Shown: in pieces, positions 1 through 64,000 of the stretch
How positions within the stretch are numbered: position 1 is the first letter of the stretch
How the letters are laid out: each line of letters starts with the position of its first letter
NCBI GenBank assembly: GCA_947085855.1
Contig: CAMTYB010000001.1
Coordinates: 85,788 to 149,787 of the forward strand
Direction: 5' to 3'
Length of the DNA: 64,000 nucleotides
Source: an uncultured Candidatus Saccharibacteria bacterium
GTDB lineage: Bacteria; Patescibacteriota; Saccharimonadia; Saccharimonadales; 2-12-FULL-41-12
Position numbers and translations under genes: made by a program
Notes under the pieces: generated by a model
Databases searched by the model: none
Told to the model about the DNA's origin: nothing
What the model saw: the letters and a program-made list of their open reading frames with translations, nothing else

Positions 1-1625
1 GCTATCATATTATGTGCGTGTGTACGTACCGTACTGACAGCCAGGCCTTGTTCGCGCGCAATCAGCTTATACGGCTTCCACAGGTCCGCCAAGATACCCA
101 ATTCGCGTTCAGACAGCTGGGCACGAACCTCCTCATCGTAGGGAATGTTGTCAAAACCATTAGCTCGAATTGCCTGTTGGATATCGATGGCATTTAAAAG
201 ATCGGCTCCACGGACGTCTTTTGAAATCATCACAAAGGTATCGTCGTCCATAAAGCCAACTTTGGATCGTTCACGATTGATATGTATCGTAGCCAAATCA
301 AACTGTTCGCTATCCACGTCGCTTCGGCTGAGCACATGCACCTGGCCAGAATTGCTCTCACGAACACTATGCCTCCATCCATCAAGTTTATCCACGACGC
401 TCGCAATCTCGTTATTAGCTAGCATTGCATCTCCCAATTTTATAAGCCGAACTCGCATACGACTCTCGATCTGTGATCGTGTTTCATGCATACGACCCTC
501 TGTTGCATCCCGAAGGCGATTTTTTGTACGCGAGGGCGTAACATGGCCTTCAGGTTTTGCAACCCTCTGGGACATCTTCTCCAGGCCCTTGTTGAATATT
601 TGCGATATACGACTTTCTGTCACGCCTAGGTCTTTACCGATCTCTTTCATGGTTCGAGGTGGTCGGCCATATAGACCCAAATGCTGCTCAATTGTATAAC
701 GTTCATTTGGGGAGAGGGCTGCTAAATGCTTAACAACTTCATCGACATCAAACACGTGTGACGCCTGCTGCTCAACGCCTTCAGGTTCGACCGGCTCGAC
801 TATAACTTTTCTGGAACCGTCTGTCGGAGACTCGCGCAGCTGATCTATACTCATTGCACGCGTACTGATCATATTATGCTCGTCCACGAAGTATGGCGCC
901 AGCTCAAAACCATCTTTTACGAGTTGATGTAGTTGCCCGTTTGTGTCGTCACTCTTTACGGCATTTTCTAAGGCTTTGTAATTACCTCTCGTCATGCCTC
1001 GTGAGCGGTACAGGGCTCTTTCGGCATCTATGGTAGCTCCCCACATTCTCCTAGAAAGATAAGTGATATATGCTGTTCCGCGACTAAAATCAAAACGGTT
1101 AATAGTTCCTGGTACTACCTCTAGACATACTTGAAACTGATCTTCATATTCGAGTACTGACGATGGGTGTCTTTGCACAATCCAGCCTGCAAGTGCCTGA
1201 GCATCAACCCATAATCTTTCTAGTGCCTTCTCGTCACCGTTTTGAGCTCGCATAATGTGATCATACAAAGATTTACCGCGTAAAGCATCCTTCTGCCGTC
1301 TGCGGTATTCTTCTAAATCAATTACATCTGCGACCAAAATTTCTTCCTCATCCTCTGGCTCGGGCATTTCGTGTAGCGGCTCGATCTGTTGAATTCGAGG
1401 CGTAAAGTCATGATGTATAACCGTAGGTTCGCCTTCGACCACAGTAGGCAATGAAGATAACTCTGACTCGGGCGGTGAGATGTAGCCATGGTGTCCAGCG
1501 TTTTTGAGTTTCGCCAGTGCAGCTGCAGCGATGTCGAGCGGGTCAATATGGATTATGCGGAGCTCAGGATATCGTTCAGAAGAAGTGAGCGGCAACAGTT
1601 CGGCGCGTTCTTCTGGGCCTGTCAT
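1..1625 (-). CDS. Sigma-70 family protein fused to a C-terminal LuxR/GerE-type HTH (3' end runs off the window)
   Basis: Absent from the ORF track because it has no stop inside the window. Manual translation of the - strand from ATG 1625..1623 stays open to base 1 (541 codons). It has a region-2-like segment (DHIMRAQNGDEKALERLW...QVCLEVVPGTINRFDFSRGTAYITYLSRRMWGA) and a region 4.2 HTH (TMKEIGKDLGVTESRISQIFNKGLEKM). A LuxR-type HTH lies near the end (LSERELGILADLWKPYKLIAREQGLAVSTVRTHAHNMIA). The ATG lies 2 nt after the stop of the upstream gene. Confidence 0.75.
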   Translation of the reverse strand, partial: MTGPEERAELLPLTSSERYPELRIIHIDPLDIAAAALAKLKNAGHHGYISPPESELSSLPTVVEGEPTVIHHDFTPRIQQIEPLHEMPEPEDEEEILVADVIDLEEYRRRQKDALRGKSLYDHIMRAQNGDEKALERLWVDAQALAGWIVQRHPSSVLEYEDQFQVCLEVVPGTINRFDFSRGTAYITYLSRRMWGATIDAERALYRSRGMTRGNYKALENAVKSDDTNGQLHQLVKDGFELAPYFVDEHNMISTRAMSIDQLRESPTDGSRKVIVEPVEPEGVEQQASHVFDVDEVVKHLAALSPNERYTIEQHLGLYGRPPRTMKEIGKDLGVTESRISQIFNKGLEKMSQRVAKPEGHVTPSRTKNRLRDATEGRMHETRSQIESRMRVRLIKLGDAMLANNEIASVVDKLDGWRHSVRESNSGQVHVLSRSDVDSEQFDLATIHINRERSKVGFMDDDTFVMISKDVRGADLLNAIDIQQAIRANGFDNIPYDEEVRAQLSERELGILADLWKPYKLIAREQGLAVSTVRTHAHNMI

Positions 1626-1627
1626 TT

Positions 1628-3223
1628 TTATCCTGCCAGTTCAGCTGACGTTTCTGGGCTAAAGGCTTGCGCGTCGCGTACAAGAGCGGTTAGATCCTGA
1701 GGCTGATTTTTATTTTTGAGGCGTTGTGAACTGTGGTGGAGCTCTTCTTTAACAGTCTTTACATCTATATCCGTTGCCTCTGCAATAGCCTCGTAAGAAG
1801 CGCCATCGATCAAAAGCATTTCGACAGCTTTTATCCTTCGGGCTGTCTTTTGAGGGCCCTGACTTTTAATAATGCTCGAGTTAAGGCGACTCGTCAGCCT
1901 AGCTACAAAATATTTAAGTTGTTCTGGCTCTAGTTCGGCTAGAGATGCCTGGACTGATTCACCGTCTTCAAATACCTTATCGAGCCATTTTTTCTGAACA
2001 ACAGTGTCAACTTGCGGTAATCCTCGCTGCTCACCAGCACCAACGTGTGGCGACTGGGCAGGATCTAGGCAATTGGCTAGCAAAACGCTGCGTTCGCTCG
2101 GGGTAGTTTGCTTCATAAAGCCGTCGGCTGTCCTGGCCAACACATCTTTAACACGGGTAGTGTTAAGGCCAAGTGACTGACCAGCGCTCTTTACAGACTC
2201 TCCGCTTATGATTAATTCTATAAGTTGCACGCGTATCTGACGACCCTTGTCTTCGAGGCGTCTAATCCGCAAGGAGCTGTACGTTTCTGCAAGTGCATGG
2301 CCGAATTTGGTGCGATCAGCTGCTGATAAGTTATCAATAATATCAAGCTGAGCCTCACTGTAGAGGCCGGTCAGCCATGCAGTGGCTTCTGAACGCTCAA
2401 CAACTGTTTCAGGGTTGGCTGGTCCTTGGTCGGGTTCCACAACTTCATCAACTTCAATTTTATCGACTGTCTTTGGGGCAGGGATGAGCGCCTGAAGCTG
2501 ATCTGGATTTGATCTCTTTGTAATACTTTCAGCCATTTTGGTGATACCGAGACGTACTCCGGCATGACTAACGCCAGCCTCTTCAGCTAACTCACTGTAA
2601 GACTTGCCGTCAACCATCAGAGCTACGAGTTGATCGCTCCGTTTTGCTTTCGCATTCGAATTTAGGCGAGGAATTGAAAGTTGCTGATAGTAGGCCGTAA
2701 GGTTGGCAAAGAATTCAGCACGCTCTTCGAGGCTCAGGGCTTCGATCTGCTCCATATTTTCTTCTTCATACAGCCGGCGAAGCCAGGACCGCTGATACTT
2801 AGCAAAAGCCGGCGCAGGTGTACCAGTCTCATTTTGCGGTGCAGCAGAAGGGTCGCTTTCGCCTTCGGTGGCTACGGCTGGCGTAGTAGCCGCCGGTTCA
2901 GACTGTGGACCCTGTCCATTAGACCCAACTTCTACGTACCCAGCACCAATTGTGGCAACTCCGCCCAGTTGCTCGGATAAACTACGGATGCTGAAAACAA
3001 GATTACGACGTTCTTCAAAGTTAAGGCCGTCGAGTCTGAGTGCAACACTACCAATAAGTTGATCGCGTCCTGTTTCGTCTAACTCCTCCAAGACATTGGC
3101 CAACTCTTCGGCCGCTTGCTTAGCCTGAGCGCCGTACAGGTCCTGGGCAAAACGAAGGGCGTCTAGTTCTTCTGGTGACAATATACTGGCTGGCCGCACC
3201 CCAGAAACATTTCCGTCTGGCAT
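1628..3223 (-). CDS. Protein of three tandem ~110 aa modules, each ending in a sigma-r4/LuxR-like HTH; function unknown
   Basis: ORF track gives 1628..3241 with a TTG start. I prefer ATG 3223, which is embedded in a box conserved with the upstream sigma gene. The three HTH segments are MVDGKSYSELAEEAGVSHAGVRLGITKM, IISGESVKSAGQSLGLNTTRVKDVLART and LIDGASYEAIAEATDIDVKTVKEELHHS. Each is preceded by a similar W-L-x-x-(L/V)-(Y/F)...L-S/E...F...L helix-rich stretch. Confidence 0.7.
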   Translation of the reverse strand: MPDGNVSGVRPASILSPEELDALRFAQDLYGAQAKQAAEELANVLEELDETGRDQLIGSVALRLDGLNFEERRNLVFSIRSLSEQLGGVATIGAGYVEVGSNGQGPQSEPAATTPAVATEGESDPSAAPQNETGTPAPAFAKYQRSWLRRLYEEENMEQIEALSLEERAEFFANLTAYYQQLSIPRLNSNAKAKRSDQLVALMVDGKSYSELAEEAGVSHAGVRLGITKMAESITKRSNPDQLQALIPAPKTVDKIEVDEVVEPDQGPANPETVVERSEATAWLTGLYSEAQLDIIDNLSAADRTKFGHALAETYSSLRIRRLEDKGRQIRVQLIELIISGESVKSAGQSLGLNTTRVKDVLARTADGFMKQTTPSERSVLLANCLDPAQSPHVGAGEQRGLPQVDTVVQKKWLDKVFEDGESVQASLAELEPEQLKYFVARLTSRLNSSIIKSQGPQKTARRIKAVEMLLIDGASYEAIAEATDIDVKTVKEELHHSSQRLKNKNQPQDLTALVRDAQAFSPETSAELAG

Positions 3224-3246
3224 AATATGCGAATCATACAATAAAC
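3221..3246 (-). promoter_or_regulatory. Conserved 26-nt start-codon box, copy 1 (TTTATTGTATGATTCGCATATTATG on the - strand)
   Basis: About 23 of 26 nt are identical to 4472-4497. It ends in the ATG of the downstream gene and contains the palindrome CATAWTATG and TATG-N5-CATA. Confidence 0.5.
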
Positions 3247-3286
3247 AGAATATTTATGCCAGTATTTTATTCCATCGGGTAAAAAA

Positions 3287-4474
3287 TCAAGAAACATCGT
3301 TTTCTGATTCGACGTATATCCCAGGTCTGTCATCATGCCAGTTTTTTGCCAAATAGCGTCGGACTTTGCTGTGGATTTGGCAGACACGACTTTCTGAAAT
3401 GCCGTACATTTTGCCCAGTTCGCCCAGCTTTTTTACTCTCGCTTCAAATAGTCCATTCACATGGACCACAATGTCTCGCTCACGCTCAGGCAAGTTGTGT
3501 AGCAACTCCTTTAGCCGTTCTCGATCTATGCGTGCTTGCGCTTCTGCGACAATATCTTGCGTGGATCGAGGCATATATCCTGATGCTGCTTCGCCATTTT
3601 CGAATATATCTTGTAAGTTCTCTAGACTATCCGGTGCACTGACCACTGTGCCGTGCTTGATTAAGTCGCGCACCGGTATGCCAGCCTTTGCTATTTCATG
3701 AAGCTCACCAGCTGGATCGTCACTTTTCAGCGCATCGGCAATTCTTTGATTTTCATGACGTGACAAACCGGCTGCATTCAGTTCTTTCCGGTCGGCATCC
3801 TTGAGCGCTCCCATCATTCGGGTAGTAACCATCGATCCATAGCTTGCACCCTTGGCCCGATCATAACGCGCTATAACACCCGGTACGACGGCAAGACAGA
3901 TTTGAATCTTGTCTTCAAGTTCAAGTGTAGGAGATTGGTAATTAAATGCGTAGTGTCTGGCAAACTTGATTGACTCTTGCCATAGTTTACCCATTGCCTG
4001 TTGGTCGCCAGCCTGAGCACGCTCAATACATACAAAGCGCTCAGCGTCACCCATCAATTCTTTTCGGTTCGCCCGTTTGAATTCTTCAAAACTAAGCAAG
4101 GCGCCGTTATCCGACAGCGCAGGCTCAGTTACATTGTTCGCCATAGCATACTGCGGTTCTTGTGGCTGCTGTGGCTGCCTACGAACAACCTCGACACGAG
4201 GAGGCTCTTCGACAGGCAGATCGATGACCTTGGCAGGGGCGTCTTGTTTGCGAGGCTCATGAGGCTCAGTTACGACATCATGCACAGGAGCAACTTGAGG
4301 AATTGGAGGTTGTGGCGCTTCTACATAGCCTGAATGTTCGACTGCCCGAAGTTTAACAACTGCTGCCATTGCCGCTCCGAGCGGATCAGCCTCGTTATGC
4401 TGATTTGGGACGAGGGCAGGTGCAGGGGGACTATATGTTGAATCGATCTCCAAAAATGCTTCGTGCCCGGACAT
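3287..4474 (-). CDS. Sigma-70 family protein with a long Pro/Gln-rich N-terminal extension
   Basis: Region 2-like segment: RAQAGDQQAMGKLWQESIKFARHYAFNY...ICLAVVPGVIARYDRAKGASYGSMVTTRMMGA. Region 4 HTH: LPERERDIVVHVNGL...KKLGELGKMYGISESRVCQIHSKVRRYL. The track start at 4558 would collide with the divergent gene and its promoter. ATG 4474 (MSGHEAF) lies in the conserved box. Confidence 0.8.
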   Translation of the reverse strand: MSGHEAFLEIDSTYSPPAPALVPNQHNEADPLGAAMAAVVKLRAVEHSGYVEAPQPPIPQVAPVHDVVTEPHEPRKQDAPAKVIDLPVEEPPRVEVVRRQPQQPQEPQYAMANNVTEPALSDNGALLSFEEFKRANRKELMGDAERFVCIERAQAGDQQAMGKLWQESIKFARHYAFNYQSPTLELEDKIQICLAVVPGVIARYDRAKGASYGSMVTTRMMGALKDADRKELNAAGLSRHENQRIADALKSDDPAGELHEIAKAGIPVRDLIKHGTVVSAPDSLENLQDIFENGEAASGYMPRSTQDIVAEAQARIDRERLKELLHNLPERERDIVVHVNGLFEARVKKLGELGKMYGISESRVCQIHSKVRRYLAKNWHDDRPGIYVESENDVS

Positions 4475-4497
4475 ATTATGCAAATCATACAATAAAG
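4472..4497 (-). promoter_or_regulatory. Conserved 26-nt start-codon box, copy 2 (TTTATTGTATGATTTGCATAATATG on the - strand)
   Basis: Near-identical to 3221-3246 and ends in the ATG of the sigma gene. Confidence 0.5.
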
Positions 4498-4539
4498 CTA
4501 GACTGATTACCAGAAATCCACAGACGGGTCTATGGTGCA

Positions 4540-4548
4540 TGCTACAAT
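4540..4548 (+). promoter_or_regulatory. Extended -10 element TGCTACAAT, 9 nt upstream of ATG 4558 (probable leaderless transcript)
   Basis: TGnTAnAAT matches the extended -10 consensus. There is no Shine-Dalgarno sequence between it and the ATG. Confidence 0.45.
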
Positions 4549-4557
4549 GTCGGCACA

Positions 4558-5586
4558 ATGACCGAAAATAAACAGCTTGATTTTTCTGCCTTTACACTAC
4601 CGCTCGCACAGCTCGGTATCTATCAGCCGCATTTAGGCGTTTCTACAAGGATAGCAAACTGGCTGTCGGTCTGGCTTATCCTGGCTTTAGCATTTATACC
4701 CTTCGGCACGTTTATGGTGGTTGGCGCTGCCTTTGGCACCGAGAACAACACTGGACTAACACTATATTTCCTAACCGGTTTTAATATGTTCGTTTTCATA
4801 GGACTGCTCTTTGCATGGCGACGCGGGCAGCGAGCCATAGCCAACGCCCGCATGAGTTACTTTGCTGCCACAAACAACTTTACGCATACCGAGCGGCAAC
4901 AAGAGCCATCGCTCAACGGCATGCCGTTCAATAATGGCAATAACCGTGAAGCTTATACTGTTGTCAGCGGCAGTCTGGCCGGTACACAATTTGAGGTCGG
5001 TAATTTCAGCTTCGATGAACGCAACACCGGAAAACGCAAGTCCAGTGAAAAAACCTACGGCTACGCCCGCTTGGAATTGCCACGCCGACTGCCACACATG
5101 GTGTTGGATAGTAAAAAGGACAACTTCCTGGGCATTACGAGTATGGCTGACGATATCTCAACCGACCAGAAATTAGTATTGGAAGGCGACTTTAATAATT
5201 ATTTCACCTTATTCTGCCCCAAAGAATACGAGCGAGACGCCTTGTACATTTTCACGCCCGACCTGATGGCGCTGCTTATTGATTATGGTAGTAAGTTCGA
5301 CATAGAGGTCGTGGATAACCAGCTATACCTGTATAGATACAACGGGTTTGATTTCACAAAGCCAGGTCATATTGATCTCATCTTTAAGGCGTTAGAAATG
5401 ATTGGTGCACGTATGCAAACTCGCTCGAGTCGCTATGCTGACGCCCGCGCCACTGGACGACATGTAGATATTGTTGCTCCCGAGGGACGACGTCTAAAAC
5501 GAGGCTACGTTTCTATTTTACTTACAATCTTATTCGTACTGATATACCTATTGGTCCAATTCACAACAAATGATTTTGGGTTGTAA
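4558..5586 (+). CDS. Membrane protein of unknown function (N-terminal and C-terminal TM segments)
   Basis: 342 aa ORF. Hydrophobic stretches WLSVWLILALAFIPFGTFMVVGAAF, LTLYFLTGFNMFVFIGLLFAW and, at the C terminus, YVSILLTILFVLIYLLVQF. Confidence 0.65.
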   Translation: MTENKQLDFSAFTLPLAQLGIYQPHLGVSTRIANWLSVWLILALAFIPFGTFMVVGAAFGTENNTGLTLYFLTGFNMFVFIGLLFAWRRGQRAIANARMSYFAATNNFTHTERQQEPSLNGMPFNNGNNREAYTVVSGSLAGTQFEVGNFSFDERNTGKRKSSEKTYGYARLELPRRLPHMVLDSKKDNFLGITSMADDISTDQKLVLEGDFNNYFTLFCPKEYERDALYIFTPDLMALLIDYGSKFDIEVVDNQLYLYRYNGFDFTKPGHIDLIFKALEMIGARMQTRSSRYADARATGRHVDIVAPEGRRLKRGYVSILLTILFVLIYLLVQFTTNDFGL

Positions 5587-5696
5587 AAACTAGATACGCT
5601 ATGGCGTGTGATAGTGTTTTGCTCATGCTTGCAAGCGTAGGGCGACGTGTGGTTAAGTAAAAAGTAAGTGTGGGAAGTATGTAACAGGAGGCTACC

Positions 5697-7142
5697 ATGG
5701 GTAGCGCGCAAGAGCATGGCGCATTCAATGCCAATGCAGATCCTAATACAAACACTTCATTTCTTAATCTAGCCCTCGACCGGATACCTCATCCGACCGC
5801 AGCGCTACCTAACATTCGAAAACCTGTAACAGTTGGCGCAATTTTACTAGCCTGCACACTTCGTGCCACACCCGTACTAGCACAAAAAGAACTGCCGACC
5901 GAACACGAAACTGACGAGCAGCATACTGAGAATACTGAAGACCAAGCGTCTGAGGAATCGGAGACAGCACCAGAGGCAGCTCAAGAGTTGCTGTATCCCA
6001 CTGGGCCGTCAGGTAACGCGTTTTACGAGACGCCAGACGACTTGCCAGCCAATAATGGCGATATCATATGGCAGCGTGAGACAAGATTCATGCCGACGCT
6101 CGTTGAACGTTCCAACGCTCGCGCCTGGAAAGTACTCTACAGATCAAGCACAGCCAATGGGGAGCCGACGGTTGTCTCAGGTACAATTTTAGCTCCGCCA
6201 GAGAGTGCTAAAGAAACGTCAACCCCTCGACCGCTCATATTATTTGCTCCCGGTACTCAGGGCATGGCAGATCATTGCGCCTCATCTAAACTAATGGAGC
6301 AAGGCCTGAGCTATGAAGGTCCGGTACTGAAAGAACTCCTTAAACATGGCTACGCAGTCGGTATCACCGATTATCCGGGTCTTGGCACGGAAGGGGAGCA
6401 CACGTATGTAGTCGGTCGCGCCAATGGGCCGGCTGTACTCGACATGGGGCGAGCGGCATTGAATTTTCCGCAAGCCGGCCTAACCGCGGAGTCGCCAATT
6501 GGTATCTGGGGATATTCCGAAGGTGGTGGTGCCGCTGTTTGGGCCGCTCAATTGCAAGATAGCTACGCTCCTGAGCTACTCGTCAAAGGAGTGGCGGCCG
6601 GGGGCATACCAGCCGACCTCAAGCGAGTAGCCGACTGGGTTGAAAAAGGGAAGCTGTTTTATGGCCTGCAACCAATGGCAGCAGTCGGCCTCAATGAGGC
6701 CTACCCGGAACTTGAGCTTGAATCCATCCTGACTGATAAAGGAAAGCGTGAACGAGATATAATTCGCAGTTCATGTCTGCTTGATGGACTAGCTCGCACG
6801 GCGTTTGGCCGAGCTTCTCAGGCCACAACCGTAAATATTTTTAAGCTGCCCAACTGGAAGCTTCGACTAGACGAAAACAAGGCGGGCAAAATTGCCTTTA
6901 ACATCCCGGTGTACATGTACCATGGCCTGCTCGATGAAGCGGTGCCGTTTGACCAAGCTAAAGCACTGCGTGACACCTATTGCCGAATGGGCATGCCCGT
7001 CAAATGGGACACCATTATGTTCGCCGAGCATATTATTGGCCTCTACTACGGTGCCGGTCGAGCACTGCGCTTTATGCAGCAAAGCCTGAACGATAACCCA
7101 CCCTCATCTAACTGTCATCAGCGCCGACAGTGGTGGCGCTAA
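5697..7142 (+). CDS. Secreted lipase-family alpha/beta hydrolase (LIP/secretory lipase-like)
   Basis: Strong SD (AGGAGG) 6 nt upstream. Hydrophobic signal-like segment VGAILLACTLRATPVLA. Nucleophile elbow GYSEGGGAA and a C-terminal YMYHGLLDEAVPF motif, both typical of this family. Confidence 0.75.
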   Translation: MGSAQEHGAFNANADPNTNTSFLNLALDRIPHPTAALPNIRKPVTVGAILLACTLRATPVLAQKELPTEHETDEQHTENTEDQASEESETAPEAAQELLYPTGPSGNAFYETPDDLPANNGDIIWQRETRFMPTLVERSNARAWKVLYRSSTANGEPTVVSGTILAPPESAKETSTPRPLILFAPGTQGMADHCASSKLMEQGLSYEGPVLKELLKHGYAVGITDYPGLGTEGEHTYVVGRANGPAVLDMGRAALNFPQAGLTAESPIGIWGYSEGGGAAVWAAQLQDSYAPELLVKGVAAGGIPADLKRVADWVEKGKLFYGLQPMAAVGLNEAYPELELESILTDKGKRERDIIRSSCLLDGLARTAFGRASQATTVNIFKLPNWKLRLDENKAGKIAFNIPVYMYHGLLDEAVPFDQAKALRDTYCRMGMPVKWDTIMFAEHIIGLYYGAGRALRFMQQSLNDNPPSSNCHQRRQWWR

Positions 7143-7160
7143 CTCTTTAGCACTACGTGA

Positions 7161-7874
7161 TTGCGTAATCGCGGTGCATATGTTCAAATGTCTATGATGA
7201 ATTTTCAACGTTTTGCACGATTGGAGGCACTGGACGGTACCGATGACACAGTTCTGGTAACTCCACAGGTTAGCCGAATCTACCAACCAAGCCTGAGCGA
7301 TGACCCCGAGGCGCCTGAGTTACTGGACCGTTTTCTTTGGAATCGATTGCCAGAGGTAAATCACCATCAGCGCCGTCTGATATTTGGCTATGCTCGAACC
7401 GTCAGCCCAGTAACAGCTAATTTTAACCCTCCTTTTACAGCCATCAATTGGGTTAACACTGCGCCAAATATATGGTCAGGTGCTAGCAAACTTTCATCTC
7501 TACATATCGCGCAACGCGCAGTATACGGTAATGAACGCACCACCGATACTCGATTACGCCCAGCTTATGCTGCTGCTCTTTTAATCGGTCGACAATACCT
7601 TGCGTACAAAGGAGGCGAGGCAAGTGGTGAAGCCTTGCCGCTTTACGGAATTGATACTATTCTGGGAGGTCTGGCAGCTCGAGCTGCGTATTGCTGGACA
7701 CTAGACAAAGGCGCGCATGACGCCAGGCAGACCATCAAAGATCAAGAACGTCTGGAGAGCTTCCAGCGCATCTTCGATTTTTCTGGCGCGCATGCCGAAC
7801 AGCCTAACAGCGCTTACCGGTCAAATGCTGCTACAGAGGTTTATCGGAACTTAGCCACAGAGCCTCAAACATAA
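7161..7874 (+). CDS. Hypothetical protein
   Basis: 237 aa ORF with no recognisable motif. The start may be the internal MSMMNF. The 3' end overlaps the convergent TrmB-like gene by 44 nt. Confidence 0.5.
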   Translation: MRNRGAYVQMSMMNFQRFARLEALDGTDDTVLVTPQVSRIYQPSLSDDPEAPELLDRFLWNRLPEVNHHQRRLIFGYARTVSPVTANFNPPFTAINWVNTAPNIWSGASKLSSLHIAQRAVYGNERTTDTRLRPAYAAALLIGRQYLAYKGGEASGEALPLYGIDTILGGLAARAAYCWTLDKGAHDARQTIKDQERLESFQRIFDFSGAHAEQPNSAYRSNAATEVYRNLATEPQT

Positions 7875-8613
7875 CATTCAACGTACTCACAATATCTTGC
7901 GAGTGCACCAGTACTGCCGACCGATGACTGAGTGGCGGTATAAACAGCGCTTTATCGTCAAACATAATCACGACAGCTTCAAATTTTCCTTTGAAATCAG
8001 CATGTAAGTAGCGTGGTTTGCGCAGCATAAGATCTTCTAGCGAAAGCTGTGGTTGGTTTTTTCCGTCTGATTCCCAAAGTGTGCGAGCATTAATTTTGCG
8101 AGATCGGCGCGTCTTCATGAAATATGCCGCATAGTCTTGATCTATCTGATTAAAGAAATTATCACGTGGCGCAATAATATTCCATTGCCGAGAAGAACAA
8201 TAAAGTGCCTTCTCAATGGCCAGTTTTACACCTTCCAGGCCATCAAATTTTTCGATCTGTGTCACCTGCACGTAGTCACTGGAGGTAGGAAAAAGATGCT
8301 CCAACTCGAGTACCTGGCGCTTATGCGTCTCTAACTGTGCCTGGCGCGATGAAAGCACTCGCTCCAAGTCCTTGGGCGGCAGCATTTGATAGATAAGTCT
8401 GCCCAATACTTTGCCTTCAGTTAGAAAACCCTTTTGCTTGAGTGTGCCGAGAGCATGATAGGCAGTTGTACGGTTGATGCCTGTCTGTTGTACCAAAAAA
8501 TTAACCGACGCCTCTTGAGTTTTAAGACCGGCTAAATAGAGCTTCTGCTCGGTTTCACTCAGGTCCATTGCCGACAGCAGTGACGTTATTTGTGAATCAG
8601 TTTTTAAAGTCAT
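7831..8613 (-). CDS. TrmB-family transcriptional regulator
   Basis: N-terminal winged HTH LSETEQKLYLAGLKTQEASVNFLVQQTGINRTTAYHALGTLKQKGFLTE, followed by a ~170 aa effector-type domain. Confidence 0.75.
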   Translation of the reverse strand: MTLKTDSQITSLLSAMDLSETEQKLYLAGLKTQEASVNFLVQQTGINRTTAYHALGTLKQKGFLTEGKVLGRLIYQMLPPKDLERVLSSRQAQLETHKRQVLELEHLFPTSSDYVQVTQIEKFDGLEGVKLAIEKALYCSSRQWNIIAPRDNFFNQIDQDYAAYFMKTRRSRKINARTLWESDGKNQPQLSLEDLMLRKPRYLHADFKGKFEAVVIMFDDKALFIPPLSHRSAVLVHSQDIVSTLNVMFEALWLSSDKPL

Positions 8614-8735
8614 ATTGTATATATTAACATATCAATAACACTTTAAAATAATTATTGTTTATCATCATTTGTAAACGCATATTGTAAATTATTATAATCA
8701 ATTTTACAGTGAATCCTGTAACGTAGGAGCCTACC

Positions 8736-9965
8736 ATGGAACGCGAACAAAGTCTTGAACAAATCGAACAACCCAAACAGCAACGATTCATGAGCCCACT
8801 GACTCCGGATCAAGAGACACTCTGGCAAAGCATCTGTCAGACTGGCAGAGAAACTGGCATGCAGATTGAAGATCAGATGATTAACATATGGACTGATGAC
8901 ACAATACCGACAGTTTTTAGAGATCGAGCACTTCTGAGCGTCATCGGCGAGCGACAAATTCAAAATCAGTTATGGGAAGGACCCCGAGCGATGAATTTGG
9001 GATTTGCCTTGAGCATTAAAGACATACAATCGCTTGAAAAGTCACGCCCACTGTTTGATGCCCAGCGCTTTGCAGACTGGCTGGATGATGCCCAACAGTA
9101 TGCACAAGACACAGGGGAGTCAGTATTAGTGCAAGCCCAAGTGTTCAATTGGTTAACCGAATTATTCGAGCGGGGTGTCATTAACGAAGATGCGTTTGAG
9201 TCACGAATCGAGCAGATTGATCCACAGCAAGCTCGGCCATGGGTATATGACCACACCGATGATGCCGGTTGGGGACCACCGTATTGCCTCGCTCGTGTCG
9301 AAACTCCGTTTCCGGTTATTGCACACCTACTAAACCCCGGGACACGATTGGCTGCGCAGTCCAAAACAAAACTATGGGGTTTGCGCAAATTAGATGACTG
9401 GATACAACACCAAACAGACCCAGGTGTCGAATTACCCAGCTGGCTGCAAACAGCTACTCGTGAACAAGGTTTTGAGCTCTTTCGCCAGCTTGCCATTCAT
9501 CGCACTCGCAAAGAAGCACCCTATATTGACTGGGACTTGTTGCGCAAAGGCATTGCTATGTTTGGCACCGAGATTCTCTACCACAATGAACGAGAAGCCT
9601 GGGATGTCGTGAATAAGTACGAAAATCACTCAGTCAGATCTCAGATAGTAACCGAAATTCTGGGCAAACGAGCAGTAGCGCGAGCTAACCTCGAGGAAGC
9701 AACTCAAGTTCGACCATTGACGCTTTTTCAACTCGTGGATGCCACCTTGTCTCTCAATAACAATGCGACCGAGATAGACACTTTAAAATTGCTCACCTAT
9801 GAACAAACTGTAGCCATGGATGACTATATAAACAGACAGGAGAAGCTACAGGAGAGACTCCAGGCACACAGAGAGCGCTTCGCAGCTGATCCCAAAATCG
9901 GCCAGCAACAGGCAGCCCGTGAACACTACGACACTATCTTAGATAGCGTTCGTGACCAACGTTAG
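8736..9965 (+). CDS. Hypothetical protein (acidic, soluble)
   Basis: 409 aa ORF with an SD-like AGGAG 6 nt upstream. No motif recognised. Confidence 0.6.
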   Translation: MEREQSLEQIEQPKQQRFMSPLTPDQETLWQSICQTGRETGMQIEDQMINIWTDDTIPTVFRDRALLSVIGERQIQNQLWEGPRAMNLGFALSIKDIQSLEKSRPLFDAQRFADWLDDAQQYAQDTGESVLVQAQVFNWLTELFERGVINEDAFESRIEQIDPQQARPWVYDHTDDAGWGPPYCLARVETPFPVIAHLLNPGTRLAAQSKTKLWGLRKLDDWIQHQTDPGVELPSWLQTATREQGFELFRQLAIHRTRKEAPYIDWDLLRKGIAMFGTEILYHNEREAWDVVNKYENHSVRSQIVTEILGKRAVARANLEEATQVRPLTLFQLVDATLSLNNNATEIDTLKLLTYEQTVAMDDYINRQEKLQERLQAHRERFAADPKIGQQQAAREHYDTILDSVRDQR

Positions 9966-9967
9966 CT

Positions 9968-11317
9968 CTACGCAACTTGTTTAGCGAGCGTTTTACGCTC
10001 AGCCTTAATGAGGCGCTGCAAGCGTTTGCGATCTCGCTTACCAATAATACTGTGGTCAACGGCGTAGTCTGCGTGTATTTCAGCGTTATCGAGGGCAACT
10101 TCTACAAATTCTGGGTTTTGTGCTACCAATGCTATTGACTCCTCACTTGGTGCAGCTACGGCATGGTTCAAGCGAGCAATATAGTCTCGAAATACGCGCC
10201 GAGCCATCTCTTGGCCGCCGGCACTCTGACGAAGCACGCGAGCTATGCTTTGCGTCACAAAAGGAGGTGTCGTTTCTTCTCGCATAGTCTCCACAATTCG
10301 CTGCTTTAGGGCCTCTCGCGGTGCTGGATCACCTAGGTTGCTGGCCTCTAGCACTTTGTCTACAAGTAGCTGATATTCACCATAGTTCCTTAACGGACCA
10401 TGAATGTCGGTAGCCTTTCTGATAGCCCGATCAGCAATTGGCCCCAGGTTACTGTAAAAATCTTCTTTAGTCGTGCGCTTAAGAGTCAGGTACTGATCTG
10501 GAGTTAACTGTATTGCGTTATCCCGAAACAGAGAGAGTCCGAGTTCGGGCGTGTGGGCAAACTCAGCTGCTCGAACAAGATGTAGAGCTACATCCTGGGG
10601 TGTTACTAAAAGCTTGGTACCAAGTGTGCCTGGGGATGTGCAGTTTTGCGCAAACGGCTCAAATATATCCCCTGGATACTGCGACAAAGTTACGCCATCT
10701 TCACGTACGCTCGGAGAGGCAGTTTGCCACTTGTGTTTGCCAGACCTTCGCTTGATGTATGCGATGTGTTCATCACCGGCCACACCAATAGTATCTCGGT
10801 TTATGTCCATCAGCTCGGCCGTCAAAGCAATGTGCCCTAATGACACACCGGTTACTATCATCGAAGTATCTTCTTCACCACTCAGCAAAATTGTGCTGCC
10901 TGATTCGCCACCGCCTAATGCGTTTATGGCGCCCTCCGCATTTTCGGCGGCATTTTCGGGCTCAACATTATGTAACACCTGGTTTACCACAATCCAGGCA
11001 AAGGCATGTTCACCAGTGAGTGCAACATCGACGTCATCTTCGGGCGAATACTGCCGTGAATATTCTGAACTAAGACCAGCCATTGCCTCCTTACGTGCAC
11101 GCCTTGTGCGCTCGAGTATGTCTTGCTGGAGCGCTTGCGCTTCATCGGCTTCATCGGTCATTGTTCTAAGATGATGTTGAGCCGGGTCCACCGATTCTGA
11201 CATCAACTCCTCTAATTGACCGCGCTTTTCAGTCAAACCATGAGGCTTATCCCGACGATTAACTAACATGTCAAAATCCACACCCAGATTTTCAAATCGC
11301 GCAACTGCATCGCTCAT
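9968..11317 (-). CDS. Hypothetical protein
   Basis: 449 aa ORF, last gene of a co-directional three-gene orphan set. No NTPase, nuclease or TM motif seen. Confidence 0.6.
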   Translation of the reverse strand: MSDAVARFENLGVDFDMLVNRRDKPHGLTEKRGQLEELMSESVDPAQHHLRTMTDEADEAQALQQDILERTRRARKEAMAGLSSEYSRQYSPEDDVDVALTGEHAFAWIVVNQVLHNVEPENAAENAEGAINALGGGESGSTILLSGEEDTSMIVTGVSLGHIALTAELMDINRDTIGVAGDEHIAYIKRRSGKHKWQTASPSVREDGVTLSQYPGDIFEPFAQNCTSPGTLGTKLLVTPQDVALHLVRAAEFAHTPELGLSLFRDNAIQLTPDQYLTLKRTTKEDFYSNLGPIADRAIRKATDIHGPLRNYGEYQLLVDKVLEASNLGDPAPREALKQRIVETMREETTPPFVTQSIARVLRQSAGGQEMARRVFRDYIARLNHAVAAPSEESIALVAQNPEFVEVALDNAEIHADYAVDHSIIGKRDRKRLQRLIKAERKTLAKQVA

Positions 11318-11399
11318 GATCTGTACAACTCCTTATTGGACCGATCATACCATGACCACCAACTTTTCATAAATCCTAGCTACAATATCGTTACAAAGG

Positions 11400-12569
11400 T
11401 TATCTTGCGACAGCAATATCAACAAACCGACCAAGACTCTTCATGTGGTACCGGTGCAGCATTGGGATAGGCGCGACAAGTAAAGCTAGCTCGCCAGTTT
11501 CTGCATTATAAGTTGCTGTCGGCTCATCACCTTCTGTGAGTAATCGTATTTGTTCGTCTGTGTAGTCCTCGGGGTGCAGTTGCGTAACCTTTACATTGGC
11601 TGGGCAGCCATCACTTGGAGCTATTATGTCCGCCATCGTATTCGATTCTTCATACTCATTACTGAGCGTTAGGGCAGAGCGCAAAGACTTTACGAAGAAG
11701 GGGTCTAGCCGTACCGTACCGGTCTCGCGTTTAGCGAATATAGTATACAGCGAAAAATTAGTAAGTACGCCCCTCAATCGTTCAGGCGCTTCCTTTGCTA
11801 CGATGCGTCTCAACGTGTCCTCGATGGCATGTATGGCAGGAAAGTCAGGGCTATACATATCCTCTTCGAGGGTGAGCTCCTCATCGACTCTTGCGGACAG
11901 GGGCCGAGTAAAGTCAAGATTGGGGTCACTATAGAGCGTCGTAATGACTGGATTGTTAGAATAGGTGCCATTTGGGGCAAACGACATGCTAATAATGTCC
12001 TTCAAAAATTCTGGCTGGCGCATAATATCGTAGACTTCTGGCAGCGGTATAGTATTCAACCTCTTGAGTAGTTCCGTTTCATCCTCAATCTCATCGCGAG
12101 CAATGAGGTGGGCGGGTAGAGCCATGGTGGCTGAAATACCTTCCTGGGCTCGTAGCGTTGGCCAGACAATCCCCGACAGATCGTAGTTAGCACCGATTTC
12201 GAAAGTTAACCACTTAAGTAATGTTTCTTGCTCTGATGTTAGGCCAAGGGCAATGGCTGGCTCAGGAGCATCTTCTGGCGGCATTGAATGTCCGAGCATA
12301 CGGGCTAATCCAAAGACAGCTTCGGTATTGGTCTGGAATGATCGCTCATCATCAAGCCACGGATTGACGACCTGCCCAAACATTGCGTCACCCTCAATTC
12401 CTTCCGATAGCACCCGCTGCAATTCAGCAGGATCAGGTTCTGCTGTATCTCTCAATATGTGGTGCGTGTAAGCGGTGGTCATTGGACCTATCAGCCGCTT
12501 AGCAACGTCCCGACGATCGGTAAGTTCACCTAGGGGCGTCAGAGTCTCTGGATTAGGCAGTGAGTTCAC
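11400..12569 (-). CDS. Hypothetical protein
   Basis: 389 aa acidic ORF with no motif recognised. Confidence 0.6.
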   Translation of the reverse strand: MNSLPNPETLTPLGELTDRRDVAKRLIGPMTTAYTHHILRDTAEPDPAELQRVLSEGIEGDAMFGQVVNPWLDDERSFQTNTEAVFGLARMLGHSMPPEDAPEPAIALGLTSEQETLLKWLTFEIGANYDLSGIVWPTLRAQEGISATMALPAHLIARDEIEDETELLKRLNTIPLPEVYDIMRQPEFLKDIISMSFAPNGTYSNNPVITTLYSDPNLDFTRPLSARVDEELTLEEDMYSPDFPAIHAIEDTLRRIVAKEAPERLRGVLTNFSLYTIFAKRETGTVRLDPFFVKSLRSALTLSNEYEESNTMADIIAPSDGCPANVKVTQLHPEDYTDEQIRLLTEGDEPTATYNAETGELALLVAPIPMLHRYHMKSLGRFVDIAVAR

Positions 12570-12584
12570 GATAACGTAGGTGGC

Positions 12585-12974
12585 TTAGGCTTGATAAATA
12601 TTATTTAGAAGTTCGTAGGCTTGCTGTTCAGTGTTACAAGCTGGTTCGTGCTGTGATCTGGTAAAGCACTCCACATCACCTTGGGCTTGGCTGCTAGCTA
12701 TAACCCACATATTCGGGCTGTCTGCATCAACAGTCTCTGGAGACCAGAGCAAATCAATATGTTCTGTCACCGTTCCATCGGCCTGGGCAGTATGTCTTTG
12801 CTGCACGGCTAGCGTGCCAGCCGCATGGGTAGCACGTCGTATTCGAGTAGTGTACTCGGTGCCATCATACTCCGAAACAGATCGAGTTGGCTCAATGTCG
12901 GCTACAAGTTCGCGGCCAAATTCTACAAATTGATTACCCGGCTCCGGAAAGCCAAACGTCGTGACTGCATTCAT
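12585..12974 (-). CDS. Hypothetical protein
   Basis: 129 aa ORF lying 15 nt upstream of the next gene in the same orientation. Confidence 0.5.
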   Translation of the reverse strand: MNAVTTFGFPEPGNQFVEFGRELVADIEPTRSVSEYDGTEYTTRIRRATHAAGTLAVQQRHTAQADGTVTEHIDLLWSPETVDADSPNMWVIASSQAQGDVECFTRSQHEPACNTEQQAYELLNNIYQA

Positions 12975-13058
12975 TTTTTTATAATAACATATTTATACAA
13001 TTAAAGCAAAGATAGTTGTCGGGGTTAGCTTGTAATTTTCCGGGGCTCAACCATAATC

Positions 13059-13067
13059 TGCTACAAT
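13059..13067 (+). promoter_or_regulatory. Extended -10 element TGCTACAAT, 8 nt upstream of ATG 13076
   Basis: Same motif as at 4540. No SD before the ATG. Confidence 0.45.
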
Positions 13068-13075
13068 CAAACACT

Positions 13076-13462
13076 ATGAAGATGAAAAGTGTTGCCGGTA
13101 TCATTTGCCTCGTAAAAGACTTGGGTGAGGTAACTGAGTTTTATGAAAAGCTGGGCTTTACATTCAAGAAGGAAGTTCCTGGTGTAGCTGTAACAGCATA
13201 TTTGAATTGGTTTTGGATTGAATTCCTACTTGAGACTAGAGTCGTAACTGAAGCATTTAAGCCCGACGTCGGCGTGGAGCCGCGTGGAACCGGACAGTCA
13301 GTGCATATCAGTGTTGACGATGTCGATGCGTACTATGAAGATCTGGTCGCCAAGGGTTTGAGGCCCTTTTCTGAACCTGCAGATTTCTCGTGGGGCAATC
13401 GGGAATTTGTGCTGGTTGATCCGAATGGCTACAAGCTCGTTTTCTTCACCAAAATTAAGTAA
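13076..13462 (+). CDS. VOC (glyoxalase/bleomycin-resistance) family protein
   Basis: MKMKSVAGIICLVKDLGEVTEFYEKLGFTF...HISVDDVDAYYEDLVAKGL...WGNREFVLVDPNGYKLVFF is the typical VOC fold pattern. The start was moved to the ATG downstream of the promoter. Confidence 0.75.
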   Translation: MKMKSVAGIICLVKDLGEVTEFYEKLGFTFKKEVPGVAVTAYLNWFWIEFLLETRVVTEAFKPDVGVEPRGTGQSVHISVDDVDAYYEDLVAKGLRPFSEPADFSWGNREFVLVDPNGYKLVFFTKIK

Positions 13463-13468
13463 CCGAGC

Positions 13469-14560
13469 TTACTCTTCAGCGATTGATAAGAGGAAATGTT
13501 TCATAATGGCTCTGTAAGCGTCCAACGAAGGTATATCAACATATTCATGACGTGTGTGGAGGCCTTCGCCGATTGGCCCAAAATCTACGGCGTCAATGCC
13601 GCGCCGCGTCCACTGAACAATATCACTACTATGCGGCAAAGCGACGAGTGAGCCGGGGCTACCAGTGACAACGTCGGTAACCTGCAAAAGCCGCTGTACG
13701 TCTCTGTGGTCTGGACTGGTGTAGTGGGCAGGCATGCCCGACGAAATTTGAATAACCGATACTTTCGAGTTGATGTCGTTAATGAATTGCTTGATAACCT
13801 CCGGGTCGTCTTGAGGAATGTAGCGCACAGATAACCGGCCAATAGCTTGGGCTGGAACCACATTACCTGCGTAACCAGGAACTTCAGCAAATGTTGGCGC
13901 ACAACTAGTTTCCCATTGCTTACTCGGGCTTGGGTATGTTTCAAGGACTTTCATTTGGGTGCGCATAACTTGTAGCAAGGCGTTGTTTTCTTCACCATCG
14001 TACGCAGTGTGACCGCCTTTGGTCTCGGCTCCTAATTCTACGGTCAATAGCCCTTTGTGCTGGTTGCCGACTGCTAAATTGGTTGGTTCAGCCGATATGA
14101 CAAATGACGGTTCGGGGCCATTTGCAGCTTGCGTGATAGCACCCATGCCAGCTGTTTCTTCGTCTGTAGTTAGAGAGAGTCCAATAGAATACGGCAATTC
14201 ATTTGCAAGTTCGCGGAACAGACTAATGACAGCGGCTGCACCGGCCTTCATGTCACAGCTGCCGCGACCGATCAGTTTAGAACCCTCGATTCTGGGAGTA
14301 AACTGCGAGCGATCTTGGGCTGGTACAACATCGAGATGACCATGCAACAAAACTCTAAAGCCCTCAGCTCCTTGATGACTACTGAAGATACTACTCGGTG
14401 TCGACACGGCATCACTGCCAGTGCCAGCGTAGTCTTGGCGCGGAAAGTCGCTCAATTCTTGGCGAGCTAATTCCATAACTTCATAAAGCGCATCCGGATT
14501 GCGGCGAGTGCTCTCTATGAGCATCATACGTTGAGTGAGATCGAGAACTTCTTTGCTCAC
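13469..14560 (-). CDS. M20-family metallopeptidase/deacylase (ArgE/DapE-like)
   Basis: LHGHLDVVPA and GRGSCDMKAGAAAVI motifs. It overlaps the stop of the upstream gene by 4 nt and sits in one operon with argG. Confidence 0.8.
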   Translation of the reverse strand: MSKEVLDLTQRMMLIESTRRNPDALYEVMELARQELSDFPRQDYAGTGSDAVSTPSSIFSSHQGAEGFRVLLHGHLDVVPAQDRSQFTPRIEGSKLIGRGSCDMKAGAAAVISLFRELANELPYSIGLSLTTDEETAGMGAITQAANGPEPSFVISAEPTNLAVGNQHKGLLTVELGAETKGGHTAYDGEENNALLQVMRTQMKVLETYPSPSKQWETSCAPTFAEVPGYAGNVVPAQAIGRLSVRYIPQDDPEVIKQFINDINSKVSVIQISSGMPAHYTSPDHRDVQRLLQVTDVVTGSPGSLVALPHSSDIVQWTRRGIDAVDFGPIGEGLHTRHEYVDIPSLDAYRAIMKHFLLSIAEE

Positions 14561-15096
14561 CGCGTAATACCTGCTAGGTCAAACGCACGTACCGAGGCAG
14601 GGTCTTCGCCAGCTTTTAGTTCGATTTTTATAGCAGCCGGTCGTTCAACGTGCTCGCCGCCTTGCCGCACAATTGATTGCTGGGCAATTAGGTTACTCGA
14701 CTCAACAATGGCATAGATGGGCACATCCGGAAACCTAAGCCCACTCAAAGCAACGCCCTCTCTAAGAGCTACGCTGCCGAGACCTTTCTGTGGCGCCAGC
14801 CAGCTTCTAAATTCGATGGCACCGATTGTCTGCTCATCATCGTTGATAAGCCAGGGTGACAACTGCGCGAAACTATAGAGTTCGCTGCCAGTAGGATCAA
14901 CTACCAGTACAGCTCGGCGATCATCGATAATGTCGGAAATTTCTTCAGCCGTGTATGGCAGCATGGTGTCACTGTGCTCACCCAGAGCTGTACTGACAAT
15001 TTGGCCAAGCTCGAGCTTCTGATCTCTTGGCAACTCGGCCGCCTCATCCCACATCAAGACGCGATAATCGGCTGGTCGTTCGTACTCTACACTCAT
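14557..15096 (-). CDS. Hypothetical protein, possibly an acetyltransferase-like fold
   Basis: I set the start at MSVEYE (15096), 13 nt after the argG stop. The IEFRSWLAPQKGLGSVAL stretch loosely resembles the GNAT CoA-binding loop but does not fit the consensus exactly. Confidence 0.5.
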   Translation of the reverse strand: MSVEYERPADYRVLMWDEAAELPRDQKLELGQIVSTALGEHSDTMLPYTAEEISDIIDDRRAVLVVDPTGSELYSFAQLSPWLINDDEQTIGAIEFRSWLAPQKGLGSVALREGVALSGLRFPDVPIYAIVESSNLIAQQSIVRQGGEHVERPAAIKIELKAGEDPASVRAFDLAGITR

Positions 15097-15109
15097 GATT
15101 CTAACCTGT

Positions 15110-16312
15110 TTACCGCTGTTCGCGGAGCGCAGCAATAGCCTGTTGTTTGCCGTATAGCTCAATGAAACCTTTTGCATCTTGAGAGCTCCAGGTTGAATGC
15201 TGAGCATAGGTAGCTACATCGGGATTAATTAACGAATCATCACTGTCAATGGCAACAGCCATGGCCCGGTTAGGAGCGAGGCGAAGTGTGACAGTGCCAT
15301 TAACACGTGACTGCTGGGAATCAAGGTAGGCCTTCAAATCATCAACGGCTGGATCATAATATTTACCAGAGAAGAGGAGGTCAGAGAATTGATTACAGAC
15401 AAGTTTTCCAATGTCATGTTGGGACTTGGTATGTACGACTTGCTCCAACGCTTTGTGGGCTTCGATAATAGACAAGATACCTGGTGCTTCAAAGGCGATA
15501 CGGCCTTTAATACCGATGACGCAGTCGCCTGTGTAGTAACCTCGACCAAAGCCAAAGGCACCAGCTCGCTGATTGAGTTCGGCTATGATTTCCTCACCAT
15601 ATAACGGGCTATCATCGAGGGCAACGGGCAGTCCGTCTCTGAATTTCACAGTAACGAGTTCACTATCGCTACGCGTTGGTTGCGTCCATTCAAACATTGA
15701 TTGGTCGGCTTCTTGGAGTGTGTCAATCATATCGCCAGAATAAGTAAGTCCAAGAATATTTTGATTTACTGAATAATCACGACTCCGGGCCGGGGTTTCT
15801 ATGCCGCGGTCCGCCAGAAACTTTTGCTGAAATTCACGATTACCGCCGGTATCTCGAGTTGGTGTAATGATTTTAAGATCTGGTACGAGGCTTTTCAACG
15901 CCATATCAAAGCGTACTTGGTCATTTCCCATGGCACTTGAGCCATGAACCACCGCTCCAGCTTCTTCATCTAGGGCGACTTTGGCAACTTCCTCAGCGAT
16001 TGTGTAACGGTCAGAACACATGTTTGGGTAGGCGCCTTCATAAAGAGCATTGGCTTTAATGATGTAGGCTGCGACGTTATCGTACATACTGGCTTTGCCA
16101 TCAACTTCAACATGCTTGCTGGCACCAAGCTGCTCTGATCGCTCTGCAATTTCACCTAATTCTTGTTCGGAAAAGCCACCAGTATTTACAGTTGCAGTAA
16201 TAATTTCATAACTTCCTTGTTCTCGTACTCCCCGTTCCATCAAGTAGGGTACGGCAAACGACGTATCAAGTCCGCCAGAAAAGGCTAGGACTGCTTTATT
16301 TGGGTTAGACAT
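15110..16312 (-). CDS. argG: Argininosuccinate synthase
   Basis: MSNPNKAVLAFSGGLDTSFAVPYL (N-type ATP pyrophosphatase SGGLDTS motif). Full-length 400 aa. SD GGAGG 7 nt upstream. Confidence 0.95.
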   Translation of the reverse strand: MSNPNKAVLAFSGGLDTSFAVPYLMERGVREQGSYEIITATVNTGGFSEQELGEIAERSEQLGASKHVEVDGKASMYDNVAAYIIKANALYEGAYPNMCSDRYTIAEEVAKVALDEEAGAVVHGSSAMGNDQVRFDMALKSLVPDLKIITPTRDTGGNREFQQKFLADRGIETPARSRDYSVNQNILGLTYSGDMIDTLQEADQSMFEWTQPTRSDSELVTVKFRDGLPVALDDSPLYGEEIIAELNQRAGAFGFGRGYYTGDCVIGIKGRIAFEAPGILSIIEAHKALEQVVHTKSQHDIGKLVCNQFSDLLFSGKYYDPAVDDLKAYLDSQQSRVNGTVTLRLAPNRAMAVAIDSDDSLINPDVATYAQHSTWSSQDAKGFIELYGKQQAIAALREQR

Positions 16313-16533
16313 TCATTACCTCCATATATTAATCCTGAGTGGTTATGATTTTGACAGTTTGACTAAAAAGTGCACAAAAATCCCACTACTGCTTGAATAG
16401 TAGGTGATTACAGCAGTTATTTCAACATTAATTTGTCAATTTTCATATTATGGATCGCGACAATGGATTCTCATTAACCATTGCAGTTTTAGCGGTATTG
16501 CTTGGGAGAGTGACCGAGGTTAGAGCCTTTATT

Positions 16534-17457
16534 TTAGCTGGATGATAAGGTTTCGAGTAATGCGGTGTGAGCTGTAGTGATGGCATCAATTCCAAGAGGT
16601 TTAATCGCGCTATATATTTTATTCAGCGGTACTTTGGAGGGGATTTTACCAGCCTTAAACGCCGGGCTAGCCTGGTACTCAAAGGTCATGAGTCGCTCTA
16701 ATGCGAACTGGGCCGCATCAACTTCGCTTATCTGCTCTCCGCTTAAGAACTTTGAATAGACGTCCAGTTCAATAGTTGATGCAGCAAATCGGTCATCTTT
16801 AGTAATGACGCTACCATTACCTTCTAATTGTGCTTTATGGGCCAGAGCGTCATAAAGTGGTGCATGCTGGCCTCCATAAAACATGGCAATACGTGTCGGC
16901 GTGGTGGTGTCGGCTATTTTCAGAGGCAGTCTTAGACCGATCTGTTCGAGAATTTTTTGCTCTCTCTGCTGCTGAATGTCAAATCGTAATGGTAGCGCTT
17001 GTTGCGTGACCATTACAACACGGTCATGGTCACGCTGTAGTGCGGCGTCGATCACATAGTGTGCCAAAGCGTTAGATTTACTCAAGAGTGGGTCAGTGTG
17101 TTCAATGTCAACAACCGCTACTTTGCTATTTGAACCTCTGAGTGCGTGATAAAATTCACGTTTCCATAGGGGGTTTTGGGATTGGGTTGCTACTCTACCA
17201 ATGAGATGAACTACGGTTGAATCATTTTCAACCAATTGCTCAAGCATCTGCTCTTCCGTTTCCCTGATGCTTCCGAGTGCTTCAGGTATAACAACGTCGG
17301 CCTTCTTGAGGATGCGCCCCAAACCAGGAGGCAGATCGGCTGCAAATTGATGTGGGCCGAGGTAGATTGTTAGATCTATGTTCTCGGGGAGTGAGAAAGC
17401 ATCGTAATTATAAGGTGCAATATTTTCTAAATTATTACTATGGTTGACTGCAGACAT
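16534..17457 (-). CDS. Hypothetical protein
   Basis: 307 aa ORF with no motif recognised. A TTGACA/TATATT-type promoter is plausible immediately upstream. Confidence 0.6.
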   Translation of the reverse strand: MSAVNHSNNLENIAPYNYDAFSLPENIDLTIYLGPHQFAADLPPGLGRILKKADVVIPEALGSIRETEEQMLEQLVENDSTVVHLIGRVATQSQNPLWKREFYHALRGSNSKVAVVDIEHTDPLLSKSNALAHYVIDAALQRDHDRVVMVTQQALPLRFDIQQQREQKILEQIGLRLPLKIADTTTPTRIAMFYGGQHAPLYDALAHKAQLEGNGSVITKDDRFAASTIELDVYSKFLSGEQISEVDAAQFALERLMTFEYQASPAFKAGKIPSKVPLNKIYSAIKPLGIDAITTAHTALLETLSSS

Positions 17458-17495
17458 TATTCATAAATATAACATAGTATATATAATGTCAAAAT

Positions 17496-17590
17496 TTGGG
17501 TGGGGCGGAGGGATAGCGCTTCCCTCGGCTAACGCCTCGTCGCTTCTCCGCGCCAGCAAAGCTGTCGCTCCGCCGAACCTGTTCTAAAAT
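17496..17590 (-). repeat. Island-boundary repeat, copy A; its end duplicates the 3' end of tRNA-Gln
   Basis: 17496-17514 (ttgggtggggcggagggat) matches 19967-19985 at 18 of 19 nt. ctcgtcgcttctccgc (17536-17551) and cgccgaacct (17571-17580) are identical to copy B. Read on the - strand, it ends ...GAGGGAAGCGCTATCCCTC-CGCCCCA-C-CCA. Confidence 0.8.
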
Positions 17591-17602
17591 TCACTGCTCC
17601 GT

Positions 17603-17645
17603 CATTTAAAAAAACACCAACACATGTCCATGTTTTTTTTAAATG
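17603..17645. other. 12-bp AT-rich perfect inverted repeat (CATTTAAAAAAA / TTTTTTTAAATG) with a 19-nt loop
   Basis: Read directly from the sequence. The right arm lies in a T8 run, so it looks like a terminator on the + strand, but no + strand gene lies upstream. Confidence 0.5.
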
Positions 17646-17777
17646 GCTGGGGATAAGGGACGATCATCGAACTTTGTTCGATTTAACAGAGGTGGAAAAT
17701 GAGGAGCTCACCTACAATAACGCTAGGGTTTCTCAACATAAAGTGCTACAATGGTAAGCAGTTAAGGGTAAATAAAG

Positions 17778-18212
17778 ATGACAAGATTACCGACACCTGG
17801 CGGAGATGACGGGACGTGGGGGACTGTTCTTAATGATTTTCTCAGTGTCAGCCATAACGCAGACGGCTCACTAAAAGATAGTTTGCACACCCCAGTACGC
17901 TTCAGTGCAGTTATTGCGACAGCTGGTCCAAGCGGCTCAGATCGAGCTCAAGCTATGCGCACAATCACGACTGCTAGAATGCGTGTCTCTACTGCGCCCA
18001 TTGGCACTGCCCTGACCGCAGAGGTGCAGACAAATAGCGGTGGCGGCTGGACTTCAGTTGCTACATTGAGCATTGCCAGCGGCTCAACTTCAGAGGCAGT
18101 AGCAACAATTAATGCCGTGCAATCCACTGGTAATTTATTACGTATTAATGTGACTTCCATTGGCTCCACGTCACCAGCTACTGGCGTTGTTGTAGATGTT
18201 CACTGGACATAG
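17778..18212 (+). CDS. Hypothetical protein with a tail-fibre-like N-terminal motif
   Basis: N terminus MTRLPTPGGDDGTWGTVLNDFLSVSHNADGSLK, then a Ser/Thr/Gly-rich region likely to be beta-rich. Its stop lies 2 nt before the next ATG, which suggests translational coupling. Confidence 0.65.
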   Translation: MTRLPTPGGDDGTWGTVLNDFLSVSHNADGSLKDSLHTPVRFSAVIATAGPSGSDRAQAMRTITTARMRVSTAPIGTALTAEVQTNSGGGWTSVATLSIASGSTSEAVATINAVQSTGNLLRINVTSIGSTSPATGVVVDVHWT

Positions 18213-18214
18213 GT

Positions 18215-19822
18215 ATGGCTACATACTATGTAAGTTCTACGGGCAATGATAGTAATGATGGGCTTAGTCAAAGTAGTGCTTGGTTAACCGTCGGAGAAAT
18301 ATACAACCATAGTTACGCAGCCGGCGACAGCATACTTTTGGAGGGAGGGCAAGTTTTCACTGGCCTTATTTACTTGGATAATACTAATTGCGCTGGCACA
18401 GTTGGTGATCCAGTAACAATTAGCTCTTATGGAAGCGGGAGGGCCACTGTTCAAAACACCGCTGGCACCACAATATATCTATATAACATCGGTGGTATTG
18501 AAATCGAAAATCTCATTTTGTCGGGCGTTAATGAGTTAAGCAATGCCTATAACACGAACAAGCAAGGCATTAGTCTCTATAATGATACCGCCAGTCGTTT
18601 CGAGCATATATATATCGACAACGTTGATATAAGCTATTTCACCCAAGGCATTTCTATGGGTGGCTGGCCAACTGCTGGCTACAGTGACGTACGCATTACG
18701 AATTCCGTACTCCACAACAATAAAAAGCTCGGTATCAGTACATATGGTTACGAGCCAATCAATCAGTTAAGCCCCGTGTATGCCAACGCAAACGTATACG
18801 TGGGTGGTGTTACTGTTCATACCACGAAGGGAGACCCAGATGATTTAGTCGTTAATTCTGGTAGCGGCATAGTCTTGGGGAGTGTAGATGGTGGTCTAAT
18901 TGAAAATTGCACAGCTTATAATAATGGCGAACTGTGCGCAGCCACGAATGGACCCTGTGGAATTTGGACCTATGATTCCAACAATGTTGTCATTCAAAAG
19001 TGCTTGAGTTACGGCAATAAAACAGGCGGAACTGCGGACGGGATTGGATTTGACCTAGACCAGAACACAACGAATTGTACCTTGCAATATAATCTTGCTT
19101 ACGACAACGATGGCCCTGGAATTTTGGTGTGTGGCACTGCGTCCTCTTCCTTGAACTATGGTAATACTGTTCGGTACAACGTAACATGGCGCAATTCTCG
19201 GCGCAACGGTTCATATGCGGAGTTATCGTATTACGTCCCCGGCGGCACGCTAAGTAACAGTAACGTATACAACAATACCTTCATTGCCTTCGACAACGGT
19301 GCGAATGTCTCGCCTGTGGTTTATGTTGAGGGTGGCATGTCCAATGTCGCATTCCGCAACAACGTATTTCTCCACACTGATAATGAAACGTGCGTACAAG
19401 CAACAACTGCCTACGCGGCAGGTCAAGCTCTCTTTCAAGGTAATAGCTATCAATCCGCCGGCAGCTATATCCGCTGGGGCGGATCAACATATGCTGATCT
19501 CAGTTCGTGGCAGATCGCCACTAACCAAGAAAAAGTTACTGGTACGCCTGTCGGAGTAGCTGGCGACCCCATGCTCGTTAGTCCGCTGACGAGTCCAGGA
19601 GTGACTGACTATGCCTCTATAACATCTGTAACAAATGTAATGCTGCAAGCAGGTTCACCCTTGATTGGTACTGGCTTGGATCTTAACGCTGGATTTGGCA
19701 TCAACCCTGGAAGCCGAGACTACTTTGGTCAAACGATTGCTGCGCCATATAGCATTGGAGCGCATCACGCCTCAAAGCAATCTGGCTGGACTCTAAGGGC
19801 GATCGCCTTCGGTACAAATTAA
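18215..19822 (+). CDS. Right-handed parallel beta-helix repeat protein (pectate-lyase fold; putative glycan-degrading or glycan-binding)
   Basis: N terminus YYVSSTGNDSNDGLSQSSAWLTV is typical of beta-helix proteins. Repeated short G/N-rich coils follow (NNKKLGIS, NSGSGIVLG, YNNGE, YGNKTGGTADGIGFD, YDNDGPGILV). Confidence 0.75.
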   Translation: MATYYVSSTGNDSNDGLSQSSAWLTVGEIYNHSYAAGDSILLEGGQVFTGLIYLDNTNCAGTVGDPVTISSYGSGRATVQNTAGTTIYLYNIGGIEIENLILSGVNELSNAYNTNKQGISLYNDTASRFEHIYIDNVDISYFTQGISMGGWPTAGYSDVRITNSVLHNNKKLGISTYGYEPINQLSPVYANANVYVGGVTVHTTKGDPDDLVVNSGSGIVLGSVDGGLIENCTAYNNGELCAATNGPCGIWTYDSNNVVIQKCLSYGNKTGGTADGIGFDLDQNTTNCTLQYNLAYDNDGPGILVCGTASSSLNYGNTVRYNVTWRNSRRNGSYAELSYYVPGGTLSNSNVYNNTFIAFDNGANVSPVVYVEGGMSNVAFRNNVFLHTDNETCVQATTAYAAGQALFQGNSYQSAGSYIRWGGSTYADLSSWQIATNQEKVTGTPVGVAGDPMLVSPLTSPGVTDYASITSVTNVMLQAGSPLIGTGLDLNAGFGINPGSRDYFGQTIAAPYSIGAHHASKQSGWTLRAIAFGTN

Positions 19823-19835
19823 ACACCTGCTTAAT

Positions 19836-19912
19836 TTTGGCCCGGACTGAGGGGTGGAGCTTCCCCCGTCTGACTGCTCGTCGCTTCTCCGCTTCGCCGA
19901 ACCTTGTTCAAA
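19836..19912 (-). repeat. Island-boundary repeat, copy B
   Basis: Shares the identical 16-mer (19877-19892) and 10-mer (19895-19904) with copy A, plus a related hairpin. Read on the - strand, it ends ...GGGGGAAGCTCCACCCCTC-AGTCCGG-G-CCA. That end matches no tRNA in this window. Confidence 0.7.
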
Positions 19913-19922
19913 TATTCCTTAT

Positions 19923-19967
19923 CCAAAACAAGCTCGACCAACGGGCATGTTGCCCATTGTCCGAGCT
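19923..19967 (-). terminator. Rho-independent terminator downstream of tRNA-Gln
   Basis: On the - strand: AAGCTCGGACAATGGGCAACATGCCCGTTGGTCGAGCTT followed by GTTTTGG. Confidence 0.6.
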
Positions 19968-20042
19968 TGGCTGGGGCGGAGGGATTCGAACCCCCGAATG
20001 CATGGACCAAAACCATGTGCCTTACCACTTGGCCACGCCCCA
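19968..20042 (-). tRNA. tRNA-Gln (anticodon UUG), CCA encoded
   Basis: Manual cloverleaf: acceptor TGGGGCG/CGCCCCA, D arm GGCCAAGTGGTAAGGC, anticodon stem CATGG/CCATG with loop TTTTGGT, T arm GGGGGTTCGAATCCCTC, discriminator G, then CCA. Confidence 0.9.
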
Positions 20043-20117
20043 TCAGGGAAGAACAGCTTGCATTGTAGCAATTTTGGCTCTAAAAACCAAGGATAGCGTA
20101 TACTGTTAAAAAAGCTT

Positions 20118-21017
20118 ATGCGTGTCATAGATCCCAAGCAGCCACAGCGGCAATCCTTCTCTAGTGCACCGCGTCGATCTGGAAGACGTTGGCACAGCAA
20201 ACGACGCCTGTCGCTCGTAGTTTTTGGACTACTGTTTATTGGGGGAGGGGTGGCCAGTTATTTGCTTGTGTCCGACACCTCGCCGATTAGTCAAGGTAGC
20301 GAAGCCAACAATACTCAGGCGAGCACAGTAGTTAATCAGAATTTACAGACCACACCAAAAAAAGGGACGTTGAGAATTTTTACGGGCGAGCAGTTTCGAG
20401 ATACGTATGATAATTTTGCTTACCCAAATACCGCCTTTATTAATGAAAATACAGCGATTACTGGCGATGTGGCGGCTGATCAGCGAATCAAGACGTTGGC
20501 CGAGAGTCGCGGCTACAAGCGACGCAGTGCACCGGTAACCAATACGTTCACCGACGTCGGCAAGGGCTATATGCTGCAGCAGCGTGCTGCGCAGCCATGG
20601 CTCGATGTGCAAGCCGCAGCCAAGCCGGCCGGCATTAACTTAGGATTAACTGCAGCCTACCGATCGGCAGACGAGCAGAAGCAAATATTTTTACAGCGCT
20701 TGGCCGCTCAAAATATTCAGATTGCCACTATTGCCTCAGGTGCCCATGACGCTCAAATTAATCAGGTTTTGCGGACCACCGCCATTCCGGGCTATTCGCG
20801 TCACCACACCGGTTATACAGTGGATATATCGTGCGAGAATCAGGCGCGTAGTGCGTTCGAGAATACCGTATGTTTTCAGTGGCTCAGTGCCAATAATTAC
20901 GAAAATGCCAAAAAGCATGGCTGGATACCCAGCTACCCAGAAGGTGCCGGCCAGCAAGGTCCGGACCCCGAATCATGGGAATATGTCTGGATAGGCATTG
21001 ACACAGTTACCGAATAA
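20118..21017 (+). CDS. M15-family D-alanyl-D-alanine carboxypeptidase (VanY-like), membrane anchored
   Basis: N-terminal TM LSLVVFGLLFIGGGVASYLLV. Motifs YRSADEQKQIF, PGYSRHHTGYTVDI and NAKKHGWIPSYPEG are typical of VanY/M15B. Confidence 0.8.
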   Translation: MRVIDPKQPQRQSFSSAPRRSGRRWHSKRRLSLVVFGLLFIGGGVASYLLVSDTSPISQGSEANNTQASTVVNQNLQTTPKKGTLRIFTGEQFRDTYDNFAYPNTAFINENTAITGDVAADQRIKTLAESRGYKRRSAPVTNTFTDVGKGYMLQQRAAQPWLDVQAAAKPAGINLGLTAAYRSADEQKQIFLQRLAAQNIQIATIASGAHDAQINQVLRTTAIPGYSRHHTGYTVDISCENQARSAFENTVCFQWLSANNYENAKKHGWIPSYPEGAGQQGPDPESWEYVWIGIDTVTE

Positions 21018-21094
21018 AACCGTCCAGATAAACCCAGCAGTTTGGCACTAGCGTTACGAATATTCTATACTAGGCGCTCGGAAGGCCTATAATC

Positions 21095-21922
21095 ATGCAC
21101 GAAAATTACCCTGAACTTGTTAAAACAATGCTTCTTTCTGATACCTACTGGCAGCTGAACAGTATCGGCGCTCAATCAGAAGAGGGAATTCAGATATACG
21201 AAACACCGTTTGGCCTAAGTGCACAAAGATTATACTTCAACAAAGATCTCATTCATGGGCTCACCTCATCGGTGGCTGCCACTCGGCCAGGTGATGACAG
21301 CATGGAACTTCCGTTTGGCTCTACCTTGCCCACCACCAGCGAACGTCAATATTTGAAATTAGTAATTGACGAGAAAACCACCTTTCCTAAGCTCTCGATA
21401 CCAGGACTGTTCCACGCTGTCCAACACAGACACAGAGAACTCTCCATCCAATCACAGAGTCCTGAGGACATAGCGCATTATAGCTTTGAAGGTCAGCTCA
21501 AAGATATTCATGAGACTGATCGTCCAGACTATGGCATGGCTTACGTAGCAGCGTCTGCAAGTTTATTTAGATTTGCTCGCTGTTCGCGGAGTGTCCAGTA
21601 CGCCAAAACTATACCTAACGATAACCGATTATTTACAATGGGCGCTAATGCGATCAGACATGTCGAGGACCTCATGCAAGAGGAAGACTACGATGCGCCT
21701 TCTCAACCGCTTGGTGAGCCTATGTTCCCACACAAGGTAGGCGAGGTTTTTGTGGAAGAATTTAAGAGTATGATTAATGCCCGCCGCATAGTGGAAGCCC
21801 ACTTAGTTGAACCGAGCGGGGTATTTTGGAAAACTCGTCGAGGAAACAGTCGACCACAAAATGACGAAAAGAAGCTAGGCTTGGCCGACCGCTTTATGCC
21901 CGGCCTTAGTCGCGCGAGCTAG
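21095..21922 (+). CDS. Hypothetical protein
   Basis: 275 aa ORF with no motif recognised. Confidence 0.55.
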   Translation: MHENYPELVKTMLLSDTYWQLNSIGAQSEEGIQIYETPFGLSAQRLYFNKDLIHGLTSSVAATRPGDDSMELPFGSTLPTTSERQYLKLVIDEKTTFPKLSIPGLFHAVQHRHRELSIQSQSPEDIAHYSFEGQLKDIHETDRPDYGMAYVAASASLFRFARCSRSVQYAKTIPNDNRLFTMGANAIRHVEDLMQEEDYDAPSQPLGEPMFPHKVGEVFVEEFKSMINARRIVEAHLVEPSGVFWKTRRGNSRPQNDEKKLGLADRFMPGLSRAS

Positions 21923-21951
21923 CCTATTTTCCACGACATTTTGACCGACAA

Positions 21952-21981
21952 TTGACATAGTAGATGAATACGTTTCATAAT
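21952..21981 (+). promoter_or_regulatory. Sigma-70-type promoter: TTGACA, 18 nt spacer, CATAAT, 8 nt before ATG 21990
   Basis: Read directly from the sequence. No SD, so a leaderless start is implied. Confidence 0.5.
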
Positions 21982-21989
21982 TTATAGAT

Positions 21990-22907
21990 ATGGCACAATC
22001 AAAAATTCAGAAGTATACTCGGCCACTGCATATCAACGGCATGGACGGACGCCAATTACGCCTACCAGCTCCATCTGGGAAAAAGCAAGAAATTCTCTTG
22101 CTGTACGGTCATCACGCCAGCATTGAGCGTATGTCTGGTCTAGCCCAAGTCCTTAACTCACACGGTGCCGTAACCCTGCCAGATCTTCCAGGCTTTGGGG
22201 GGATGGACAGCTTCTATAAGATTGGCGAAAAGCCAACGTTGGACAATTACGCCGACTACCTGGCTTCGCTCATCAAGCTGTACTACAAGCGACGCAAGTT
22301 CACTATTGTAGCAATGTCCTTTTCGGTACCGCTCGTCATCTACACACTCCAGAAATACCCTGAGCTTTCTAAGAAAGTGAAGGGCTTCGTAAGCTTAGCT
22401 GGTTTTGTGCATCGCGATGACTTTACCTTTAACTTTCGAGAATACTGGGGTCTTCGGACACTCGGCTTTGTCTTTTCGCGCCGAATCCCAGCTTTTCTAG
22501 TTCGGCACACCTTACTAACAAGGCCGGTTATTACTGCTAGTTACCGACTGGTAGCTGGAAGCCATGCCAAGATGAAAGATGCCGATGCATTGGAGCTCAA
22601 GAAGCGAATTGCCTTTGAAGTCGGCTTATGGCAAATGAATGATGTCCGCACTCGCATGAAGACCTACTCTGTTATGCTGACGATTGATGCTTGCAAGAGC
22701 GGATCAGTTAACGTACCTGCTTACCACATCACAACTGCCGAAGATCGCTACTTTGACCATGCAATTGTTGAGCAGCACTTGCGCGTCATCTTTCCAACCC
22801 TCGAAGTCATACCTAGCAAGATAGCTAATCACGCACCGACTATTATTGCCACTGCCAAAGAGGCCGAGGTCTACATACCCAAGCGCCTACGCGCCGTACT
22901 TGGCTAA
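21990..22907 (+). CDS. Alpha/beta hydrolase fold protein
   Basis: ILLLYGHHASIERMSGLAQVL...LPDLPGFGGMDS is the typical N-terminal alpha/beta-hydrolase pattern. The nucleophile elbow is atypical (VAMSFS). Confidence 0.65.
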   Translation: MAQSKIQKYTRPLHINGMDGRQLRLPAPSGKKQEILLLYGHHASIERMSGLAQVLNSHGAVTLPDLPGFGGMDSFYKIGEKPTLDNYADYLASLIKLYYKRRKFTIVAMSFSVPLVIYTLQKYPELSKKVKGFVSLAGFVHRDDFTFNFREYWGLRTLGFVFSRRIPAFLVRHTLLTRPVITASYRLVAGSHAKMKDADALELKKRIAFEVGLWQMNDVRTRMKTYSVMLTIDACKSGSVNVPAYHITTAEDRYFDHAIVEQHLRVIFPTLEVIPSKIANHAPTIIATAKEAEVYIPKRLRAVLG

Positions 22908-22911
22908 ATCT

Positions 22912-23670
22912 CTAGTTAACAATAGATCGAATATCGAGGCTTTGAGGGTCAGCGCCAAGAAACATAAGCGCTTGACGATTGTGAGGCGGACAGCCAGCTG
23001 GTAGACCAATGAAAGTAGCGATCTGCACAATTGTGCGGCGGGGGTTGAAAACAGCATGAGGATCACCAAAACGTGGTCCAATCTGTCTGTCAGATGAAGC
23101 GGCAGTGGTAATAGTAGCAGTAGGTTCCGGCTGATAGCGATATTCGTTGTAATCGGCGTCAAAGACATCAGTCAAAACACCTGGCCTCTGGCCGAGTACG
23201 CCGATTTTTTGCAACTGCATACTATGCGATAGGCCGAGTAGGCTCAAGCTACCGGCAAACGGAACAATTGTGTGCGGCTTATTGCGAGGCTTCTCTGTAT
23301 CGATAGATGCAATAGTAAGGTGAGCTTCGGAATCCATGCCAGCTTTGGAGCGTGGCACTACCTTGGGATCGTTTGGATATCGGGCGGTTGTGTCTATATC
23401 TGCTAACTCATAGGCAGACTCGTCACCGGTACCATCCTGTGGACCAAAGACAATTGTATAAGCATCGGCGATTTGTTCGCCCCGAAAATGCACCGGCGTA
23501 ACACTGCGAGCGGAATTGGGTTTTTCTGGAGTGAGCTTGAGGTCAGCTGCCTGATTTGGGTCAATTTCGACCGTGCCGTGACTCAGTTTGTAGTAAGCGG
23601 GCATAAACTCAGCAACTGTATCTTGCATGATACTTAAATCAATACCGGCTACTTCAGGATTGAGGCTCAT
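22912..23670 (-). CDS. Hypothetical protein
   Basis: 252 aa ORF with no motif recognised. Confidence 0.55.
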   Translation of the reverse strand: MSLNPEVAGIDLSIMQDTVAEFMPAYYKLSHGTVEIDPNQAADLKLTPEKPNSARSVTPVHFRGEQIADAYTIVFGPQDGTGDESAYELADIDTTARYPNDPKVVPRSKAGMDSEAHLTIASIDTEKPRNKPHTIVPFAGSLSLLGLSHSMQLQKIGVLGQRPGVLTDVFDADYNEYRYQPEPTATITTAASSDRQIGPRFGDPHAVFNPRRTIVQIATFIGLPAGCPPHNRQALMFLGADPQSLDIRSIVN

Positions 23671-23736
23671 TATGTTTGTATTATATCATAAAAAGCCACA
23701 CTTAGTCAATAGCATAAGCATGTTGAAAGCTTAAAA

Positions 23737-23745
23737 TGCTATAGT
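23737..23745 (+). promoter_or_regulatory. Extended -10 element TGCTATAGT, 7 nt upstream of the pgi ATG
   Basis: Same architecture as the other TGCTAyAAT elements. No SD. Confidence 0.4.
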
Positions 23746-23752
23746 TAATAGC

Positions 23753-25405
23753 ATGCAAACCGATGCCAGTCCGCAACCGCAAAATCCGACCAACTTACCG
23801 ATCTGGCAACAACTCATCGCTACCCAAAAATCCTTCCCAAAAACTCGCTTGCAGGAGCTGTTTGCCACCGACCCGGGTCGTGGCCAACGACTTAATGTTA
23901 CAGCTGGCGACATTTACCTGGACTATTCAAAGAACTTATTAAACGACGAGATCCTGCAATCACTTATCGAGCTGGCTCGGCAACAAGGCATTGAGGCCAT
24001 GCGCGACGCCATGTTTAGTGGGAAACCAATTAACCTGACAGAGAATCGCGCGGTTTTGCACACTGCGCTGCGGGCACCGGCCGATAGCCAGCTTGAATTA
24101 GCTGGCCACAATATAATTCCTGATGTCTACCAGGTACTGCAACGGATGTCAGACATAAGTCAGCAGATTCGATCCGGTCAATGGCTTGGCCATACCGGCA
24201 AACCGGTTAAAAATATCATCAACATTGGCATTGGCGGCTCCGACCTTGGTCCAGTTATGGCTACCGAGGCTTTGAAAGCTTATAGTCAGCGCAGCCTCAA
24301 CGTGCGGTTTATATCAAATATTGATGCTACCGATTTTGTTGAGAAAACTCAGGACCTTGACCCGGCAGAAACGTTATTTATTGTCGCGTCCAAGACCTTT
24401 ACAACCGATGAGACTATGACGAATGCCGAATCAGCTCGACAATGGATTATTGGCGAGCTAGGAGACAGTGCAGCGGTTGCACGCCATTTCGTAGCATTAT
24501 CTACCAATCGCGATCAGGTTTCGGCCTTTGGCATCGACCCTAACAATATGTTTGAATTTTGGGATTGGGTGGGCGGCCGCTACTCCATGACCAGCGCTAT
24601 CGGTTTGTCGATCATGATTGCCATTGGCACAGATAATTTTATGGATATGTTGCACGGCTTCCATGCCATGGATGAGCACTTCAAAACCACTCCGCTGGAG
24701 CAAAATATGCCCGTTATACTAGCTCTCATCAGTCTGTGGTACAGCAATTTCTGGGGCACCCAATCGGAGGCAGTTTTGCCGTATGAGCAATACCTACACC
24801 GACTACCAGCTTACCTACAGCAAGCCAGCATGGAGAGCAATGGCAAGTGGATTGATCGCCAAGGCAAGCCCGTCACATACACTACTGGTAGCGTTATATG
24901 GGGCGAACCTGGCACTAACGGACAGCACGCCTTTTACCAGCTGCTGCATCAAGGCACAGTCTTGGTTCCGTGCGACTTTATTGGCTTCCAAGAGTCAAAC
25001 AATGAGTCAAGCAATACACAGGGAACGCATCACGACAAATTGATCGCTAACATGCTCGCTCAAACCGAAGCTCTGGCCTTTGGCAAACCAGCGAGCGACG
25101 TTGCCAAAGATAACGTACCAGACACGCTTGTGCCGCATAAGACTTTCTATGGCAATCGACCGAGCAATACGCTGCTTATCAGTAAACTGACCCCGAATAC
25201 CTTAGGTCAGCTGATTGCACTGTATGAGCACAAGATTTTTGTACAAGGGGTGATTTGGAATATTAACTCCTTTGACCAGTGGGGCGTTGAGCTCGGCAAA
25301 ATACTGGCCAAACAGATATACGGCGAGCTGACTGGGCAACCACCGGCGCCACACGACAGTTCAACGACAACACTCATGCAGCGCTACAAAAACTCGTCAA
25401 AATAA
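23753..25405 (+). CDS. pgi: Glucose-6-phosphate isomerase
   Basis: 550 aa. Motifs [30 protein letters not shown] and SMESNGK are diagnostic PGI signatures. Confidence 0.95.
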
Positions 25406-25441
25406 TCGACAGATTGCGCCCCAATACCGTACACTTTTGAT

Positions 25442-26125
25442 ATGAAATATGTGTGCACACCGCCGGATCAGGCAATACGTCAGATTGCGCAAGCCATAAA
25501 TCGAGCGCTTGAAAAGGGTAGTGTGCTCTTATTGCTCTCGGGCGGTTCAAACATTAAAAACGCCGTCGCTATCCAGCAGCAGCTGAATCTGGGAAACAGT
25601 CGGCTGACTGTCAGCCTTGTTGACGAGCGTTATGGCGACATTGGACATGCCGATTCGAACTGGCAACAACTCCTTGAAGCCGGCTTTGACACCAGCGGAG
25701 TGCGGGTAATTCCAGTGCTCACCGGCGAGGCGCCAGAGCAGACGGCTGACGCCTTTGGCGCAGCGTTGAGTTATGCGTTCCAGAATCACGATACTGTCAT
25801 CGGCATGCTTGGCATGGGAGCGGATGGTCATACCTCTGGCATTTTGCCCGATAGTCTAGCCGTGGCTGCTACCGACTTGGTTGTGCACTATCAAGGACCA
25901 GATCATCAACGCATTACCACCACGCCAGTGGCACTACAACACCTTGATACGGCGTTTTTAGTGGCTTACGGCGATAATAAGCGAACACAGCTAGAAACAC
26001 TGTTACATGAAAGCGTACCGATTACCGAGCAACCCGTCCAGCTCCTTAAGCAACTATCTGATGTTCGGATTTATTCTGACCAGCCAATTCCAATCCAACT
26101 AGATGAGACCCTCGACAATGCCTAA
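25442..26125 (+). CDS. pgl: 6-phosphogluconolactonase
   Basis: LLLSGGSN, VDERY and LGMGADGHTSGILP motifs. Located between pgi and zwf. Confidence 0.85.
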   Translation: MKYVCTPPDQAIRQIAQAINRALEKGSVLLLLSGGSNIKNAVAIQQQLNLGNSRLTVSLVDERYGDIGHADSNWQQLLEAGFDTSGVRVIPVLTGEAPEQTADAFGAALSYAFQNHDTVIGMLGMGADGHTSGILPDSLAVAATDLVVHYQGPDHQRITTTPVALQHLDTAFLVAYGDNKRTQLETLLHESVPITEQPVQLLKQLSDVRIYSDQPIPIQLDETLDNA

Positions 26126-27629
26126 GCAAGACGCACCACACACACAACATGATGGCATTTTTGTTATTTTTGGTATTACCGGCGACCTCGCCAAGCGGAA
26201 GTTGATCCCATCTCTGTATAAGCTGATTAAACTCGGTGTCATCTCGGAGGATTTCCACATTCTCGGTACCACTCGCAAGCATACAACCACAGAGGAAGTG
26301 TTGGATGATTTACGTGCAGCTCTTAAAGAAGCTGACGAGCCAGTAGACGAGGCAGCGCTCACGCAATTTGCCAGCCGACTCACGATGGTCAATATGGACA
26401 TAGGCAAGCAAGAAGACTATGCAATTTTGAAGCAGGCCCTCCAGAAGACGGAGCATAGCATTAAGAAATCGGTGAACTATCTGTACTACCTGGCAGTACC
26501 GCCAGCCATGTTTGATCCGATTGTAGCCAGCTTGCATGCCCATGCCCTCCACAACCCGTCAGACAGCTCCACAACAGCTAGCGAGCGCCGCTTACTCATC
26601 GAAAAGCCGTTTGGCTACGACACAGCATCGGCAATTGAATTGATTCGGCAGATGGAGCATAGCTTTACCGAACGCTCGATCTATCGTGTAGATCACTACT
26701 TGGCCAAAGAAACTGCCCAGAATATTTTGACCTTCCGCTTCCATAACCCTATGTTTGAGGCTGTATGGAATTGCCACTCGATTGATCACATTATGATTAC
26801 TGCCGCTGAAAAAATTGGCATTGAGGGTAGAGTTAACTTCTACGAAAATACCGGTGCCTTGCGCGATCTGATTCAAAGTCATTTGCTGCAACTGTTGGCT
26901 CTGGTGACAATGGAAGAGCCGGAAGATCGGACGGCCCCATCAATTCACAAAGCCAAATTAGCGCTCCTCGACTCTATTCCAGCCATTAACGCCCAAGAAG
27001 TAGCAAAGCGGGCCGTCCGCGGTCAATACGAAGGCTACCGCTCTGAAGTTGGTGATCCCCAAACTCACACCGAGACATTCGCCGCCATACGTCTCGACAT
27101 CGACAACGAACGCTGGAAAGGCGTGCCGATCCTCCTCCGTACAGGCAAAGCCATGGCTCAGAAAGTTACCGAAATCAGCCTCATCTTCAAACCACGAGGC
27201 AAGCAAAGCAAAGACCGCAACGCCCTCACTATCCGCATCCAGCCCAAAGAGGGCATTGTCATGAGTCTACGCGCCAAAAAGCCATCGCTACGTGATGACA
27301 CCGAAATGGTACAAATGGCCTTCAATTATCATCAATCATTTAGCGACGAAGTTCAGCCAGATGCCTACGAGCGCGTATTGATTGACGCCATCCGCGGCGA
27401 TAAAACACTATTCACGACCGATGAAGAGGTTTTGTCTTCATGGCGCATTATCGAAACAGTGCTACGAGCCTGGGAAGCCGACGGTGGGAGCCTCGAAAGT
27501 TACGAACAGGCCAGCTGGGGTCCTGCCGGGGCTGATAGGCTTGCCAGTGACGCGGGCGCTCAGTGGCTAACCAATCAACTCCACATCCATAAACCTTCTA
27601 ACGAACCCTCGGATACTGCCCAACACTAG
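26118..27629 (+). CDS. zwf: Glucose-6-phosphate 1-dehydrogenase
   Basis: FVIFGITGDLAKRKLIPSLY (NADP site), RVDHYLAKE and EKPFG motifs. ATG 26118 overlaps the pgl stop (ATGCCTAA), which suggests translational coupling. The track start at 26103 is also possible. Confidence 0.93.
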   Translation: MPKQDAPHTQHDGIFVIFGITGDLAKRKLIPSLYKLIKLGVISEDFHILGTTRKHTTTEEVLDDLRAALKEADEPVDEAALTQFASRLTMVNMDIGKQEDYAILKQALQKTEHSIKKSVNYLYYLAVPPAMFDPIVASLHAHALHNPSDSSTTASERRLLIEKPFGYDTASAIELIRQMEHSFTERSIYRVDHYLAKETAQNILTFRFHNPMFEAVWNCHSIDHIMITAAEKIGIEGRVNFYENTGALRDLIQSHLLQLLALVTMEEPEDRTAPSIHKAKLALLDSIPAINAQEVAKRAVRGQYEGYRSEVGDPQTHTETFAAIRLDIDNERWKGVPILLRTGKAMAQKVTEISLIFKPRGKQSKDRNALTIRIQPKEGIVMSLRAKKPSLRDDTEMVQMAFNYHQSFSDEVQPDAYERVLIDAIRGDKTLFTTDEEVLSSWRIIETVLRAWEADGGSLESYEQASWGPAGADRLASDAGAQWLTNQLHIHKPSNEPSDTAQH

Positions 27630-27656
27630 ACGGTTGGGGCGCTACTTTTAAAAGCG

Positions 27657-27723
27657 CACATTGCGTGTGTCGACGAGCATAATGTAACACCTTGGAATTT
27701 TCGTCCTAGGCACACTGCGTGTG
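27657..27723 (+). promoter_or_regulatory. Two copies of a 13-nt palindromic box (CACATTGCGTGTG at 27657-27669; CACACTGCGTGTG at 27711-27723)
   Basis: Direct reading. The centres are 54 nt apart. The boxes lie about 115-180 nt upstream of the GGDEF gene promoter. Confidence 0.4.
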
Positions 27724-27835
27724 CCGTTTTAAATGTGGCCGCGCAGGCAAGGAGCACAACTACACGTTAAGATATATGCTTGTGCTTGCGTAATTATTAT
27801 TTTATGATATAACCATTGCATTTTGAGTACTTTTG

Positions 27836-27844
27836 TGCTATAAT
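27836..27844 (+). promoter_or_regulatory. Extended -10 element TGCTATAAT upstream of the GGDEF gene
   Basis: Lies 13 nt upstream of ATG 27858. Confidence 0.45.
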
Positions 27845-27857
27845 GATTTGTGAAACT

Positions 27858-28727
27858 ATGAATATGAGAAACCGAGAGTTAACACCTCAGTCATTGCTAC
27901 ATGATGCCGCGCGGAATCCCCTAATGGCCGGAGCAGTGGGCTTTGCCGTCGGAGCAGTTGCTGTCGGTACAGCATTTTACCGGCAACACCGTCAAGATCG
28001 TCAACTTAACGCTATGCTCCAAACGGATAATACGCATCTTTCAGCTAGCAACAATCAGATGGGCCTTGAAATTGAAGAACTCGAGCGGAAAGCCCGCACT
28101 GACAGCCTGACAGAGCTCGGCAATCATCGCCACCTTGAGCAAAAGTTTGAAGCGCTTGTGCAAGAGGGTGCAACCGTAGGTCTGATTATATTTGACCTTG
28201 ATAACTTTAAGGCCGCCAACGATGAGCTTGGACATGCCGAAGGTGATCGTAAGTTACGTCTCTTCGCAAGTAAGCTAAAGGGTGTTCGCGATACTGATAT
28301 GGCAGTTTACTTAGGCGATGCCAGTGAAGATGAAACTATAGCTATTCGGACAGGAGGCGATGAATTTGCTCTTTTAGTCCGTCTCCCTGGTGAGCATGTC
28401 CAGAAGACCCGCAGAACAAGCGACGAAGATCGACGTCATCCTCAACCAGAAAGTCATGAGATGATTCTGTCTAAAGCTGCCAAACGAATTACTACCGATT
28501 TCGAAACTGACCCAGATGTTCTCGACTTTAATGCTCCTCGCTTATATAAACCTCAGCTTGGTGTAAGCGCTAATTTTGCGATTCGCCGACCTGGCGAATC
28601 GCTTCAGTCACTTACTGAACGCGCAGATGTCATCAAGCGCCAAGAAAGAGATGGCAACAATCATGACGTACGCCAGGAGGTTCACCTAGACCAAATGGAT
28701 GTTTTCGACGCAAGCGCTGAAGCATAA
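27858..28727 (+). CDS. Diguanylate cyclase (GGDEF domain) with an N-terminal TM segment
   Basis: TM segment LMAGAVGFAVGAVAVGTAF. Motifs DSLTELGNHRHL, IIFDLDNFKAANDELGHAEGD and an intact RTGGDEFALLV. The start was moved to the first ATG after the -10 element. Confidence 0.85.
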   Translation: MNMRNRELTPQSLLHDAARNPLMAGAVGFAVGAVAVGTAFYRQHRQDRQLNAMLQTDNTHLSASNNQMGLEIEELERKARTDSLTELGNHRHLEQKFEALVQEGATVGLIIFDLDNFKAANDELGHAEGDRKLRLFASKLKGVRDTDMAVYLGDASEDETIAIRTGGDEFALLVRLPGEHVQKTRRTSDEDRRHPQPESHEMILSKAAKRITTDFETDPDVLDFNAPRLYKPQLGVSANFAIRRPGESLQSLTERADVIKRQERDGNNHDVRQEVHLDQMDVFDASAEA

Positions 28728-28758
28728 GCTCTGCTAACAGATAAACACTGTTTGAGCA

Positions 28759-28767
28759 TGCTATAAT
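28759..28767 (+). promoter_or_regulatory. Extended -10 element TGCTATAAT, 6 nt upstream of ATG 28774
   Basis: Direct reading. A leaderless start is implied. Confidence 0.45.
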
Positions 28768-28773
28768 TACAGC

Positions 28774-29337
28774 ATGAACTATAATTCCTCACTCGAGGAT
28801 TACTTCAGCAAAATCAAGACGGTTCTTGCTGAGGCCCAGAGTGAAGAAATTCTCGTAAACAGCATCGTAAACGCGCCATTCCACAACAAACTTCACACCA
28901 CGTCTATGGACCTCGGTATCGTCGTGTTACTAACAGTCGATAACAAATCCAAATCAATTCATCGGGTTGCTTTATCTGATACCGAACCAGCACGCTGGGC
29001 AGTCAAGATGACCCCGGTGCCATTTCATGACATCAAAGTTCCTCTCGACGACAAAGATAATATTATTGCCAAAGCAGTTCGTACTGGTAAGCCTCAAAAC
29101 ACAGCTGACTGGAAGTATTTGTTCGTTCCAGCGCTTTCACCCGAAGCCTCTCGATTTAATCAGGCGGGCGCCGGTATAGCCTGTAGTTTTGTTTATCCTT
29201 TAAAGGGCAAGACCCGTGCAGGCGCAATGATCTTTAGTTTTTATCAGCCAATATCTAATATCACGTCAAAGCACGTTGATTTTATGGATAAGTACAGTGT
29301 GATTACTTCTGAAGCCTTAAACAGCCGCAAGCGATGA
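28774..29337 (+). CDS. Hypothetical protein
   Basis: 187 aa ORF directly after the GGDEF gene, with no confident motif. The 3' end overlaps the convergent gene by 21 nt. Confidence 0.6.
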   Translation: MNYNSSLEDYFSKIKTVLAEAQSEEILVNSIVNAPFHNKLHTTSMDLGIVVLLTVDNKSKSIHRVALSDTEPARWAVKMTPVPFHDIKVPLDDKDNIIAKAVRTGKPQNTADWKYLFVPALSPEASRFNQAGAGIACSFVYPLKGKTRAGAMIFSFYQPISNITSKHVDFMDKYSVITSEALNSRKR

Positions 29338-30561
29338 CGGTGCGCGTTGCGCGTCAGATAGAGCAGCGTTGACTACTGCATGTCCCAGGTTTGGAATCAT
29401 CAGATTGCAGCGGCCGTTCTTCCAACGAAAGATCTCTTGAAAACCCTGTTCTTGGCTGCGCATATCAAGAACTGACGTTTTGTAGCCAAACGGACGATGA
29501 ACGTTGTCGTAGAATTGTTCCGGGAATTTGAGCCCACTCAGCGAGCGGCGATCAACGTCAGCCGAGTCTAATGTCACCAAGAAGCCATCCGGACTCAAGT
29601 AGTTCTTGGCTATCCGAATTGCTTCTGCCACTTCAGGCTCAGACATCTGGTAGAGCATATTGGAGCAGAAAGCCATGTCAAAACCACGGCGGCTCTTAAG
29701 GGCGCTCCGCATTTCTAGTTCGTCAGTACATGATGCCTGCGCAAAATCTACTTTGCTGGTCTCGGCAGCATCAAATGCATCAAAACGGGCAACTGCATCC
29801 TTGTTGCGAAATTCTCCCGGATAAAATGAGCAAGCCTTGACCCATAAGTTGCCACCCTTGTAATGAATCGGCATTACATCCACACCGATGCTCTTGCCGA
29901 TACCGAATGTTTGTTGCACAAACCGCTCGTTTAGGCGCGCCGTCTTATCTTCATCAATTTCATCAGATAATGGTCGTTTTCGTCGATATGGTGAAACCAG
30001 GACATCTATTTGATGGAACGGATACTGATTGCCGAGCGCTAGGCGCTTAAGCCCATGGTTACGACTCGAGCCAAGATCAAGAATACGAGGATTGCGAGCT
30101 ACTCGATCAGGGTTCATAAGCGCCCATATCTTTGGTATCACGTAACGAGCATCGACGTTGCTTTGAACACTCCTGTTATAGAGATTCATATTCTGCGGAT
30201 AATAATCGCCAGGGATAATAGTATCTGTCAGCATAGTTCGCCACGCGTCAACCGTATCTGCTTCTTCTGGATAGGAATCATCCCCATCCTGGTCTTGTCT
30301 GACTAGTTGGTCGTAATTGATTGAGCGAAGCGTTAAGTTAACTAAATACGGGAACGACTCTCTGTTCTGGGCCATTCTATAGCGAGCAATATTTACAAGT
30401 TCATCCTGAATGTCTGGTCGCGTCAAAACATCAAGGCCAGCTTCCGCATACAGTCGAAAATAGGGATCATTAGGGTCGTCAGGGCTGAGCAGTTTATTTT
30501 CGAACGCACCTTGGTAGCCTAAAAGTATTTCTTTTCTATTGGCTATCATTGTTTTACCCAT
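29317..30561 (-). CDS. Class I SAM-dependent methyltransferase with a large N-terminal extension
   Basis: ILDLGSSRNHGLKRLA (motif I-like) and LSPDGFLVTLDS (post-II/III-like). The start was set at MGKTM (30561), because the track start at 30663 would overlap the divergent gene. Confidence 0.65.
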   Translation of the reverse strand: MGKTMIANRKEILLGYQGAFENKLLSPDDPNDPYFRLYAEAGLDVLTRPDIQDELVNIARYRMAQNRESFPYLVNLTLRSINYDQLVRQDQDGDDSYPEEADTVDAWRTMLTDTIIPGDYYPQNMNLYNRSVQSNVDARYVIPKIWALMNPDRVARNPRILDLGSSRNHGLKRLALGNQYPFHQIDVLVSPYRRKRPLSDEIDEDKTARLNERFVQQTFGIGKSIGVDVMPIHYKGGNLWVKACSFYPGEFRNKDAVARFDAFDAAETSKVDFAQASCTDELEMRSALKSRRGFDMAFCSNMLYQMSEPEVAEAIRIAKNYLSPDGFLVTLDSADVDRRSLSGLKFPEQFYDNVHRPFGYKTSVLDMRSQEQGFQEIFRWKNGRCNLMIPNLGHAVVNAALSDAQRAPSSLAAV

Positions 30562-30574
30562 ACTCTGAACATAA

Positions 30575-30586
30575 CCTGTTAACAGG
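30575..30586. promoter_or_regulatory. Perfect 12-bp palindrome CCTGTTAACAGG in a divergent intergenic region
   Basis: Direct reading. It lies between the methyltransferase start (30561) and a CTATACT -10 element 6 nt before ATG 30625. Confidence 0.3.
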
Positions 30587-30624
30587 GAAATGTAAATATA
30601 CGCGCGACGTTCTATACTAGTAGG

Positions 30625-31470
30625 ATGAAGTTTTTTGGCACAGCATTTGAGACCATCTGGCACAAAGGGCTCGGCAGGCCCTATAAATTGGTTCGGCCAA
30701 TTGATGTCGGCTCAGGACCGCAGACCGTACTTTTGATCCATGGACTGGCGGCCAAAGCCGAAGTCTGGCAACCCCTCGTAACGGTGCTCGAGAAGCAGGG
30801 CGTGTACCGGTTGATTGCGTTTGATCTGCTCGGCTTTGGCCGCTCTCCAAAGCCTAACCACCTCCGGTACGCCGTCCATGATCATGTGAGCTCTGTAATG
30901 GCTTCGCTTGAGCGTTCGGTCAAAGAGGATAAGATCATCGTTATTGGCCACTCTATGGGCTGCCTGATAGCCTCACACATTGCCACGCTCTACCCGGAGA
31001 TGGTAAAACGATTAGTACTCTATGAACCACCTCTGTTTGCAGATTCATCTGAGTTTCGCTCACACACCAAGCGACGTCAATTCTACTTTGCGCTGTACGG
31101 CATGCTCATCAAGCGTCCACAGCTGTATTTCCGCTACAGTAAACTAGCTAACCGGCGTAGAGCTGCGTTGGCACTCCAGACGAGTCCTGACGACTGGAAC
31201 GCCTTTAGCCAATCCCTAAAGAACACCATTATGGAGCAGACGGCCTACCATGAACTGCGCGACATTACGGTGCCGACTGATATTATTTATGGTAAGTATG
31301 ATTTTATTGTCACCCGTAAGAAAGTTAAAGATATGCTCAAAGCCAACCCAAACATAGCCTTTCATCTCGTAAATGAGATGCACGATGTCACTCCGCGATC
31401 AGCGCATTATATTGACCTACTATTACGCCGGTCAAGCCGTAATCCAAAGCTAGGCGAGACAAAAGCATGA
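30625..31470 (+). CDS. Alpha/beta hydrolase
   Basis: VLLIHGLAAKAEVW, nucleophile elbow GHSMGCLIA, and a His near the C terminus (NEMHDV). Confidence 0.8.
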   Translation: MKFFGTAFETIWHKGLGRPYKLVRPIDVGSGPQTVLLIHGLAAKAEVWQPLVTVLEKQGVYRLIAFDLLGFGRSPKPNHLRYAVHDHVSSVMASLERSVKEDKIIVIGHSMGCLIASHIATLYPEMVKRLVLYEPPLFADSSEFRSHTKRRQFYFALYGMLIKRPQLYFRYSKLANRRRAALALQTSPDDWNAFSQSLKNTIMEQTAYHELRDITVPTDIIYGKYDFIVTRKKVKDMLKANPNIAFHLVNEMHDVTPRSAHYIDLLLRRSSRNPKLGETKA

Positions 31471-31859
31471 TCAAAATGTCTGATGAAGAATTCTCCAAAA
31501 TTGTCAGCGATGCCCTCGACACGCTGCCCGAAGATCGAGTCCGTGGTTTGCAAAACGTAGCTATTGTATATGCTGATGAGCCGTCGGCCGAACAACGCCG
31601 AAAACTAGAGTTACGCTGCGACCAAACGCTGTACGGTCTTTACGAAGGAATTCCACTGACCAAGCGAGCCTCCGTCAGCTCGTTCTTTTCTGACACACCT
31701 ATGGTATTGCCGGATGTTATTACCATCTTCAAGCTGCCCATATTGCAATCATCAGGCTCGCTAGCGGCCGTCAAAGAACAGGTACGACATACACTCTGGC
31801 ATGAGATTGCTCACTATTACGGCCTAGACCACGATCAGATACACAAACTTGAGCACTAA
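31467..31859 (+). CDS. Small zinc metallopeptidase-family protein (HExxH)
   Basis: HEIAHYYGLDHDQI at the C terminus. It overlaps the upstream stop by 4 nt. Confidence 0.7.
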   Translation: MIKMSDEEFSKIVSDALDTLPEDRVRGLQNVAIVYADEPSAEQRRKLELRCDQTLYGLYEGIPLTKRASVSSFFSDTPMVLPDVITIFKLPILQSSGSLAAVKEQVRHTLWHEIAHYYGLDHDQIHKLEH

Positions 31860-31889
31860 CAGCGCTTATGCTTAAATGCTAGGTAGTAT

Positions 31890-32456
31890 ATGGTCAAAAA
31901 ACTTTCTAAAAATTCTCCCGTTCACTGGCTCCGCCGCAGTTTGATTCGTGTTGCTCAATTGCATTTGGTTTTTGTGGCTATTTATGTCGCCCAAATCATC
32001 GCCTTTGATGCCAGCAAGCTCATCACCCCAGAAGTCCTGGCTCAACGCTGGCTAGCTGCCGGCGGCTTAGCGATTGCAGCAACAGGGGTGTGGTATCTAG
32101 CCCGCAGCAAAGTTACCTCTACCCTTAATTACAAATTACTGACGTGGGTCTTGATTGTGGCAGACCTGGCGTTTGCCACATTCAATGTCTATACCCAGCG
32201 TGGTATGGCGAGTCGGGCAGTGTTACTATTTCTCATCCCGATTATTGTAGCGACTATCCTACATAGTCGGATTGCGCTGTTTACGACCGCTATCTTGGCG
32301 GCCGTTGTTTATACAACAACGGCTATTTTATATTTTGTTAACTTTTTTAATGAAGGCTACAAGATTGAATTGTACGGCGAAGTCTTGTTTTATAGTGGTC
32401 TGTTCTTTGTGACAGCCGGTTTGCTATGGGCTGCGCTCAAATCTAAACGTACGTAA
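31890..32456 (+). CDS. Integral membrane protein of unknown function
   Basis: 188 aa with about 5-6 hydrophobic helices. Confidence 0.65.
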   Translation: MVKKLSKNSPVHWLRRSLIRVAQLHLVFVAIYVAQIIAFDASKLITPEVLAQRWLAAGGLAIAATGVWYLARSKVTSTLNYKLLTWVLIVADLAFATFNVYTQRGMASRAVLLFLIPIIVATILHSRIALFTTAILAAVVYTTTAILYFVNFFNEGYKIELYGEVLFYSGLFFVTAGLLWAALKSKRT

Positions 32457-32518
32457 AAAACACACAAGACCAAAGCGGTTTGACGAGTTGCTTTGTCAGT
32501 CTTTACAATGGAGAGCAT

Positions 32519-33769
32519 ATGCCTGAAGATAAAACAAAGATACCTGACCATTTACTATTTACCGATCGACAGATCGCTGACGCCTTCGCGCACATCGAAC
32601 AACTCTGGCCAGACTTAATCGTTTCGCAAAGAGAGAACGAGGGGACCCTGATTGGTCTGCCATATGACTACGTGGTACCAAGTCTCGGCAACGGTTCTGA
32701 GTTTGCATTTCGTGAAATGTACTATTGGGATACGTATTTCATATCAGTTGGCCTATTGACGACAGGGCATGATGAATTGGCTGCTGGCATGCTCGAAAAT
32801 ATGCTGTTTTTATTAAAGCGCTATCACATCATCCCTAACGCCAGTCGTTCATATTTTACCGGTCGGTCGCAGCCGCCACTGTTAACGACGTATATTTTTG
32901 ATATCTACGACAAGCAAAACAAAGATGAAGCCTGGCTCCGTGAGCGCTTGCAGGCTGCCGAACGAGAGTATCATAGCGTCTGGACCTCATCAGCGCATCC
33001 AAACTGGCGCAATGTCTTTGAAGGCCTCAGTCGTTTCTACGACATTAACGTACTCGACCATTTAGCCGAAGCCGAAAGCGGCTGGGACATGACAACTCGA
33101 TTTCAGGGTAAGTGTTTATCATATATCCCAATTGACCTGAATTGCTTGTTGTACAAATACGAAATTGATTTTGCCCGCGGCGCGAGGCTGGTTAGCGACG
33201 AAGATACCGCCGAGTTATGGCAAGAACGGGCCCGCAAGCGGGCAGACACCATCACCAAATATCTATGGGATGACAAAGCCGGCTACTTCTTTGACTACGA
33301 CTACATGACACAACAGAGGTCGCCAGTTTGGTCGCTGGCTAGTTTTTATGCCCTGTGGTCGGGACTTGCGACACCAGAACAAGCCCGCCGGATTGTCGAA
33401 CATCTTGACGACTTCATGCATCAAGGTGGACTCACCACCTCTAAAAGTCCAGACGAGTATTTTGGCGACATTCCAACTCAGTGGGCTTACCCAAATGGCT
33501 GGGCACCGCTGCATTGGATTGTTGCCAATGGCCTCAAACGTTACGGCTTCGACTTCGAAGCTGAACTCGTCAGTCGAGTTTGGCTGAGCAATAATTTGGA
33601 GCACTTTAGACGCAACAAGGTCTTTCGAGAAGCCTATAATGTCGTCAACCCCGAGTTGCCGCCCAAACCAGGCTTATATCCGCCGCAGATCGGTTTTGGC
33701 TGGACCAATGCTGTCTTTGTAGACTTGGCCAAAAACTTCCTTACACCAGAAGAGCTCGCACAGGTTTAA
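32519..33769 (+). CDS. Trehalase (GH37-like)
   Basis: FREMYYWDTYF, GRSQPPLL and QWAYPNGWAPL match the trehalase signatures. The start was set at ATG 32519 (MPEDK). Confidence 0.85.
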   Translation: MPEDKTKIPDHLLFTDRQIADAFAHIEQLWPDLIVSQRENEGTLIGLPYDYVVPSLGNGSEFAFREMYYWDTYFISVGLLTTGHDELAAGMLENMLFLLKRYHIIPNASRSYFTGRSQPPLLTTYIFDIYDKQNKDEAWLRERLQAAEREYHSVWTSSAHPNWRNVFEGLSRFYDINVLDHLAEAESGWDMTTRFQGKCLSYIPIDLNCLLYKYEIDFARGARLVSDEDTAELWQERARKRADTITKYLWDDKAGYFFDYDYMTQQRSPVWSLASFYALWSGLATPEQARRIVEHLDDFMHQGGLTTSKSPDEYFGDIPTQWAYPNGWAPLHWIVANGLKRYGFDFEAELVSRVWLSNNLEHFRRNKVFREAYNVVNPELPPKPGLYPPQIGFGWTNAVFVDLAKNFLTPEELAQV

Positions 33770-33812
33770 GTTGATTTAGGAAAAATTAACAAATATCTGT
33801 CAAAATAGAAGT

Positions 33813-36800
33813 ATGTCTGAGGTCCAAAAGCGGTACGAGCAAGAATTTACCAAGCTTAATGCCGCCCAAAAACGAGCCGTTGAGACGATAGACGGGCCAG
33901 TCTTAGTTATTGCCGGACCTGGTACCGGTAAAACGCAGCTGCTCAGTATGCGTGTAGCGCACATACTATACAGCAGTGACGCTGATGCCCAGAATATTCT
34001 ATGTCTTACCTTTACAAATAAAGCAGCTGTCAATATGCGTGAGCGCTTGCAGCGACTGATTGGACCAGACTCCAATAAAGTTGTCGTCAAAACCTTCCAT
34101 GGCTTTGCGGCTGAACTCATGAATCAATACTCCGACTACTTCTGGAGTGGCGCCCGTCTCAGCACAGCACCTGACGCAATACAGCTCGAAATAGTTCAAA
34201 CTCTTCTAGCCAAGCTGCCTCTGAGCAACCCATTATCTATCCGTTTTGCTGGCCAATACACTGCTACAGATGACGTGCTGCAAGCACTGCGCCTCAGCAA
34301 AGAAGCTGGGCTGACCCCAGACAAACTACGAGCAATTATCGAAGCTAACCTGCGCTATATTGACGTCATCGAACCCGAATTGATTGACGCTCTGAGTCAG
34401 ACTTTGAGCGCTAAGCGCGTGCCTGCCTTAGAGGAGTCAATCCAAAACCTAACTCCTCAAGGTATCGACGAAGCTATCGCGCCACTCGTCTCGTTAACGA
34501 CAGTTATTCAAGACAGTTTGAGGGCTGCCATCGAGGCTGATGGTGATAGCGGTAAGACGAAACACGTTAGTCGCTGGAAAGCCCGATGGCTACAGACACA
34601 AGATGGTGCGAAAGGCCTGTTTGACGAACGCCGGCGCAATGAGTGGTGGCTCGCATTTTGCGATGTGTATAGCCTCTATCGTAATCAATTGCACGAGCGC
34701 GGCTTTTATGACTACGCCGACATGCTGCTTGAAGTCATTTCACAGCTTGAACAGCAGCCAGATTTGCGGGCAGCCGTTCAAGAACGATTTCAGTACGTGC
34801 TGATTGATGAATTCCAGGACAGCAACGCCGCCCAACTACGTCTGAGCCACTTGATAGCCAACCACCATAGCGCTGAAGGCAATCCAAATATTATGGCCGT
34901 CGGCGATGATGATCAATCAATTTTTGGTTTTAACGGAGCCGAACTCAAGAACATGCTGTTCTTTGAGCAAACGTACCAAAGCGTCACCTCCATCATCTTA
35001 ACCGACAATTACCGCTCGAGTCAGGCAATCCTAGATACTACAGAGAAAATTATTGACCAAGCCTCAGATCGATTAGTTAATCGCTTACCAAATGTCACCA
35101 AAAAACTGCAGGCTCAGAACGAGCCAACCAAACCAGGCACTATCGAGCATATATCGTACGAGACGCAAGATCACCAAGTTAGTTTACTAGCCCGGCAGCT
35201 CGCCGTAGACCATAAAACCGCCCAAACAAATCAAGAATCTATTGCCGTCCTCGCCCGCAGTCACGAAAGTCTGCGTCGAATAGCAGGCATTTTGCGTGAA
35301 CTAAATGTCCCGATTAAATACGAGCAGCAGAGCAACATCCTTGAACACGTTATTGTTAAACAGATAACCTTAGTAGCTGCAAGCTTAGTCGCCATTGAAG
35401 AAGGGGACAAAAGCACTGCCAATCATGCTATTTCGCAGCTAATCCAGCATCCAGCCTGGGGCTTCACCAACGACGAGCTGTGGCAGCTCGCTCGCAACAA
35501 CTATAGTCAACCAGACTGGTTTCTATCGCTCACCAGCAGCGACCAAACCAAGCAAAAACAACTCGGCGAATGGCTTGGCTGGCTCGCACGGGAGGCAACC
35601 TATCAGCCGCTAGAAGTTGTCTGCGAGCACATACTCGGTTTACGTAGCGGCACCCACATGACTAGTCCGCTGCGCGAGTATTTCATATCAACCGATCGCG
35701 CCTACGCCGCTTCGCAAAATATTAAGCAAGACTACATCCACAGTCTATCGGCTATCCGCTTACTGCAAGCCTTGGTCCGTGAGTTTGCGGCTTCAGAGGA
35801 AGCATCCTTGGCAGATTTTGTGCGCTTCATTGAAGTCAATCGCGATAATGGCCGAGGTATTACCGATGAGTCAACCTTCGTAACCGAAAAAGGTGCTATC
35901 GAACTCTATACCGTTCACAAGGCTAAGGGTCTCGAGTTCGATCGAGTTTTTATCATCGATGCAGTTGAAGATAATTGGCGACCGCGCCGCAGCGGTCGCA
36001 AACCGCCGGCCAATTTACCGTTATTGCCCCCTGGAGAACAAGAAGATGACTATATACGACTCTTGTACGTCGCAGCTACGCGCGCCAAACGAGATCTGAT
36101 TGTCTGTTCATTCCGTTTTAACCAAGCTGGCAAAGAAGTCCTAGCCACGCCCTACATTCTCAATGCTATGACCAGCAGAAACGTCACTCAAGATACTGAC
36201 ATAGCCACCCAAAGCGATCAGGTCATTCTGGAAGACAGTATCAAGTGGCCACAACTCACAACCGCTGACGACAAGGCTCATCTGCAGCCGCTGTTAGCAA
36301 ATTATCAGTTGAGCGCTACGCATTTGCTAGATTTTTTGGATGTCAGCCGTGGCGGTCCACAATACTTCCTGCAACGTCACTTATTGCGACTACCCGAAGC
36401 TAAAACAGCCACACAGGCCTACGGTAGCGCCGTACACCGTGCCCTACAATATGCTCAAGAATTACTCAATAAAAACCAAACAGTGGACGTACCAAAAATA
36501 GTCGACTGCTACCAAAAGGAACTACTACGGCAACATATAGCTCGCAGTGAATATGAAAAATACCTCGAGCACGGTACACACGTATTGACCAATTTATTTG
36601 CGAGTAAGGACTTTGTACTAACTCACGGAGCTAAAGCCGAACAACAACTCAATAGCGTATCTGTAGGGCAGGCAATAATCAAAGGTATCGTGGATAGCCT
36701 GGCTGAAACGAAGGACGAAATTATCGTTACCGACTATAAGTCTGGGCAACCTCTCGCTAGTTTTACAACCCGCGATCAAACCAAAGCAGTCAAAGCCTGG

Positions 36801-37091
36801 CGTCATCGATCGCAACTGGTTTTTTATGCTATGCTCCTGAAACACAGCCCGCACTACACCAGCAATCAAGAAATTATCGGACGCGTAATCTACATCGAGG
36901 CCGAAAACCAGGCCAAGGATCTCATCAAAACGTACGCCCCGAGCTCAGAAGAAATAGCTCGCATGGAGCAATTGACCGAGGCAGTCTGGGCGCAAGTTAT
37001 GTCGCTCGATTTTAGCGACACTTCAAAATTATCGCCTGATATACATGGCATAACTACGTTCGAAAACGACTTAGTAGCGGCGCTTGCTTGA
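33813..37091 (+). CDS. UvrD/PcrA-type superfamily 1 helicase fused to a C-terminal RecB-family (PD-(D/E)xK) nuclease
   Basis: AGPGTGKT (Walker A), LIDEFQDSN (motif II), TDNYRSS and TVHKAKGLEFD. C terminus: IIVTDYKSGQP plus QLVFYAMLL (D-x-K and QxxxY nuclease motifs). Confidence 0.88.
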   Translation: MSEVQKRYEQEFTKLNAAQKRAVETIDGPVLVIAGPGTGKTQLLSMRVAHILYSSDADAQNILCLTFTNKAAVNMRERLQRLIGPDSNKVVVKTFHGFAAELMNQYSDYFWSGARLSTAPDAIQLEIVQTLLAKLPLSNPLSIRFAGQYTATDDVLQALRLSKEAGLTPDKLRAIIEANLRYIDVIEPELIDALSQTLSAKRVPALEESIQNLTPQGIDEAIAPLVSLTTVIQDSLRAAIEADGDSGKTKHVSRWKARWLQTQDGAKGLFDERRRNEWWLAFCDVYSLYRNQLHERGFYDYADMLLEVISQLEQQPDLRAAVQERFQYVLIDEFQDSNAAQLRLSHLIANHHSAEGNPNIMAVGDDDQSIFGFNGAELKNMLFFEQTYQSVTSIILTDNYRSSQAILDTTEKIIDQASDRLVNRLPNVTKKLQAQNEPTKPGTIEHISYETQDHQVSLLARQLAVDHKTAQTNQESIAVLARSHESLRRIAGILRELNVPIKYEQQSNILEHVIVKQITLVAASLVAIEEGDKSTANHAISQLIQHPAWGFTNDELWQLARNNYSQPDWFLSLTSSDQTKQKQLGEWLGWLAREATYQPLEVVCEHILGLRSGTHMTSPLREYFISTDRAYAASQNIKQDYIHSLSAIRLLQALVREFAASEEASLADFVRFIEVNRDNGRGITDESTFVTEKGAIELYTVHKAKGLEFDRVFIIDAVEDNWRPRRSGRKPPANLPLLPPGEQEDDYIRLLYVAATRAKRDLIVCSFRFNQAGKEVLATPYILNAMTSRNVTQDTDIATQSDQVILEDSIKWPQLTTADDKAHLQPLLANYQLSATHLLDFLDVSRGGPQYFLQRHLLRLPEAKTATQAYGSAVHRALQYAQELLNKNQTVDVPKIVDCYQKELLRQHIARSEYEKYLEHGTHVLTNLFASKDFVLTHGAKAEQQLNSVSVGQAIIKGIVDSLAETKDEIIVTDYKSGQPLASFTTRDQTKAVKAWRHRSQLVFYAMLLKHSPHYTSNQEIIGRVIYIEAENQAKDLIKTYAPSSEEIARMEQLTEAVWAQVMSLDFSDTSKLSPDIHGITTFENDLVAALA

Positions 37092-37502
37092 CTTCTTGAG
37101 GTCGGCTAACTTAAGACGGACGGCGTGTCGATCCATCATAGTTTGAGCTTCAGCAATTGAAACTGCATCTTTGGCTTTGGCTTTGAGTTCTTGGGCGCGC
37201 TTAAAGGCAGCTTCGGCTTCGCTAGCTACCACTGACTCTGGTGTATCAATTTCATCTACCAGTACTTTGATCTGGTTATTAAGCACTTCTATGGTGCCTG
37301 AATACACGCCAAATTGCTCGTGATCAGCCTGATTGCCGTCTTTTTTGTACGCAATATGTAGCACACCCGGCGCGACCGCACCAAGTAGTGGGGCATGGCC
37401 CCCATTGATAGCAATGCTACCAGCTGTAGTTGGAACTACGAGCTCGTAGATGTCTCGGTCAACATGTCGACCTGATAATGTTATCAATTGAAGATTAATC
37501 AT
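37071..37502 (-). CDS. atpC: F1 ATP synthase epsilon subunit
   Basis: VVPTTAGSIAINGGHAPLLG pattern and operon position. The 3' end overlaps the helicase 3' end by 21 nt. Confidence 0.88.
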   Translation of the reverse strand: MINLQLITLSGRHVDRDIYELVVPTTAGSIAINGGHAPLLGAVAPGVLHIAYKKDGNQADHEQFGVYSGTIEVLNNQIKVLVDEIDTPESVVASEAEAAFKRAQELKAKAKDAVSIAEAQTMMDRHAVRLKLADLKKSSKRRY

Positions 37503-37519
37503 TTCTTAAATACTCAGTA

Positions 37520-39034
<1,515 letters not shown>

Positions 39035-39046
39035 TTATTCTGTCTC

Positions 39047-39922
39047 TTACTCATCTTTTACCGCCTCAGCTCCGCCAACAATTTCGGCCATTTCCTGAGT
39101 AACTTCGGCTTGGCGAGCGGTGTTAAACGCCAACGTCAGATCATCAATAATATCGGCAGCGTTGTCACTCGCATTCTTCATGGCTACCATGCGCATTGAA
39201 TGCTCGCTCGCTAGGCTTTCGAGCAAAGCCTGCCAGACCTGAACCTCTAGTAACCGAGCTACCACCGACTCGACTACGGATTCGACTGACGGTTCAAAAA
39301 TAGCTACTTCCAACGGAGATAGCGTGTGCTCGCTCTCAGCTGGGCGGGCGGGCAATAATTCTAGGCTCGCGACTTCTTGGCGAATGCTCGTGAAGAACTG
39401 GGTGTATATGATGGTAACAGCGTCAACAGCTTCTTCTTGGTACAAGTCAAAGATCTGTTCGGTAATTGGACGCAAATCGGCACCTGTTGGTTGACCAGTG
39501 AAGATAGGGTAGGCAGCCAGTAGGTCAACGCCTTCTAGACGAGACACAAATTGTGAACCCTTTTTACCAATAGCAATGATCTTGTTGTTGATCTTCTGTT
39601 TTTCATCTTGACCCAAAATGGTAGCGAGTTGCTTAATGACATTAGCGTCATAGGCACCAGCCAAGCCAGTGTCGCTGGTGACAATAATGGTCAGACGGTT
39701 TTTGACCGGACGACGCACAAACAACGGATGGCGATTAACGTCAGAGACATCGCTCAAACGTGTCAAAATATCGTGTGCCGTGACACGATACGAACGCGAA
39801 GCAGTGGCTTGTTCTTGGGCACGGCGCATTTTGCTAGCCGCTACCATTTCCATAGCCTTGGTAATCTGTCGCGTGTTCTTGACACTACCGATTCGTCGCT
39901 TGAGTGCTGTCGTGTTTGCCAT
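39047..39922 (-). CDS. atpG: F1 ATP synthase gamma subunit
   Basis: LKRRIGSVKNTRQITKAMEMVAASKMRRAQ at the N terminus and TQEMAEIVGGAEA at the C terminus. Confidence 0.95.
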   Translation of the reverse strand: MANTTALKRRIGSVKNTRQITKAMEMVAASKMRRAQEQATASRSYRVTAHDILTRLSDVSDVNRHPLFVRRPVKNRLTIIVTSDTGLAGAYDANVIKQLATILGQDEKQKINNKIIAIGKKGSQFVSRLEGVDLLAAYPIFTGQPTGADLRPITEQIFDLYQEEAVDAVTIIYTQFFTSIRQEVASLELLPARPAESEHTLSPLEVAIFEPSVESVVESVVARLLEVQVWQALLESLASEHSMRMVAMKNASDNAADIIDDLTLAFNTARQAEVTQEMAEIVGGAEAVKDE

Positions 39923-39928
39923 GTAGTA

Positions 39929-41464
39929 TTACGCTTCCTCTTCGAAGTCCTTGGCTACTTTATGTGCAACAGACAAGATAGTTTCTTTGGTCTTATCTTC
40001 TGGTTTGCCACCCTTGTTGAGCTCATCAATCATCTTCTTATGACTGCGCTTGAGCTCGTTAAACAAGGCTTCGGCAGCTTTACGCACGTCTTTTATAGCT
40101 ACTTTGTCGAAAGCGCCATCGTTGGCTGCCATCAATAGGGCAGTTTGTTCCCAGACTGAGTACGGTGCATACTGCGGTTGCTTAAGTAGTTCTGTCAACC
40201 GTTGACCGCGTTCGATTCGTTGTTTGGTGTCGGCATCCAAGTCGGTTGAGAATTGGGCGAAAGCTGCCAATTCACGGAACTGAGCCAAGCCAAGACGCAA
40301 GCTACCGGCTACGCTCTTAACGGCTTTGGTCTGAGCCGAACCACCCACACGAGACACTGAAGTACCGACTGAAATAGCCGGACGAATACCTTGGTAGAAC
40401 AAGTTGGTTTCGAGAAAAATTTGACCATCGGTAATAGAGATAACGTTCGTTGGAATATAGGCTGAGATGTCACCGGCTTGAGTTTCGATAATCGGCAGAG
40501 CAGTTAAGCTGCCCGAACCAAGCTCGTCAGATAATTTAGCTGAGCGCTCCAACAAACGAGAGTGTAGATAGAACACGTCACCAGGGAACGCTTCGCGACC
40601 CGGTGGGCGTCGCAAGAGCAAGCTCATTTGTCGATACGCATTGGCGTGCTTAGAAAGGTCATCATAGATAATGAGGCCGTGCTGGCCGTTATCGCGGAAA
40701 TACTCACCGATCGCTGTACCAGCGTATGGCGCCAGGAATTGCAAGCTGGCTGGATCGGCAGCAGAGGTAGTGACGACGATGGTCTGGTCCATAACACCTT
40801 CTCGAGTCAAGCGTTCAATTAAGCGAGCAACTTTGGAAGCCTTTTGGCCAATTGCAACGTAAATGTTGATGACGCCCGTTTCTTGGCGGTGCTGGTTGAT
40901 CATAGTGTCAACGGCCACAGCAGTTTTACCAGTTTGACGGTCGCCGATGATCAGCTCACGCTGACCACGACCAATTGGAATCATAGTGTCGATAGCAGCA
41001 ATACCAGTCATCAGTGGTTCATGCACGCTCTTTCGGGCGAGTACGCCTGGGGCGGTTTGCTCAATGGGATTGGTCATCTTGGCTTTGATTGGACCTTTGC
41101 CATCAAGTGGCTCACCGAGTGGGTTAACCACACGGCCAATGAGTTCTGGGCCAACCGGAATTTCTAGACTTTTACCAGTTAGGGTAACGCGAGCACCGGC
41201 TTTGATATCGAGGTCGCTACCAAGGATAACGGAACCGATTTCGTTTTCACCCAAGTTGAGGGCAAAAGCAGAAATAGATTTACCACTCGTGCCTTCGATT
41301 TCGAGCACTTCGTTGAAGCCGGCATCACGCAGGCCATAGATCCAAGCCACGCCATCGCCAACTCGAGTAACAATGCCGACATTGGTAATTTCCGGCTGAT
41401 CTTTTAGCTCTTGAATTGCCTTACGGATATCGGCTGATAGTTGTTTGATGTTTACATCGCTCAT
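39929..41464 (-). CDS. atpA: F1 ATP synthase alpha subunit
   Basis: [18 protein letters not shown] (P-loop) and [41 protein letters not shown]. Confidence 0.97.
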
Positions 41465-41503
41465 AAAATTATTGTTATCTCCTTCTTTCGAAACCTAGGC
41501 GAC

Positions 41504-41905
41504 CTACTGGACGGCCTCTCGTAATTGATTTAATTTAGCGCGAATTGAAATGTCTAGACTGGCATGCGGGAATTGAACAGTAGCGCCTCCAACAACTGAC
41601 TCATCCTGAAGTTGGTGGGTCAAGACGCGCGTAGCGGTCTTGTACTCGTCTTTTGCAAGTGCTTCGATTTGCTTCAGTTGAGCTGCGTCAAGCTGGTGGG
41701 CACTGCGAATAGTCAGCTCAACGACACCGTCTTCTTGAGCACGTTGCTCTTGAGCATCACGCATAACCGAGTCAAGTTCATGAATTTTGTTGGTAGTGAT
41801 CAAATAAGCCGCTACCTGGTGTGATAAACGAGCTTCATCAGCTCCACGGGCCAATTCGCGCACAATGTAGCTCACGAGAGCAGAACGAGAGTAGGCCTTT
41901 TGCAT
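41504..41905 (-). CDS. atpH: F1 ATP synthase delta (OSCP) subunit, short form (133 aa)
   Basis: Operon position between b and alpha. The C-terminal pattern VVGGATVQF...LDISIRAKLNQL resembles the OSCP C terminus. Confidence 0.75.
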   Translation of the reverse strand: MQKAYSRSALVSYIVRELARGADEARLSHQVAAYLITTNKIHELDSVMRDAQEQRAQEDGVVELTIRSAHQLDAAQLKQIEALAKDEYKTATRVLTHQLQDESVVGGATVQFPHASLDISIRAKLNQLREAVQ

Positions 41906-41913
41906 AGTAACGG

Positions 41914-42453
41914 CTACGCCTTGCCTTTCAGAGCGGCTGCTACGAGAGCATTGTCTTGTTTGCTATCTAATTTGGTGCGTGTCACAGCTTCGGTAGCATT
42001 AATCACCAACTCAACCATTTCTTTTTCGAGGTCACGGCGAGCGCGGGCAGTTTCGTCCTGAATTTTTTTGCGAGCATCAGTGACGATCTGTTCTGCCTTC
42101 ACCTGAGCTGACTCTTCGGCTTCGCGAATCATTTGGGTAGCCTGACTGTGGCTATCGTTCACGATTTGCTCAGCTTCAGCACGAGCTCGCTTGCGAGCCT
42201 CAGCCACTTCTTTGTCAAAAGCTTCTTTTTGGCGTGTTAACTCAGAGGTCAACTGGACGCCTTTGTCGATAGTCGCCTGACGCTTGTCGAGTGCCTTAAC
42301 AACCGGCGTAAAAACATAGCGCTTGAGCACCAGAAACACAAACAGAAACGTAATGAGTTGGATGATAAAGGCTTTAGGATCAATACCCAATGCGCCAATA
42401 CCTGATTCTACTTCAGGTTCTGAGGCGGCAAATTGTGTAAATGCATTAATCAC
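41914..42453 (-). CDS. atpF: Fo ATP synthase subunit b
   Basis: A single N-terminal TM (FIIQLITFLFVFLVL) followed by a long charged helix. Operon position supports the call. Confidence 0.88.
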   Translation of the reverse strand: MINAFTQFAASEPEVESGIGALGIDPKAFIIQLITFLFVFLVLKRYVFTPVVKALDKRQATIDKGVQLTSELTRQKEAFDKEVAEARKRARAEAEQIVNDSHSQATQMIREAEESAQVKAEQIVTDARKKIQDETARARRDLEKEMVELVINATEAVTRTKLDSKQDNALVAAALKGKA

Positions 42454-42475
42454 GATATATAAAAACCTTTAATAC

Positions 42476-42706
42476 TTAACTGATGATGAAGATTGAGGCG
42501 AAGGCGATCAAGCCAAACAACTCAGCCAATGAAACGAAGACCAAAATCTGACCCAAGAAACGGGCTGATTCTGGGTTACGACTAACTGCGTTCATAAACG
42601 CACTACCGATCAAGCCGATAGCAATAGCCGGACCCATAACACCAAAGCCGAGGGCGATACCCTTTGCCAATGGCACCATGTTAGTAGCTTCTGCAAATAA
42701 TTCCAT
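42476..42706 (-). CDS. atpE: Fo ATP synthase subunit c
   Basis: 76 aa hairpin proteolipid with the motifs GPAIAIGLIG, RNPE and the carboxylate in LAELFGL. Confidence 0.93.
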   Translation of the reverse strand: MELFAEATNMVPLAKGIALGFGVMGPAIAIGLIGSAFMNAVSRNPESARFLGQILVFVSLAELFGLIAFASIFIIS

Positions 42707-42778
42707 TCTGTTACTCCTTTTCGTTACTATTTAGAATGACACTTTATACATTACAAATCAACAGGGGTGATTGCTCAA

Positions 42779-43666
42779 CTATAGGCGAGCTCCCTGGTAA
42801 TTGACTTCGTCGACCGAATCATCTTCGCCATTAGTCTCGCCTTCAGGAAGACTGTCATGGTGCTGGCTGTGTGCAATAGCCACACCGAGGTATGACGCAC
42901 ACAACATGACAAAAATATAGGCTTGCAATAAGCCAACGAAGATCTCGAGTAGAGTAAATGGCAGGGCTGCTACCGGCGCTGCCACGCCACCAAGGTAAGA
43001 AAAGACAGCGATCAGGATTTCGCCAATCACCACATTCAAGAAAAGCCGCAGTGCCAAGCTCAACAAGCGGGTCAATTCACTAAACATTTCCATCAAACCA
43101 AGCGGGATTGTCATTGGATTCTTGAGGCTGCCCTGAAAGTAATGACCGAGATGCTTCAACAAGCCAGACTCTTTGATGGCCAATGTCTGCACAATAATCA
43201 TCATGACCAACGCCATAGCTAGAGTACCGTTAAAGTCGGCCGTAAAAGGGCGAAACAACGGTGTGCCGTTGTATTCAAAAGCCGGACCAACACCTGGCAG
43301 CAAACCAAGCCAGTTATTGATTACGATGAAAAAGAAAGTGGTCACAAACAGGGGAGCGTACTTGACGGCTTTTTCACGCGAGTTCAAGCTATTCTTGAGG
43401 ACGTTATTGATAATAAAATCCGTACCAACATCAAGCAGCCGAGCAACACCGCTTGAACCCTTAAAACTAACGCCTTTACTGAGCCGATAAAACACGTAAA
43501 TGATAAGGCTAGCGCAAATCCAGCCGTAGAACATAGAGTTAGTAATAGTTACACCACCGATATGGAATAGATCCTCTGGAGCAATAGCAATATGCGGACC
43601 GCTCGATTCGCCACCTTCGCTGGCTGCAAACAAATTCAGGGCATCAAAAAAACCGGATCCGATCAT
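42779..43666 (-). CDS. atpB: Fo ATP synthase subunit a
   Basis: LSLALRLFLNVVIGE carries the essential Arg. Polytopic membrane protein. Confidence 0.92.
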   Translation of the reverse strand: MIGSGFFDALNLFAASEGGESSGPHIAIAPEDLFHIGGVTITNSMFYGWICASLIIYVFYRLSKGVSFKGSSGVARLLDVGTDFIINNVLKNSLNSREKAVKYAPLFVTTFFFIVINNWLGLLPGVGPAFEYNGTPLFRPFTADFNGTLAMALVMMIIVQTLAIKESGLLKHLGHYFQGSLKNPMTIPLGLMEMFSELTRLLSLALRLFLNVVIGEILIAVFSYLGGVAAPVAALPFTLLEIFVGLLQAYIFVMLCASYLGVAIAHSQHHDSLPEGETNGEDDSVDEVNYQGARL

Positions 43667-43950
43667 CGGTCATCCTCCTGGTCTTCAAATTGAGCCTTTT
43701 CCAAGAACTTTCCACCGCTGCGAGCCATCTGGGCAATTACAAGAAGTGCAAAAGCAAAACCAAGCCCCACACCAATGTAGGTAAAGAGCGTGTCGTCCCG
43801 AGATTGATCGAGGATAACGCCGGCAAAAACCGGAATCAAAAAGGCGCCGGCCAGTTTCCAGCTCAAATCGAACAAACCCAAAATAAAAGCGCGTTTTGCT
43901 TCACGCACTTTTTCTTGTTTCGTCGTCTTGGCGGCGGCGAGGTTAGTCAT
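43663..43950 (-). CDS. AtpI/AtpZ-like small membrane protein (first gene of the atp operon)
   Basis: The start was set at MTNLAAAK (43950). Two TM helices. It overlaps the atpB start by 4 nt. Confidence 0.6.
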   Translation of the reverse strand: MTNLAAAKTTKQEKVREAKRAFILGLFDLSWKLAGAFLIPVFAGVILDQSRDDTLFTYIGVGLGFAFALLVIAQMARSGGKFLEKAQFEDQEDDR

Positions 43951-43958
43951 CTCCAAAT

Positions 43959-43988
43959 AGTATACCACCTCTGGTAGATATTGATCAA
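43959..43988 (-). promoter_or_regulatory. Candidate atp operon promoter: TTGATC, 18 nt spacer, TATACT, 8 nt before the ATG
   Basis: Read directly on the - strand. Confidence 0.45.
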
Positions 43989-44150
43989 GTTGAAGTAATG
44001 TTTGTACCAGCTGTATGTGCCACATTCAAAAGAGCACACGCCGTGTGTCATCACGCCATTTCTAACACTTTAGAATTTTTCTTTGCAGCACAATCGGTGT
44101 GCCGCTTTGAATGTGCCCCCACTAACCGAGTAACTAAACGCAGCAGATAT

Positions 44151-44159
44151 TGCTATATT
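44151..44159 (+). promoter_or_regulatory. Extended -10 element TGCTATATT, 6 nt upstream of ATG 44166
   Basis: Direct reading. A leaderless start is implied. Confidence 0.4.
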
Positions 44160-44165
44160 GTAAGC

Positions 44166-44735
44166 ATGTCATTTGAAGATTTTTCAACCAAAGATTCGGT
44201 CGCGCTCGTCTACACGGGCGATGGTAAAGGGAAAACCAGTGCTAGCCTCGGCTTGTTAGCCCGTGCTCTCGGTAACCGCTGGAACGTAGCCTACATTCAG
44301 TTCATAAAATATTGGGGCGTTGGCGAACATGTCTTCATCCGCGACATTGAACCTATCTACAAAGATCAGCTGCATTTCTATAAAGGCGGCAAGGGCTTTT
44401 ACAGCGCCGGCGACCTGAGTGCCGAGCACATCACCGACGAACAGCACAGGCAAGCCGCCAAGGAGACCTTTAATGAAGCCCTCAAAGCTGTCACGAGCGG
44501 CACATACCAACTGGTTATATGCGACGAGATCAACAACGCAGTTCACGACGGATTACTGACCATAAAACAGCTCGAGCAATTGTTTACCGAGCGCTCGCCC
44601 CAGACCAGCCTGTGTGTTACCGGTCGTAATTTTCCAAAAGAACTATTGAAGCACGTCGACATTGCTACCGACATGACCAAGGTCAAGCACCACTTTGATG
44701 ATAAATTCCTAGCCAATCAGGGAATTGATTTCTAG
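44166..44735 (+). CDS. Cob(I)yrinic acid a,c-diamide adenosyltransferase-family protein (CobO/BtuR-like)
   Basis: VYTGDGKGKTSASLGLLARALG (P-loop), YIQFIK and VICDEINNAVHDGLL are typical of the CobA/CobO/BtuR family. The start was moved to MSFEDF. Confidence 0.75.
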   Translation: MSFEDFSTKDSVALVYTGDGKGKTSASLGLLARALGNRWNVAYIQFIKYWGVGEHVFIRDIEPIYKDQLHFYKGGKGFYSAGDLSAEHITDEQHRQAAKETFNEALKAVTSGTYQLVICDEINNAVHDGLLTIKQLEQLFTERSPQTSLCVTGRNFPKELLKHVDIATDMTKVKHHFDDKFLANQGIDF

Positions 44736-44759
44736 TCATATTAATGTTATAAGTTCATC

Positions 44760-45374
44760 ATGAGTCGACGAATGGGATTAGCTCCTGAGTTAGAGGTCAA
44801 GGCTACTGCCTATAGTCAAGATGGGTCTTTTGAGACTATCGAACCAAACATAACTCCTGTAGAAGCCGGCGCTATGAATCTTGCCATGATCTATGCTAAC
44901 GACGCGCTACACACCGGCAACCCACCAGTAGGCGCCTTTTTGGTCGACAATGAACACAATCACTCATGGGGTCAGGGAACGAATGATCACCGGTCCAATA
45001 ATCTGTTAGACCATGCTGAAATTATCATTTATCAAGAAGCTCAGCCCGTGGTAGGTCGCGACTTGAGTAATTGCACACTCGTAACCACGGCTGACCCTTG
45101 TGTGCGCTGCGCCTCTATTTACGCCGAGGGAGGCATCGGCAAGATAATCGTGGCTGCTCAACGCGACCACATTCGGGCAGTATCAGGCAAGATGCGCGAG
45201 CGGGAAATCAACCTAAGCGGCTTGCTTGAAGATGGTGCCACCAACACTGTACTTATTCAAAATTTCCAAGTAGTTGATAGCCTTCGGTTATTTGCTCGAC
45301 ACGGCAAAACAATTGGTCACAAACCACCAGCCGGCACACCTAAATTCTTGTTGGATATCTACGCCAAAGCTTAG
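44760..45374 (+). CDS. Cytidine/deoxycytidylate-type zinc deaminase family protein
   Basis: DHAEII (H-A-E) and PCVRCAS (PCxxC) zinc-binding motifs. Confidence 0.75.
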   Translation: MSRRMGLAPELEVKATAYSQDGSFETIEPNITPVEAGAMNLAMIYANDALHTGNPPVGAFLVDNEHNHSWGQGTNDHRSNNLLDHAEIIIYQEAQPVVGRDLSNCTLVTTADPCVRCASIYAEGGIGKIIVAAQRDHIRAVSGKMREREINLSGLLEDGATNTVLIQNFQVVDSLRLFARHGKTIGHKPPAGTPKFLLDIYAKA

Positions 45375-46255
45375 TCTTCGCTATAGACAGGGCGCGGCCG
45401 CAACCGAGGTTGTTGCTCGTTCATCATCATTGGATCGGGTCGAGCTTTTGAGGGTGCAAAGTAGTAACCCAGACTCAATCGTCGTATCTGAGGATCAAAA
45501 AACATGTGCAGTGGCTTGAGCAGGAAATATGTGCCCATAAAACCGGCGACCGAGTAGTGGGCACCGGCGCTCATAAAGCCATGCTTTTTCATAGTTCGGG
45601 TATGTCCAGTGATATAGCGCCAAAAGGCAGTCGGATTATCAGCCATGCGTCGAGATGAAACCATGGCCGTAAACTTGGGTACATAAACCGGCTTAATGCC
45701 AAAATTGCGAGCATGGATCACCAGGTCGATGTCTTCCATAATCATACGGTCGTCACACAGTTGGCGACTCAGCTTTTGCCAGGCAGTGCGGCGGATAGCC
45801 ATGTTGGCGCCAAAGGCAAAGCCGTACCCCAAGCCAAGCGCAATCCGCAAGAAAAAGTCTTCTAGATTACGGGATGTCTTGGGGAAAATAAAATCATAGT
45901 AGCCAAGCGGGCCAGTTGCAAGTTGAACCGTAGGGTCTGCCATACGGTGCTTAATGGTAGCCACCCAACGTGCATCTACTTCAGTATCAGCATCAATGCG
46001 GCACAAAATATCGCCTGCTGCCATATTCATGCCAGCCGCACGAGCCGCATATAGCCCCTGAACTGACTCACTCACAAGAGTAACCTCGGGATATCTGGCA
46101 GCAATTTCATACGTATTATCAGTTGAATTATTGTCAACGACGACAATTTCATCTGGTAGAACTGTTTGTTTGCGAAGAGCATCGAGACAACGGGCAATAT
46201 AGCCCTCTTCGTTGTAGGCTGGTATAATAACTGAAACCGTTAATGCTTTTTTCAT
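45371..46255 (-). CDS. Family 2 glycosyltransferase
   Basis: The start was set at MKKALTVSVIIPAYNEEGYIARCLDALRKQT...VVVDNNSTDNT. CRIDADTE carries the DxD-type motif. Confidence 0.85.
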   Translation of the reverse strand: MKKALTVSVIIPAYNEEGYIARCLDALRKQTVLPDEIVVVDNNSTDNTYEIAARYPEVTLVSESVQGLYAARAAGMNMAAGDILCRIDADTEVDARWVATIKHRMADPTVQLATGPLGYYDFIFPKTSRNLEDFFLRIALGLGYGFAFGANMAIRRTAWQKLSRQLCDDRMIMEDIDLVIHARNFGIKPVYVPKFTAMVSSRRMADNPTAFWRYITGHTRTMKKHGFMSAGAHYSVAGFMGTYFLLKPLHMFFDPQIRRLSLGYYFAPSKARPDPMMMNEQQPRLRPRPVYSED

Positions 46256-46295
46256 TATCTGGATATACCTATCATAACAAATATAGTGCAGCGAG

Positions 46296-47441
46296 ATGCC
46301 ATCAAAAAAACCCACTAAATCCAAATCAGCTTCATCAGTCAGTCGGACTGTACTACGACGTGGCTGGCAGCAATTCGCCAAACTCAACTTACTAAAAAAG
46401 GCTGGGATTTTACTGATTGCGCTGGTCATGCTCGTAGTCGGAAGTTCGTACGGCATTTCATACTGGTACCTCAACAAACATCGTAATGAGCCACTACAGT
46501 TTGGCACTACGTTTGTACCGCGTTACGCTCGTCACTTTGGCCTCGACCCGCAGCAAACACTGTATGCAGCTATCCATGAGGTTGGTTTTGAGCGCCTGCG
46601 GCTGGTCAGTTATTGGGATGACATCGAAAAAACTCCTGGAGTTTACGATTTTGCCGAACTTGACTGGCAAATCAAGATGGCCGAAGAAGCTGATGTCGAC
46701 GTCAGCTTGGCACTTGGTCTGCGACAACCGCGCTGGCCGGAGTGCCACATGCCATCATGGGCCAAAAATCAACCGAAAGAACAATGGTATCCACAGTTAA
46801 AAGCCTTTATGGGCAAAGTCGTGGAGCGCTACAAGGACAGCCCCGCTATCATAAGTTACCAAGTAGAAAATGAATTCTTTATGACCGTATTTGGCGATTG
46901 CCCAGACCATAGTCGTGACCGCTTAGTCGATGAGTATAATTACGTACGATCACTCGATCCAGATAAGAAAATTATTATCACACGCAGTAACAACTGGGGC
47001 GGCATTCCACTCAACGAGCCAAAGCCAGACCAGTATGGCGTGGCCGTATACAAGCGTGTCTTTGATTACTCAGTAACTAATCGCTATTTCGAATATCCAT
47101 ATCCACCGTGGTTCTATGGCACCTTGGCTGGCGCCAGTGAACTCAATGATGGCCGCTCGATGATTATCCACGAACTCCAAATGGAACCATGGCTACCAGA
47201 AGGCTATGAAATGAATGAACTAGCTGATATACCCGAGCAAAATAAGTCAATGAATGGCGATCGGCTCGAAAAGCGTTTCCGCTACGCAGCTGACAGCGGC
47301 ATTCGTACCGTCGACACCTGGGGAATGGAATGGTGGTACTGGCGCAAGGTGAAAGCCGGTGACAGCAGCCTCTGGGACGTGGCTAAAGCAGAAGTCGGCA
47401 AAGCCAACGAAGACAACGTCCGCCGCGGCCTCAGCAACTAA
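46296..47441 (+). CDS. Membrane-anchored glycoside hydrolase, TIM-barrel clan GH-A-like
   Basis: N-terminal TM AGILLIALVMLVVGSSYG. Motifs LRLVSYWDDIEKTPGVYDF and YQVENEFF (NE acid/base motif). Confidence 0.6.
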   Translation: MPSKKPTKSKSASSVSRTVLRRGWQQFAKLNLLKKAGILLIALVMLVVGSSYGISYWYLNKHRNEPLQFGTTFVPRYARHFGLDPQQTLYAAIHEVGFERLRLVSYWDDIEKTPGVYDFAELDWQIKMAEEADVDVSLALGLRQPRWPECHMPSWAKNQPKEQWYPQLKAFMGKVVERYKDSPAIISYQVENEFFMTVFGDCPDHSRDRLVDEYNYVRSLDPDKKIIITRSNNWGGIPLNEPKPDQYGVAVYKRVFDYSVTNRYFEYPYPPWFYGTLAGASELNDGRSMIIHELQMEPWLPEGYEMNELADIPEQNKSMNGDRLEKRFRYAADSGIRTVDTWGMEWWYWRKVKAGDSSLWDVAKAEVGKANEDNVRRGLSN

Positions 47442-48502
47442 GCAATGTGGTATTTATCTTCAAGCTTCACAGGAGTGTTAACGAGCCCGTCATGAGCCAT
47501 CAAAGCATGAGTAAACGGATTATCGCCCGTGGCATGCGCGTGCAAGCCCTGACCACTGTACTGCACAACATGCAGTGATCGAATGCCTTGCTGGAAAAAT
47601 GTGCTCGGCTTATCCCGCTCATTGAGGTAGTCCGGGCTAAATAAACGACTGCCTGCAATATAGCCAACTTTGATTGGCATGTCAGGGTAGTGACGATTGG
47701 CCCAGCTCATGCGGTCCATAATGTTGTTAGTTATGGCTTTATGGGTTAATTTGCCCTCACGCGTTAGAGTAGAAAGTCCAAACCTGACCATACCAATAAT
47801 CATTCGATCACGCCGCATAGTGGCACTCAGGGCTGGAATGTCGGCCTCACGGGCTACTTTTCGGATATCTCCACCTGATTTCAAGAAGTCATTGCGTAAT
47901 GTAGCAGCGCTACGACCAGCTTTACTAGGCATTTCATCAACATTGACGGCCGTAATATCTATGTCGCGAACACCCATCGATGCCATGTCGATTGCAATTC
48001 GACCACCAAATGAATAACCAGTTAAGCCAACTTTACCAAGTGACTGCTCGTCATCAATTTTCTCCAGTGTACGCATCTGTCGCTCGACAATTGGGCGAGT
48101 ACTACCGTGTTCAAGTTGGTATTTTTCTTCGTCAGTAATAGTGCTGAGATCATAGTACTGCTCATCTTTGCGCAAGCTATTGTTTGGCAGCACGATCACG
48201 CGACTATTGGGAGCTACTACTTGTTGAAAAACACGAGCCCGAACGTAGTGATGTGGCCACCAAGCATTCTGGTAGGGCAACGGCAAAACGAGCGATTGCG
48301 TCTCATCAATCTCGCCTGTTTCCGGCTCAAGTATTACGGCGCCGGCTGAATTCAAGGTTGGAGCAATAACTTCGGCAGCTGCAGTTTGTCGACAGATATC
48401 GTCATACGTTACCGGCTGCCATCGCTCACGGACTTCTTCAATCCGTTGCGACAGTTCCGGCGAAGTAATATGGGCAATAGAAGTTTCTTCTACCTTAATC
48501 AT
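47438..48502 (-). CDS. Alpha/beta hydrolase-like protein
   Basis: Nucleophile-elbow-like LTGYSFGGRIAIDMA. The start was set at MIKVEE (48502), because the track's TTG start is itself the -35 hexamer. Confidence 0.6.
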   Translation of the reverse strand: MIKVEETSIAHITSPELSQRIEEVRERWQPVTYDDICRQTAAAEVIAPTLNSAGAVILEPETGEIDETQSLVLPLPYQNAWWPHHYVRARVFQQVVAPNSRVIVLPNNSLRKDEQYYDLSTITDEEKYQLEHGSTRPIVERQMRTLEKIDDEQSLGKVGLTGYSFGGRIAIDMASMGVRDIDITAVNVDEMPSKAGRSAATLRNDFLKSGGDIRKVAREADIPALSATMRRDRMIIGMVRFGLSTLTREGKLTHKAITNNIMDRMSWANRHYPDMPIKVGYIAGSRLFSPDYLNERDKPSTFFQQGIRSLHVVQYSGQGLHAHATGDNPFTHALMAHDGLVNTPVKLEDKYHIA

Positions 48503-48509
48503 TATACAT

Positions 48510-48538
48510 ATTTTAGCAAATTTTAGAGGTTTTGTCAA
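48510..48538 (-). promoter_or_regulatory. Sigma-70-type promoter: TTGACA, 17 nt spacer, TGCTAAAAT, 7 nt before ATG 48502
   Basis: Read directly on the - strand. This is the best consensus match in the window. Confidence 0.6.
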
Positions 48539-48586
48539 TTTTCCCCCTGTAGTTAATCAAGCGTTTACGGTATAATGACCGTTGTT

Positions 48587-49051
48587 ATGGCCAAGAAAAA
48601 ACCTGATACCAGCAAAGCTATCCGTAATCGACGGGCTCGCTATGACTATGAGCTCGGCGATTCTCTTGAAGCTGGCTTGGTTTTGACCGGCGCCGAGACC
48701 AAAGCTCTACGCATGGGCCACGGTCATCTGCGAGGCGCCTATGTCACTGTCAAAGACGGCGAACTATGGCTCCTCAACGCCACTATCACTGGTTTTAATG
48801 GGGTAAAACTCGACGAAACGGAGCAGACGCGCTCACGCAAACTCCTCCTCAAAAAACGTGAGATCGACCACCTGCTAGAAGCCAAGCAACAGGGTAAAAG
48901 CATCGTTCCGACTGATCTGTTGACGGGTGGTCGTTATATTAAGCTGCGCATCGCCATTGGAACCGGCAAAAAACACTATGATAAGCGTGAAGTCATCAAG
49001 CAGCGCGATCAAGATCGCGCCAATCAGCTTGAGCTCAAACAAAACCTATAG
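48587..49051 (+). CDS. smpB: SsrA-binding protein
   Basis: NRRARYDYELGDSLEAGLVLTGAETKALR and RSRKLLLKKREI are typical SmpB sequences. The MAKKKPD start lies 10 nt after a TATAAT. Confidence 0.93.
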   Translation: MAKKKPDTSKAIRNRRARYDYELGDSLEAGLVLTGAETKALRMGHGHLRGAYVTVKDGELWLLNATITGFNGVKLDETEQTRSRKLLLKKREIDHLLEAKQQGKSIVPTDLLTGGRYIKLRIAIGTGKKHYDKREVIKQRDQDRANQLELKQNL

Positions 49052-49684
49052 AGCTTTTTCGTAGAGAATGACCAACTTAGTCCAGACAAACATCACGTAG
49101 AACATAATCGTCACTAACACCAAGCCTGCGAATAAGTATGGCAACGTGCTCAGCGTGAAGTCAGCGTCAACAAATTTACCCATCAACGAAACACACGCCG
49201 GTAATATCAGCCAAAAGGCTACTACTACATATATAAGGTAGGCAAAGGCCATAGACAGCCGTTTTACAGCTTTTAGAAAAATAGACTCGCGTTTAGCTGC
49301 ATCTTGATATTCATTCTGTAAAATTGCTTCATTATGTAAAAAAATAAAAACATTATTAGCATATATATAAGATCGGTAAACTACCACGGCTACCACGGCC
49401 CAGAATAATAGCGTGACCACTTCGGAAGCATAGGGTAGTTGGCTGAGTGTATTGAGCCACTCACTAATTTGCTGGCTCGTCGAACCATATATCGTCTCGG
49501 ATTCATTCAGCGAAGATACGCCAAGCGCATTGATAACCTGACGAGGATATTGACCGACAAACACAACCACGGCAGCAATAAGCGCATATACTGCCATCGG
49601 TAGCGACGTAGCTACAAACGAAGTTAATTTAGAAGTTATTGTCATCTGTTTTTTTGACTTTTTTACAAAAAGCTTGGATTTCAC
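49046..49684 (-). CDS. Integral membrane protein of unknown function
   Basis: 212 aa with about 5 TM helices. The alternative start is ATG 49645. Confidence 0.6.
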   Translation of the reverse strand: MKSKLFVKKSKKQMTITSKLTSFVATSLPMAVYALIAAVVVFVGQYPRQVINALGVSSLNESETIYGSTSQQISEWLNTLSQLPYASEVVTLLFWAVVAVVVYRSYIYANNVFIFLHNEAILQNEYQDAAKRESIFLKAVKRLSMAFAYLIYVVVAFWLILPACVSLMGKFVDADFTLSTLPYLFAGLVLVTIMFYVMFVWTKLVILYEKAL

Positions 49685-49760
49685 TTATGTTTATAATAGA
49701 CTAAAGACAAAATGTAAAGTTAACAATAAAAACTACAAACCAATAAACAAGAAAAAATAT

Positions 49761-51761
49761 ATGAAACTCTTTCTCAGTACACCAAAAAGTACCAAAAACA
49801 AAAAAGTTACTAAAAAATCGACCAAAAGCCGGTCCAAACGAGGCAACAGCAAAAACAGTCTGCGCCAAGTATTAATCGGCAAAGGTCCAAACGTCTTACC
49901 ATATCGCCGCTTTTCTAATCGAAAAGCGGTTTTTGTTGTAATCGGCATGGCTATTGTAGGTATCGCGACCGTGATCTACACCTTGGCAGCGACCACAACC
50001 GTTAATACCACCGTGGAAGCCGAAAATATGACCTGGAACCGGGGCGTTACACAACGCTGGAGCCCTAACAATATCGTCGGCAAAGCACTATACTGGAACG
50101 CCACAGGCACAAGTACGGTGCAACTACCTGTTAACGCCACGAGCTTCTCGGTGTACGTCAAAGGCGATCAGTGTGACGGTGCACCCGTCCTCAAAGCAAC
50201 AATGGGTAATTATGAAATACTCAATAAAGCAGTGACGAGCAAGAACTGGACCAAGTACTCTGTTGCAATTGATCCAAAAATTGCCGTAGCAGGCAAGCAC
50301 AACATTAACCTCAGCTTTGCGAACGATTACGTAAGATACGGAACCTGTGACCGTAATCTATATATAGACAAAATAATCTTCACCGGTGTCAAAGAGATTC
50401 CCGTCGTAAATCCAAAGCCAAGTGAACCAAAACCGTCGACCACACCGGCGCCAAAATATAATCCGAGCGCTCAATACAACATCATTATGATTGGCTGGCG
50501 CCCATATGAGAAGGACTACGCTCAGCTCGCCAACAATAACACTAATCTTGTGTACCGCTCGATTCACAGGACAGCATCTGGCAACAAAGCTAAGTTTGAG
50601 CTGTGGGATAAGATGGGCTACAAGTACTTCAATAATGTCGCCGGATCCGACTGGGCCTCCAGCGGTAAAGGTGGAGCCTGTAAAAATATCCCGCTCGCAT
50701 ACATGGACAAACCTTACAGCGAAGAGCTCATTAAGCGCTCTAACAGTGTCGGCTACTACATGCATGAGATGGCCTCCTTGAATGCGGCTTGTAATGGCTG
50801 GAATTGGGCAAATGCTGCCGAAGGACTCGACTGGGCCAAAATCAATACCTATATGATCCAAGCGCGTGCCCAAAACAAGAAAGTGGTCTGGTCCGAACCA
50901 GCCCAAGGCTGGTCGGCCCTCAACAATAGCCCGTCCTTTAAATATTACGGTCCACAGTGGAAAGATGTCCTCGTTCCAATGTTTGCTACCAACTTCCGTA
51001 CTCCGTCCTTTGACCACGTCCCAGCTGCCCGTTCTGCTGCCGTAACAGCCTCTACAAAGCTTGGAACGCCCGTGGGGGCCAGTGTTCAGTCTTGGTACTT
51101 CCGCGAGGGCTACAACGACCTTACAACTGCTGCTACAGTCAAATTGGCCAACATGGGCCTCGAAGTCGGCGCCAAATACTATCAGATTGAAGGCACCTAC
51201 ACCGATATGGCGTGGGGGACAGACTACATGAACGGCATCTTGGCCTTTAGCAAACAGCTCGGCGCCCAAGCCGTCACTAAACCACAACCGGCACCAGCCA
51301 CCCAAGCTCCGCCTACCGCTATTGCTAAGAAACCGCTTTACCAACTTTGGAATAACGTTGTCAGCGACCATATGTACACATCCGACGCAAGCGAGAAAGC
51401 CCGAATTTTGGCGGCCAAACAGTACGTCGATCAAGGTATCGCCGGCTATCTATACGACAAACAAGCAACTGGCAGCACACCCTTGTATCGAATGTGGGTA
51501 GCCAAGACCACGAATCATTTCTATACGGCCAGCAAACCCGAGCGTGACAACGCTATTAAGTCCGGCGCCACCGACCAAGGTATTGTCGGCTACATCATGA
51601 CCAGCCAAGTCGCTGGCACCTCACCACTCTACAGACTCTACAGCGCGAGCTACCCAGACCACTATTACACCGCCGACAATAATGCCAAGCAAAGCGCCCT
51701 GCAAAGCTTCCGCAAGTACAAAGACGAGGGCAACGTCGGCTACATCTTTAGCAAGCCGTAG
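49761..51761 (+). CDS. Membrane-anchored surface protein with a CBM-like module, a central domain and three C-terminal ~45 aa repeats
   Basis: Lys-rich N-tail followed by the TM AVFVVIGMAIVGIATVIYTLA. VEAENMTW...DRNLYIDKIIF resembles CBM6/35-type modules. Pro-rich linkers are present. The C-terminal repeats follow the pattern PLY(Q/R)(L/M)...(D/N)H(M/F/Y)YT...GxxGY(L/I). Confidence 0.7.
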   Translation: MKLFLSTPKSTKNKKVTKKSTKSRSKRGNSKNSLRQVLIGKGPNVLPYRRFSNRKAVFVVIGMAIVGIATVIYTLAATTTVNTTVEAENMTWNRGVTQRWSPNNIVGKALYWNATGTSTVQLPVNATSFSVYVKGDQCDGAPVLKATMGNYEILNKAVTSKNWTKYSVAIDPKIAVAGKHNINLSFANDYVRYGTCDRNLYIDKIIFTGVKEIPVVNPKPSEPKPSTTPAPKYNPSAQYNIIMIGWRPYEKDYAQLANNNTNLVYRSIHRTASGNKAKFELWDKMGYKYFNNVAGSDWASSGKGGACKNIPLAYMDKPYSEELIKRSNSVGYYMHEMASLNAACNGWNWANAAEGLDWAKINTYMIQARAQNKKVVWSEPAQGWSALNNSPSFKYYGPQWKDVLVPMFATNFRTPSFDHVPAARSAAVTASTKLGTPVGASVQSWYFREGYNDLTTAATVKLANMGLEVGAKYYQIEGTYTDMAWGTDYMNGILAFSKQLGAQAVTKPQPAPATQAPPTAIAKKPLYQLWNNVVSDHMYTSDASEKARILAAKQYVDQGIAGYLYDKQATGSTPLYRMWVAKTTNHFYTASKPERDNAIKSGATDQGIVGYIMTSQVAGTSPLYRLYSASYPDHYYTADNNAKQSALQSFRKYKDEGNVGYIFSKP

Positions 51762-51785
51762 CTTCCGGTCTAAACTCAGCACAGA

Positions 51786-52400
51786 ATGAACACAAGAAAA
51801 ATACTAAAGATCACCGGTATAACTATCGCTAGCATTGTTTTTGTCATAGTTTCTGCAGGCTTTGTAGCCGGTCGATACGCAATTGGTTCTTTCGAGTTTC
51901 CGTGTACCTATCAGAATACTCAGGGCAAAAAAGTGTACAGAAAGATAGAAGACGACTTGAAGGGTATAACTATTCAAGGCAATGGACCAACACATGAGTC
52001 AAAGGATATGAGTATCGATTGCCTCGACGGTAGTCTACATAATCTTATGTCTCTTACATACAGCTACAAGCTATCCTCATCAATAAGTCTTATGGATGCT
52101 GAGGCAGCCGTACTGGCTAACGATCGCCTGAGGAAGGCAGCGACCACGCAGATCACACCCAATCTCGACAGCGGATTTACAGTTCCAGGCTTCAAGGCAA
52201 CTTACAAAGGCGATACCAACCAGGACTACGACGTTTCATACTACTTTAAACAGCCAGTAGTATGTATGAAAACTGATGTACCACCCGAGCAAAGAGTCAA
52301 TCACTGTAAGGACGCGACACTAGTCCAAGACTTCAAATTACTGGAGCAGCCGATCCACGAGATTACAATTAGCCGACCAGAAGTTCCAAAACCAAGATAG
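51786..52400 (+). CDS. Hypothetical membrane-anchored protein
   Basis: N-terminal TM ITGITIASIVFVIVSAGFVAG. No other motif recognised. Confidence 0.55.
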   Translation: MNTRKILKITGITIASIVFVIVSAGFVAGRYAIGSFEFPCTYQNTQGKKVYRKIEDDLKGITIQGNGPTHESKDMSIDCLDGSLHNLMSLTYSYKLSSSISLMDAEAAVLANDRLRKAATTQITPNLDSGFTVPGFKATYKGDTNQDYDVSYYFKQPVVCMKTDVPPEQRVNHCKDATLVQDFKLLEQPIHEITISRPEVPKPR

Positions 52401-52519
52401 TAATCTGCATTTTATTGCGCTCATTGTCACACGTTACGTCCGCCGCCATAAGATGATTCGGGGCCTCCTTGTTTACAGATTAACTCCTTACAGGTAGAAT
52501 AAGTAAGTTCTTTTAATAA

Positions 52520-52594
52520 TCCGGGGTAGCTCAGCGGTAGAGCGGGTGGCTGTTAACCACTAGGTCGAAGGTTCGAATCCTTTCCCCGGAGCCA
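52520..52594 (+). tRNA. tRNA-Asn (anticodon GUU), CCA encoded
   Basis: Manual cloverleaf: acceptor TCCGGGG/CCCCGGA, D arm GCTCAGCGGTAGAGC, anticodon stem GGTGG/CCACT with loop CTGTTAA, T arm GAAGGTTCGAATCCTTT, discriminator G, then CCA. Confidence 0.9.
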
Positions 52595-52601
52595 ATGTAC
52601 T

Positions 52602-52632
52602 CACTTCGCAACAGCGGAGTGTTTTGTTTTTT
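52602..52632 (+). terminator. Rho-independent terminator after tRNA-Asn
   Basis: CACTTCGC-AACA-GCGGAGTG followed by TTTTGTTTTTT. Confidence 0.75.
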
Positions 52633-52867
52633 GCTAGGTTTATATACGAGCACTAAACTCTTGAAGCCTTCTATTGACAGGGTCGAGATTAGTCGAGCTG
52701 ACATACATAAACTACATACAACACACGGCATTCCAGCAGGCATGGTTCGTGAAGCCTGTATTAGAAATGGTGTTTTATTCCCAGAAAGAGAGTATCTCAG
52801 CGCCCAACGAGATCACGCGCAGCGGTCCTAATTCATATCATGTTAATGCAACTGATATAGTAATTGT

Positions 52868-53701
52868 ATGAAAAGCGTGCATTTCTTAAATGGCCAGCTT
52901 GTCACAGAGGACCATTTATTGATATCACCCCGTGACTTGGGATACTCGCGCGGTTATGCCGCCTTTGAGTTTATGATTACCTCAGATGGTCAACCGTTTA
53001 TGATGGACAGGCACATAGACAGGCTCTTTGATTCTTGTCAGACTATCTCGCTGAATGTGCCTTGGTCAAAACAACAGGTCGCCAACTGGGTACAACAAAT
53101 CATTGAGGCAAATGAGCTGCGCAACGAAGATATGGTTATGCGCATTATTATTTCTGGCGGATCATCCGGAACACTTACGCCGGCGAAGACACCTACCATT
53201 GTTATCATCGTCGAAGCCCGAATGACATGTCCTCCGGAAGATTATACGAATGGAGTCCGTATTTTACTCACTGAATTCGATCGATACGAACCCCAGGCTA
53301 AGACAACGAACTATGTGCAGGCAATTCGTGTAATGAATACTGCCCCGCGTGATGTTGATGAAATTATTTACTTCTCCAACAATATGGTGCAAGAAGGCAC
53401 GCGGTGCAATATATTCGCGGTGATAAACGGTATACTAACCACACCTAAAACAAGGATGTTAGAAGGCATCACACGCGGCATCATACTAAAGGATTTAGAA
53501 TTAACCACTCAGACCGAATCTCGAGACTTTACTGTTCAGGAACTACTCAGCGCACCCGAGGTATTTATTACCGCCACAGGCAAAGAAGTCATGCCAGTCA
53601 CTAAAATAAATGACGCGCTCGTAGGGGACGGCGCAGTAGGCGACATTACTAAAGAAGTTATGTCCAAATTCAAGAATTTCTTTGATTCGTACAACCGCTG
53701 A
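52868..53701 (+). CDS. Class IV (fold type IV) PLP-dependent aminotransferase (BCAT/D-amino-acid aminotransferase/ADC lyase family)
   Basis: GYSRGYAAFEFM, the Lys-containing PQAKTTNY, EGTRCNIFAV and MLEGITRG are the characteristic family blocks. Confidence 0.8.
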   Translation: MKSVHFLNGQLVTEDHLLISPRDLGYSRGYAAFEFMITSDGQPFMMDRHIDRLFDSCQTISLNVPWSKQQVANWVQQIIEANELRNEDMVMRIIISGGSSGTLTPAKTPTIVIIVEARMTCPPEDYTNGVRILLTEFDRYEPQAKTTNYVQAIRVMNTAPRDVDEIIYFSNNMVQEGTRCNIFAVINGILTTPKTRMLEGITRGIILKDLELTTQTESRDFTVQELLSAPEVFITATGKEVMPVTKINDALVGDGAVGDITKEVMSKFKNFFDSYNR

Positions 53702-54517
53702 CTAGCTCCACAAAGACAACGTGCCACCTTGCTGCGACATGAAGGTGGTTAAGCCCAATCGTGGTCTGTCTGATTTGATCTCATCGACCTGATGAAAATT
53801 GCGAGTTTTGAATACCACTAAATCACCTTCTGATGGTAGTACCGAAGCATAGGGTGTGTCACCCAAAAAGCCTTCGGTAAATCCGAACGTACCCTTTTCT
53901 ACATAATCACGGTTGTAACGTTCGTCTTCTGGAGTCCAGGGGCGATCATATATGTTTAACTCTCCGCCTGCTGCTGGCATTTGAAGGTACAATACGAGGC
54001 CAAATTGCTCATCTGCATTAGCGACACTCCAGCCAGGAAGTTGTTTTGGAGCATAATCAAAGTGCAACGTACTTTTTGCACCCATAGCCCGAATAAGGCC
54101 TGCAAAGTATCGGGCTTCTGCTAGCTCGGACTCTGTTGCTATTTTTGTATCAAACCCATGCCCAAATAACTCAAGTATTTTACTGATAGGACTCTGGGTG
54201 CCTTCAAATATTTCATCTCGATCTTCCTCGGCTGCCGGCGTTGCGTCAAAGTACTTTTTCTTGCCGTCAGGTTCGTGGCTAAATCCAGTAGCGTTAATGC
54301 CGATTCTTCCTTGTTCGTTTGTTTTGTTGGCATACCAGGCTATTGCTTTGTCTTCCATATTAGCTTTGATTACGGCTAATTCTTGCTCACCCAAAAAGTG
54401 TCCGATTTTAATAGCGGCAATTTCATTCCTTGCTAGCTCGGGTAACAGCGCGCACGCTTCTGCCGAGTTATCTGGACCTAACTGTAATACATCCCATTGA
54501 TTTTCTTTGCTCGCCAT
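53702..54517 (-). CDS. Putative Fe(II)/2-oxoglutarate-dependent oxygenase-like protein
   Basis: The candidate facial triad is H-x-D in TLHFDYA plus a distal His in TRNFHQV. An RLGLTTF stretch follows (R-x-S/T-like 2OG anchor). This is pattern-level evidence only. Confidence 0.5.
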   Translation of the reverse strand: MASKENQWDVLQLGPDNSAEACALLPELARNEIAAIKIGHFLGEQELAVIKANMEDKAIAWYANKTNEQGRIGINATGFSHEPDGKKKYFDATPAAEEDRDEIFEGTQSPISKILELFGHGFDTKIATESELAEARYFAGLIRAMGAKSTLHFDYAPKQLPGWSVANADEQFGLVLYLQMPAAGGELNIYDRPWTPEDERYNRDYVEKGTFGFTEGFLGDTPYASVLPSEGDLVVFKTRNFHQVDEIKSDRPRLGLTTFMSQQGGTLSLWS

Positions 54518-54639
54518 ATACGCTCCAATATAGTTTGATACATAGCCTGAATGATTTTATTGTAACATAATTGCGAATTGTCAAATGACACATTTTCGTA
54601 ATAGCATACGAAATGTGTATTATGATATAAGATAACTCC

Positions 54640-56091
54640 ATGAAAACTGTTAATGTACTCCTCGTTGGCGTTGGCCCCCATGCTAGGCGTATTTATGTTC
54701 CTGCGTTATTTAAGTTTGCATCAGATCTTCCGGTCCGCTTAGTTGCAGCCGTGGACTTAAAACGCCAAAAAGACACCATTGACACATACCTCCAAAAGCA
54801 AGGATATGAACTAGAGATGCTGTATCTTGATTCTTTTGATGCGACAGCCGTCATTCCCGATCACGCCAGAGCGATACTTGACGCGCTAGTCAAGAAGTTT
54901 GATATCCAAGGAGTGGTCATCTCCACGGAACCTACCGTTCATAAGGCATACGCTGAATGGGCCCTCGGCAATGGGCTGAACATTCTGATGGATAAACCTA
55001 TTTCGGCTAGAAAAGCGATTAGTGTTGACCATGCGCAAGCTAGTGGGTTGATCGATGACTATAACGAGCTTTTAGACCTCTACAAAGCACATCAATCTGA
55101 CAAATCAATTCTTTTTTCTATAAACGTCCAAAGACGATACGACCATGGCTTTGACAAGGTTAAAGAATTAATTGCTGAAACCACACAAAAATTTAATGTA
55201 CCAATTACCTCAATGCAAGTTATGCATGCCGATGGTTCATGGAGATTCCCAAAAGAGATACTGACACAAGAATCTCATGGTCTTTCTGATGGTTTTGGGA
55301 AAGTGTCACATAGTGGCTACCATTTGTTCGATATGGCGTGGCAGTTATATAAATCTAGCCTTGTGCCCGAAAAGCAACCGGATGGCATGGAGATTTTTTC
55401 TTCTGCTTTCAATCCCACAGGACTTGATGTTTGCATCAATGAAAACGATTACATTAGGTATTTTGGAGATGACTTTGAGCGAACGGGCCTTTCTTCCCAG
55501 CAATATCTAGAAACGGTTGCCGACTATGGTGAGATGGATTCGTTTAATGTCATCCGACTAATGAAGCAGGGAATTAATATTTGTAATATTTCTGTGAATT
55601 TACTTCACAGCAGTTTTTCAAGACGTTCTTGGGCTACACCAAATACCGATTTTTATAAGGGTAACGGACGAGTAAAACATCAGCAATTTATAATTCAACA
55701 AGGCCCGTTTCAGTGTGTTCAGATTCATAATTACCAATCCAAGCATGAACATGACATAGATAATTCTAAGGAGTTTGGCGTGGGTGGCAATAACCACTTT
55801 GATATTTACGTATTTCGTAATGTTGGCATGTATGGCTACGGCGAGGCCTTCACTAAAATATCTTCTCTAGACCTAGAACAACAAGCTGACGCGCCTGGGC
55901 TTACCATCGAAAATGCCAAATACCGTATTATCCGTGAGTTTATCGAGTTTATGCTCGGAAACATTCCATTACAAGATGCGAGATCCAACATCGACACCCA
56001 TGCAGTACCGGTAAAGATACTGAGTGGCGTATGTCAGTCTAACGCCAATATGCATACCGATCGTAATCCGCTCATTCGTATATCACTATGA
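54640..56091 (+). CDS. Gfo/Idh/MocA-like NAD(P)-dependent oxidoreductase with an extended C-terminal domain
   Basis: N-terminal Rossmann pattern VNVLLVGVGPHARRIYVPAL. TEPTVHKAYAEWALGNGLNILMDKP matches the family EKP block. Confidence 0.65.
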   Translation: MKTVNVLLVGVGPHARRIYVPALFKFASDLPVRLVAAVDLKRQKDTIDTYLQKQGYELEMLYLDSFDATAVIPDHARAILDALVKKFDIQGVVISTEPTVHKAYAEWALGNGLNILMDKPISARKAISVDHAQASGLIDDYNELLDLYKAHQSDKSILFSINVQRRYDHGFDKVKELIAETTQKFNVPITSMQVMHADGSWRFPKEILTQESHGLSDGFGKVSHSGYHLFDMAWQLYKSSLVPEKQPDGMEIFSSAFNPTGLDVCINENDYIRYFGDDFERTGLSSQQYLETVADYGEMDSFNVIRLMKQGINICNISVNLLHSSFSRRSWATPNTDFYKGNGRVKHQQFIIQQGPFQCVQIHNYQSKHEHDIDNSKEFGVGGNNHFDIYVFRNVGMYGYGEAFTKISSLDLEQQADAPGLTIENAKYRIIREFIEFMLGNIPLQDARSNIDTHAVPVKILSGVCQSNANMHTDRNPLIRISL

Positions 56092-56738
56092 GCGGAACAA
56101 TATACTTGATGGGCGGCGGAGAACTTAGAGACGGTGATACCCAGCTAATTGACGAGGACATACTGTCTTGGGCACCAAAAGGTTCTACATTTGTTTTCTT
56201 TGGGTTCGCTTCACAAGATAGTACCGACTATGCCGACACCGTCAGGTCTGTATATGGAAACAGATACACCGTAGTAGTGCCTACAGAAGCAAAAGGGAGA
56301 GATTTTGCGATTGACGCTATAAAGTCGGCTGCTATTATCTACTTTGGCGGCGGTAATACTGAGGAATTGTTGCGACTATTTGCCGACTGGGGCCTTCTAG
56401 AGTATTTACGGGTTGCCGTTGGTCGAGGGGTGCATATTGCGGGAATGAGCGCAGGCGCACAGGCGTTATCTACGTGGTATGTGCATGAGGGTAACGATAT
56501 TTTTGAACTTCGTAAAGGTTGGGATATTGTCCCCGTTGGTGTCCTAGTACATGCTGATCGGACTTCGTTCGGTATGGCCAAGATACTATGGTCTGAACAT
56601 GGTATGACCGGCAAATATCCCTTTGTTGCAATTGGAGAAAGTGCCGCATGGCGCATGGGTACCTTAGAGGATACAAAGGTAGGTTTGGGTAATATTTGGA
56701 CAATAGCTGTCAGTGCTAAAGGGCCTAATCGAAGCTAA
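56088..56738 (+). CDS. Peptidase S51/type-1 glutamine-amidotransferase-like protein (dipeptidase E/cyanophycinase family)
   Basis: IYLMGGGE, IYFGGGNTEELL and the nucleophile block IAGMSAGAQ. The start overlaps the upstream stop (ATGA). Confidence 0.7.
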   Translation: MSGTIYLMGGGELRDGDTQLIDEDILSWAPKGSTFVFFGFASQDSTDYADTVRSVYGNRYTVVVPTEAKGRDFAIDAIKSAAIIYFGGGNTEELLRLFADWGLLEYLRVAVGRGVHIAGMSAGAQALSTWYVHEGNDIFELRKGWDIVPVGVLVHADRTSFGMAKILWSEHGMTGKYPFVAIGESAAWRMGTLEDTKVGLGNIWTIAVSAKGPNRS

Positions 56739-56813
56739 GCGCACAACAGCTTAGTATAGTTACCTATTCGTGATATTATAGAATAACTTCATCATATTTA
56801 CTAGTTTAGGTTT

Positions 56814-57485
56814 ATGAAGATTGAATTTGTAATGAGTGAAGATATAAATAACATATTTCGAAATGTTAAAGCTGAAACGCAGTGCCCATTTGCTAAGTCA
56901 GCTACTATCACATTTGCACGTTCGATTGAAGCTGAATTTACTGTACCCGAAACCGCACAGCAACTTTATGAAGATATCGCCACGTATGTCCAAGAAGGTA
57001 TTGCCACAGCACCAGATGGCATAGCAGTAGCTCTGCCCAATAATGTTATTGGAGATGATTTTATATCCTTAACTTCAGGCTTTAAATCTCTTTACCACGC
57101 TCTAAAAATAGAAGATGGATCTAACGAAGAAGCTATAGCTACCGAGAACATTGATGATTCGGACTGGCAGCTAACGATAGTCGGACAACGTTTATTTACG
57201 ATTGTTTTTAGCTCATTATATCCCGCGGACAATCCTCGTCATATCCATGAAGCCAACACTACATTTGTATTTTTTCAACCTGTACAAAGTTTTAACACAC
57301 GAATACCATTCGATAAGGACAGCGCAGAATTCAAGAGACTGAAAGCGAACATTCGAGCTCGTTTTACTAAAGCGGGACTGGCGTACGATGGAGCCATCAA
57401 TGACGACCCACGTGAAGCCGCAAAATATCTGTCACCACCCCATTTGGGCATGCAAGCAGTACAGTGGTGGAAAGGCGATAGTTAA
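56814..57485 (+). CDS. YqcI/YcgG-family protein
   Basis: N-terminal CPFAK motif. The C-terminal block LFTIVFSSLYPADNPRHIHEANTTFVFFQPVQSF resembles the family's conserved core. Recognition is by memory of the family pattern only. Confidence 0.6.
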   Translation: MKIEFVMSEDINNIFRNVKAETQCPFAKSATITFARSIEAEFTVPETAQQLYEDIATYVQEGIATAPDGIAVALPNNVIGDDFISLTSGFKSLYHALKIEDGSNEEAIATENIDDSDWQLTIVGQRLFTIVFSSLYPADNPRHIHEANTTFVFFQPVQSFNTRIPFDKDSAEFKRLKANIRARFTKAGLAYDGAINDDPREAAKYLSPPHLGMQAVQWWKGDS

Positions 57486-57488
57486 TAC

Positions 57489-58589
57489 ATGCAATCTATA
57501 GAATCTTCGTTTCTTGAATATCATCATGATAATGGTTTCGTGACACATGAATCTTTTCCGCTCGTCATTGATGATCCCACGGTTTTGTTTACCAATGCCA
57601 CCATTACTCCGTTCAAGCCGATGTTTGCAGGTGAGACGGAATTTTCTAATTTTGCCCTCGTTCAAAAATGCCTTCGCCTAGGTGGTACTGGCGGCAATGT
57701 TAACACGGCTCGTTTGAATACAAATTACACCTCACTGTTCAATATGCTTGGCAGCGGTTTCTTTAATGTGCATCACGATAAAGCGGTAGACTATTTTGTT
57801 GATATGCTAGGTGCTGTTGGACTGGAGCGGCGCAATTTACTCTTCTCGTCAATTGGTGGTCATGCCTTGGACGCATCGTTAAAATCTTCGTCGCTCGATC
57901 CGTCTCAGATTCGTAGTATGGATCCCGAAACATTGCAGCACGAGTGGAGCTTTGGGGAGGGCGACCTACACGGAATCGGGATAATAGCATGGTTTAATGC
58001 AGATGGTTACGATCAGACTACAGCGCTATCTGACTGCTTGCAGATCGGCAGGATCGTGCATATTGATGGCGTTTCAGAAAATGGATCGGTAAACCGGTTT
58101 GAACATACTGCCTTTGACGTGGGCTTGGGCTTGGGCAGGGTTGAACAAGCTCTGACTGGCGAAAGTGAATACGCCATGATGCCATTGAGAAAACTCTCGG
58201 AGCAATTTAAACGCTCCTTTGAAAACATCTCTGACGAGGACGCTCATTACATGGCAAATCTTTGTCGCATAACTGACGAGCTGACTGCGGAAGGCGTAAT
58301 GCCAGGCAATAAAAAGCATGCTTATGTACTTAGGAAAGTTATTCGCTCGCTTATTGAGGAAGCTTGGTTGCAGTCCGGAAGTTTTGTGGACGTCGAAGAC
58401 GTATTAGGCCATTTCATTGAAGAGGCTCAGTTTAAACCTAGTGTGAAGGCAGCGCTATCAAGCGAACAAGATGCTTTGCGTCGCATACTCTCTCAAGTAG
58501 AAGATAGGCGTAAAAAGCACCCTGATATGACGCTCAGCGACTTACATTCAACCTTTGGCATTAAGCCCAGTCTGCTTAGTCTACTGTAA
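57489..58589 (+). CDS. Truncated, divergent alanyl-tRNA synthetase paralogue (catalytic core only; no editing or C-Ala domains)
   Basis: It aligns by eye to the AlaRS N terminus. FLEYHHDNGFVTHESFPLVIDDPTVLFTNATITPFKPMFAGE corresponds to F..FF..KGH....SSL.P..DPTLLFTNAGMNQFK. QKCLRLGG corresponds to QRCVRAGG, FNMLGSGFF to FEMLGNFSFG and DVGLGLGRVEQAL to DTGMGLERI. ELTAEGVMPGNKKHAYVLRKVIR corresponds to [22 protein letters not shown]. It is 366 aa versus about 870 aa for a full AlaRS. Confidence 0.8.
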   Translation: MQSIESSFLEYHHDNGFVTHESFPLVIDDPTVLFTNATITPFKPMFAGETEFSNFALVQKCLRLGGTGGNVNTARLNTNYTSLFNMLGSGFFNVHHDKAVDYFVDMLGAVGLERRNLLFSSIGGHALDASLKSSSLDPSQIRSMDPETLQHEWSFGEGDLHGIGIIAWFNADGYDQTTALSDCLQIGRIVHIDGVSENGSVNRFEHTAFDVGLGLGRVEQALTGESEYAMMPLRKLSEQFKRSFENISDEDAHYMANLCRITDELTAEGVMPGNKKHAYVLRKVIRSLIEEAWLQSGSFVDVEDVLGHFIEEAQFKPSVKAALSSEQDALRRILSQVEDRRKKHPDMTLSDLHSTFGIKPSLLSLL

Positions 58590-59202
58590 GCTCCGTCGCA
58601 ATGCGGCCCACAACTCGTGCGAGTTCATTGGCGTACGGCTGCTCGCCAATAAAGTGTGCTGCGCCAGCTACTTCAATCAGTTCCGCGTTAGCGATAACGC
58701 TTGCAAGTTGACCACAACGAGCAACTAGGTACGGATGCAGTTCGCACTCTTTTTCACCAAATAATATAGTTGTAGGTATCCTTAGATCATTAACCAACGA
58801 AGAAGCATCCAGCGCAGAAAAAAACTTTAGCTCCTGCACTCGTTTTTGACCAATACGCTGGGCAAGTGCAGGGTCTAAATTTGTATTAATGTCCTCTGAG
58901 AACAGAGCCGAAGGAGAGCACAGCACCAAATGTCGCAAAGGAATTTGATCTACAATACTCAGAGCCGCCAAGGCACCCAAGGAATGCCCGATTAGGATTC
59001 CATTGTATTCACAGTGCTGCAATTGCTCAAGTGCACGCTGGCCAAAATCCTGCACACTCTGTTCTCCCCAGCCGCTGGTAACGCCACTGAGCAGCGCCCC
59101 TTGTGCTGCCATTGCATGTTTTAACTCATCCAAATCAGGATCGGTAAATGTCTTATCAGGGCTGTAACCAGGTACCAAAAAAGCTGCTACCATATCTGCC
59201 AT
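58576..59202 (-). CDS. Small serine hydrolase (alpha/beta fold, YdeN/RBBP9-like size)
   Basis: GHSLGALAALS nucleophile elbow and a C-terminal GAAHF block containing His. Its 3' end overlaps the AlaRS-like gene by 14 nt (convergent). Confidence 0.7.
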   Translation of the reverse strand: MADMVAAFLVPGYSPDKTFTDPDLDELKHAMAAQGALLSGVTSGWGEQSVQDFGQRALEQLQHCEYNGILIGHSLGALAALSIVDQIPLRHLVLCSPSALFSEDINTNLDPALAQRIGQKRVQELKFFSALDASSLVNDLRIPTTILFGEKECELHPYLVARCGQLASVIANAELIEVAGAAHFIGEQPYANELARVVGRIATELTVD

Positions 59203-59317
59203 ACTTTACTGTACATATAAATATTTTGCGACTAAAATATCACGCTTACAGTAGAGTGAGTGAAATTAGAATTTATTGGTACTTCGTAGTTGCTGAGTGC
59301 GTCCACTAGTGGGAGCC

Positions 59318-59359
59318 ATGAGGCTAGATGGTCAAGTTTACTTGATCGCCTAGCCTCAT
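59318..59359. other. Perfect 10-bp inverted repeat ATGAGGCTAG / CTAGCCTCAT with a nested inner stem (TCAAG/CTTGA)
   Basis: Direct reading. It lies in the 370-nt non-coding stretch at the island end. Confidence 0.6.
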
Positions 59360-59400
59360 TTGCGTTTCTGGGAAGGATGAGAACCGCTCTGCGTAGCAGT

Positions 59401-59491
59401 AGGTTCGGCGTAGCGAAAGCTCTCGCAGAAATTTACTTCGAGAAAACTTGAGCGGAGGAGGCGACAGACAATACCCTTTCCCCGTAGCCAA
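59401..59491 (+). repeat. Island-boundary repeat, copy C; its end duplicates the 3' end of tRNA-Asn
   Basis: AGGTTCGGCG (59401-59410) is identical to the reverse complement of the 10-mer in copies A and B. GCGGAGGAGGCGAC is close to GCGGAGAAGCGAC in A and B. It ends cctttccccgtagccaa (59475-59491), matching 16 of 17 nt of 52579-52595. Confidence 0.75.
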
Positions 59492-59507
59492 GATAAAGCA
59501 GATAAAG

Positions 59508-59538
59508 TCAGAACTGAATTAACTGTTCTGGCTTTTGT
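59508..59538 (+). terminator. Rho-independent terminator
   Basis: CAGAAC-TGAATTAACT-GTTCTG followed by GCTTTTGT, directly after repeat copy C. Confidence 0.65.
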
Positions 59539-59587
59539 ATGTGCAGACTGTTAATGAAACTCCCGGTGGAGTTTGCGTTTATGCTCT

Positions 59588-59596
59588 TGCTATACT
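59588..59596 (+). promoter_or_regulatory. Extended -10 element TGCTATACT, 6 nt upstream of ATG 59603
   Basis: Direct reading. A leaderless start is implied. Confidence 0.4.
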
Positions 59597-59602
59597 TTAG
59601 TC

Positions 59603-59815
59603 ATGAAAGCCGGCGTATACAGACACAAACGACACCCCCAGGACTTATATCTTTTTATTGGTCTCGCCAGACATCATGAAACAAATGAAGAGTTCATTGT
59701 ATATGTTCCACTTAGAATAGAAAAAGATTGGGCGGGTACAGCACGAATGGCCTTGCGGACTGTTGAAGATTTTAATGAAACCTTCGAGTATGTAGCTGAG
59801 CGTCTTCCTGAATAA
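59603..59815 (+). CDS. DUF1653-like small protein
   Basis: MKAGVYRHKRHPQDLYLFIGLARHHETNEEFIVYVPL pattern (YRHYKG...Y.V..L..H.ET.E..V.Y). Confidence 0.65.
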   Translation: MKAGVYRHKRHPQDLYLFIGLARHHETNEEFIVYVPLRIEKDWAGTARMALRTVEDFNETFEYVAERLPE

Positions 59816-59845
59816 CTCTAAAACATAGCATGATAAAATTGCCAC

Positions 59846-60343
59846 ATGACAAAATTCACGCAAAAATATACCATTGTCCAATTCCTCGAAGAGATTGCAG
59901 ATGGTTACGAGTATTCCTCGAGCAACTGGCCGCTACACACTACTATTGCTGACACTTTTGCAGTTGATTGGGACAAGGATAATTCGCTTGCTAAGCTAGA
60001 AGCATGGCTGACTAAGCAAAGGGCGGTCACCACAAAAGCTGCAAACTTTGAGTTCTTTGGGCCCGAGAAGCAAACAAAAGTAACATTGCTTGAAATTAAT
60101 AAAGAACTTTTGCAACTTCATAATAGTGTCGTGGATCTACTCAAGAATGATGGGGCAGTTTTTAATGACCCCCAATTTACGGGAACAGGCTTTTTGCCAC
60201 ACGTAACAGTGCAGTCTCACGCACATTTAAAAAAAGGTGATTTAGTTACTTTTACGGGCTTGTCCTTGATAGATATGTTTCCAAATAGCGATCCCTACCA
60301 GCGCAAGGTGCTCAAAACCATGATGCTTCTTAATAGTTATTGA
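59846..60343 (+). CDS. 2H phosphoesterase superfamily protein (LigT/cyclic phosphodiesterase-like)
   Basis: Two H-x-T/S-x motifs at the expected spacing: PLHTTIA and PHVTVQS. Confidence 0.65.
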   Translation: MTKFTQKYTIVQFLEEIADGYEYSSSNWPLHTTIADTFAVDWDKDNSLAKLEAWLTKQRAVTTKAANFEFFGPEKQTKVTLLEINKELLQLHNSVVDLLKNDGAVFNDPQFTGTGFLPHVTVQSHAHLKKGDLVTFTGLSLIDMFPNSDPYQRKVLKTMMLLNSY

Positions 60344-60465
60344 TGCATAAGAAACCAAGAACTCAAGATACTCGAGGCATTTGCTGGCAATCTCTCAAAG
60401 TTCGTCAACTAAGGTGAGCGAAGCTGCCTGAGCAGCTTGCGGTCTTTATTTGGTATAGTAAACAC

Positions 60466-60897
60466 GTGCACATAAATCCCAAGCTAGAAGACGTGGACGA
60501 CTCGTTGTATCGTGTTGCGGTACGCGCGTTAGTTTTACACGATGACAAAATACTAGCCGTCAAAGAAGTTGACAGCCAGCAATGGTCAATACCTGGCGGC
60601 GGAGTCGATTACGGAGAAGACTTAAAAGCCGGTCTATTGCGGGAAATTGAAGAAGAACTTGGCATCTCCGCTGAATCTGTTTCGTCAGATTTTCAAATTA
60701 TTCACTATGATATCGGAAACATTGTTAATGGCGTTCCACGTATGAACATATTCTTTACAGTTTCCGTGCCAGAGGATCGCATCAAGACAACGTCTCACGT
60801 CGAAGAGTGGGGCTGGTTTACCAGAGATGAGTTCATGGAACTAGACACAAACCCTTCTCACGATAAAGCCGAACTTATTGAAGTTATCTTCAGCTAA
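60466..60897 (+). CDS. NUDIX hydrolase
   Basis: Nudix box GGGVDYGEDLKAGLLREIEEELGI. GTG start 6 nt after GGTATAGT. Confidence 0.85.
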   Translation: MHINPKLEDVDDSLYRVAVRALVLHDDKILAVKEVDSQQWSIPGGGVDYGEDLKAGLLREIEEELGISAESVSSDFQIIHYDIGNIVNGVPRMNIFFTVSVPEDRIKTTSHVEEWGWFTRDEFMELDTNPSHDKAELIEVIFS

Positions 60898-60945
60898 CAG
60901 ATGTCTCTTTTGATTTATTGTAATTTATATGTTTTAATTTGAGAT

Positions 60946-61686
60946 ATGCCAACCTATTTAACAGGTGAAACAGTCCTTGAAGCTCCGATCAATAATGTGA
61001 TCGTTTATCCTTACTGCTCTAACGTAGGCCTAGATCATGAAGGTGAATTAGAGACTTACTTAAGCATTATGTCTACTATGTCAATTGATGCAGGCATAGA
61101 ATTAGGCCTTCAGGATCAGAGCAGAAAGCTTACACTACCTGGCGAAACACCCTTTGAAGACCTGGCTAACACGACTGACTTGATGGGGGCACGAGCTACA
61201 CATGCAGGTATTGCGGAGGGAGCACTCGACAGACTTTACAGCCTAAATGATGGGCGCCCCCTTAACAATACGTACCTGCAGTCACAAGGTGTCAAAGAGC
61301 ATAACGACGATAAAAATGAAGATTTAGACAGCTCTGTTGTTGTTGCACTTGATTACCATATAGCAAGAGTATGTGGAGCAATGGCAGCTTTCCAAGCCGC
61401 TCCTCGATTCGCTGTAACTGTGGAGTCAATTCTACAGGCGCGTGGCATACACGATTACGATAAATACTTGCCAGTTATTGATGGTTTGCGACGTAGCGAG
61501 AAACTTGCAAAATTAATGACACCTAAAATCCTGGGCTTAGACAAGGGTCAAATACCTAATTTTGCAGTCGCTCGCAAGGGAGCGCGCATAGTCGACATCA
61601 CAGAAGAACCCAACGGTACGTTTGTCTTAGAGAATGATTTTGCCTCTGCAAAACGTGCTCGCCTAGAAGCTAAAGCAGTCATTTAA
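60946..61686 (+). CDS. Hypothetical protein
   Basis: 246 aa ORF with no motif recognised. Confidence 0.55.
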   Translation: MPTYLTGETVLEAPINNVIVYPYCSNVGLDHEGELETYLSIMSTMSIDAGIELGLQDQSRKLTLPGETPFEDLANTTDLMGARATHAGIAEGALDRLYSLNDGRPLNNTYLQSQGVKEHNDDKNEDLDSSVVVALDYHIARVCGAMAAFQAAPRFAVTVESILQARGIHDYDKYLPVIDGLRRSEKLAKLMTPKILGLDKGQIPNFAVARKGARIVDITEEPNGTFVLENDFASAKRARLEAKAVI

Positions 61687-61754
61687 ATAAACTGGTTATA
61701 CGACTTTTGTAGAGATGGTTTATTATTACCATAGACATAAGGAGTATTAGCAAA

Positions 61755-61994
61755 ATGGGTTTTCTTATCGTTCTTGGAGTCGCGTTATGGATATTTATCG
61801 CCTTTTGGCCAGCCATACTAGCAAAAAACAAGGGTTACAGTTTTATTTTATTCCTCGTATTATCGTGGTTCGTCTCATTTCTTATTACGCTGCTTGCAGT
61901 AGCATTATTGCGAGACAAAACAATGACCGAGGCAGACAGAAAAGCTGACCGGGAAGCCGAAGCTGCTCTTGCCAAAGAAGAAAAACAAGCTTAA
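61755..61994 (+). CDS. Small two-TM membrane protein
   Basis: 79 aa with SD AAGGAG upstream. Two hydrophobic helices and a charged C-terminal tail. Confidence 0.6.
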   Translation: MGFLIVLGVALWIFIAFWPAILAKNKGYSFILFLVLSWFVSFLITLLAVALLRDKTMTEADRKADREAEAALAKEEKQA

Positions 61995-62092
61995 ATACTT
62001 TAGATGACACCTGTTTGCTAAAACGACAGGAACGCGCAGTTTAACCCTGTGGTCTCATTCGATGCCAACCTCCCAGAATACTGGGCATAGAT

Positions 62093-62404
62093 TTACTTCG
62101 ACTTAGCTTGTCTACCAAGCACCCATTTAACAGATGGACTGATAGATTTATCGGTGCGATGAATGCAACCAATCCAGCAGCAGGGGCGGCGTTTACCTTC
62201 TTTTAGTTCTTTAACAGTTCTTTTGATGTGATCTGTTCGTGTCTTTGGCTGCTTAACAGTAATGTTCCAGCAAATCCACTCATTACGCGCCAGTGGAGTC
62301 AGGCCTTCCCATTTTTCTAGAGATGCCTTGTTGGCTACCAAGGCTTTTTTCAAGTCAGCAGGCATCTCATGTACAGTGCCGCCAGTTACTTGTGCGTTCG
62401 TCAT
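62093..62404 (-). CDS. YdeI/OmpD-associated family protein
   Basis: PADLKKALVANKASLEKWEGLTPLARNEWICWNITVKQPKTRTDHIKRTVKELKEGKRRPCCW is the typical family pattern. Confidence 0.7.
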   Translation of the reverse strand: MTNAQVTGGTVHEMPADLKKALVANKASLEKWEGLTPLARNEWICWNITVKQPKTRTDHIKRTVKELKEGKRRPCCWIGCIHRTDKSISPSVKWVLGRQAKSK

Positions 62405-62485
62405 GTATTTATTTTACCTCAGTGACCTCTCGTGAGCCAGTGTCGCATCTATACAAAGTCTTGTTTTTATGTTATTTTATTCTTA

Positions 62486-62749
62486 ATGAATAATCCGCAA
62501 GAAGTTGCACCGGAATACTTGGTAGGTAAGCCAACTCGCTACACAGCTCGAGCAATGGGAACATTCTTGGCTGGAACCGCAGTTTTAATGGAAGTATCTG
62601 GGATACAGGAGTTAATGGCCGGCAATCACGAAGCAGGCCAAGAGCTTATTGTTCAAGGCATAACACCGACAGGACTGGTAGCTGGATTCCTCATCTGGGC
62701 CTCATTTGCCAAGAAGTCAAACTCCACACAGAATAACCAAGATCAATAA
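62486..62749 (+). CDS. Small membrane protein, hypothetical
   Basis: The start was set at MNNPQEV. Two hydrophobic segments. Confidence 0.5.
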   Translation: MNNPQEVAPEYLVGKPTRYTARAMGTFLAGTAVLMEVSGIQELMAGNHEAGQELIVQGITPTGLVAGFLIWASFAKKSNSTQNNQDQ

Positions 62750-62750
62750 T

Positions 62751-63266
62751 ATGTTAATAATACCAAACGCTCACGTCATAGATTTTAATCCTGAAGTTCG
62801 CTTGCCGCTCATGGAGGCAGAGGCGCTGAATCAGCAGCGTCAGACTTCAGAGCAAGTCTACACCTCGATCGATCATCGGGATCACGATCACTACACGCAA
62901 AAGGCCGAACGAACACGAAGACAGCGCAACTTAAAAGTAGCCGGCTTTGCCGGATATTACGTCACAGTGGTTGGGGAATATACACTTGATATGGCCATTC
63001 TGACCCGATATCCCGCAGCGACTATAGCAGTCGGCATGACTGCTGGCTGGTTTTTTGGCGGTGTAGGCGAAGATAATCAACAGATAAAAGACCAGGAAGA
63101 CAAGGCTGTGCGATGCGCAGCCTACGAAGTAGAGAACGCCGAGTACGACAAAAGAGACCCTTCGGAATGGGCAGTAGAGTGCCTCGAAAGTGCCGGAGTT
63201 ACCGCCCATGAAGTACTTCATCCGATTATTGCTGCCGCCCAAAAAGAACAACCAATTCAGTCTTAA
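62751..63266 (+). CDS. Hypothetical protein
   Basis: The start was set at MLIIPNAH, 1 nt after the upstream stop. One central hydrophobic region. Confidence 0.5.
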   Translation: MLIIPNAHVIDFNPEVRLPLMEAEALNQQRQTSEQVYTSIDHRDHDHYTQKAERTRRQRNLKVAGFAGYYVTVVGEYTLDMAILTRYPAATIAVGMTAGWFFGGVGEDNQQIKDQEDKAVRCAAYEVENAEYDKRDPSEWAVECLESAGVTAHEVLHPIIAAAQKEQPIQS

Positions 63267-63279
63267 ATCAATAATACGA

Positions 63280-63304
63280 GCCGACAGACGTGTCGGCTTT
63301 TGTT
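63280..63304 (+). terminator. Rho-independent terminator
   Basis: GCCGACA-GACG-TGTCGGC followed by TTTTGTT. Confidence 0.8.
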
Positions 63305-63341
63305 ATGATTAAGGGACAAGAACATAGCGGAGGGATGGCAT

Positions 63342-64000
63342 ATGGCACAAAAAATAATACCTAATCTTTGGTTTGATGGCATCGCCAAGGAGGCAGCCGA
63401 ATTTTACGTAGCTGCTTTTGGTAACGGCAACATAGTAGATACCACGTACTATCCCAAAAGTGCCGAAGAAGGTCTGGCTGATTTTCAACTTAATCTTGCT
63501 GGCAAAGAATTAACTGTTGACTTCGAGATAGATGGGTATCGATTTACCAATATTAATGCGGGGTCTGAGTTTACGTTTAATCAGTCAATTTCATTTATGG
63601 TCAACTTTGACCCTTCACGAGACGAACAAGCCGAGCAACACCTCAACGAGCTCTGGAGTAAATTGATTGACGGCGGTACCGCCCTCATGGACTTGGGCGA
63701 ATATCCATATAGCAAGCGCTACGGTTGGGTGAAAGATAAATATGGCCTGACGTGGCAACTCATGTTGACCGATCCCGCCGGCGAGCCACGACCGTTCATC
63801 ATACCGTCATTACTTTTTTCTCAAGAGCAGGCCAACAAAGCCAGTGAAGCCATCGACTACTATATATCGGTGTTTAACGATGCCCAGCGTGGCACCGAGG
63901 CACGCTATCCAGAAGACACCGGCCCGGCCAAAGCTGGCTCATTAATGTTCGCCGATTTCAAACTCGAAAATCAATGGTTTACAGCTATGGACTCTGGTGT
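63342..64000 (+). CDS. Tandem PhnB-like/VOC-fold protein (3-demethylubiquinone-9 3-methyltransferase-domain family), 3' end runs off the window
   Basis: Absent from the ORF track because it has no stop in the window. Manual translation from ATG 63342 is open to the window end: MAQKIIPNLWFDGIAKEAAEFYVAAFGN...RYGWVKDKYGLTWQLML. A second copy of the same pattern then begins (IIPSLLFSQEQANKASEAIDYYISVF...). Confidence 0.7.
   Translation, partial: MAQKIIPNLWFDGIAKEAAEFYVAAFGNGNIVDTTYYPKSAEEGLADFQLNLAGKELTVDFEIDGYRFTNINAGSEFTFNQSISFMVNFDPSRDEQAEQHLNELWSKLIDGGTALMDLGEYPYSKRYGWVKDKYGLTWQLMLTDPAGEPRPFIIPSLLFSQEQANKASEAIDYYISVFNDAQRGTEARYPEDTGPAKAGSLMFADFKLENQWFTAMDSG

What the first reader, a model, noticed from the sequence alone, without database searches (positions are those of the whole stretch)
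52520..59491. An AT-rich ~6.9 kb island anchored at tRNA-Asn, bounded by a direct repeat of the tRNA 3' end, with all-enzyme cargo and no recombinase
The last 16 nt of tRNA-Asn plus one base (cctttccccgGagccaa, 52579-52595) recur in the same orientation as cctttccccgTagccaa at 59475-59491. Each copy is followed within about 20 nt by its own rho-independent terminator (52602-52632 and 59508-59538).

A 17-mer with at most 1 mismatch, anchored exactly at a tRNA 3' end, should occur by chance roughly 1e-4 times in 64 kb on both strands. That figure is my own back-of-envelope estimate.

This is the attL/attR geometry known for elements integrated into tRNA genes. The seven genes between the repeats are visibly more AT-rich than the flanking atp and pgi/zwf genes. 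All seven are enzymes, and none is an integrase, excisionase or phage gene. The island is therefore either a fossil or is mobilised in trans, and its cargo looks like one coherent pathway.
Basis: partly seen in the sequence, partly recalled or inferred. Interest (0 to 1): 0.85.

Follow-up and report, generated by a model that had tools for sequence, protein, structure and literature searches.

The report
Recombinase-less gene island at tRNA-Asn
A 6.9-kb block of enzyme genes in an ultra-small (CPR/Saccharibacteria) bacterium is a real horizontally acquired island at the end of the tRNA-Asn gene, a site that many relatives use as a docking point for elements moved by a large serine recombinase; this copy no longer carries that recombinase.

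Summary
The last 16 nt of tRNA-Asn plus one base (52579-52595) recur at 59475-59491 with one mismatch. Each copy has its own terminator hairpin, and two independent assemblies carry both copies.

The attL/attR reading holds:
- The terminator after the right copy is the one that directly follows tRNA-Asn in relatives such as L016 and L005.
- A conserved, co-varying ~95-nt arm precedes the right copy. Models built without the window score it 41-46 bits.
- Only 1 of about 36 related species has the cluster at this conserved smpB-tRNA-Asn locus.
- Cluster genes keep 60-76% identical codons, against 39-44% for smpB, which indicates horizontal transfer.

The site is a lineage-wide hotspot. Of 53 related loci, 17 carry one to three extra tRNA-end copies. 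Intact large serine recombinases abut and overlap tRNA-Asn in several CPR lineages.

The window holds no recombinase, and the island's left end is truncated, so it is a decaying or trans-mobilisable element. The closest analogues are the Dehalococcoides ssrA islands, pseudo-SCC and CIMEs.

The cargo is a CPR-wide five-gene core plus accessories, including an AcmF-like degenerate AlaRS paralogue. AT-richness is modest and continues past the right repeat. tRNA-Gln in the same window carries a similar array.

The parts
52520..52594 (+). tRNA-Asn (GTT). Its 3' end is the integration target (attB, and attL in the occupied state).
   Evidence: ARAGORN; Rfam tRNA 71 bits. It lies downstream of smpB, as in 51 of 80 related loci.
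52579..52595 (+). Left copy of the 17-nt core (attL): the last 16 nt of the tRNA plus one base.
   Evidence: The identity starts at the same tRNA position as in the repeats of most of the 17 related loci (16-18 nt).
52602..52632 (+). Terminator hairpin on the island side of attL (P' arm).
   Evidence: Scanner hit 52602-52621 plus T-run; -11.6 kcal/mol. It resembles terminators that follow tRNA-Asn or repeat copies in other lineages (L022, L064).
52640..52828 (+). Remnant (last 63 codons) of a 430-aa AlaRS paralogue that is intact in L003 and L072.
   Evidence: tblastn gives 73% and 63% aa identity to residues 368-430. The intact gene scores 300 bits against alaS.
52868..53701 (+). Class IV (BCAT/D-amino-acid type) PLP aminotransferase.
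   Evidence: Pfam Aminotran_4 134 bits; NCBIfam BCAT/DAAT subfamilies, below equivalog cut-offs.
53702..54517 (-). Fe(II)/2-oxoglutarate oxygenase, WelO5-like fold, with a hydroxylase-type H-x-D...H triad.
   Evidence: Pfam WelO5 65.6 bits. The HFD motif and second His are visible in the translation.
54640..56091 (+). 483-aa GFO/Idh/MocA-type NAD(P) oxidoreductase; the most conserved cargo gene.
   Evidence: Pfam; weak iolG hit; no PDB sequence match; 86-89% aa identity to L003, L005 and L072.
56088..56738 (+). Peptidase S51 (PepE/cyanophycinase family) protein.
   Evidence: Pfam 65 bits; NCBIfam weak.
56814..57485 (+). YqcI/YcgG-family protein (accessory), a family of heme-dependent guanidine N-hydroxylases.
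   Evidence: Pfam 24.5 bits, below the cut-off of 27. The L003 orthologue carries PF08892. Family function from PMC12866846.
57489..58589 (+). 366-aa truncated, degenerate AlaRS-like protein (aminoacylation-domain homologue only).
   Evidence: Pfam tRNA-synt_2c 85 bits; alaS 74 bits against a cut-off of 457; canonical activation residues replaced; 122 homologues, all named ones from CPR.
58576..59202 (-). Alpha/beta-hydrolase (accessory).
   Evidence: Pfam Abhydrolase_6 and Hydrolase_4; orthologue in L003.
59380..59474 (+). Conserved structured arm (P arm) that precedes distal tRNA-end copies in this element family.
   Evidence: Model R1, built without the window: 41.4 bits, the only hit in 64 kb. 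Motif-only model R2: 46.5 bits, E 3.5e-12. Covariation: 11 of 18 pairs compensatory. No Rfam family.
59475..59491 (+). Right copy of the 17-nt core (attR), with one mismatch (G to T).
   Evidence: Present in independent assemblies L001 and L094.
59492..59545 (+). tRNA-Asn-type terminator, now separated from the tRNA by the island (B' side; probably native).
   Evidence: 87.5% identity to the sequence right after tRNA-Asn in L005. The same hairpin directly follows the tRNA in L016, L032, L052 and L064. Folds at -18.2 kcal/mol.

Best explanation
Window 52595-59490 is a genomic island that entered the 3' end of tRNA-Asn(GTT) of a Saccharimonadia (CPR) genome by site-specific recombination.

**How the structure arose (inferred).** Recombination occurred between a 16-17-nt core in the tRNA (attB) and the same core on a circular element (attP).
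- Integration regenerated the tRNA with an element-borne terminator at attL.
- It left the element's structured ~95-nt arm plus a core copy at attR.
- The terminator type that directly follows tRNA-Asn in several relatives now lies beyond attR.

**The enzyme (shown in relatives, inferred here).** In this lineage the site belongs to a clade of large serine recombinases (LSRs). Their gene normally sits on the reverse strand against attL and reads through the core into the tRNA.

**State of this copy.** It has no recombinase. Its tRNA-proximal end is truncated, so that only 63 codons of the first cargo gene remain, and the core carries one mismatch. It is therefore a decaying, non-autonomous island. 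It could move only if an LSR acts in trans or through accretion with an incoming element, as proposed for CIMEs, pseudo-SCC and the module-less Dehalococcoides ssrA islands.

**Cargo.** The cargo is an enzyme cluster exchanged horizontally among Saccharimonadia. A five-gene core is conserved across CPR: class IV aminotransferase, Fe/2OG hydroxylase, GFO-type oxidoreductase, S51 peptidase and a degenerate AlaRS-like protein. The accessory genes are a YqcI-type N-hydroxylase, an alpha/beta-hydrolase and a second AlaRS paralogue.

My inference, at low confidence, is that the cluster tailors an amino acid and then attaches an aminoacyl group in a tRNA-dependent way. In this reading the degenerate AlaRS-like protein plays the AcmF role and the hydrolase or S51 peptidase removes or processes the aminoacyl group.
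For: **Shown**
- Same-strand 17-mer with one mismatch, anchored at the tRNA end; 3.9e-4 expected by chance.
- Present in two independent assemblies.
- The right repeat plus flank is homologous to the tRNA end plus terminator of L005 (87.5% over 72 nt). The same terminator directly follows tRNA-Asn in L016, which has an identical T-arm, and in L032, L052 and L064.
- smpB-tRNA-Asn synteny is conserved in 51 of 80 Saccharimonadia species, but the cluster is present in only 1 of 36-37 with enough downstream sequence. L073 has the window's right-flank gene (LigT) directly after the tRNA.
- Homology between the window and L003 spans 52650-59319, almost exactly the interval between the repeats.
- Identical-codon fraction among identical residues is 60-76% for AT4 through YqcI, against 39-44% for smpB in the same genome pairs.
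- 17 of 53 related loci carry 1-3 extra same-strand copies of the tRNA's last 16 nt. About 0.5 are expected and none lies on the other strand. Identity usually starts at the same tRNA position, and most copies are followed by a terminator-like hairpin.
- The structured arm is recognised in the window by models built without it: 41.4 and 46.5 bits. Its covariation is significant.
- L017 holds an LSR-bearing 7.7-kb island with an exact repeat and the arm; its LSR reads as two overlapping ORFs.
- Full-length LSRs overlap the tRNA-Asn 3' end in L039, L067 and L086. The same is true of independently sampled marine and Nomurabacteria loci L095, L097 and L099.
- The LSR is the only recurrent recombinase type in a census of 102 ORFs.

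**Cargo**
- Gene order is conserved in L003, L004/5, L006, L009 and L072.
- The AlaRS-like protein has lost activation residues.
- AcmD/E/F precedent: PMC12945691.
- YqcI family function: PMC12866846.
Against: - No recombinase lies in the 64-kb window. None of the 120 best LSR relatives sits on the 817,656-bp contig that carries the window's proteins, although this check is not exhaustive.
- No empty-site or circular-junction sequence was found in conspecific contigs or in JGI metagenomes, so recent mobility is not shown.
- Low GC continues about 3-4 kb beyond attR. Composition therefore does not delimit the island, and the right flank may be older accessory DNA.
- In the other three cluster-bearing genomes no complete attL/attR pair surrounds the cluster. 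Only decayed core copies lie upstream in L003 and L005.
- Which of the two terminators is 'native' cannot be proved, because both types occur after the tRNA and after repeat copies in different lineages.
- The cargo's chemistry rests on family-level homology only. YqcI is below the Pfam cut-off, and the GFO-type and YqcI-family proteins have no solved relative by sequence.
Confidence: 0.8

Rival explanations
1. The island reached this particular genome by homologous recombination, not by a recombinase. DNA from another Saccharimonadia that already carried the island at the same hotspot was taken up, with the conserved tRNA-Asn gene and the core/terminator serving as homology anchors. On this view the att-like structure was inherited from the donor.
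For: - Identity within the cluster is mosaic: the AT4-YqcI block is 82-85% identical at nucleotide level, but AlaRS-like plus hydrolase only 67-72%. Homologous exchange inside the cluster has therefore occurred.
- The attL-side terminator resembles terminators of other lineages.
- No recombinase is present in the window.
- From my own knowledge, untested here: Saccharibacteria encode DNA-uptake machinery.
Against: - Right-hand homology would be only 16 nt plus a ~50-nt terminator.
- The right core copy carries this host's own T-stem variant (CCTTT), shared only with L016 and L035. That fits a site-specific crossover in the core.
- The rival still needs site-specific integration to create the structure in the first place, so it competes only over the last transfer step.
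Confidence: 0.2
2. It is a classical tRNA-integrated island or prophage remnant made by a tyrosine integrase that has since been deleted.
For: Direct repeats of a tRNA 3' end are the textbook signature of tyrosine-integrase elements (general knowledge). The window has no recombinase, so its type cannot be read directly.
Against: - In a census of 102 ORFs within 6 kb of tRNA-Asn in 51 relatives, the only recurrent recombinase is the large serine type. Phage_integrase is not among the families with at least 2 members.
- LSR genes abut and overlap the tRNA in at least 7 loci.
- No phage genes are present.
Confidence: 0.05
3. The arm plus tRNA-end copy is a functional small RNA gene, for example a tRNA-3'-end mimic, placed after tRNA genes. 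The cluster is then ordinary variable chromosomal DNA and there is no att site.
For: - The central hairpin co-varies strongly.
- The invariant GGTTCGG can pair with the core's CCGGAGCC.
- Cargo-less units of about 150-190 bp (terminator + arm + core) are common.
- A related unit follows tRNA-Gln.
Against: - Diverse, patchily distributed cargo lies between the tRNA and the copies.
- LSR genes sit exactly at the tRNA-side junction.
- The island is absent from most relatives and shows a horizontal-transfer signal.
- The arm lies at the far end of an LSR-bearing island in L017.
- A structured arm and an att function are not mutually exclusive.
Confidence: 0.08
4. The repeat is a chance match or an assembly artefact, and the seven genes are vertically inherited.
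For: The repeat is short (17 nt) and imperfect. The compositional shift is modest and not confined to the interval.
Against: - Chance expectation is 3.9e-4.
- Two independent assemblies agree.
- The arm is detected independently of the repeat.
- The B' terminator is homologous to the sequence after tRNA-Asn in relatives.
- The cluster is absent from about 97% of relatives at this locus.
- Synonymous-site evidence.
Confidence: 0.01

Closest known systems
Dehalococcoides ssrA-specific genomic islands (DsiB/CcrB-type large serine recombinase; PMC3146451)
   Same: - Tandem islands lie downstream of a single-copy small-RNA gene.
- Each is bounded by ~20-bp direct repeats of that gene's 3' end.
- The LSR is on the reverse strand against attL, and its ORF overlaps the RNA gene.
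- A conserved motif lies just upstream of each repeat.
- Many islands lack the integration module and are interpreted as cis-mobilisable.
- Both occur in small genomes (compared).
   Different: - The target here is tRNA-Asn, probably also tRNA-Gln and tRNA-His, rather than tmRNA.
- The host is CPR/Patescibacteria.
- The conserved arm is about 95 nt with co-varying hairpins, rather than a 15-bp motif.
- Cargo-less units of about 150-190 bp are common.
- No DsiA-like small recombinase was seen. The module seen in L095 and L099 is HTH_17 - unknown - SpoVG-like - ~375-aa unknown - LSR.
SCCmec and pseudo-SCC elements of staphylococci (CcrAB/CcrC large serine recombinases at rlmH)
   Same: A large serine recombinase integrates into the 3' end of a conserved gene and leaves 15-18-bp direct repeats. 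Composite arrays form. Recombinase-less cassettes bounded by the repeats can be moved in trans. This comparison rests on general knowledge and on the discussion in PMC3146451.
   Different: The target gene, host and cargo all differ. Sequence relatedness of the CPR LSRs to Ccr proteins was not tested beyond the shared Pfam domains.
Cis-mobilisable elements (CIMEs) and accretion at ICE att sites (concept cited in PMC3146451)
   Same: Flanked by attL and attR, with no recombination or transfer genes, located at a site used by autonomous elements. These are exactly the features of the window's island.
   Different: CIMEs were defined for ICEs of streptococci that use tyrosine integrases and conjugation. 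No conjugation genes were seen here and the recombinase is a serine type. Mobilisation was not shown.
Classical tRNA-gene genomic islands and prophages with tyrosine integrases
   Same: The target is the 3' end of a tRNA. The tRNA is regenerated, a direct repeat marks the far end, and the cargo is accessory.
   Different: The recombinase family at this site is the serine type, and none is present in this copy.
AcmD/AcmE/AcmF module of ascamycin biosynthesis (PMC12945691)
   Same: The cluster family holds the same trio. One is an AlaRS homologue (430 aa, intact in L003 and L072). The second is a truncated AlaRS-like protein with degenerate ATP/alanine-activation residues (366 aa). The third is an alpha/beta-hydrolase.
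   Different: - There are no nucleoside-sulfamate genes. The partner enzymes are an aminotransferase, an Fe/2OG hydroxylase, a GFO-type oxidoreductase and an S51 peptidase.
- The AcmD-like gene is truncated in the window.
- No direct sequence comparison with AcmF was possible.
Integron gene-cassette arrays (attC sites)
   Same: Arrays of promoter-less or single-gene units are separated by recombination sites whose secondary structure is more conserved than their sequence.
   Different: There is no IntI tyrosine recombinase and no attI. The repeats are copies of a tRNA end, and the recombinase is a serine type.

Membership tests
tRNA-integrated genomic island | Same-orientation direct repeat of the tRNA 3' end at the far boundary, with an intact tRNA at the near boundary | tested here: met
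   16 of 17 nt identical, same strand, only two occurrences in the window.
tRNA-integrated genomic island | Absent from related genomes that keep the flanks (empty site) | tested here: met
   smpB-tRNA-Asn synteny is kept in 51 loci and the cluster is in 1 of 36-37. L016 and L005 have the attR-flank terminator directly after the tRNA. No conspecific empty site was found.
tRNA-integrated genomic island | Composition or phylogeny discordant with the host | tested here: met
   Synonymous-site identity is 60-76% against 39-44% for smpB. GC3 is 0.409 against 0.478, p = 9e-4. The right flank is also deviant, so composition alone does not set the boundary.
tRNA-integrated genomic island | Integrase/recombinase gene inside the island next to the tRNA | tested here: not met
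   None in the island or anywhere in the window. This is why I file it as a non-autonomous derivative.
LSR-driven tandem islands (Dehalococcoides ssrA-GI / SCC type) | Large serine recombinase on the reverse strand abutting attL | tested here: not met
   Not met in the window. Met at the same site in relatives: L017 (LSR in two overlapping ORFs, probably frameshifted), L039, L067 and L086 and L095, L097 and L099.
LSR-driven tandem islands (Dehalococcoides ssrA-GI / SCC type) | 15-20-bp repeat of the target gene's 3' end, a conserved sequence just upstream of each repeat, and tandem arrays | tested here: met
   Core of 16-17 nt. Arm at 59380-59474. Arrays of 2-4 copies in 17 relatives. The window itself has one island at tRNA-Asn and a multi-copy array at tRNA-Gln.
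LSR-driven tandem islands (Dehalococcoides ssrA-GI / SCC type) | Excision to a circular intermediate by the recombinase | tested here: inconclusive
   The predicted attP and attB junctions gave 0 hits in JGI metagenome contigs. Raw reads could not be searched.
Cis-mobilisable element (CIME) / pseudo-SCC | Both att sites retained, with no recombination or transfer genes | tested here: met
   The att core has 1 mismatch. The arm scores lower than the model's training copies (41 against 77-105 bits) but within the range of non-training hits (24-60 bits).
Cis-mobilisable element (CIME) / pseudo-SCC | Actually mobilised by a resident or incoming autonomous element | not testable with these tools
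   This needs experiments or read-level data.
AcmF-type aminoacyl-tRNA-dependent transferase module | Truncated AlaRS-like protein lacking the residues for ATP binding and alanine activation | tested here: met
   Aligned to bacterial AlaRS (9jdn), the replacements are GGKHNDLE to GGTGGNVN, FFEMLGN to LFNMLGS, EIWNLVF to QIGRIVH, and GLER to GLGR. alaS scores 74 bits against a cut-off of 457.
AcmF-type aminoacyl-tRNA-dependent transferase module | Companion AlaRS homologue and alpha/beta-hydrolase in the cluster | tested here: inconclusive
   The hydrolase is present. The AlaRS homologue is intact in L003 and L072 but reduced to a 63-codon remnant here.
AcmF-type aminoacyl-tRNA-dependent transferase module | Sequence or clade relationship to AcmF, and transferase activity | not tested
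   No AcmF sequence was available in the tools. PDB hits are canonical AlaRS only.
Integron | IntI tyrosine recombinase with attI and attC cassettes | tested here: not met
   No tyrosine recombinase in the window or recurrently at the site in relatives.

The most novel reading that the evidence does not exclude
The tRNA-end copies and their co-varying ~95-nt arms define a cassette system in CPR bacteria. Units of 'terminator - cargo - structured arm - 16-nt tRNA core', including cargo-less units of about 150-190 bp, would be stacked at the 3' ends of several tRNA genes: Asn, probably Gln, and His in Levybacteria. They would be shuffled in trans by large serine recombinases that recognise a folded or extended att arm. 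This would be an integron-like gene-capture platform built on a serine recombinase. It would give ultra-small genomes a dedicated site for exchanging metabolic and defence genes. The enzyme island in this window would be one such cassette.
Probability: 0.2. Interest if true: 0.85.

Novelty: new variant of a known kind. Interest (0 to 1): 0.62.

Why it matters
CPR/Patescibacteria have tiny genomes and are usually described as poor in mobile elements and biosynthetic capacity.

This locus shows a defined, lineage-wide integration hotspot at the tRNA-Asn 3' end, downstream of smpB. A specific clade of large serine recombinases serves it. It holds arrays of att copies, a previously undescribed structured arm, and cargo ranging from defence genes to an eight-gene enzyme pathway.

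That gives a concrete mechanism for gene flow between these episymbionts. It also provides a simple sequence handle (tRNA core plus arm) for mapping their accessory genomes in metagenomes.

The cargo is itself of interest. It is a CPR-restricted, horizontally exchanged cluster with two AlaRS paralogues, reminiscent of tRNA-dependent aminoacylation in antibiotic biosynthesis. It hints that some Saccharibacteria make a small aminoacylated metabolite that may matter for their interaction with hosts.

My literature searches found no description of either the hotspot or the cluster.

Tried and rejected
1. **Empty-site and circular-junction searches.** Exact attB (TCGAATCCTTTCCCCGGAGCCAAGATAAAG) and attP (CAATACCCTTTCCCCGKAGCCAATGTACTC) patterns gave 0 hits in JGI metagenome contigs. 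Look-ups of the exact flanking proteins returned only the filled arrangement, from two samples.
2. **Trans-acting recombinase in the same genome.** An LSR profile search found 959 relatives. None of the 120 listed lies on the 817,656-bp contig.
3. **Rfam.** No family matches the arm or the second post-tRNA hairpin class. Only sub-threshold STnc70 and RNAI hits appeared.
4. **PDB sequence searches for the cargo.** Only remote AlaRS and WelO5 hits were returned, and nothing for the GFO or YqcI proteins.
5. **A corrected recollection.** I first recalled YqcI/YcgG as KtzT-like N-N bond formers. The literature search instead returned a paper describing the family as heme-dependent guanidine N-hydroxylases, and I follow that description.
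6. **The halogenase idea.** It is rejected for the WelO5-like enzyme, because the metal motif is H-x-D rather than H-x-G/A.
7. **tRNA-Gln as a negative control.** I intended it as a control for chance tRNA-end repeats. It turned out to carry its own array, so it is not a clean control. The analytic expectation and shuffles serve instead.
8. **Far ends of large LSR elements.** The far ends in L095 and L099 were not found within 10 kb.
9. **Repeats around the cluster in other genomes.** A search for a repeat of at most 3 mismatches around the cluster in L003-L005 found none. Only decayed copies upstream were seen by eye and by the model.
10. **Functional tRNA-Asn linkage.** I considered that the adjacency might be functional, with the AlaRS-like enzyme using this tRNA. 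I rejected this because the cluster lies away from tRNA-Asn in L006 and L009.

Full report
**1. The observation**

ARAGORN places tRNA-Asn(GTT) at 52520-52594 on the + strand. The 17-mer CCTTTCCCCGGAGCCAA (52579-52595) has one other match in the window, on the same strand, at 59475-59491 with one mismatch (G to T).
- Shuffles expect 0.01 matches at up to 2 mismatches.
- The analytic expectation for at most 1 mismatch is 3.9e-4.

Both copies are followed by hairpins.
- The left hairpin, 52602-52621 plus T-run, is found by the scanner and folds at -11.6 kcal/mol.
- The right hairpin, within 59492-59545, folds at -18.2 kcal/mol.

Contigs from two other sequencing runs are 100% identical to the window and contain the repeats. 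An assembly artefact is therefore excluded.

Seven ORFs between the repeats all hit enzyme families, and none is a recombinase or phage gene.

The island is only moderately AT-rich.
- GC is 0.441 against 0.481 to the left.
- GC3 is 0.409 against 0.478 +/- 0.045 (p = 9e-4).
- The 4.5 kb to the right of the island is just as low.

**2. The host**

All named relatives of the island's AlaRS-like protein come from Patescibacteria. The 80 closest smpB loci in GTDB species genomes are nearly all labelled Saccharimonadia or Saccharibacteria (three carry other phylum labels, probably mis-binned), with a best SmpB identity of 78%.

The exact protein also lies on an NCBI contig of 817,656 bp. That matches the 818-kb compost Saccharibacteria MAG described in PMC10462680. 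I consider this the likely source, but it is unproven.

**3. Is it an insertion?**

Left of the tRNA, synteny is conserved: GT2, a GH42-like gene, then smpB. tRNA-Asn follows smpB on the same strand in 51 of 80 related species.

The cluster occurs in only one of the 36-37 loci with at least 3-5 kb after the tRNA. That one is L072.

The most direct evidence is at the junctions.
- The window's right repeat plus flank (59479-59549) aligns at 87.5% with the tRNA-Asn 3' end plus downstream terminator of L005.
- The same terminator (AAAGTCAGAACTG...GTTCTGACTTTTTGTAT) directly follows tRNA-Asn in L016, L032, L052 and L064. L016 has the same T-arm variant as the window.

The island therefore separates the tRNA from the terminator type that follows it in these relatives. 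In L073 a homologue of the window's right-flank gene (LigT) follows the tRNA directly. Homology between the window and the cluster-bearing locus L003 runs from 52650 to 59319, almost exactly the interval between the repeats.

**4. Horizontal transfer**

I compared the window with L003, L005 and L072.

| Gene(s) | aa identity | Identical codons among identical residues |
|---|---|---|
| SmpB | 61-66% | 39-44% (about saturation) |
| AT4, Fe/2OG, GFO, S51, YqcI | 72-89% | 60-76% |
| AlaRS-like, hydrolase | 64-73% | 44-52% |

The left block of the cluster is therefore much younger than the host split. The cluster is also a mosaic.

**5. The site is a hotspot with a defined recombinase**

Of 53 other loci with tRNA-Asn, 17 carry one to three extra copies of the tRNA's last 16 nt.
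- All copies are on the same strand and most are exact.
- About 0.5 are expected by chance.
- Identity starts at the same position (16-18 nt) in most, and most copies are followed by a terminator-like hairpin.
- Inserts range from about 150 bp to 7.7 kb. Their cargo is diverse: Fic, a ClpB-like ATPase, a histidine kinase, DUF2975, a phosphoesterase and an S51 peptidase.

L017 holds a 7.7-kb insert with an exact repeat. Next to the tRNA it carries a large serine recombinase (LSR), read as two overlapping ORFs that together carry the Resolvase, Recombinase and Zn_ribbon domains.

Full-length LSRs of 499-521 aa lie on the reverse strand against tRNA-Asn in L039, L067 and L086. They read 35-42 nt into the tRNA, and the C-terminus ...WLGRPDSNRQPRS in L017, L039 and L067 is the antisense translation of the tRNA end.

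LSR relatives sampled independently of smpB show the same overlap with tRNA-Asn. These are a marine metagenome protein and a Nomurabacteria MAG protein.

In a census of 102 ORFs within 6 kb after tRNA-Asn, the LSR domains are the most frequent Pfam families. No tyrosine integrase recurs.

**6. A structured arm marks the far end**

About 95-110 nt immediately left of the distal repeats are conserved. The arm has three features:
- a 5' hairpin of variable length (GAAC...GTTC);
- an invariant GGTTCGG;
- a central hairpin with compensatory changes.

On 17 copies, 91.5% of cells pair, against 79% in shuffles (0 of 500 reach the observed value) and 20-47% when the partners are slid. Eleven of 18 pairs show double changes.

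Models built without the window recognise 59380-59490 at 41.4 bits, the only hit in the window. With the repeat itself left out, 59380-59464 scores 46.5 bits, E 3.5e-12. The tRNA gene alone does not score, so the repeat alone does not produce the hit. Rfam has no matching family.

Units of about 150-190 bp made only of terminator + arm + core occur in several genomes.

**7. State of this copy**

No recombinase is detectable in any ORF of at least 150 aa in the window. Directly after the left terminator lies a 63-codon remnant (52640-52828) of a 430-aa AlaRS paralogue that is intact at the head of the cluster in L003 and L072. The tRNA-proximal end has therefore been truncated.

The core has one mismatch. 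The arm scores below the model's training copies and within the range of non-training hits.

No attB or attP junction and no conspecific empty site were found.

I conclude that the island was made by site-specific integration at this LSR hotspot. It is now non-autonomous: either a fossil or movable only in trans or by accretion. Arrival of the whole att-flanked unit by homologous recombination from another Saccharimonadia is a reasonable alternative for the last step.

**8. Cargo**

The order aminotransferase(+), Fe/2OG(-), GFO(+), S51(+), AlaRS-like(+) is conserved across several CPR lineages.

Accessory genes differ between genomes:
- YqcI and the hydrolase (window, L003);
- the 430-aa AlaRS paralogue (L003, L072);
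- an FAD monooxygenase (L004/5);
- APH (L006);
- a GCS2-like ligase (L009).

Individual cargo proteins:
- The Fe/2OG enzyme has an H-x-D triad, so it is a hydroxylase type, not a halogenase.
- The 366-aa AlaRS-like protein has lost canonical activation residues.
- YqcI/YcgG enzymes are heme-dependent guanidine N-hydroxylases (PMC12866846).

The trio of AlaRS homologue, degenerate truncated AlaRS-like protein and alpha/beta-hydrolase parallels AcmD, AcmF and AcmE. In that system AcmF transfers alanine from Ala-tRNA to a small molecule (PMC12945691).

I therefore propose, at low confidence (~0.3), that the cluster makes a tailored amino-acid-derived metabolite that is aminoacylated in a tRNA-dependent way.

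**9. Comparison with known systems**

The architecture matches the Dehalococcoides ssrA islands point for point (PMC3146451):
- the recombinase is an LSR;
- it lies on the reverse strand against attL and overlaps the RNA gene;
- the repeats are about 20 bp;
- a conserved motif lies upstream of each repeat;
- the islands form tandem arrays;
- some islands lack the integration module and are viewed as cis-mobilisable.

By extension it also matches SCC and pseudo-SCC.

It differs in four respects:
- the target is one or more tRNA genes;
- the host is a different phylum;
- the arm is long and structured;
- cargo-less mini-units are present.

Literature searches found no description of this system in CPR.

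**10. Seen in passing**

The window's other tRNA, tRNA-Gln (19968-20042, minus strand), is followed on its own strand by the same kind of array.
- First come a terminator, a GGTTCGGCG-type motif and a degenerate end copy.
- A 2.2-kb stretch follows with a beta-helix protein gene.
- Then comes a 3-mismatch copy (17644-17659), a terminator, the motif, and a 1-mismatch copy (17497-17512).

The motif-only model ranks 17531-17601(-) second in the window, but weakly (10.6 bits, E 0.15).

In L006 a tRNA-His end repeat bounds a GIY-YIG gene next to the cluster.

**11. Verdict**

It is best filed as a non-autonomous member of a serine-recombinase-driven, tRNA-targeting island family in CPR, a new variant of a known kind. 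Its cargo is an uncharacterised and interesting enzyme cluster.

Noticed in passing
window 17497-20042 (minus strand): tRNA-Gln(TTG) at 19968-20042 carries its own array. Directly after the tRNA come a terminator, a GGTTCGGCG-type motif and a degenerate 3'-end copy (~19836-19852). Cargo ORFs follow at 18215-19822 (535-aa beta-helix protein) and 17778-18212. Then comes a 3-mismatch copy at 17644-17659, a terminator plus motif, and a 1-mismatch copy CCCTCCGCCCCACCCA at 17497-17512. Both tRNAs of the window therefore have tRNA-end arrays.
   Followed up: partly
window 49046-52400: Three ORFs lie between smpB and tRNA-Asn: 212 aa (-), 695 aa with DUF5648 and CBM60 (+), and 204 aa (+). In most relatives the tRNA is only 70-1500 bp after smpB. 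The 212-aa gene has low GC (0.408). This looks like another variable insertion, upstream of the tRNA.
   Followed up: no
window 59492-64000 (and L001 beyond): The right flank holds LigT-like, NUDIX, unknown and OmdA genes. Its GC is as low as the island's (GC 0.441, GC3 0.422), and its genes occur patchily after tRNA-Asn in relatives. It is probably older accessory DNA whose att copies have decayed.
   Followed up: partly
L014, L023, L047, L054, L055, L072, L083, L085, L087 (first ~70 nt after tRNA-Asn or after repeat copies): A second recurrent long hairpin (GACCAAGCAGAGAAAA...AGACC..GGTTCC.AGACC...CTTCTCTCCTTGGTCA) follows the tRNA or its copies in many genomes. No Rfam family reaches threshold (STnc70 23.6 bits, below its gathering score).
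   Followed up: partly
L023 15949-15975, L085 7759-7785, L087 11714-11740, L013 ~12720-12748: A second class of distal copy shares longer identity with the tRNA: 27 nt including the whole T-arm in L023, L085 and L087, and about 19 nt in L013. It is preceded by a tRNA-like stem-loop (AAAGCGAGCCTAAAATTTAGGTGG) instead of the GGTTCGG arm. It bounds Fic and ClpB-like cargo.
   Followed up: no
L017 10996-12066, L039 10550-12106, L067 11108-12607, L086 18715-20280, L095 10001-11551, L099 10001-11536: The serine recombinase ORFs run 30-42 nt into the tRNA-Asn gene on the opposite strand. The protein's C-terminus would therefore differ between the integrated and excised states, as noted for dsiB at ssrA in Dehalococcoides.
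   Followed up: partly
L048 11410-14312: An LSR downstream of smpB sits next to a Phage_CRI (rolling-circle replication initiator, inovirus-type) gene. This suggests that some elements at this site can replicate.
   Followed up: no
L095 2193-6777; L099 4474-7228: LSR-bearing tRNA-Asn elements carry defence-like cargo. L095 has an N6_N4 methyltransferase plus a ResIII helicase. L099 has an OLD-family TOPRIM ATPase plus a UvrD-like helicase (Gabija-like). Both also have an HTH_17/MerR-type small gene, a possible excisionase.
   Followed up: no
L006 12489-12992: In a Levybacteria MAG the same enzyme cluster lies beside tRNA-His. Its 3'-terminal 16-17 nt recur exactly 430 bp away, bounding a GIY-YIG nuclease gene.
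   Followed up: partly
L072 (DATLRC010000012.1) 10551-20468: The only smpB-sampled species with the cluster is binned as 'Dormiibacterota' but has Saccharimonadia-like smpB-tRNA-Asn synteny, so it is probably mis-binned. An IS30-like transposase (HTH_38 + rve) and a 381-aa unknown gene lie between the tRNA and the cluster.
   Followed up: no

What the first reader, a model, noticed from the sequence alone, without database searches (positions are those of the whole stretch)
54640..58589. Candidate uncharacterised small-molecule pathway: oxidoreductase, S51-type hydrolase, YqcI/YcgG protein and an AlaRS-like enzyme in one tight operon
Four co-directional genes are packed with a 4-nt overlap, a 75-nt gap and a 3-nt gap:
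- a Gfo/Idh/MocA-like NAD(P) oxidoreductase (483 aa, with an unusually long C-terminal domain);
- a peptidase-S51/class-I-amidotransferase-like protein with the GMSAGA nucleophile block;
- a YqcI/YcgG-family protein;
- a 366 aa alanyl-tRNA-synthetase catalytic-core paralogue.

Three further genes lie inside the same island:
- a fold-type-IV aminotransferase (52868-53701);
- a putative Fe/2OG oxygenase (53702-54517);
- a small serine hydrolase (58576-59202).

Truncated aaRS paralogues are established amino-acid-activating or ligating enzymes in several natural-product pathways. To my recollection, members of the YqcI/YcgG family have been reported as heme-dependent N-oxygenating enzymes.

Together the set contains an amino-acid activator, a transaminase, two or three redox tailoring enzymes and a dipeptidase-like protein. 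That fits synthesis or processing of a modified amino acid or aminoacyl/dipeptide metabolite. I do not recognise this gene combination as a described cluster.
Basis: partly seen in the sequence, partly recalled or inferred. Interest (0 to 1): 0.85.

Follow-up and report, generated by a model that had tools for sequence, protein, structure and literature searches.

The report
Alanyl-transfer gene cluster in Patescibacteria
A tiny-genome (CPR/Saccharibacteria-type) bacterium carries a conserved, undescribed gene cluster built around a remodelled copy of alanyl-tRNA synthetase that probably hangs alanine onto a sugar- or nucleoside-like molecule, much as the ascamycin antibiotic pathway does.

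Summary
The genes are real and sit at the stated coordinates, and the set is not a chance neighbourhood. ATIV, Fe/2OG hydroxylase, GFO-type dehydrogenase, S51 hydrolase and the 366-aa AlaRS-like protein recur together in about 24 Patescibacteria loci, in four gene orders, with unrelated flanks. YqcI/YcgG and the α/β-hydrolase are accessory.

The AlaRS-like protein keeps the aminoacylation and tRNA-recognition domains and the adenosine pocket (R63, F84, V190, D210, R217). It has lost half of the residues that are near-invariant in canonical AlaRS.

Across Patescibacteria it pairs with an editing-less "mini-AlaRS" that has canonical residues. In this window that partner survives only as a 63-codon relic (52640-52828). 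The family also always sits with a serine peptidase, either S51 or S66.

This mirrors the ascamycin AcmD/AcmF/AcmE system, where the truncated AlaRS-like enzyme transfers alanine from Ala-tRNA and does not activate it. The GFO-like fold matches dehydrogenases that act on sugar-ring hydroxyls.

Best reading: keto, then amino, then N-alanyl modification of a sugar- or nucleoside-like scaffold. The product is unknown. I found no published description of this cluster.

The parts
52640..52828 (+). Relic (last 63 codons) of an editing-less ~431-439-aa 'mini-AlaRS'. The gene is intact at this position in related loci.
   Evidence: tblastn: 63-70% identity to residues 369-431 of the L006 and 377-439 of the L007 mini-AlaRS. 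The intact genes score 298-328 bits on PF01411, profile positions 1-430. The relic abuts tRNA-Asn at 52520-52594.
52868..53701 (+). Fold-type IV (class IV) PLP aminotransferase. Core gene.
   Evidence: PF01063 134 bits. Below every NCBIfam equivalog cut-off for BCAT, D-AAT and PabC. Nearest PDB entries are BCAT 5cm0 (E = 3e-36) and D-AAT 1daa (E = 7e-32). Catalytic Lys lies in 'AKTTNY'. Present in 20 loci.
53702..54517 (-). Fe(II)/2-oxoglutarate oxygenase, WelO5-like fold, hydroxylase-type H-x-D triad. Core gene, divergent from the GFO operon.
   Evidence: PF22814 65.6 bits. PDB WelO5 5iqu E = 7e-6. Invariant 'LHFDY', 'NFHQ' and 'RL' in 11 orthologues. Present in 24 loci.
54518..54639 (.). Divergent intergenic region between the 2OG gene and the GFO operon, with promoter-like hexamers on both strands.
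   Evidence: Consensus scan (+ 54535-54563, + 54578-54607, - 54646-54619). These are consensus matches only.
54640..56091 (+). Enlarged GFO/IDH/MocA-type NAD(P) dehydrogenase, predicted to act on a sugar- or cyclitol-ring hydroxyl. Core gene.
   Evidence: PF01408 28.8 bits. Invariant G10-x-G12-x-x-A15 and D118-K119-P120. AF2 model pLDDT 87, pTM 0.89. Foldseek top hits are glucuronide 3-dehydrogenase 8tdi, scyllo-inositol DH 5yab, DgpA, GFOR and NanOx (E about 1e-16, TM about 0.7 normalised to target).
56088..56738 (+). Peptidase S51 (PepE/cyanophycinase-like) serine hydrolase. Core gene, with a 4-nt overlap with the GFO gene.
   Evidence: PF03575 65.2 bits. Nearest PDB entries are PepE 7c9b and 1fy2. 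Invariant Ser in G(M/L)SAGA, His in LVHA and Glu in GE across 10 orthologues.
56814..57485 (+). Divergent YqcI/YcgG-family protein (putative thiolate-heme N-hydroxylase). Accessory gene.
   Evidence: PF08892 24.5 bits, below GA 27; all 5 orthologues hit, best E = 7e-8. Invariant C24 in 'ETxCPFA'. Present in 10 of about 24 loci, before or after the AlaRS-like gene.
57489..58589 (+). Truncated, remodelled AlaRS paralogue with aminoacylation and tRNA-recognition domains only. Inferred alanyl (aminoacyl) transferase. Core gene.
   Evidence: PF01411 84.7 bits. It forms a distinct clade (300-512 bits) separate from canonical AlaRS (181 bits or below). It retains 50% of 69 canonical invariant columns. 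AF2 model pLDDT 92; Foldseek matches AlaRS catalytic fragments at TMq 0.74 over about 400 columns.
58576..59202 (-). Small α/β-fold serine hydrolase (GHSLGA), convergent with the AlaRS-like gene and overlapping it by 14 nt. Accessory gene, possible AcmE-like deacylase.
   Evidence: Abhydrolase_6 27.8 bits. Found only in the window, L006/L022 and L007.

Best explanation
This is one member of a Patescibacteria-specific family of biosynthetic gene clusters organised around an AcmF-like AlaRS paralogue.

Inferred pathway:
1. The enlarged GFO-type dehydrogenase oxidises a ring hydroxyl of a sugar-, cyclitol- or nucleoside-like scaffold to a ketone.
2. The class IV aminotransferase converts the ketone to an amine.
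3. The HxD Fe/2OG enzyme hydroxylates the scaffold. In some genomes the YqcI-like heme enzyme N-oxygenates it.
4. The 366-aa AlaRS-like protein holds the scaffold in its retained adenosine/aminoacyl pocket. It transfers an alanyl group onto the amine from Ala-tRNA(Ala).
5. The Ala-tRNA comes from a dedicated editing-less mini-AlaRS where that gene is present. In this genome, where only a relic remains, it comes from the housekeeping AlaRS.
6. The S51 hydrolase, and the α/β-hydrolase where present, remove the aminoacyl group again, for self-protection, activation or recycling.

Shown: gene content, conservation, catalytic-residue status and folds. Inferred: the order of steps, tRNA dependence, the identity of the scaffold and the biological role.
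For: 1. Module conservation. The five core genes co-occur in about 24 loci in four different arrangements, while the flanks are unrelated. They span MAGs labelled Saccharimonadales, Levybacteria and Nomurabacteria.
2. The AlaRS-like protein forms a separate clade from canonical AlaRS. It retains only 50% of canonical invariant columns, against 82% for the mini-AlaRS. It has lost the motif 2 loop K/H/N/D, the 'GPCGPC..E' Glu, and the W of 'EIWN'.
3. It keeps the five contacts named for the ATP/Ala complex. These are R68, F89, V204, D225 and R232 in 9jc7, corresponding to R63, F84, V190, D210 and R217 here. It also keeps conserved residues of the helical tRNA-recognition domain: P272, Y279, R282, R286, E326, T355 and G357. 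The fold covers both domains.
4. AcmF is described in the same terms. It is truncated to these two domains, retains the motif 2 Arg and Phe to hold the adenosine-type acceptor, has N→Q and D→E substitutions, and uses Ala-tRNA made by AcmD. AcmE, an α/β-hydrolase, reverses the reaction (PMC12945691). In our family the same two positions are N or R, and D or E.
5. A mini-AlaRS or full AlaRS is adjacent in L006, L007, L022, L011, L014, L100 and L102. In 3 of 3 independently chosen distant mini-AlaRS loci, an AlaRS-like gene lies within 4 genes.
6. The family is always accompanied by a serine peptidase, S51 or S66 (MccF/LdcA type).
7. The GFO-like fold matches sugar-ring dehydrogenases. Dehydrogenase plus aminotransferase is the established route to amino-deoxy sugars and nucleosides (Pur10/Pur4; PMC11641026).
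8. The GFO/2OG(/ATIV/S51) module also pairs with other aaRS paralogues. L016 has a class I LysRS. L036 has a TyrRS, a truncated TyrRS-like gene and a tRNA-Tyr gene. This argues that the module builds the acceptor and not the amino acid.
Against: - There is no biochemical data.
- The window protein retains every literature-named ATP/Ala contact, so residual adenylation activity cannot be excluded.
- I could not compare it with the AcmF sequence. The resemblance rests on architecture and context, and the two families may be convergent.
- Class IV aminotransferases normally act on amino or keto acids, not keto-sugars.
- No exporter, nucleotidyltransferase or glycosyltransferase is conserved in window-type loci.
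- Nudix genes are not enriched (4 of 24 loci).
- Most window-type loci lack a mini-AlaRS.
- aaRS genes are frequent in small genomes, so some adjacencies (for example LeuRS) may be fortuitous.
Confidence: 0.45

Rival explanations
1. The AlaRS-like protein is an ATP-dependent amino-acid-activating ligase (MshC-like or aa:carrier-protein-ligase-like). It forms an aminoacyl-adenylate and passes the amino acid directly to a small-molecule amine, with no tRNA involved.
For: R63, F84, V190, D210 and R217 are retained. These are the contacts for adenine, the α-phosphate and alanine in the 9jc7 ATP/Ala complex. Most window-type loci have no dedicated AlaRS.
Against: Half of the canonical invariants are lost, including the motif 2 loop and the conserved Glu of 'GPCGPCTE' in all 24 members examined. 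Conserved residues of the tRNA-recognition domain are retained for no obvious reason if tRNA is not a ligand. The family is systematically paired with a fully canonical mini-AlaRS, which would be redundant if the paralogue activated alanine itself. AcmF retains the same subset of residues yet does not activate alanine.
Confidence: 0.25
2. A role in the cell envelope and not in a specialised metabolite. The pair of mini-AlaRS and AlaRS-like protein performs Fem/MurM-like Ala-tRNA-dependent alanylation of a peptidoglycan or glycan precursor, for example an N-alanyl amino sugar. S51 or S66 acts as a trimming or recycling carboxypeptidase.
For: S66 is the LdcA family. A Mur ligase lies beside the mini-AlaRS in L106. 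MreBCD and PBP2 are near the pair in L109. More distant GFO-like homologues sit with GT28, polysaccharide deacetylase and nucleotide-sugar-type genes. No exporter is conserved.
Against: Distribution is patchy: only about 120 clusters at 90% identity among 5.8 billion proteins. Decayed copies exist, namely the relic in this window and split genes in L108. The tailoring sets are highly variable (rSAM, methyltransferases, PLP decarboxylase, dCTP-deaminase-like, AKR), which is typical of accessory metabolism.
Confidence: 0.15
3. An aaRS-inhibitor ('Trojan horse') cluster. The product is an aminoacyl-nucleoside mimic of Ala-AMP or of the Ala-tRNA 3' end. The adjacent mini-AlaRS or full AlaRS is a resistant target copy, not a substrate supplier. 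S51 or S66 is an MccF-like immunity hydrolase.
For: An extra aaRS copy next to a cluster is the classic self-resistance signature (my own knowledge of the mupirocin, albomycin and borrelidin clusters). S66 is the MccF family. The related type-2 clusters carry nucleotide-type genes, namely dCTP-deaminase-like and HIT. The adenosine pocket is retained.
Against: The window genome has lost the extra AlaRS but keeps an intact cluster. No exporter is conserved. There is no evidence of bioactivity. The mini-AlaRS shows canonical residues and no obvious resistance substitutions.
Confidence: 0.2
4. No dedicated pathway exists. The AlaRS-like protein is a subunit or split piece of the housekeeping AlaRS, or the gene adjacency is a fortuitous product of a compact genome.
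For: CPR genomes are gene-dense and aaRS genes are common. Split AlaRS exists in Nanoarchaeum (my own knowledge).
Against: The five genes move together through four rearrangements with unrelated flanks. The family is rare rather than universal. Longer AlaRS genes with editing domains coexist beside the cluster in L011 and L102. The protein lacks half of the AlaRS invariants.
Confidence: 0.03

Closest known systems
AcmD / AcmF / AcmE of ascamycin biosynthesis (Streptomyces sp. 80H647; PMC12945691, citing Zheng et al. 2024 ACS Catal)
   Same: - A truncated AlaRS paralogue with only the aminoacylation and tRNA-recognition domains.
- It retains the motif 2 Arg and Phe and varies at the canonical Asn and Asp positions.
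- It is partnered with a canonical-type AlaRS encoded in the cluster.
- A hydrolase is present that can reverse the aminoacylation.
   Different: - Found in Patescibacteria, not an actinomycete.
- Direct sequence relatedness to AcmF was not tested.
- The partner AlaRS is an editing-less ~430-aa mini enzyme, reduced here to a relic.
- The hydrolase is S51 or S66, with an α/β-hydrolase only sometimes.
- The tailoring genes (GFO, class IV aminotransferase, HxD 2OG, YqcI) have no counterpart in the acm cluster, so the acceptor is not a nucleoside sulfamate.
Pur10/Pur4(/Pur7/Pur3) aminonucleoside core pathway of puromycin, A201A, cystocin and ADG (PMC11641026)
   Same: An NAD-dependent dehydrogenase acts on a ring hydroxyl. 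An aminotransferase then acts, and the new amine is acylated with an amino acid.
   Different: - The aminotransferase here is fold-type IV.
- The acylating enzyme is an aaRS paralogue, not Pur6.
- Nudix and phosphatase genes are not conserved (4 of 24 loci).
- The GFO-like protein is about 100 aa longer and only fold-level similar to characterised family members.
MccF (S66) immunity peptidase of microcin C-type aminoacyl-nucleotide antibiotics; LdcA
   Same: In sister clusters (L013, L014, L100, L102, L104) the AlaRS-like gene is always next to an S66 peptidase. In window-type clusters an S51 Ser-His-Glu hydrolase occupies that place.
   Different: S51 is a different family. No MccB-like adenylating enzyme or precursor peptide is present. 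The immunity role is inferred only.
YqcI/YcgG heme N-hydroxylases (AglA, DcsA, GntA; PMC12866846)
   Same: A Pfam PF08892 relationship, and an invariant N-terminal Cys that could serve as the thiolate heme ligand.
   Different: The window protein scores below the Pfam gathering threshold. No redox partner gene is present. The producer probably cannot make heme. The gene is accessory to the cluster.
WelO5-family Fe/2OG enzymes
   Same: Best Pfam and PDB match, and a carrier-protein-independent architecture.
   Different: The H-F-D facial triad makes it a hydroxylase, where halogenases have H-x-G/A.

Membership tests
Canonical alanyl-tRNA synthetase (AlaRS) | Full set of near-invariant catalytic-core residues (69 columns at least 93% conserved in 108 canonical enzymes) | tested here: not met
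   the AlaRS-like family retains 50% on average, against 82% for the mini-AlaRS. G/M of 'NAGM', the motif 2 loop K/H/N/D, the Glu of 'GPCGPCTE', and the W of 'EIWN' are lost.
Canonical alanyl-tRNA synthetase (AlaRS) | Editing (tRNA_SAD) and C-terminal domains | tested here: not met
   The protein is 366 aa and the Pfam match covers only profile positions 2-309 of 552, with no PF07973 hit. The profile search separates the clade (300-512 bits) from ~870-aa AlaRS (181 bits or below).
AcmF-type aa-tRNA-dependent AlaRS-like transferase | Architecture consists of the aminoacylation domain plus the tRNA-recognition domain only | tested here: met
   AF2 model pLDDT 92. Foldseek TMq is 0.74 over about 400 columns against the 441-465-aa AlaRS catalytic fragments 3hxu, 1riq and 9jc7.
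AcmF-type aa-tRNA-dependent AlaRS-like transferase | Degenerate activation site with the adenosine-binding Arg and Phe retained, and substitutions at the canonical Asn and Asp (N219Q, D232E in AcmF) | tested here: inconclusive
   R63, F84 and R217 are invariant. The canonical Asn position is N in 54% and R in 42% of members (R188 in the window). The canonical Asp position is D in 62% and E in 38% (D210 in the window). The pattern is similar but not identical, and the window protein keeps Asp.
AcmF-type aa-tRNA-dependent AlaRS-like transferase | Cluster-encoded canonical-type AlaRS partner (AcmD-like) | tested here: met
   An intact mini-AlaRS is adjacent in L006, L007, L022, L014 and L100. A full AlaRS is adjacent in L011 and L102. 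In 3 of 3 distant mini-AlaRS loci an AlaRS-like gene lies within 4 genes. In the window only a 63-codon relic remains.
AcmF-type aa-tRNA-dependent AlaRS-like transferase | Sequence homology to AcmF closer than to canonical AlaRS | not tested
No named AcmF-like protein appeared.
AcmF-type aa-tRNA-dependent AlaRS-like transferase | Aminoacyl transfer that depends on Ala-tRNA(Ala) and not on ATP plus Ala | not testable with these tools
   This needs an enzyme assay.
GFO/IDH/MocA oxidoreductase | N-terminal Rossmann GxGxxG/A motif, E/D-K-P motif, and the two-domain fold | tested here: met
   G10, G12, A15 and D118-K119-P120 are invariant in 33 sequences. PF01408 scores 28.8 bits, above GA 24. Foldseek E is about 1e-16 to many family members.
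Peptidase S51 (PepE/cyanophycinase) | Pfam score above threshold and a Ser-His-Glu catalytic triad | tested here: met
   65.2 bits against GA 23.9. The Ser in 'SAGA', the His in 'LVHA' and the Glu in 'GE' are invariant in 10 orthologues. Assignment of His and Glu is by position and analogy to PepE and was not checked structurally.
YqcI/YcgG heme N-hydroxylase | Pfam PF08892 gathering score | tested here: not met
   The window protein scores 24.5 bits, below 27. All 5 orthologues hit with E of 2.7e-5 or better, best 7e-8, so it is a divergent relative.
YqcI/YcgG heme N-hydroxylase | N-terminal Cys thiolate heme ligand (Cys44 in AglA) and basic residues that bind the heme propionates | tested here: inconclusive
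   C24 in 'ETxCPFA' is invariant and several C-terminal Arg/Lys residues are conserved. The Pfam alignment starts at residue 42, and there is no PDB sequence match, so equivalence to Cys44 is not shown.
WelO5-type halogenase | H-x-G/A in place of the H-x-D/E facial triad | tested here: not met
   H-F-D is invariant in 11 orthologues, which indicates hydroxylase-type chemistry.
Class IV aminotransferase (D-AAT or BCAT equivalogs) | Family fold with catalytic Lys; equivalog-level score for a named specificity | tested here: inconclusive
   Family membership is met: PF01063 scores 134 bits and the Lys lies in 'AKTTNY'. No NCBIfam equivalog cut-off is reached: 160 against 363, 138 against 277 and 130 against 246. 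The substrate is unassigned.
Puromycin-type aminonucleoside pathway | Pur10 + Pur4 + Pur7 (Nudix) + Pur3 gene set | tested here: not met
   Only the dehydrogenase-plus-aminotransferase logic is shared. Nudix occurs in 4 of 24 window-type loci and makes up 1.5% of all ORFs. The resemblance is one of mechanism, not membership.

The most novel reading that the evidence does not exclude
Patescibacteria, usually seen as biosynthetically minimal episymbionts, carry a phylum-wide modular family of aa-tRNA-dependent pathways. A dedicated editing-less aaRS and a degenerate aaRS paralogue (Ala here; Lys or Tyr versions elsewhere) aminoacylate amino-sugar or nucleoside scaffolds. The products are puromycin- or ascamycin-like molecules that interfere with translation or aaRSs in hosts or competitors. 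S51 or S66 hydrolases provide immunity.
Probability: 0.25. Interest if true: 0.88.

Novelty: new variant of a known kind. Interest (0 to 1): 0.7.

Why it matters
Only one AlaRS-like aminoacyl transferase, AcmF, has been characterised, and that was in 2024 in a Streptomyces. This work points to a much larger and older reservoir of such enzymes in uncultured CPR bacteria. There they are paired with a previously unremarked editing-less mini-AlaRS and combined with several different tailoring sets.

If the model holds, it would do four things:
- Give CPR bacteria a defined specialised-metabolite capacity, possibly relevant to how they exploit or fight their hosts.
- Supply new aa-tRNA-dependent amide-forming biocatalysts.
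- Assign a function to a family that NCBI currently labels 'alanine--tRNA ligase-related protein' or 'hypothetical'.
- Offer a directly testable system, since all the genes are small, soluble and few.

Tried and rejected
1. **Carrier-protein domain inside the GFO-like protein.** There was a weak DltC hit at residues 293-335 (E = 0.003 in NCBIfam; 0.89 in PDB). The 'GExDSF' motif is conserved, but the AF2 model places it in β-strands of the GFO C-terminal domain, not in a four-helix bundle.
2. **Halogenase.** Rejected because of the invariant HxD triad.
3. **NUDIX (60466-60897) and 2H phosphoesterase (59846-60343) as Pur7/Pur3-like cluster members.** Neither is conserved in related loci, and Nudix is not enriched.
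4. **Anti-phage defence system.** PADLOC returned nothing except a generic 2OG domain.
5. **Canonical alaS in the window.** None was found by tblastn.
6. **Dedicated tRNA-Ala gene near the clusters.** None was found. The tRNA-Asn is only conserved chromosomal context in this lineage.
7. **PDB sequence relatives of the YqcI-like protein, including by profile.** None was found.
8. **My own recollection that YqcI/YcgG equals piperazate synthase KtzT.** The literature search did not support it.
9. **Relics of the mini-AlaRS in other loci that lack it.** None was found.

Full report
**Observation.** The ORFs exist exactly as described. GFO-like is 54640-56091 and S51 is 56088-56738, with a 4-nt overlap. 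YqcI-like is 56814-57485, after a 75-nt gap. AlaRS-like is 57489-58589, after a 3-nt gap. ATIV is 52868-53701. The 2OG gene (53702-54517) and the small hydrolase (58576-59202) lie on the opposite strand.

Pfam and NCBIfam support the family assignments. The only one below threshold is YqcI_YcgG, at 24.5 bits against a gathering score of 27. All five orthologues hit that family, with a best E-value of 7e-8. The exact proteins occur on two Logan contigs and on an 817-kb NCBI contig. Homologues are named Saccharimonadales, Levybacteria, Nomurabacteria and 'Patescibacteria group', so the window comes from a CPR bacterium.

**Is it a real module?** I fetched 12 genome loci through the AlaRS-like protein and 80 metagenome loci through the GFO-like protein. 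Mapping and clustering their ORFs gives these results:
- ATIV, 2OG, GFO, S51 and AlaRS-like co-occur in about 24 loci.
- They appear in four different gene orders. Most loci share the window's order; L010, L011, L024 and L034 differ.
- The flanking genes are unrelated outside the closest Saccharimonadales relatives.
- YqcI is present in 10 loci, on either side of the AlaRS-like gene. The α/β-hydrolase is in only three distinct loci. Both are accessory.
- The NUDIX and 2H genes downstream are not conserved.

Identities of 64-74% between the window and a MAG labelled Levybacteria suggest horizontal spread, if the MAG labels are right.

**Individual enzymes.**
- *2OG oxygenase.* It has an invariant H-F-D plus a distal His in 'NFHQ'. 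That makes it a hydroxylase despite its WelO5 best hit.
- *S51.* Ser, His and Glu are invariant at PepE-like positions.
- *ATIV.* It has the catalytic Lys but reaches no equivalog cut-off, and it sits between BCAT and D-AAT.
- *GFO-like.* The model is confident (pLDDT 87). All of its best structural neighbours oxidise a sugar- or cyclitol-ring hydroxyl: glucuronide 3-dehydrogenase, scyllo-inositol dehydrogenase, DgpA, GFOR and NanOx.
- *More distant GFO-like homologues (41-48% identity).* These sit with TauD, SHMT-like, TPP, GT28, polysaccharide deacetylase, nucleoside-deoxyribosyltransferase-like and dTMP-kinase-like genes. That also points to sugar or nucleoside chemistry.

**The AlaRS-like protein.** A whole-library profile search shows a small separate clade. 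About 17 representatives at 50% identity score 300-512 bits. Three intermediates score 200-220 bits. Canonical ~870-aa AlaRS scores 181 bits or below.

I took the 69 alignment columns that are at least 93% conserved in 108 canonical AlaRS cores. The AlaRS-like clade retains 50% of them. Lost positions include G/M of 'NAGM', the motif 2 loop K/H/N/D, the Glu of 'GPCGPCTE' (lost in all 24 members) and the W of 'EIWN'.

It keeps the five contacts named for the ATP/Ala complex of AlaRS (PMC12143591, mapped through the 9jdn alignment). R63 corresponds to the α-phosphate contact. F84 and R217 form the adenine sandwich. V190 contacts the Ala methyl. D210 holds the α-amino group. It also keeps conserved residues of the helical tRNA-recognition domain.

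The AF2 model (pLDDT 92) superimposes on AlaRS catalytic fragments across both domains, with TMq 0.74.

**A missed partner.** A second AlaRS-family gene of about 430-440 aa lies next to the cluster in L006, L022 and L007, and next to the AlaRS-like gene in L014 and L100. It has no editing domain and scores 298-328 bits on PF01411. It retains 82% of the canonical invariants, including all catalytic motifs.

In the window, only its last 63 codons survive (52640-52828, 63-70% identity), directly after tRNA-Asn. This mini-AlaRS family is broad in Patescibacteria. In three of three distant members that I sampled, an AlaRS-like gene lies within four genes, each time with different tailoring genes:

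| Locus | Genes near the pair |
|---|---|
| L106 | aldo-keto reductase |
| L108 | decayed S51 and a split AlaRS-like gene |
| L109 | S51, two radical-SAM genes, HIT, methyltransferase |

L011 and L102 instead have longer AlaRS genes with editing domains beside the cluster.

A second cluster type pairs divergent AlaRS-like genes with an S66 (MccF/LdcA) peptidase and two methyltransferases. It also carries a PLP decarboxylase, dCTP-deaminase-like genes or truncated class IIb aaRS genes.

**Comparison with known systems.** The ascamycin pathway has the same triad (PMC12945691):
- AcmD is a canonical-type AlaRS that makes Ala-tRNA.
- AcmF is a truncated AlaRS-like enzyme with only the aminoacylation and tRNA-recognition domains. 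It does not activate alanine. It transfers alanine from the tRNA to an amine held in the former adenylate pocket by the retained Arg and Phe. It carries N→Q and D→E substitutions.
- AcmE is an α/β-hydrolase that removes the alanine.

In our family the two equivalent positions are N or R, and D or E.

Dehydrogenase plus aminotransferase is the known way to put an amine on a nucleoside or sugar ring (Pur10/Pur4; PMC11641026).

The GFO/2OG(/ATIV/S51) module also associates with other aaRS paralogues. L016 has a class I LysRS, a class II aaRS-like gene and an MprF-type aa-tRNA transferase domain. L036 has a TyrRS, a truncated TyrRS-like core and a tRNA-Tyr gene. This fits a model in which the module builds an acceptor scaffold and the aaRS paralogue decides which amino acid is added.

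**Mechanism proposed.** The steps are ring-OH to ketone (GFO-like), then amine (ATIV), then N-alanyl (AlaRS-like, donor Ala-tRNA). The 2OG enzyme hydroxylates, and YqcI is an optional N-oxygenase. S51 and the α/β-hydrolase deacylate.

Shown: gene content, conservation, residue status, folds and the pairing with mini-AlaRS. Inferred: tRNA dependence, the scaffold, the order of steps and the biological role.

Class IV aminotransferases also rarely act on sugars. No exporter is conserved.

**Novelty.** Literature searches found no description of this cluster or of CPR AlaRS-like pathways. NCBI labels the proteins 'alanine--tRNA ligase-related' or 'hypothetical'. I rate it a new variant of a known kind (aaRS-paralogue-dependent aminoacylation as in AcmD/AcmF), in an unexpected lineage and with an undescribed enzyme set.

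Noticed in passing
window 52520-52828: tRNA-Asn (52520-52594) is followed at once by a terminator-like hairpin (52602-52621). After that comes the 3' relic of a deleted mini-AlaRS gene (52640-52828). In L006 and L007, two or three genes plus the intact mini-AlaRS lie between the tRNA-Asn and ATIV, so this genome has suffered a deletion.
   Followed up: yes
L013 3462-9732; L014 6992-12453; L100 181-7546; L102 1033-12098; L104 5839-10837: A second conserved cluster type is built around divergent AlaRS-like genes. It has an S66 (MccF/LdcA-type) peptidase and two SAM methyltransferases. It also carries a PLP Orn/DAP decarboxylase, two dCTP-deaminase-like genes, Amidohydro_2, DUF455, ATP-grasp or truncated class IIb aaRS (tRNA-synt_2, 338-369 aa).
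   Followed up: partly
L036 12251-15100; L106 4680-7559: The LeuRS of these Saccharibacteria-type genomes carries a NUDIX domain inserted after the editing domain (949-959 aa; PF00293 at residues 411-515 in L036).
   Followed up: no
L036 8157-18355: The 2OG/ATIV/GFO/S51 module sits next to LeuRS-NUDIX, TyrRS, a CYTH protein, a tRNA-Tyr gene (17004-17089) and a truncated 313-aa TyrRS/TrpRS-like core. This may be a tyrosine version of the system.
   Followed up: partly
L016 1188-14227: A GFO-like protein (54% identity) and a WelO5-like 2OG sit with several other genes. These are a class I LysRS (5 nt upstream), an 824-aa class II aaRS-like protein and a stand-alone LPG_synthase_C (MprF-type aa-tRNA transferase) domain. 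Also present are a pyruvoyl Arg decarboxylase, a NUDIX gene and an ABC exporter.
   Followed up: no
L015, L018/L019 and about 45 metagenome loci (for example L075, L084-L089): More distant GFO-like homologues (41-48% identity) lie in a different recurrent cluster. It contains TauD dioxygenase, an SHMT-like PLP enzyme, a TPP enzyme and a 2-hydroxyacid dehydrogenase. It also has GT28, polysaccharide deacetylase, nucleoside 2-deoxyribosyltransferase-like, dTMP-kinase-like and radical-SAM/SPASM genes. The TauD plus SHMT pair recalls LipL/LipK of the glycyl-uridine nucleoside antibiotics (my own recollection).
   Followed up: partly
L108 9001-12872 (CP064996.1): In this complete 943-kb genome the mini-AlaRS is intact, but the neighbouring S51 is a 153-aa fragment and the AlaRS-like gene is split into 279-aa and 172-aa ORFs. 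The cluster appears to be decaying.
   Followed up: no
window 49674-51761: A 695-aa protein has a Lys-rich N-terminus and a predicted membrane anchor. Its C-terminus carries three tandem repeats of about 45 aa with the motif 'PLY(R/Q)(L/M)(W/Y)...(D/N)H(F/M/Y)YT...E' (read from the translation).
   Followed up: no
window 59846-60897 and 62093-62404: A 2H phosphoesterase (2'-5' RNA ligase superfamily), a NUDIX hydrolase and an OmdA-domain protein lie downstream of the cluster. They are not conserved with it in other loci.
   Followed up: yes
window 54640-56091, residues 293-335: The invariant 'YGExDSF' motif gives a weak spurious match to DltC carrier proteins. In the model it forms part of the β-sheet of the GFO C-terminal domain.
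   Followed up: yes

Follow-up and report, generated by a model that had tools for sequence, protein, structure and literature searches.

What might a truncated, divergent relative of alanyl-tRNA synthetase (AlaRS) be doing in the genome of an uncultured Candidatus Saccharibacteria bacterium? The gene that raises this question occupies positions 57489–58589 on the forward strand of the stretch of DNA analysed here (64,000 nucleotides; hereafter the window, to which all coordinates refer). It encodes a protein of 366 aa, which we call AlaL. The ORF starts with ATG, has no internal stops and begins 3 nt past the TAA of the preceding ORF, 56814–57485 (junction ...AGT TAA TAC ATG...); the initial annotation was thus right to call it intact and tightly coupled to the upstream gene. 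Its resemblance to AlaRS is significant and far above chance in Pfam, PDB sequence and Foldseek matches. The Pfam profile tRNA-synt_2c (PF01411) aligns its positions 2–309 of 552 with AlaL residues 4–289 (E = 7e-24), PDB AlaRS catalytic fragments are matched with E of about 1e-16, and the AlphaFold2 model (pLDDT 92.2, pTM 0.88) has 3HXU, the E. coli AlaRS catalytic fragment, as its top Foldseek match (E = 5e-21, TM 0.78). AlaL therefore has the fold of a class IIc aminoacylation domain. All of the AlaRS blocks quoted for it earlier are present, namely DPTVLFTNATITPFK (residues 29–43), QKCLRLGG (59–66), FNMLGSGFF (84–92), FDVGLGLGR (209–217) and GVMPGNKKHAYVLRKVIRS (269–287).

The alignment of AlaL with E. 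coli AlaRS covers residues about 4–411 of the latter and stops there, and neither the editing domain (tRNA_SAD, PF07973) nor C-Ala was found in AlaL by Pfam or by this alignment. The protein had been described as a stand-alone catalytic core lacking these two domains. Both are indeed missing, but most of the helical tRNA-recognition domain (within E. coli ~4–411) is retained, and "stand-alone" applies to the domain architecture only, as the AlaL gene is never alone in a genome. AlaL does not belong to AlaX either: in Pfam it matches PF01411 only, over the N-terminal aminoacylation region, and lacks homology to the editing domain. Some of the strongest conservation in AlaL lies in the helical tRNA-recognition motif (P272, G273, K275, L281, R282, K283 and R286). 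In E. coli AlaRS, the G3:U70 pair is read by Asn303 and Asp400. The former is kept as N274 in AlaL; among the 88 sequences of subfamily A, to which the protein of the window belongs, 61 have N there and 23 have K. The position of Asp400 is taken by Ser354 (A, S or G across subfamily A). The conserved motif favours the transfer from Ala-tRNA proposed below, and the Ser at one of the two readers counts against it.

Could such a gene simply be a housekeeping alaS that has decayed, split or been misassembled? Split AlaRS genes occur in some reduced genomes, and a tblastn search with E. coli AlaRS as the query found no other alaS homologue in the 64-kb window. The following speaks against this reading. 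Besides the intact ORF, the length of AlaL recurs in about 120 clusters, and its family-specific substitutions are invariant. The alaS equivalog model TIGR00344 gives AlaL 73.6 bits against a curated cut-off of 457.05, and NF002436 gives 39.4 against 529. The same gene arrangement is found on two independent assemblies (loci L030 and L031), and on another Saccharibacteria contig (L021) the AlaL cassette adjoins a canonical AlaRS of 623 aa. The family was present in 18 of 185,579 species genomes (<0.01%), nearly all of them Patescibacteria, and is missing from more than 99.9% of species genomes. Among 1.84 billion cluster representatives, about 20 are members, and a score gap separates them from canonical AlaRS. 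AlaL is thus not a universal one-per-genome gene, being rare and coexisting with a canonical AlaRS, as in L021, or with a mini-AlaRS (29 of 57 loci, see below). That AlaL be the sole alaS homologue, named by the initial annotation as grounds for refutation, is contradicted by these relatives. Across 68 family members, with identity as low as 28%, 31 columns are invariant. In the phylogeny, AlaL split from canonical AlaRS with 100/100 bootstrap support and forms a discrete clade. We consider the split or misassembled alaS effectively refuted and its probability negligible. Judging from these sequence features, AlaL is a dedicated non-housekeeping enzyme derived from AlaRS and would be a functional paralogue, not a pseudogene.

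The next question is which parts of the AlaRS active site this paralogue has preserved. In AlaRS, the carbonyl and amino groups are positioned by Arg69 and Asp235, the methyl pocket is lined by Val214 and Trp170, and Phe90 and Arg242 sandwich adenine (PMC12143591, PMC10123102). The corresponding residues of AlaL (numbering of the E. coli enzyme in brackets) are R63 (Arg69), D210 (Asp235), V190 (Val214), W153 (Trp170), F84 (Phe90) and R217 (Arg242), and all six alanine and adenine contacts are invariant in the cassette-A subfamily, including the protein of the window. The initial annotation had proposed a paralogue recruited to a different substrate or reaction, with altered substrate-pocket positions. 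An amino-acid pocket remodelled for a different substrate is contradicted by the retention of all of these contacts. Recruitment to another reaction, with the gene being no pseudogene, is upheld by the intact ORF, the 31 invariant columns, the discrete clade and the conserved cassette.

The replaced positions are Gly42-Met43, Glu183, Glu209 and Asn212, where AlaL carries T38-I39, I166, Q185 and R188, which are fixed or nearly fixed in the 88 subfamily-A sequences. All of the original residues are kept in E. coli AlaRS and in the near-canonical AlaL2 proteins, and E183, E209 and N212 are universal among the canonical AlaRS sequences compared. The protein P0120 likewise keeps Gly42-Met43, Glu183, Glu209 and Asn212, and is uninformative at W211. 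Diagnostic of the whole family are G42T, M43I and the change of E183 to I or T, to which subfamily A adds E209Q, N212R (R in 88 of 88 sequences), G176D and C178H. The substitutions pointed out earlier (TNAGM to TNATI, GLER to GLGR and FSFGDY to GFFNVH) were each read correctly, but the last two are only subfamily-level or variable and do not serve as markers; the true ones are G42T, M43I and E183I together with the subfamily changes. It is also important to note that more basal AlaL clades retain E209 and N212, so that adenylation may not have been lost throughout the family. Changes in the KHND loop and at R85 were discarded as proof of lost ATP binding, since near-canonical CPR AlaRS vary at the same positions. 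Overall, the residue pattern suggests that AlaL may still bind an L-alanyl group and an adenosine-type moiety, having lost residues of the ATP–Mg chemistry; we propose this tentatively, as one part of an explanation to which we give slightly under an even chance.

The genes around AlaL offer a further line of evidence. AlaL is the sixth of seven genes on an island of 6.9 kb, which begins at the 3' end of a tRNA-Asn gene and has a 17-bp repeat of this end at its far side. The tRNA-Asn(GTT) (52520–52594, forward strand; ARAGORN, Rfam 71.2 bits) provides the left, att-like boundary. The first copy of the repeat, CCTTTCCCCGGAGCCAA, lies at 52579–52595 on the same strand and comprises the last 16 nt of the tRNA plus the next base (repeat search and anchored search). 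The second copy, CCTTTCCCCGTAGCCAA, at 59475–59491 (forward strand), is identical to it at 16 of 17 positions and marks the right boundary. The first gene (52868–53701, forward strand) encodes a fold-type IV (class IV) aminotransferase of 277 aa (Pfam Aminotran_4, E = 9e-39), which is conserved in cassette A (see below) and, by PDB matches, is equally near to branched-chain, D-amino-acid and (R)-amine transaminases. It is followed on the reverse strand (53702–54517) by a WelO5-like Fe(II)/2-oxoglutarate oxygenase of the hydroxylase type (271 aa; Pfam WelO5, E = 7e-18), whose PDB matches are WelO5-type proteins only, with E of about 1e-5. Its residues H152-x-D154, H242 and R253 are invariant or have at most one exception among 20 homologues, and on account of the invariant H-x-D triad we rejected a halogenase reading of the gene.

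Next on the forward strand (54640–56091) comes a Gfo/Idh/MocA-type NAD(P) dehydrogenase of 483 aa (Pfam GFO_IDH_MocA, with GxGxxA and DKP motifs). Its PDB sequence and profile matches are confined to the Rossmann segment; the structural neighbours of its AlphaFold2 model (pLDDT 88.6) are dehydrogenases of sugar and cyclitol ring hydroxyls, including GenD2. Its 3' end overlaps by 4 nt the start of a gene for a peptidase S51 homologue (56088–56738, forward strand; 216 aa; cyanophycinase/aspartyl-dipeptidase family; Pfam Peptidase_S51, E = 9e-18), which has profile matches to the structures of cyanophycinase and PepE and invariant S121, H155 and E184. The ORF immediately upstream of AlaL (56814–57485, forward strand) encodes a YqcI/YcgG-like protein of 223 aa, an optional member found in 10 of 19 cassette-A loci. 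It scores 24.5 bits with Pfam YqcI_YcgG, below the cut-off of 27, and a PDB profile search with it gave zero matches. It is 28% identical to the product of 9186–9833 in locus L009, which itself has a recorded PF08892 match. The YqcI/YcgG family is one of thiolate-haem N-hydroxylases, in which the haem ligand of AglA is Cys44; in the protein of the window, the TQCPFAK motif contains an invariant Cys24. The seventh and last gene (58576–59202, reverse strand) is convergent with AlaL, overlapping it by 14 nt, and encodes an alpha/beta-hydrolase of 208 aa (Pfam Abhydrolase_6), whose G-H-S74-L-G elbow and H183 are invariant in five homologues. An alpha/beta-hydrolase gene also follows the cassette in loci L015 and L016.

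The 6.9-kb island of the window contains no exporter gene, no obvious scaffold-forming enzyme and no second AlaRS-like gene (mini-AlaRS). No T-box or riboswitch was detected in it at E values up to 1, and promoter and terminator scans did not exceed the shuffled expectation. A puromycin-like gene set with a Pur7-type NUDIX was considered and set aside, as the NUDIX (60466–60897) and 2H-phosphoesterase (59846–60343) genes lie outside the att-bounded island; neither is conserved beside the cassette elsewhere.

A survey of 85 AlaL loci distinguished three types of gene cassette, A, B and C, the window being of type A. Neighbour counts were taken over the 57 loci with enough flanking sequence, and 19 loci are of type A. 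A serine peptidase of family S51 or S66 lies within 8 kb of AlaL in 52 of the 57, with S66 confined to cassettes B and C. A near-canonical mini-AlaRS of 430–440 aa (Pfam 298–463 bits) accompanies AlaL in the 29 loci mentioned above, and the genes of such tandem pairs often overlap by 4 nt. Cassette B contains a decarboxylase, methyltransferases and paired dCTP-deaminase-like proteins; cassette C contains an AdoMet decarboxylase and an AsnRS-like core, i.e., an AsnRS core without the anticodon domain. None of the three types was found to encode an ATP-grasp enzyme, an adenylation domain, MccB or an NRPS. Genes related to that of the dehydrogenase also accompany SHMT-like, TPP-decarboxylase and alanine-racemase genes in cassettes of an amino-acid type, and loci L098 and L099 link relatives of both the dehydrogenase and the WelO5-like oxygenase with a paralogue of class I LysRS.

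The tRNA genes that flank the cassettes vary by genome (Asn, His, Ser, Tyr or Gln), and in locus L019 a 21-nt exact repeat of the 3' end of tRNA-Tyr brackets a five-gene cassette. Together with the att-like repeat of the window, this indicates that the island is mobile. A dedicated pathway tRNA was rejected on the same grounds: since the identity of the tRNA differs and its 3' end is repeated on the far side of the cassette, the tRNA genes are integration sites, not pathway parts. We also rejected an anti-phage defence system, as PADLOC returned only a generic 2OG-oxygenase model and 2.9 million viral contigs contained no relative.

How could these observations be combined into a function? Fold, clade, residue pattern, cassette conservation and island structure are established by the data above. 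We can only infer what the donor, acceptor and product are, which way the reaction runs and what it is for, and we do so with the help of the one AlaRS-like enzyme that seems comparable. In Streptomyces sp. 80H647, ascamycin is made with the participation of AcmF, an AlaRS-like aminoacyl transferase (PMC12945691, citing Zheng et al., ACS Catal 2024). AcmF consists of the aminoacylation and tRNA-recognition domains only, has Gln219 in place of the Asn and an essential Glu232 at the position of Asp235, and keeps the motif-2 Arg93; it uses Ala-tRNA, and its partners are the AlaRS AcmD and the alpha/beta-hydrolase AcmE, which removes the alanyl group (PMC12945691). AlaL is limited to the same two domains. 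With positions matched from the description in that paper, AlaL also shares with AcmF the motif-2 Arg (R63), an acid at the position of Asp235 (D210) and a replaced N212 (R188). The AlaL gene adjoins that of an alpha/beta-hydrolase, as AcmF has AcmE, and the near-canonical AlaRS fragment co-encoded in 29 of 57 AlaL loci recalls AcmD. The two differ in that AlaL belongs to Patescibacteria and AcmF to Actinomycetota, and that AlaL has Arg at N212 (Gln in AcmF) and Asp at 235 (Glu in AcmF) and keeps the Asn at 303. Moreover, the AlaL cassette has no nucleoside-sulfamate pathway genes, its partners being a hydroxylase, a dehydrogenase, a transaminase and an S51 peptidase. As far as AcmF can be compared by its published description, an independent origin of AlaL is hinted at by the fact that the ten cluster representatives checked at or near the edge of the clade come only from metagenome sources (JGI, Logan and ENA).

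It is tempting to suppose, therefore, that AlaL is an AcmF-like alanyl transferase that acts on a small-molecule amine, probably with Ala-tRNA as the donor; we hold this view tentatively, as a possibility close to evenly balanced. AlaL is the only candidate bond-forming enzyme of the 6.9-kb island. It would move alanine onto the amine of a small molecule and would not serve protein synthesis, the most likely donor being Ala-tRNA(Ala), as for AcmF. The amine itself might be built by three upstream enzymes in the order C-H to C-OH to C=O to C-NH2, i.e., by the WelO5-like hydroxylase, then the Gfo/Idh/MocA dehydrogenase and then the fold-IV transaminase. A precedent for such a dehydrogenase–transaminase pair is Pur10/Pur4, which replaces a ring hydroxyl of a nucleotide with an amine (PMC11641026). 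The scaffold of the acceptor would probably be a sugar- or nucleoside-like ring and less likely an amino acid; the relatives of the dehydrogenase in amino-acid-type cassettes mean that a ring-type acceptor is not fixed. GenD2, a structural neighbour of the dehydrogenase, is the gentamicin dehydrogenase and works with the transaminase GenS2. In some variants, that of the window included, the YqcI/YcgG haem enzyme may add an N-hydroxylation, and the S51 peptidase and the alpha/beta-hydrolase would strip the aminoacyl group for immunity, activation or recycling. Counting against such a scheme, aminoacyl-tRNA and ATP plus amino acid are donors that sequence alone does not distinguish. As the island of the window has neither a mini-AlaRS nor an exporter, the reading that it makes an antibiotic for the producer is weakened.

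The same residues and neighbours allow other explanations. AlaL might be an ATP-dependent ligase that makes an aminoacyl-adenylate and, with no tRNA involved, uses it to acylate an amine or a hydroxyl; this alternative is the closest to the view of the initial annotation. The amino acid would be alanine or a non-proteinogenic one produced by the hydroxylase, dehydrogenase and transaminase, and the acceptor, for example, a 3'-amino-nucleoside that mimics A76, giving a puromycin-like product, or one of the kind used by EpmA/PoxA or amino-acid:carrier-protein ligases. The invariance of the motif-2 Arg, the motif-3 Arg and the adenine-stacking Phe is consistent with this, as are E209, N212 and E241 in the basal clades, a new invariant Arg of subfamily A (R75, at E. 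coli G81) that could offset the lost R85, and the link to a LysRS paralogue in L098/L099, which suggests amino-acid tailoring tied to a dedicated synthetase. However, E183 is gone family-wide, and E209Q and N212R are fixed in subfamily A. The Val and Trp that shape the alanine pocket are those of AlaRS and would leave no room for a larger, tailored amino acid; if AlaL itself activates alanine, the near-canonical Ala-activating enzyme translationally coupled to it in many loci would be redundant, and the strongly conserved tRNA-recognition helix would be left without a role. We thus regard an ATP-dependent ligase as unlikely, if worth keeping in mind. Still less probable is a resistance or detoxification island, in which AlaL would alanylate and so inactivate, or bind as a decoy, an imported toxin of the aminoacyl-adenylate or nucleoside type, the S51/S66 peptidases, the alpha/beta-hydrolases and, in some loci, an APH kinase destroying or modifying it. 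The lack of an exporter gene and of an obvious scaffold-forming enzyme in the 6.9-kb island would suit such a role, and so would the mobile, patchy distribution typical of resistance islands and the APH-type kinase that follows AlaL in three cassette-A loci. S66 is, moreover, the family of MccF, the immunity peptidase of microcin C. Ascamycin, the alanylated form of dealanylascamycin, has a far narrower toxicity (PMC12945691). The oxygenase, dehydrogenase and transaminase of cassette A nevertheless resemble tailoring chemistry more than resistance, and the same is true of cassette B with its decarboxylase, methyltransferases and dCTP-deaminase-like pair and of cassette C with its AdoMet decarboxylase and AsnRS-like core; a decoy would have no need for an invariant catalytic-site geometry.

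A role in the cell envelope seems very unlikely to us. AlaL would then be a functional analogue of FemX/MurM or MprF that uses Ala-tRNA to alanylate a lipid or a precursor of peptidoglycan, and the same stem peptides would be substrates of the peptidases (S66 LD-carboxypeptidase-like or S51) and of a D-amino-acid-type transaminase. The strongest match of the S66 proteins is indeed muramoyltetrapeptide carboxypeptidase, that of the cassette-B decarboxylase is diaminopimelate decarboxylase, the transaminase is as near to D-amino-acid transaminases as to other fold-IV enzymes, and in L098 LysX-like and LPG-synthase genes are linked to relatives of the dehydrogenase and the oxygenase. Yet an occurrence in fewer than 0.01% of species genomes, on mobile islands, fits a core envelope function poorly, and the dCTP-deaminase-like pair, methyltransferases, AdoMet decarboxylase and AsnRS-like core are foreign to peptidoglycan chemistry.

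Known systems allow the tentatively favoured alanyl transferase to be placed more closely. Active N-terminal AlaRS fragments (E. coli 441/461N and A. aeolicus 453; PDB 3HXU, 1RIQ) have the same fold (TM 0.78), a similar domain span and the same alanine and adenine contacts. AlaL, however, is only 20–24% identical to them, has E183, E209, N212, G42 and M43 replaced, ends about 30–50 residues sooner and is naturally encoded as a separate gene on a mobile island. In cassettes B and C there are what we take to be relatives of the accessory and immunity set of microcin C: the S66 peptidase of the MccF family, an Orn/DAP-family PLP decarboxylase that presumably corresponds to the N-terminal domain of MccE, and SAM-dependent methyltransferase-fold proteins that presumably correspond to MccD. 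Some AlaL loci also carry a YqcI/YcgG gene, as does the mcc operon of Yersinia pseudotuberculosis (PMC4010828). On the other hand, neither the island nor cassettes B and C yielded a ThiF-like gene, and thus an MccB (ThiF/E1-like) adenylyltransferase, nor was an MccA peptide gene seen among the genes examined. An AlaRS-like protein, joined in cassette C by the AsnRS-like core, stands in place of the nucleotide–peptide bond former, and cassette A of the window has S51 instead of S66 and no aminopropylation genes. In SbzA (IleRS-like, aminoacyl-tRNA dependent), a synthetase core has likewise been recruited to acylate a non-tRNA target, and EpmA/PoxA, AsnA, HisZ and the amino-acid:carrier-protein ligases are also synthetase cores that acylate non-tRNA targets. 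All of these belong to other synthetase classes or families and are not derived from AlaRS, and their gene context is unlike that of AlaL.

Among AlaRS catalytic-domain paralogues with a non-translational job, the literature that we searched contained only AcmF (2024). AlaL would be a second, apparently independent lineage of this kind, which recurs in three conserved gene contexts and comprises more than 100 sequence clusters, nearly all from CPR. It represents a natural experiment in which the site of a class II synthetase appears repurposed, E183, E209 and N212 being replaced while the contacts to alanine and adenine stay intact, and it supplies candidate enzymes for the chemo-enzymatic alanylation of amines. 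The 6.9-kb island is of clonable size and may hold the first CPR-specific small-molecule pathway; if it is a resistance element instead, it points to aminoacyl-adenylate-type toxins that these epibionts meet in nature. We might speculate further, aware that this is a doubtful proposition, that undescribed mobile cassettes of CPR use synthetase-derived proteins (AlaL, the coupled mini-AlaRS and the AsnRS core) in place of NRPS, ATP-grasp or MccB enzymes and make alanyl-masked or aminoacyl-nucleoside/nucleotide "Trojan-horse" antimetabolites, with the S51/S66 peptidases providing immunity or activation. If true, CPR bacteria, usually thought to be almost without secondary metabolism, would have a lineage-specific route of their own to bioactive small molecules, and its Trojan-horse products could target or manipulate their bacterial hosts.

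The gene at 57489-58589 (+) opens with an ATG located 3 bases downstream of the TAA that ends the preceding ORF, and it runs without interruption for 366 aa. We refer to its product, and to the family it represents, as AlaL. All AlaRS blocks listed for this protein in the initial annotation are present, and the resemblance to AlaRS is real, being significant against Pfam tRNA-synt_2c (E=7e-24, residues 4-289) and PDB AlaRS catalytic fragments (E about 1e-16). The structure predicted by AlphaFold2 from 68 members of the family (pLDDT 92.2, pTM 0.88) agrees, having as its top structural match the catalytic fragment of E. coli AlaRS (3HXU; E=5e-21, TM 0.78). Since AlaL aligns to E. coli AlaRS residues about 4-411, with its C-terminus just past the counterpart of the YDTYGFP motif, it comprises, besides the aminoacylation domain, the larger part of the helical tRNA-recognition domain, and has neither an editing nor a C-Ala domain. 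Thus, the protein does lack both of these domains, as was first proposed, but it is more than a bare catalytic core.

AlaL is not a housekeeping AlaRS: the curated alaS model, which has a cut-off of 457 bits, gives it 73.6. A word-indexed search of 5.8 billion clusters gave about 120 relatives, 360-390 aa long; those few that bear source names come from Levybacteria, Saccharimonadales, Nomurabacteria or the 'Patescibacteria group'. The family was found in 18 of the 185,579 genomes scanned (one genome per species). Searched exhaustively with a profile, 1.84 billion representatives yielded only about 20 family members (544-191 bits, up to 414 aa), and full-length AlaRS ranked below them with no more than 180 bits. 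In a neighbour-joining tree, the AlaL family and a few intermediate short proteins split from canonical AlaRS with a bootstrap of 100/100; the subfamily holding the window protein (subfamily A) was also recovered at 100/100. There is no second alaS homologue within the 64-kb window. In relatives, AlaL is not the sole alaS homologue: on a Saccharibacteria contig (L021), a 623-aa AlaRS with a tRNA_SAD domain adjoins the AlaL cassette, and a second AlaRS-like gene is present in 29 of the 57 AlaL loci with at least 3 kb of flank.

In AlaRS (E. coli numbering), F90, a motif-2 Phe, and R242, a motif-3 Arg, sandwich the adenine, the motif-2 Arg R69 holds the alpha-phosphate and carbonyl, D235 fixes the alpha-amino group, and V214 and W170 form the methyl pocket (PMC12143591, PMC10123102). 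The window protein has all six contacts, namely F84 (F90), R217 (R242), R63 (R69), D210 (D235), V190 (V214) and W153 (W170), and they are invariant in 88 subfamily-A sequences, D235 alternating with Glu only in distant clades. With these contacts kept, the region that accommodates L-alanine and adenosine is intact, and the substrate pocket is not altered in the way initially supposed. Compared with E. coli AlaRS, a CPR 605-aa AlaRS and the near-canonical AlaRS-like proteins encoded beside AlaL in many loci (AlaL2, or mini-AlaRS), the whole family is marked by G42T, M43I/V and E183I/T; E209Q (85/88), N212R (88/88), G176D and C178H are additionally fixed in the subfamily of the window protein. 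Changes such as those in the KHND loop, at R85 and at W211, conspicuous beside E. coli AlaRS, were rejected as diagnostics, as near-canonical CPR sequences vary there too. Among the best-conserved AlaL stretches is the helical motif PGNKKHAYVLRKxIRS, the counterpart of the AlaRS segment with Asn303. Asn303 and Asp400 are the two residues that read G3:U70, and the latter is replaced by Ser in the window protein.

Seventeen nucleotides around the 3' end of tRNA-Asn (gene 52520-52594, +; repeat 52579-52595) recur with 16/17 matches at 59475-59491, directly past a hydrolase gene. This pair therefore bounds a 6.9-kb island with exactly seven genes, encoding a fold-IV aminotransferase (52868-53701, +), a WelO5-like 2OG oxygenase (53702-54517, -), a Gfo/Idh/MocA dehydrogenase (54640-56091, +), an S51 peptidase homologue (56088-56738, +), a YqcI/YcgG-like protein (56814-57485, +), AlaL, and an alpha/beta-hydrolase (58576-59202, -). 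No integrase gene lies inside the island. At a related locus (L019), the five-gene core lies likewise between two exact 21-nt copies of the 3' end of tRNA-Tyr (5322-5342, 11330-11350), at other loci the cassette adjoins tRNA-His, tRNA-Ser or tRNA-Gln, and large serine recombinases are found nearby in six loci. Such repeats, varied tRNA neighbours and recombinases indicate that the cassette is a mobile, tRNA-gene-targeting element, with its mobilising enzyme presumably encoded elsewhere; the flanking tRNAs are insertion sites and have no pathway role.

Several other observations concern the history of these islands. At tRNA-Asn, the G+C content falls from 0.481 (window 1-52519) to 0.441 (52596-64000) and stays low past the right repeat; the downstream DNA (2H phosphoesterase, NUDIX, small ORFs) may also be accessory. 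In L018 (5611-17371), the entire cassette and its flanking tRNA-His occur twice in tandem with coordinates identical modulo 6252 bp, which is either a true tandem duplication or an assembly artefact. Three contigs with a cassette of the window's type (type A below), L015, L017 and L018, are labelled as Dormiibacterota, Pseudomonadales and Bdellovibrionales MAGs. Their cassette proteins share 52-88% identity with the counterparts in the window, which presumably belongs to a Patescibacteria genome; this points to mis-binning or recent horizontal transfer. The aminotransferase, oxygenase, dehydrogenase and S51 proteins of the window (cassette span 52868-58589) are 78-89% identical to those of L003, with AlaL at only 68%; against L013, the same four proteins are 60-74% identical, AlaL 70% and the YqcI-like protein 83%. 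Whether the YqcI gene precedes or follows AlaL tracks the same split. The cassette is mosaic, and the pattern suggests that its right-hand module was swapped by recombination.

Pooling loci from exact look-ups, a genome scan and a metagenome scan, and clustering their neighbouring ORFs de novo (85 loci), we distinguished three architectures. Type A (19 loci, the window included) combines the aminotransferase, oxygenase, dehydrogenase, S51 protein and AlaL, optionally with a YqcI-like protein (10), alpha/beta-hydrolase (4), APH-type kinase (3) or second AlaRS-like protein (5). Type B (14 loci) contains an S66 peptidase, an Orn/DAP-type PLP decarboxylase, methyltransferase(s), two dCTP-deaminase-like proteins and AlaL, with YqcI or a second AlaRS-like gene as options. 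In type C (21 loci), an AlaRS fragment of 430-440 aa is encoded next after AlaL, commonly with a 4-nt gene overlap, and the opposite strand encodes methyltransferase(s), an AdoMet decarboxylase, an S66 peptidase and an AsnRS core without the anticodon-binding domain. An S51 or S66 peptidase is encoded within 8 kb of AlaL in 52/57 loci. No other amide- or ester-forming enzyme occurs in any of the three architectures, which leaves AlaL as the only candidate for forming such a bond.

AlaL2 proteins score 298-463 bits with Pfam, one of them attaining the TIGR00344 cut-off; they retain G42, M43, E183, E209, N212, D235 and R242, and fall with canonical AlaRS in the neighbour-joining tree. Mini-AlaRS has a full active site but lacks the editing and C-Ala domains. 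Its task may be a dedicated supply of Ala-tRNA, or it may be an AlaRS that resists a toxin. It is paired with AlaL in L062 (2055-3281, 3278-4585) and likewise in L024, L027, L028, L060, L064 and others. In the type C locus of L062 (4620-8385; also L074, L064, L070), the AsnRS core matches the asnS model at 209 bits and stands beside the S66 peptidase, AdoMet decarboxylase, methyltransferase(s) and an HD-domain protein. These genes are reminiscent of those for aminopropylation and immunity in microcin C systems, although MccB is absent.

The window oxygenase matches Pfam 'WelO5 halogenase', yet its invariant triad (H152-x-D154...H242) makes it a hydroxylase, since halogenases have His-x-Gly/Ala. 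The dehydrogenase carries GxGxxA and DKP motifs, and its model (pLDDT 88.6) resembles sugar/cyclitol ring-hydroxyl dehydrogenases, with glucuronide-3-dehydrogenase, scyllo-inositol dehydrogenase and GenD2 of gentamicin biosynthesis among its neighbours. In the S51 protein, whose profile matches are cyanophycinase and aspartyl dipeptidase, the Ser121/His155/Glu184 set is invariant. The YqcI/YcgG-like protein retains an N-terminal Cys (TQCPFAK), equivalent to the haem thiolate ligand of the guanidine N-hydroxylase AglA, and the alpha/beta-hydrolase retains a GHSLG elbow and a His. In L098 (3570-11949; also L099), the gene for a 53%-identical dehydrogenase relative follows that of a class I LysRS paralogue at a distance of 5 nt. 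A WelO5-like oxygenase, an 824-aa class II LysRS resembling LysX, a 2-hydroxyacid dehydrogenase and an LPG_synthase_C protein are encoded there too, so that the dehydrogenase-oxygenase pair is linked to synthetase-type enzymes a second time.

In the literature searched, AcmF of ascamycin biosynthesis was the only catalytic-domain AlaRS paralogue found to have a non-translational role. AcmF consists of the aminoacylation and tRNA-recognition domains alone, and residues that serve to bind ATP and activate alanine are gone from it; its catalytic Asn is Gln, an essential Glu stands at the Asp235 position, the motif-2 Arg is retained, and the nucleoside sulfamate occupies the would-be adenylate site. 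It moves alanine from Ala-tRNA(Ala), supplied by the cluster AlaRS AcmD, and the alpha/beta-hydrolase AcmE strips alanine off again (PMC12945691). AlaL matches AcmF in its anatomy, and its loci taken together encode partners of the same kinds.

The reading that we tentatively prefer is that AlaL is a small-molecule alanyl transferase. The acceptor amine would be made by the partner enzymes through hydroxylation, oxidation and transamination, AlaL would attach alanine to it, probably from Ala-tRNA, and the S51 peptidase and alpha/beta-hydrolase would undo the acylation. Conversion of a ring hydroxyl to an amine by a dehydrogenase and a transaminase is exemplified by GenD2/GenS2 of gentamicin. 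In puromycin biosynthesis, Pur10/Pur4 do the same with a Gfo/Idh/MocA dehydrogenase (PMC11641026). Because AlaL keeps the adenine sandwich, a nucleoside-type acceptor is attractive but unproven; dehydrogenase relatives also occur in amino-acid-type cassettes, making an amino-acid acceptor possible. That AlaL is instead an ATP-dependent ligase seems unlikely to us, although it keeps the motif-2 and motif-3 arginines, and basal AlaL clades keep E209 and N212. Less probable by a clear margin is a role in resistance or as a decoy, which is favoured by the MccF-family and APH genes and by the absence of an exporter, and envelope alanylation is more improbable still. A decayed or split housekeeping gene is scarcely credible. 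An identical AlaL protein in the same gene arrangement occurs on two independent assemblies, which excludes misassembly.

Synthetase-like transferases, such as AcmF and SbzA, are already known in secondary metabolism. AlaL is a separate, undescribed lineage that is confined to CPR bacteria and occurs in three conserved contexts in tRNA-targeting islands. It is tempting, if doubtful, to suppose that these cassettes might make aminoacyl-nucleoside, aminoacyl-nucleotide or alanyl-masked antimetabolites, with bond-forming enzymes that would all be synthetase-derived.
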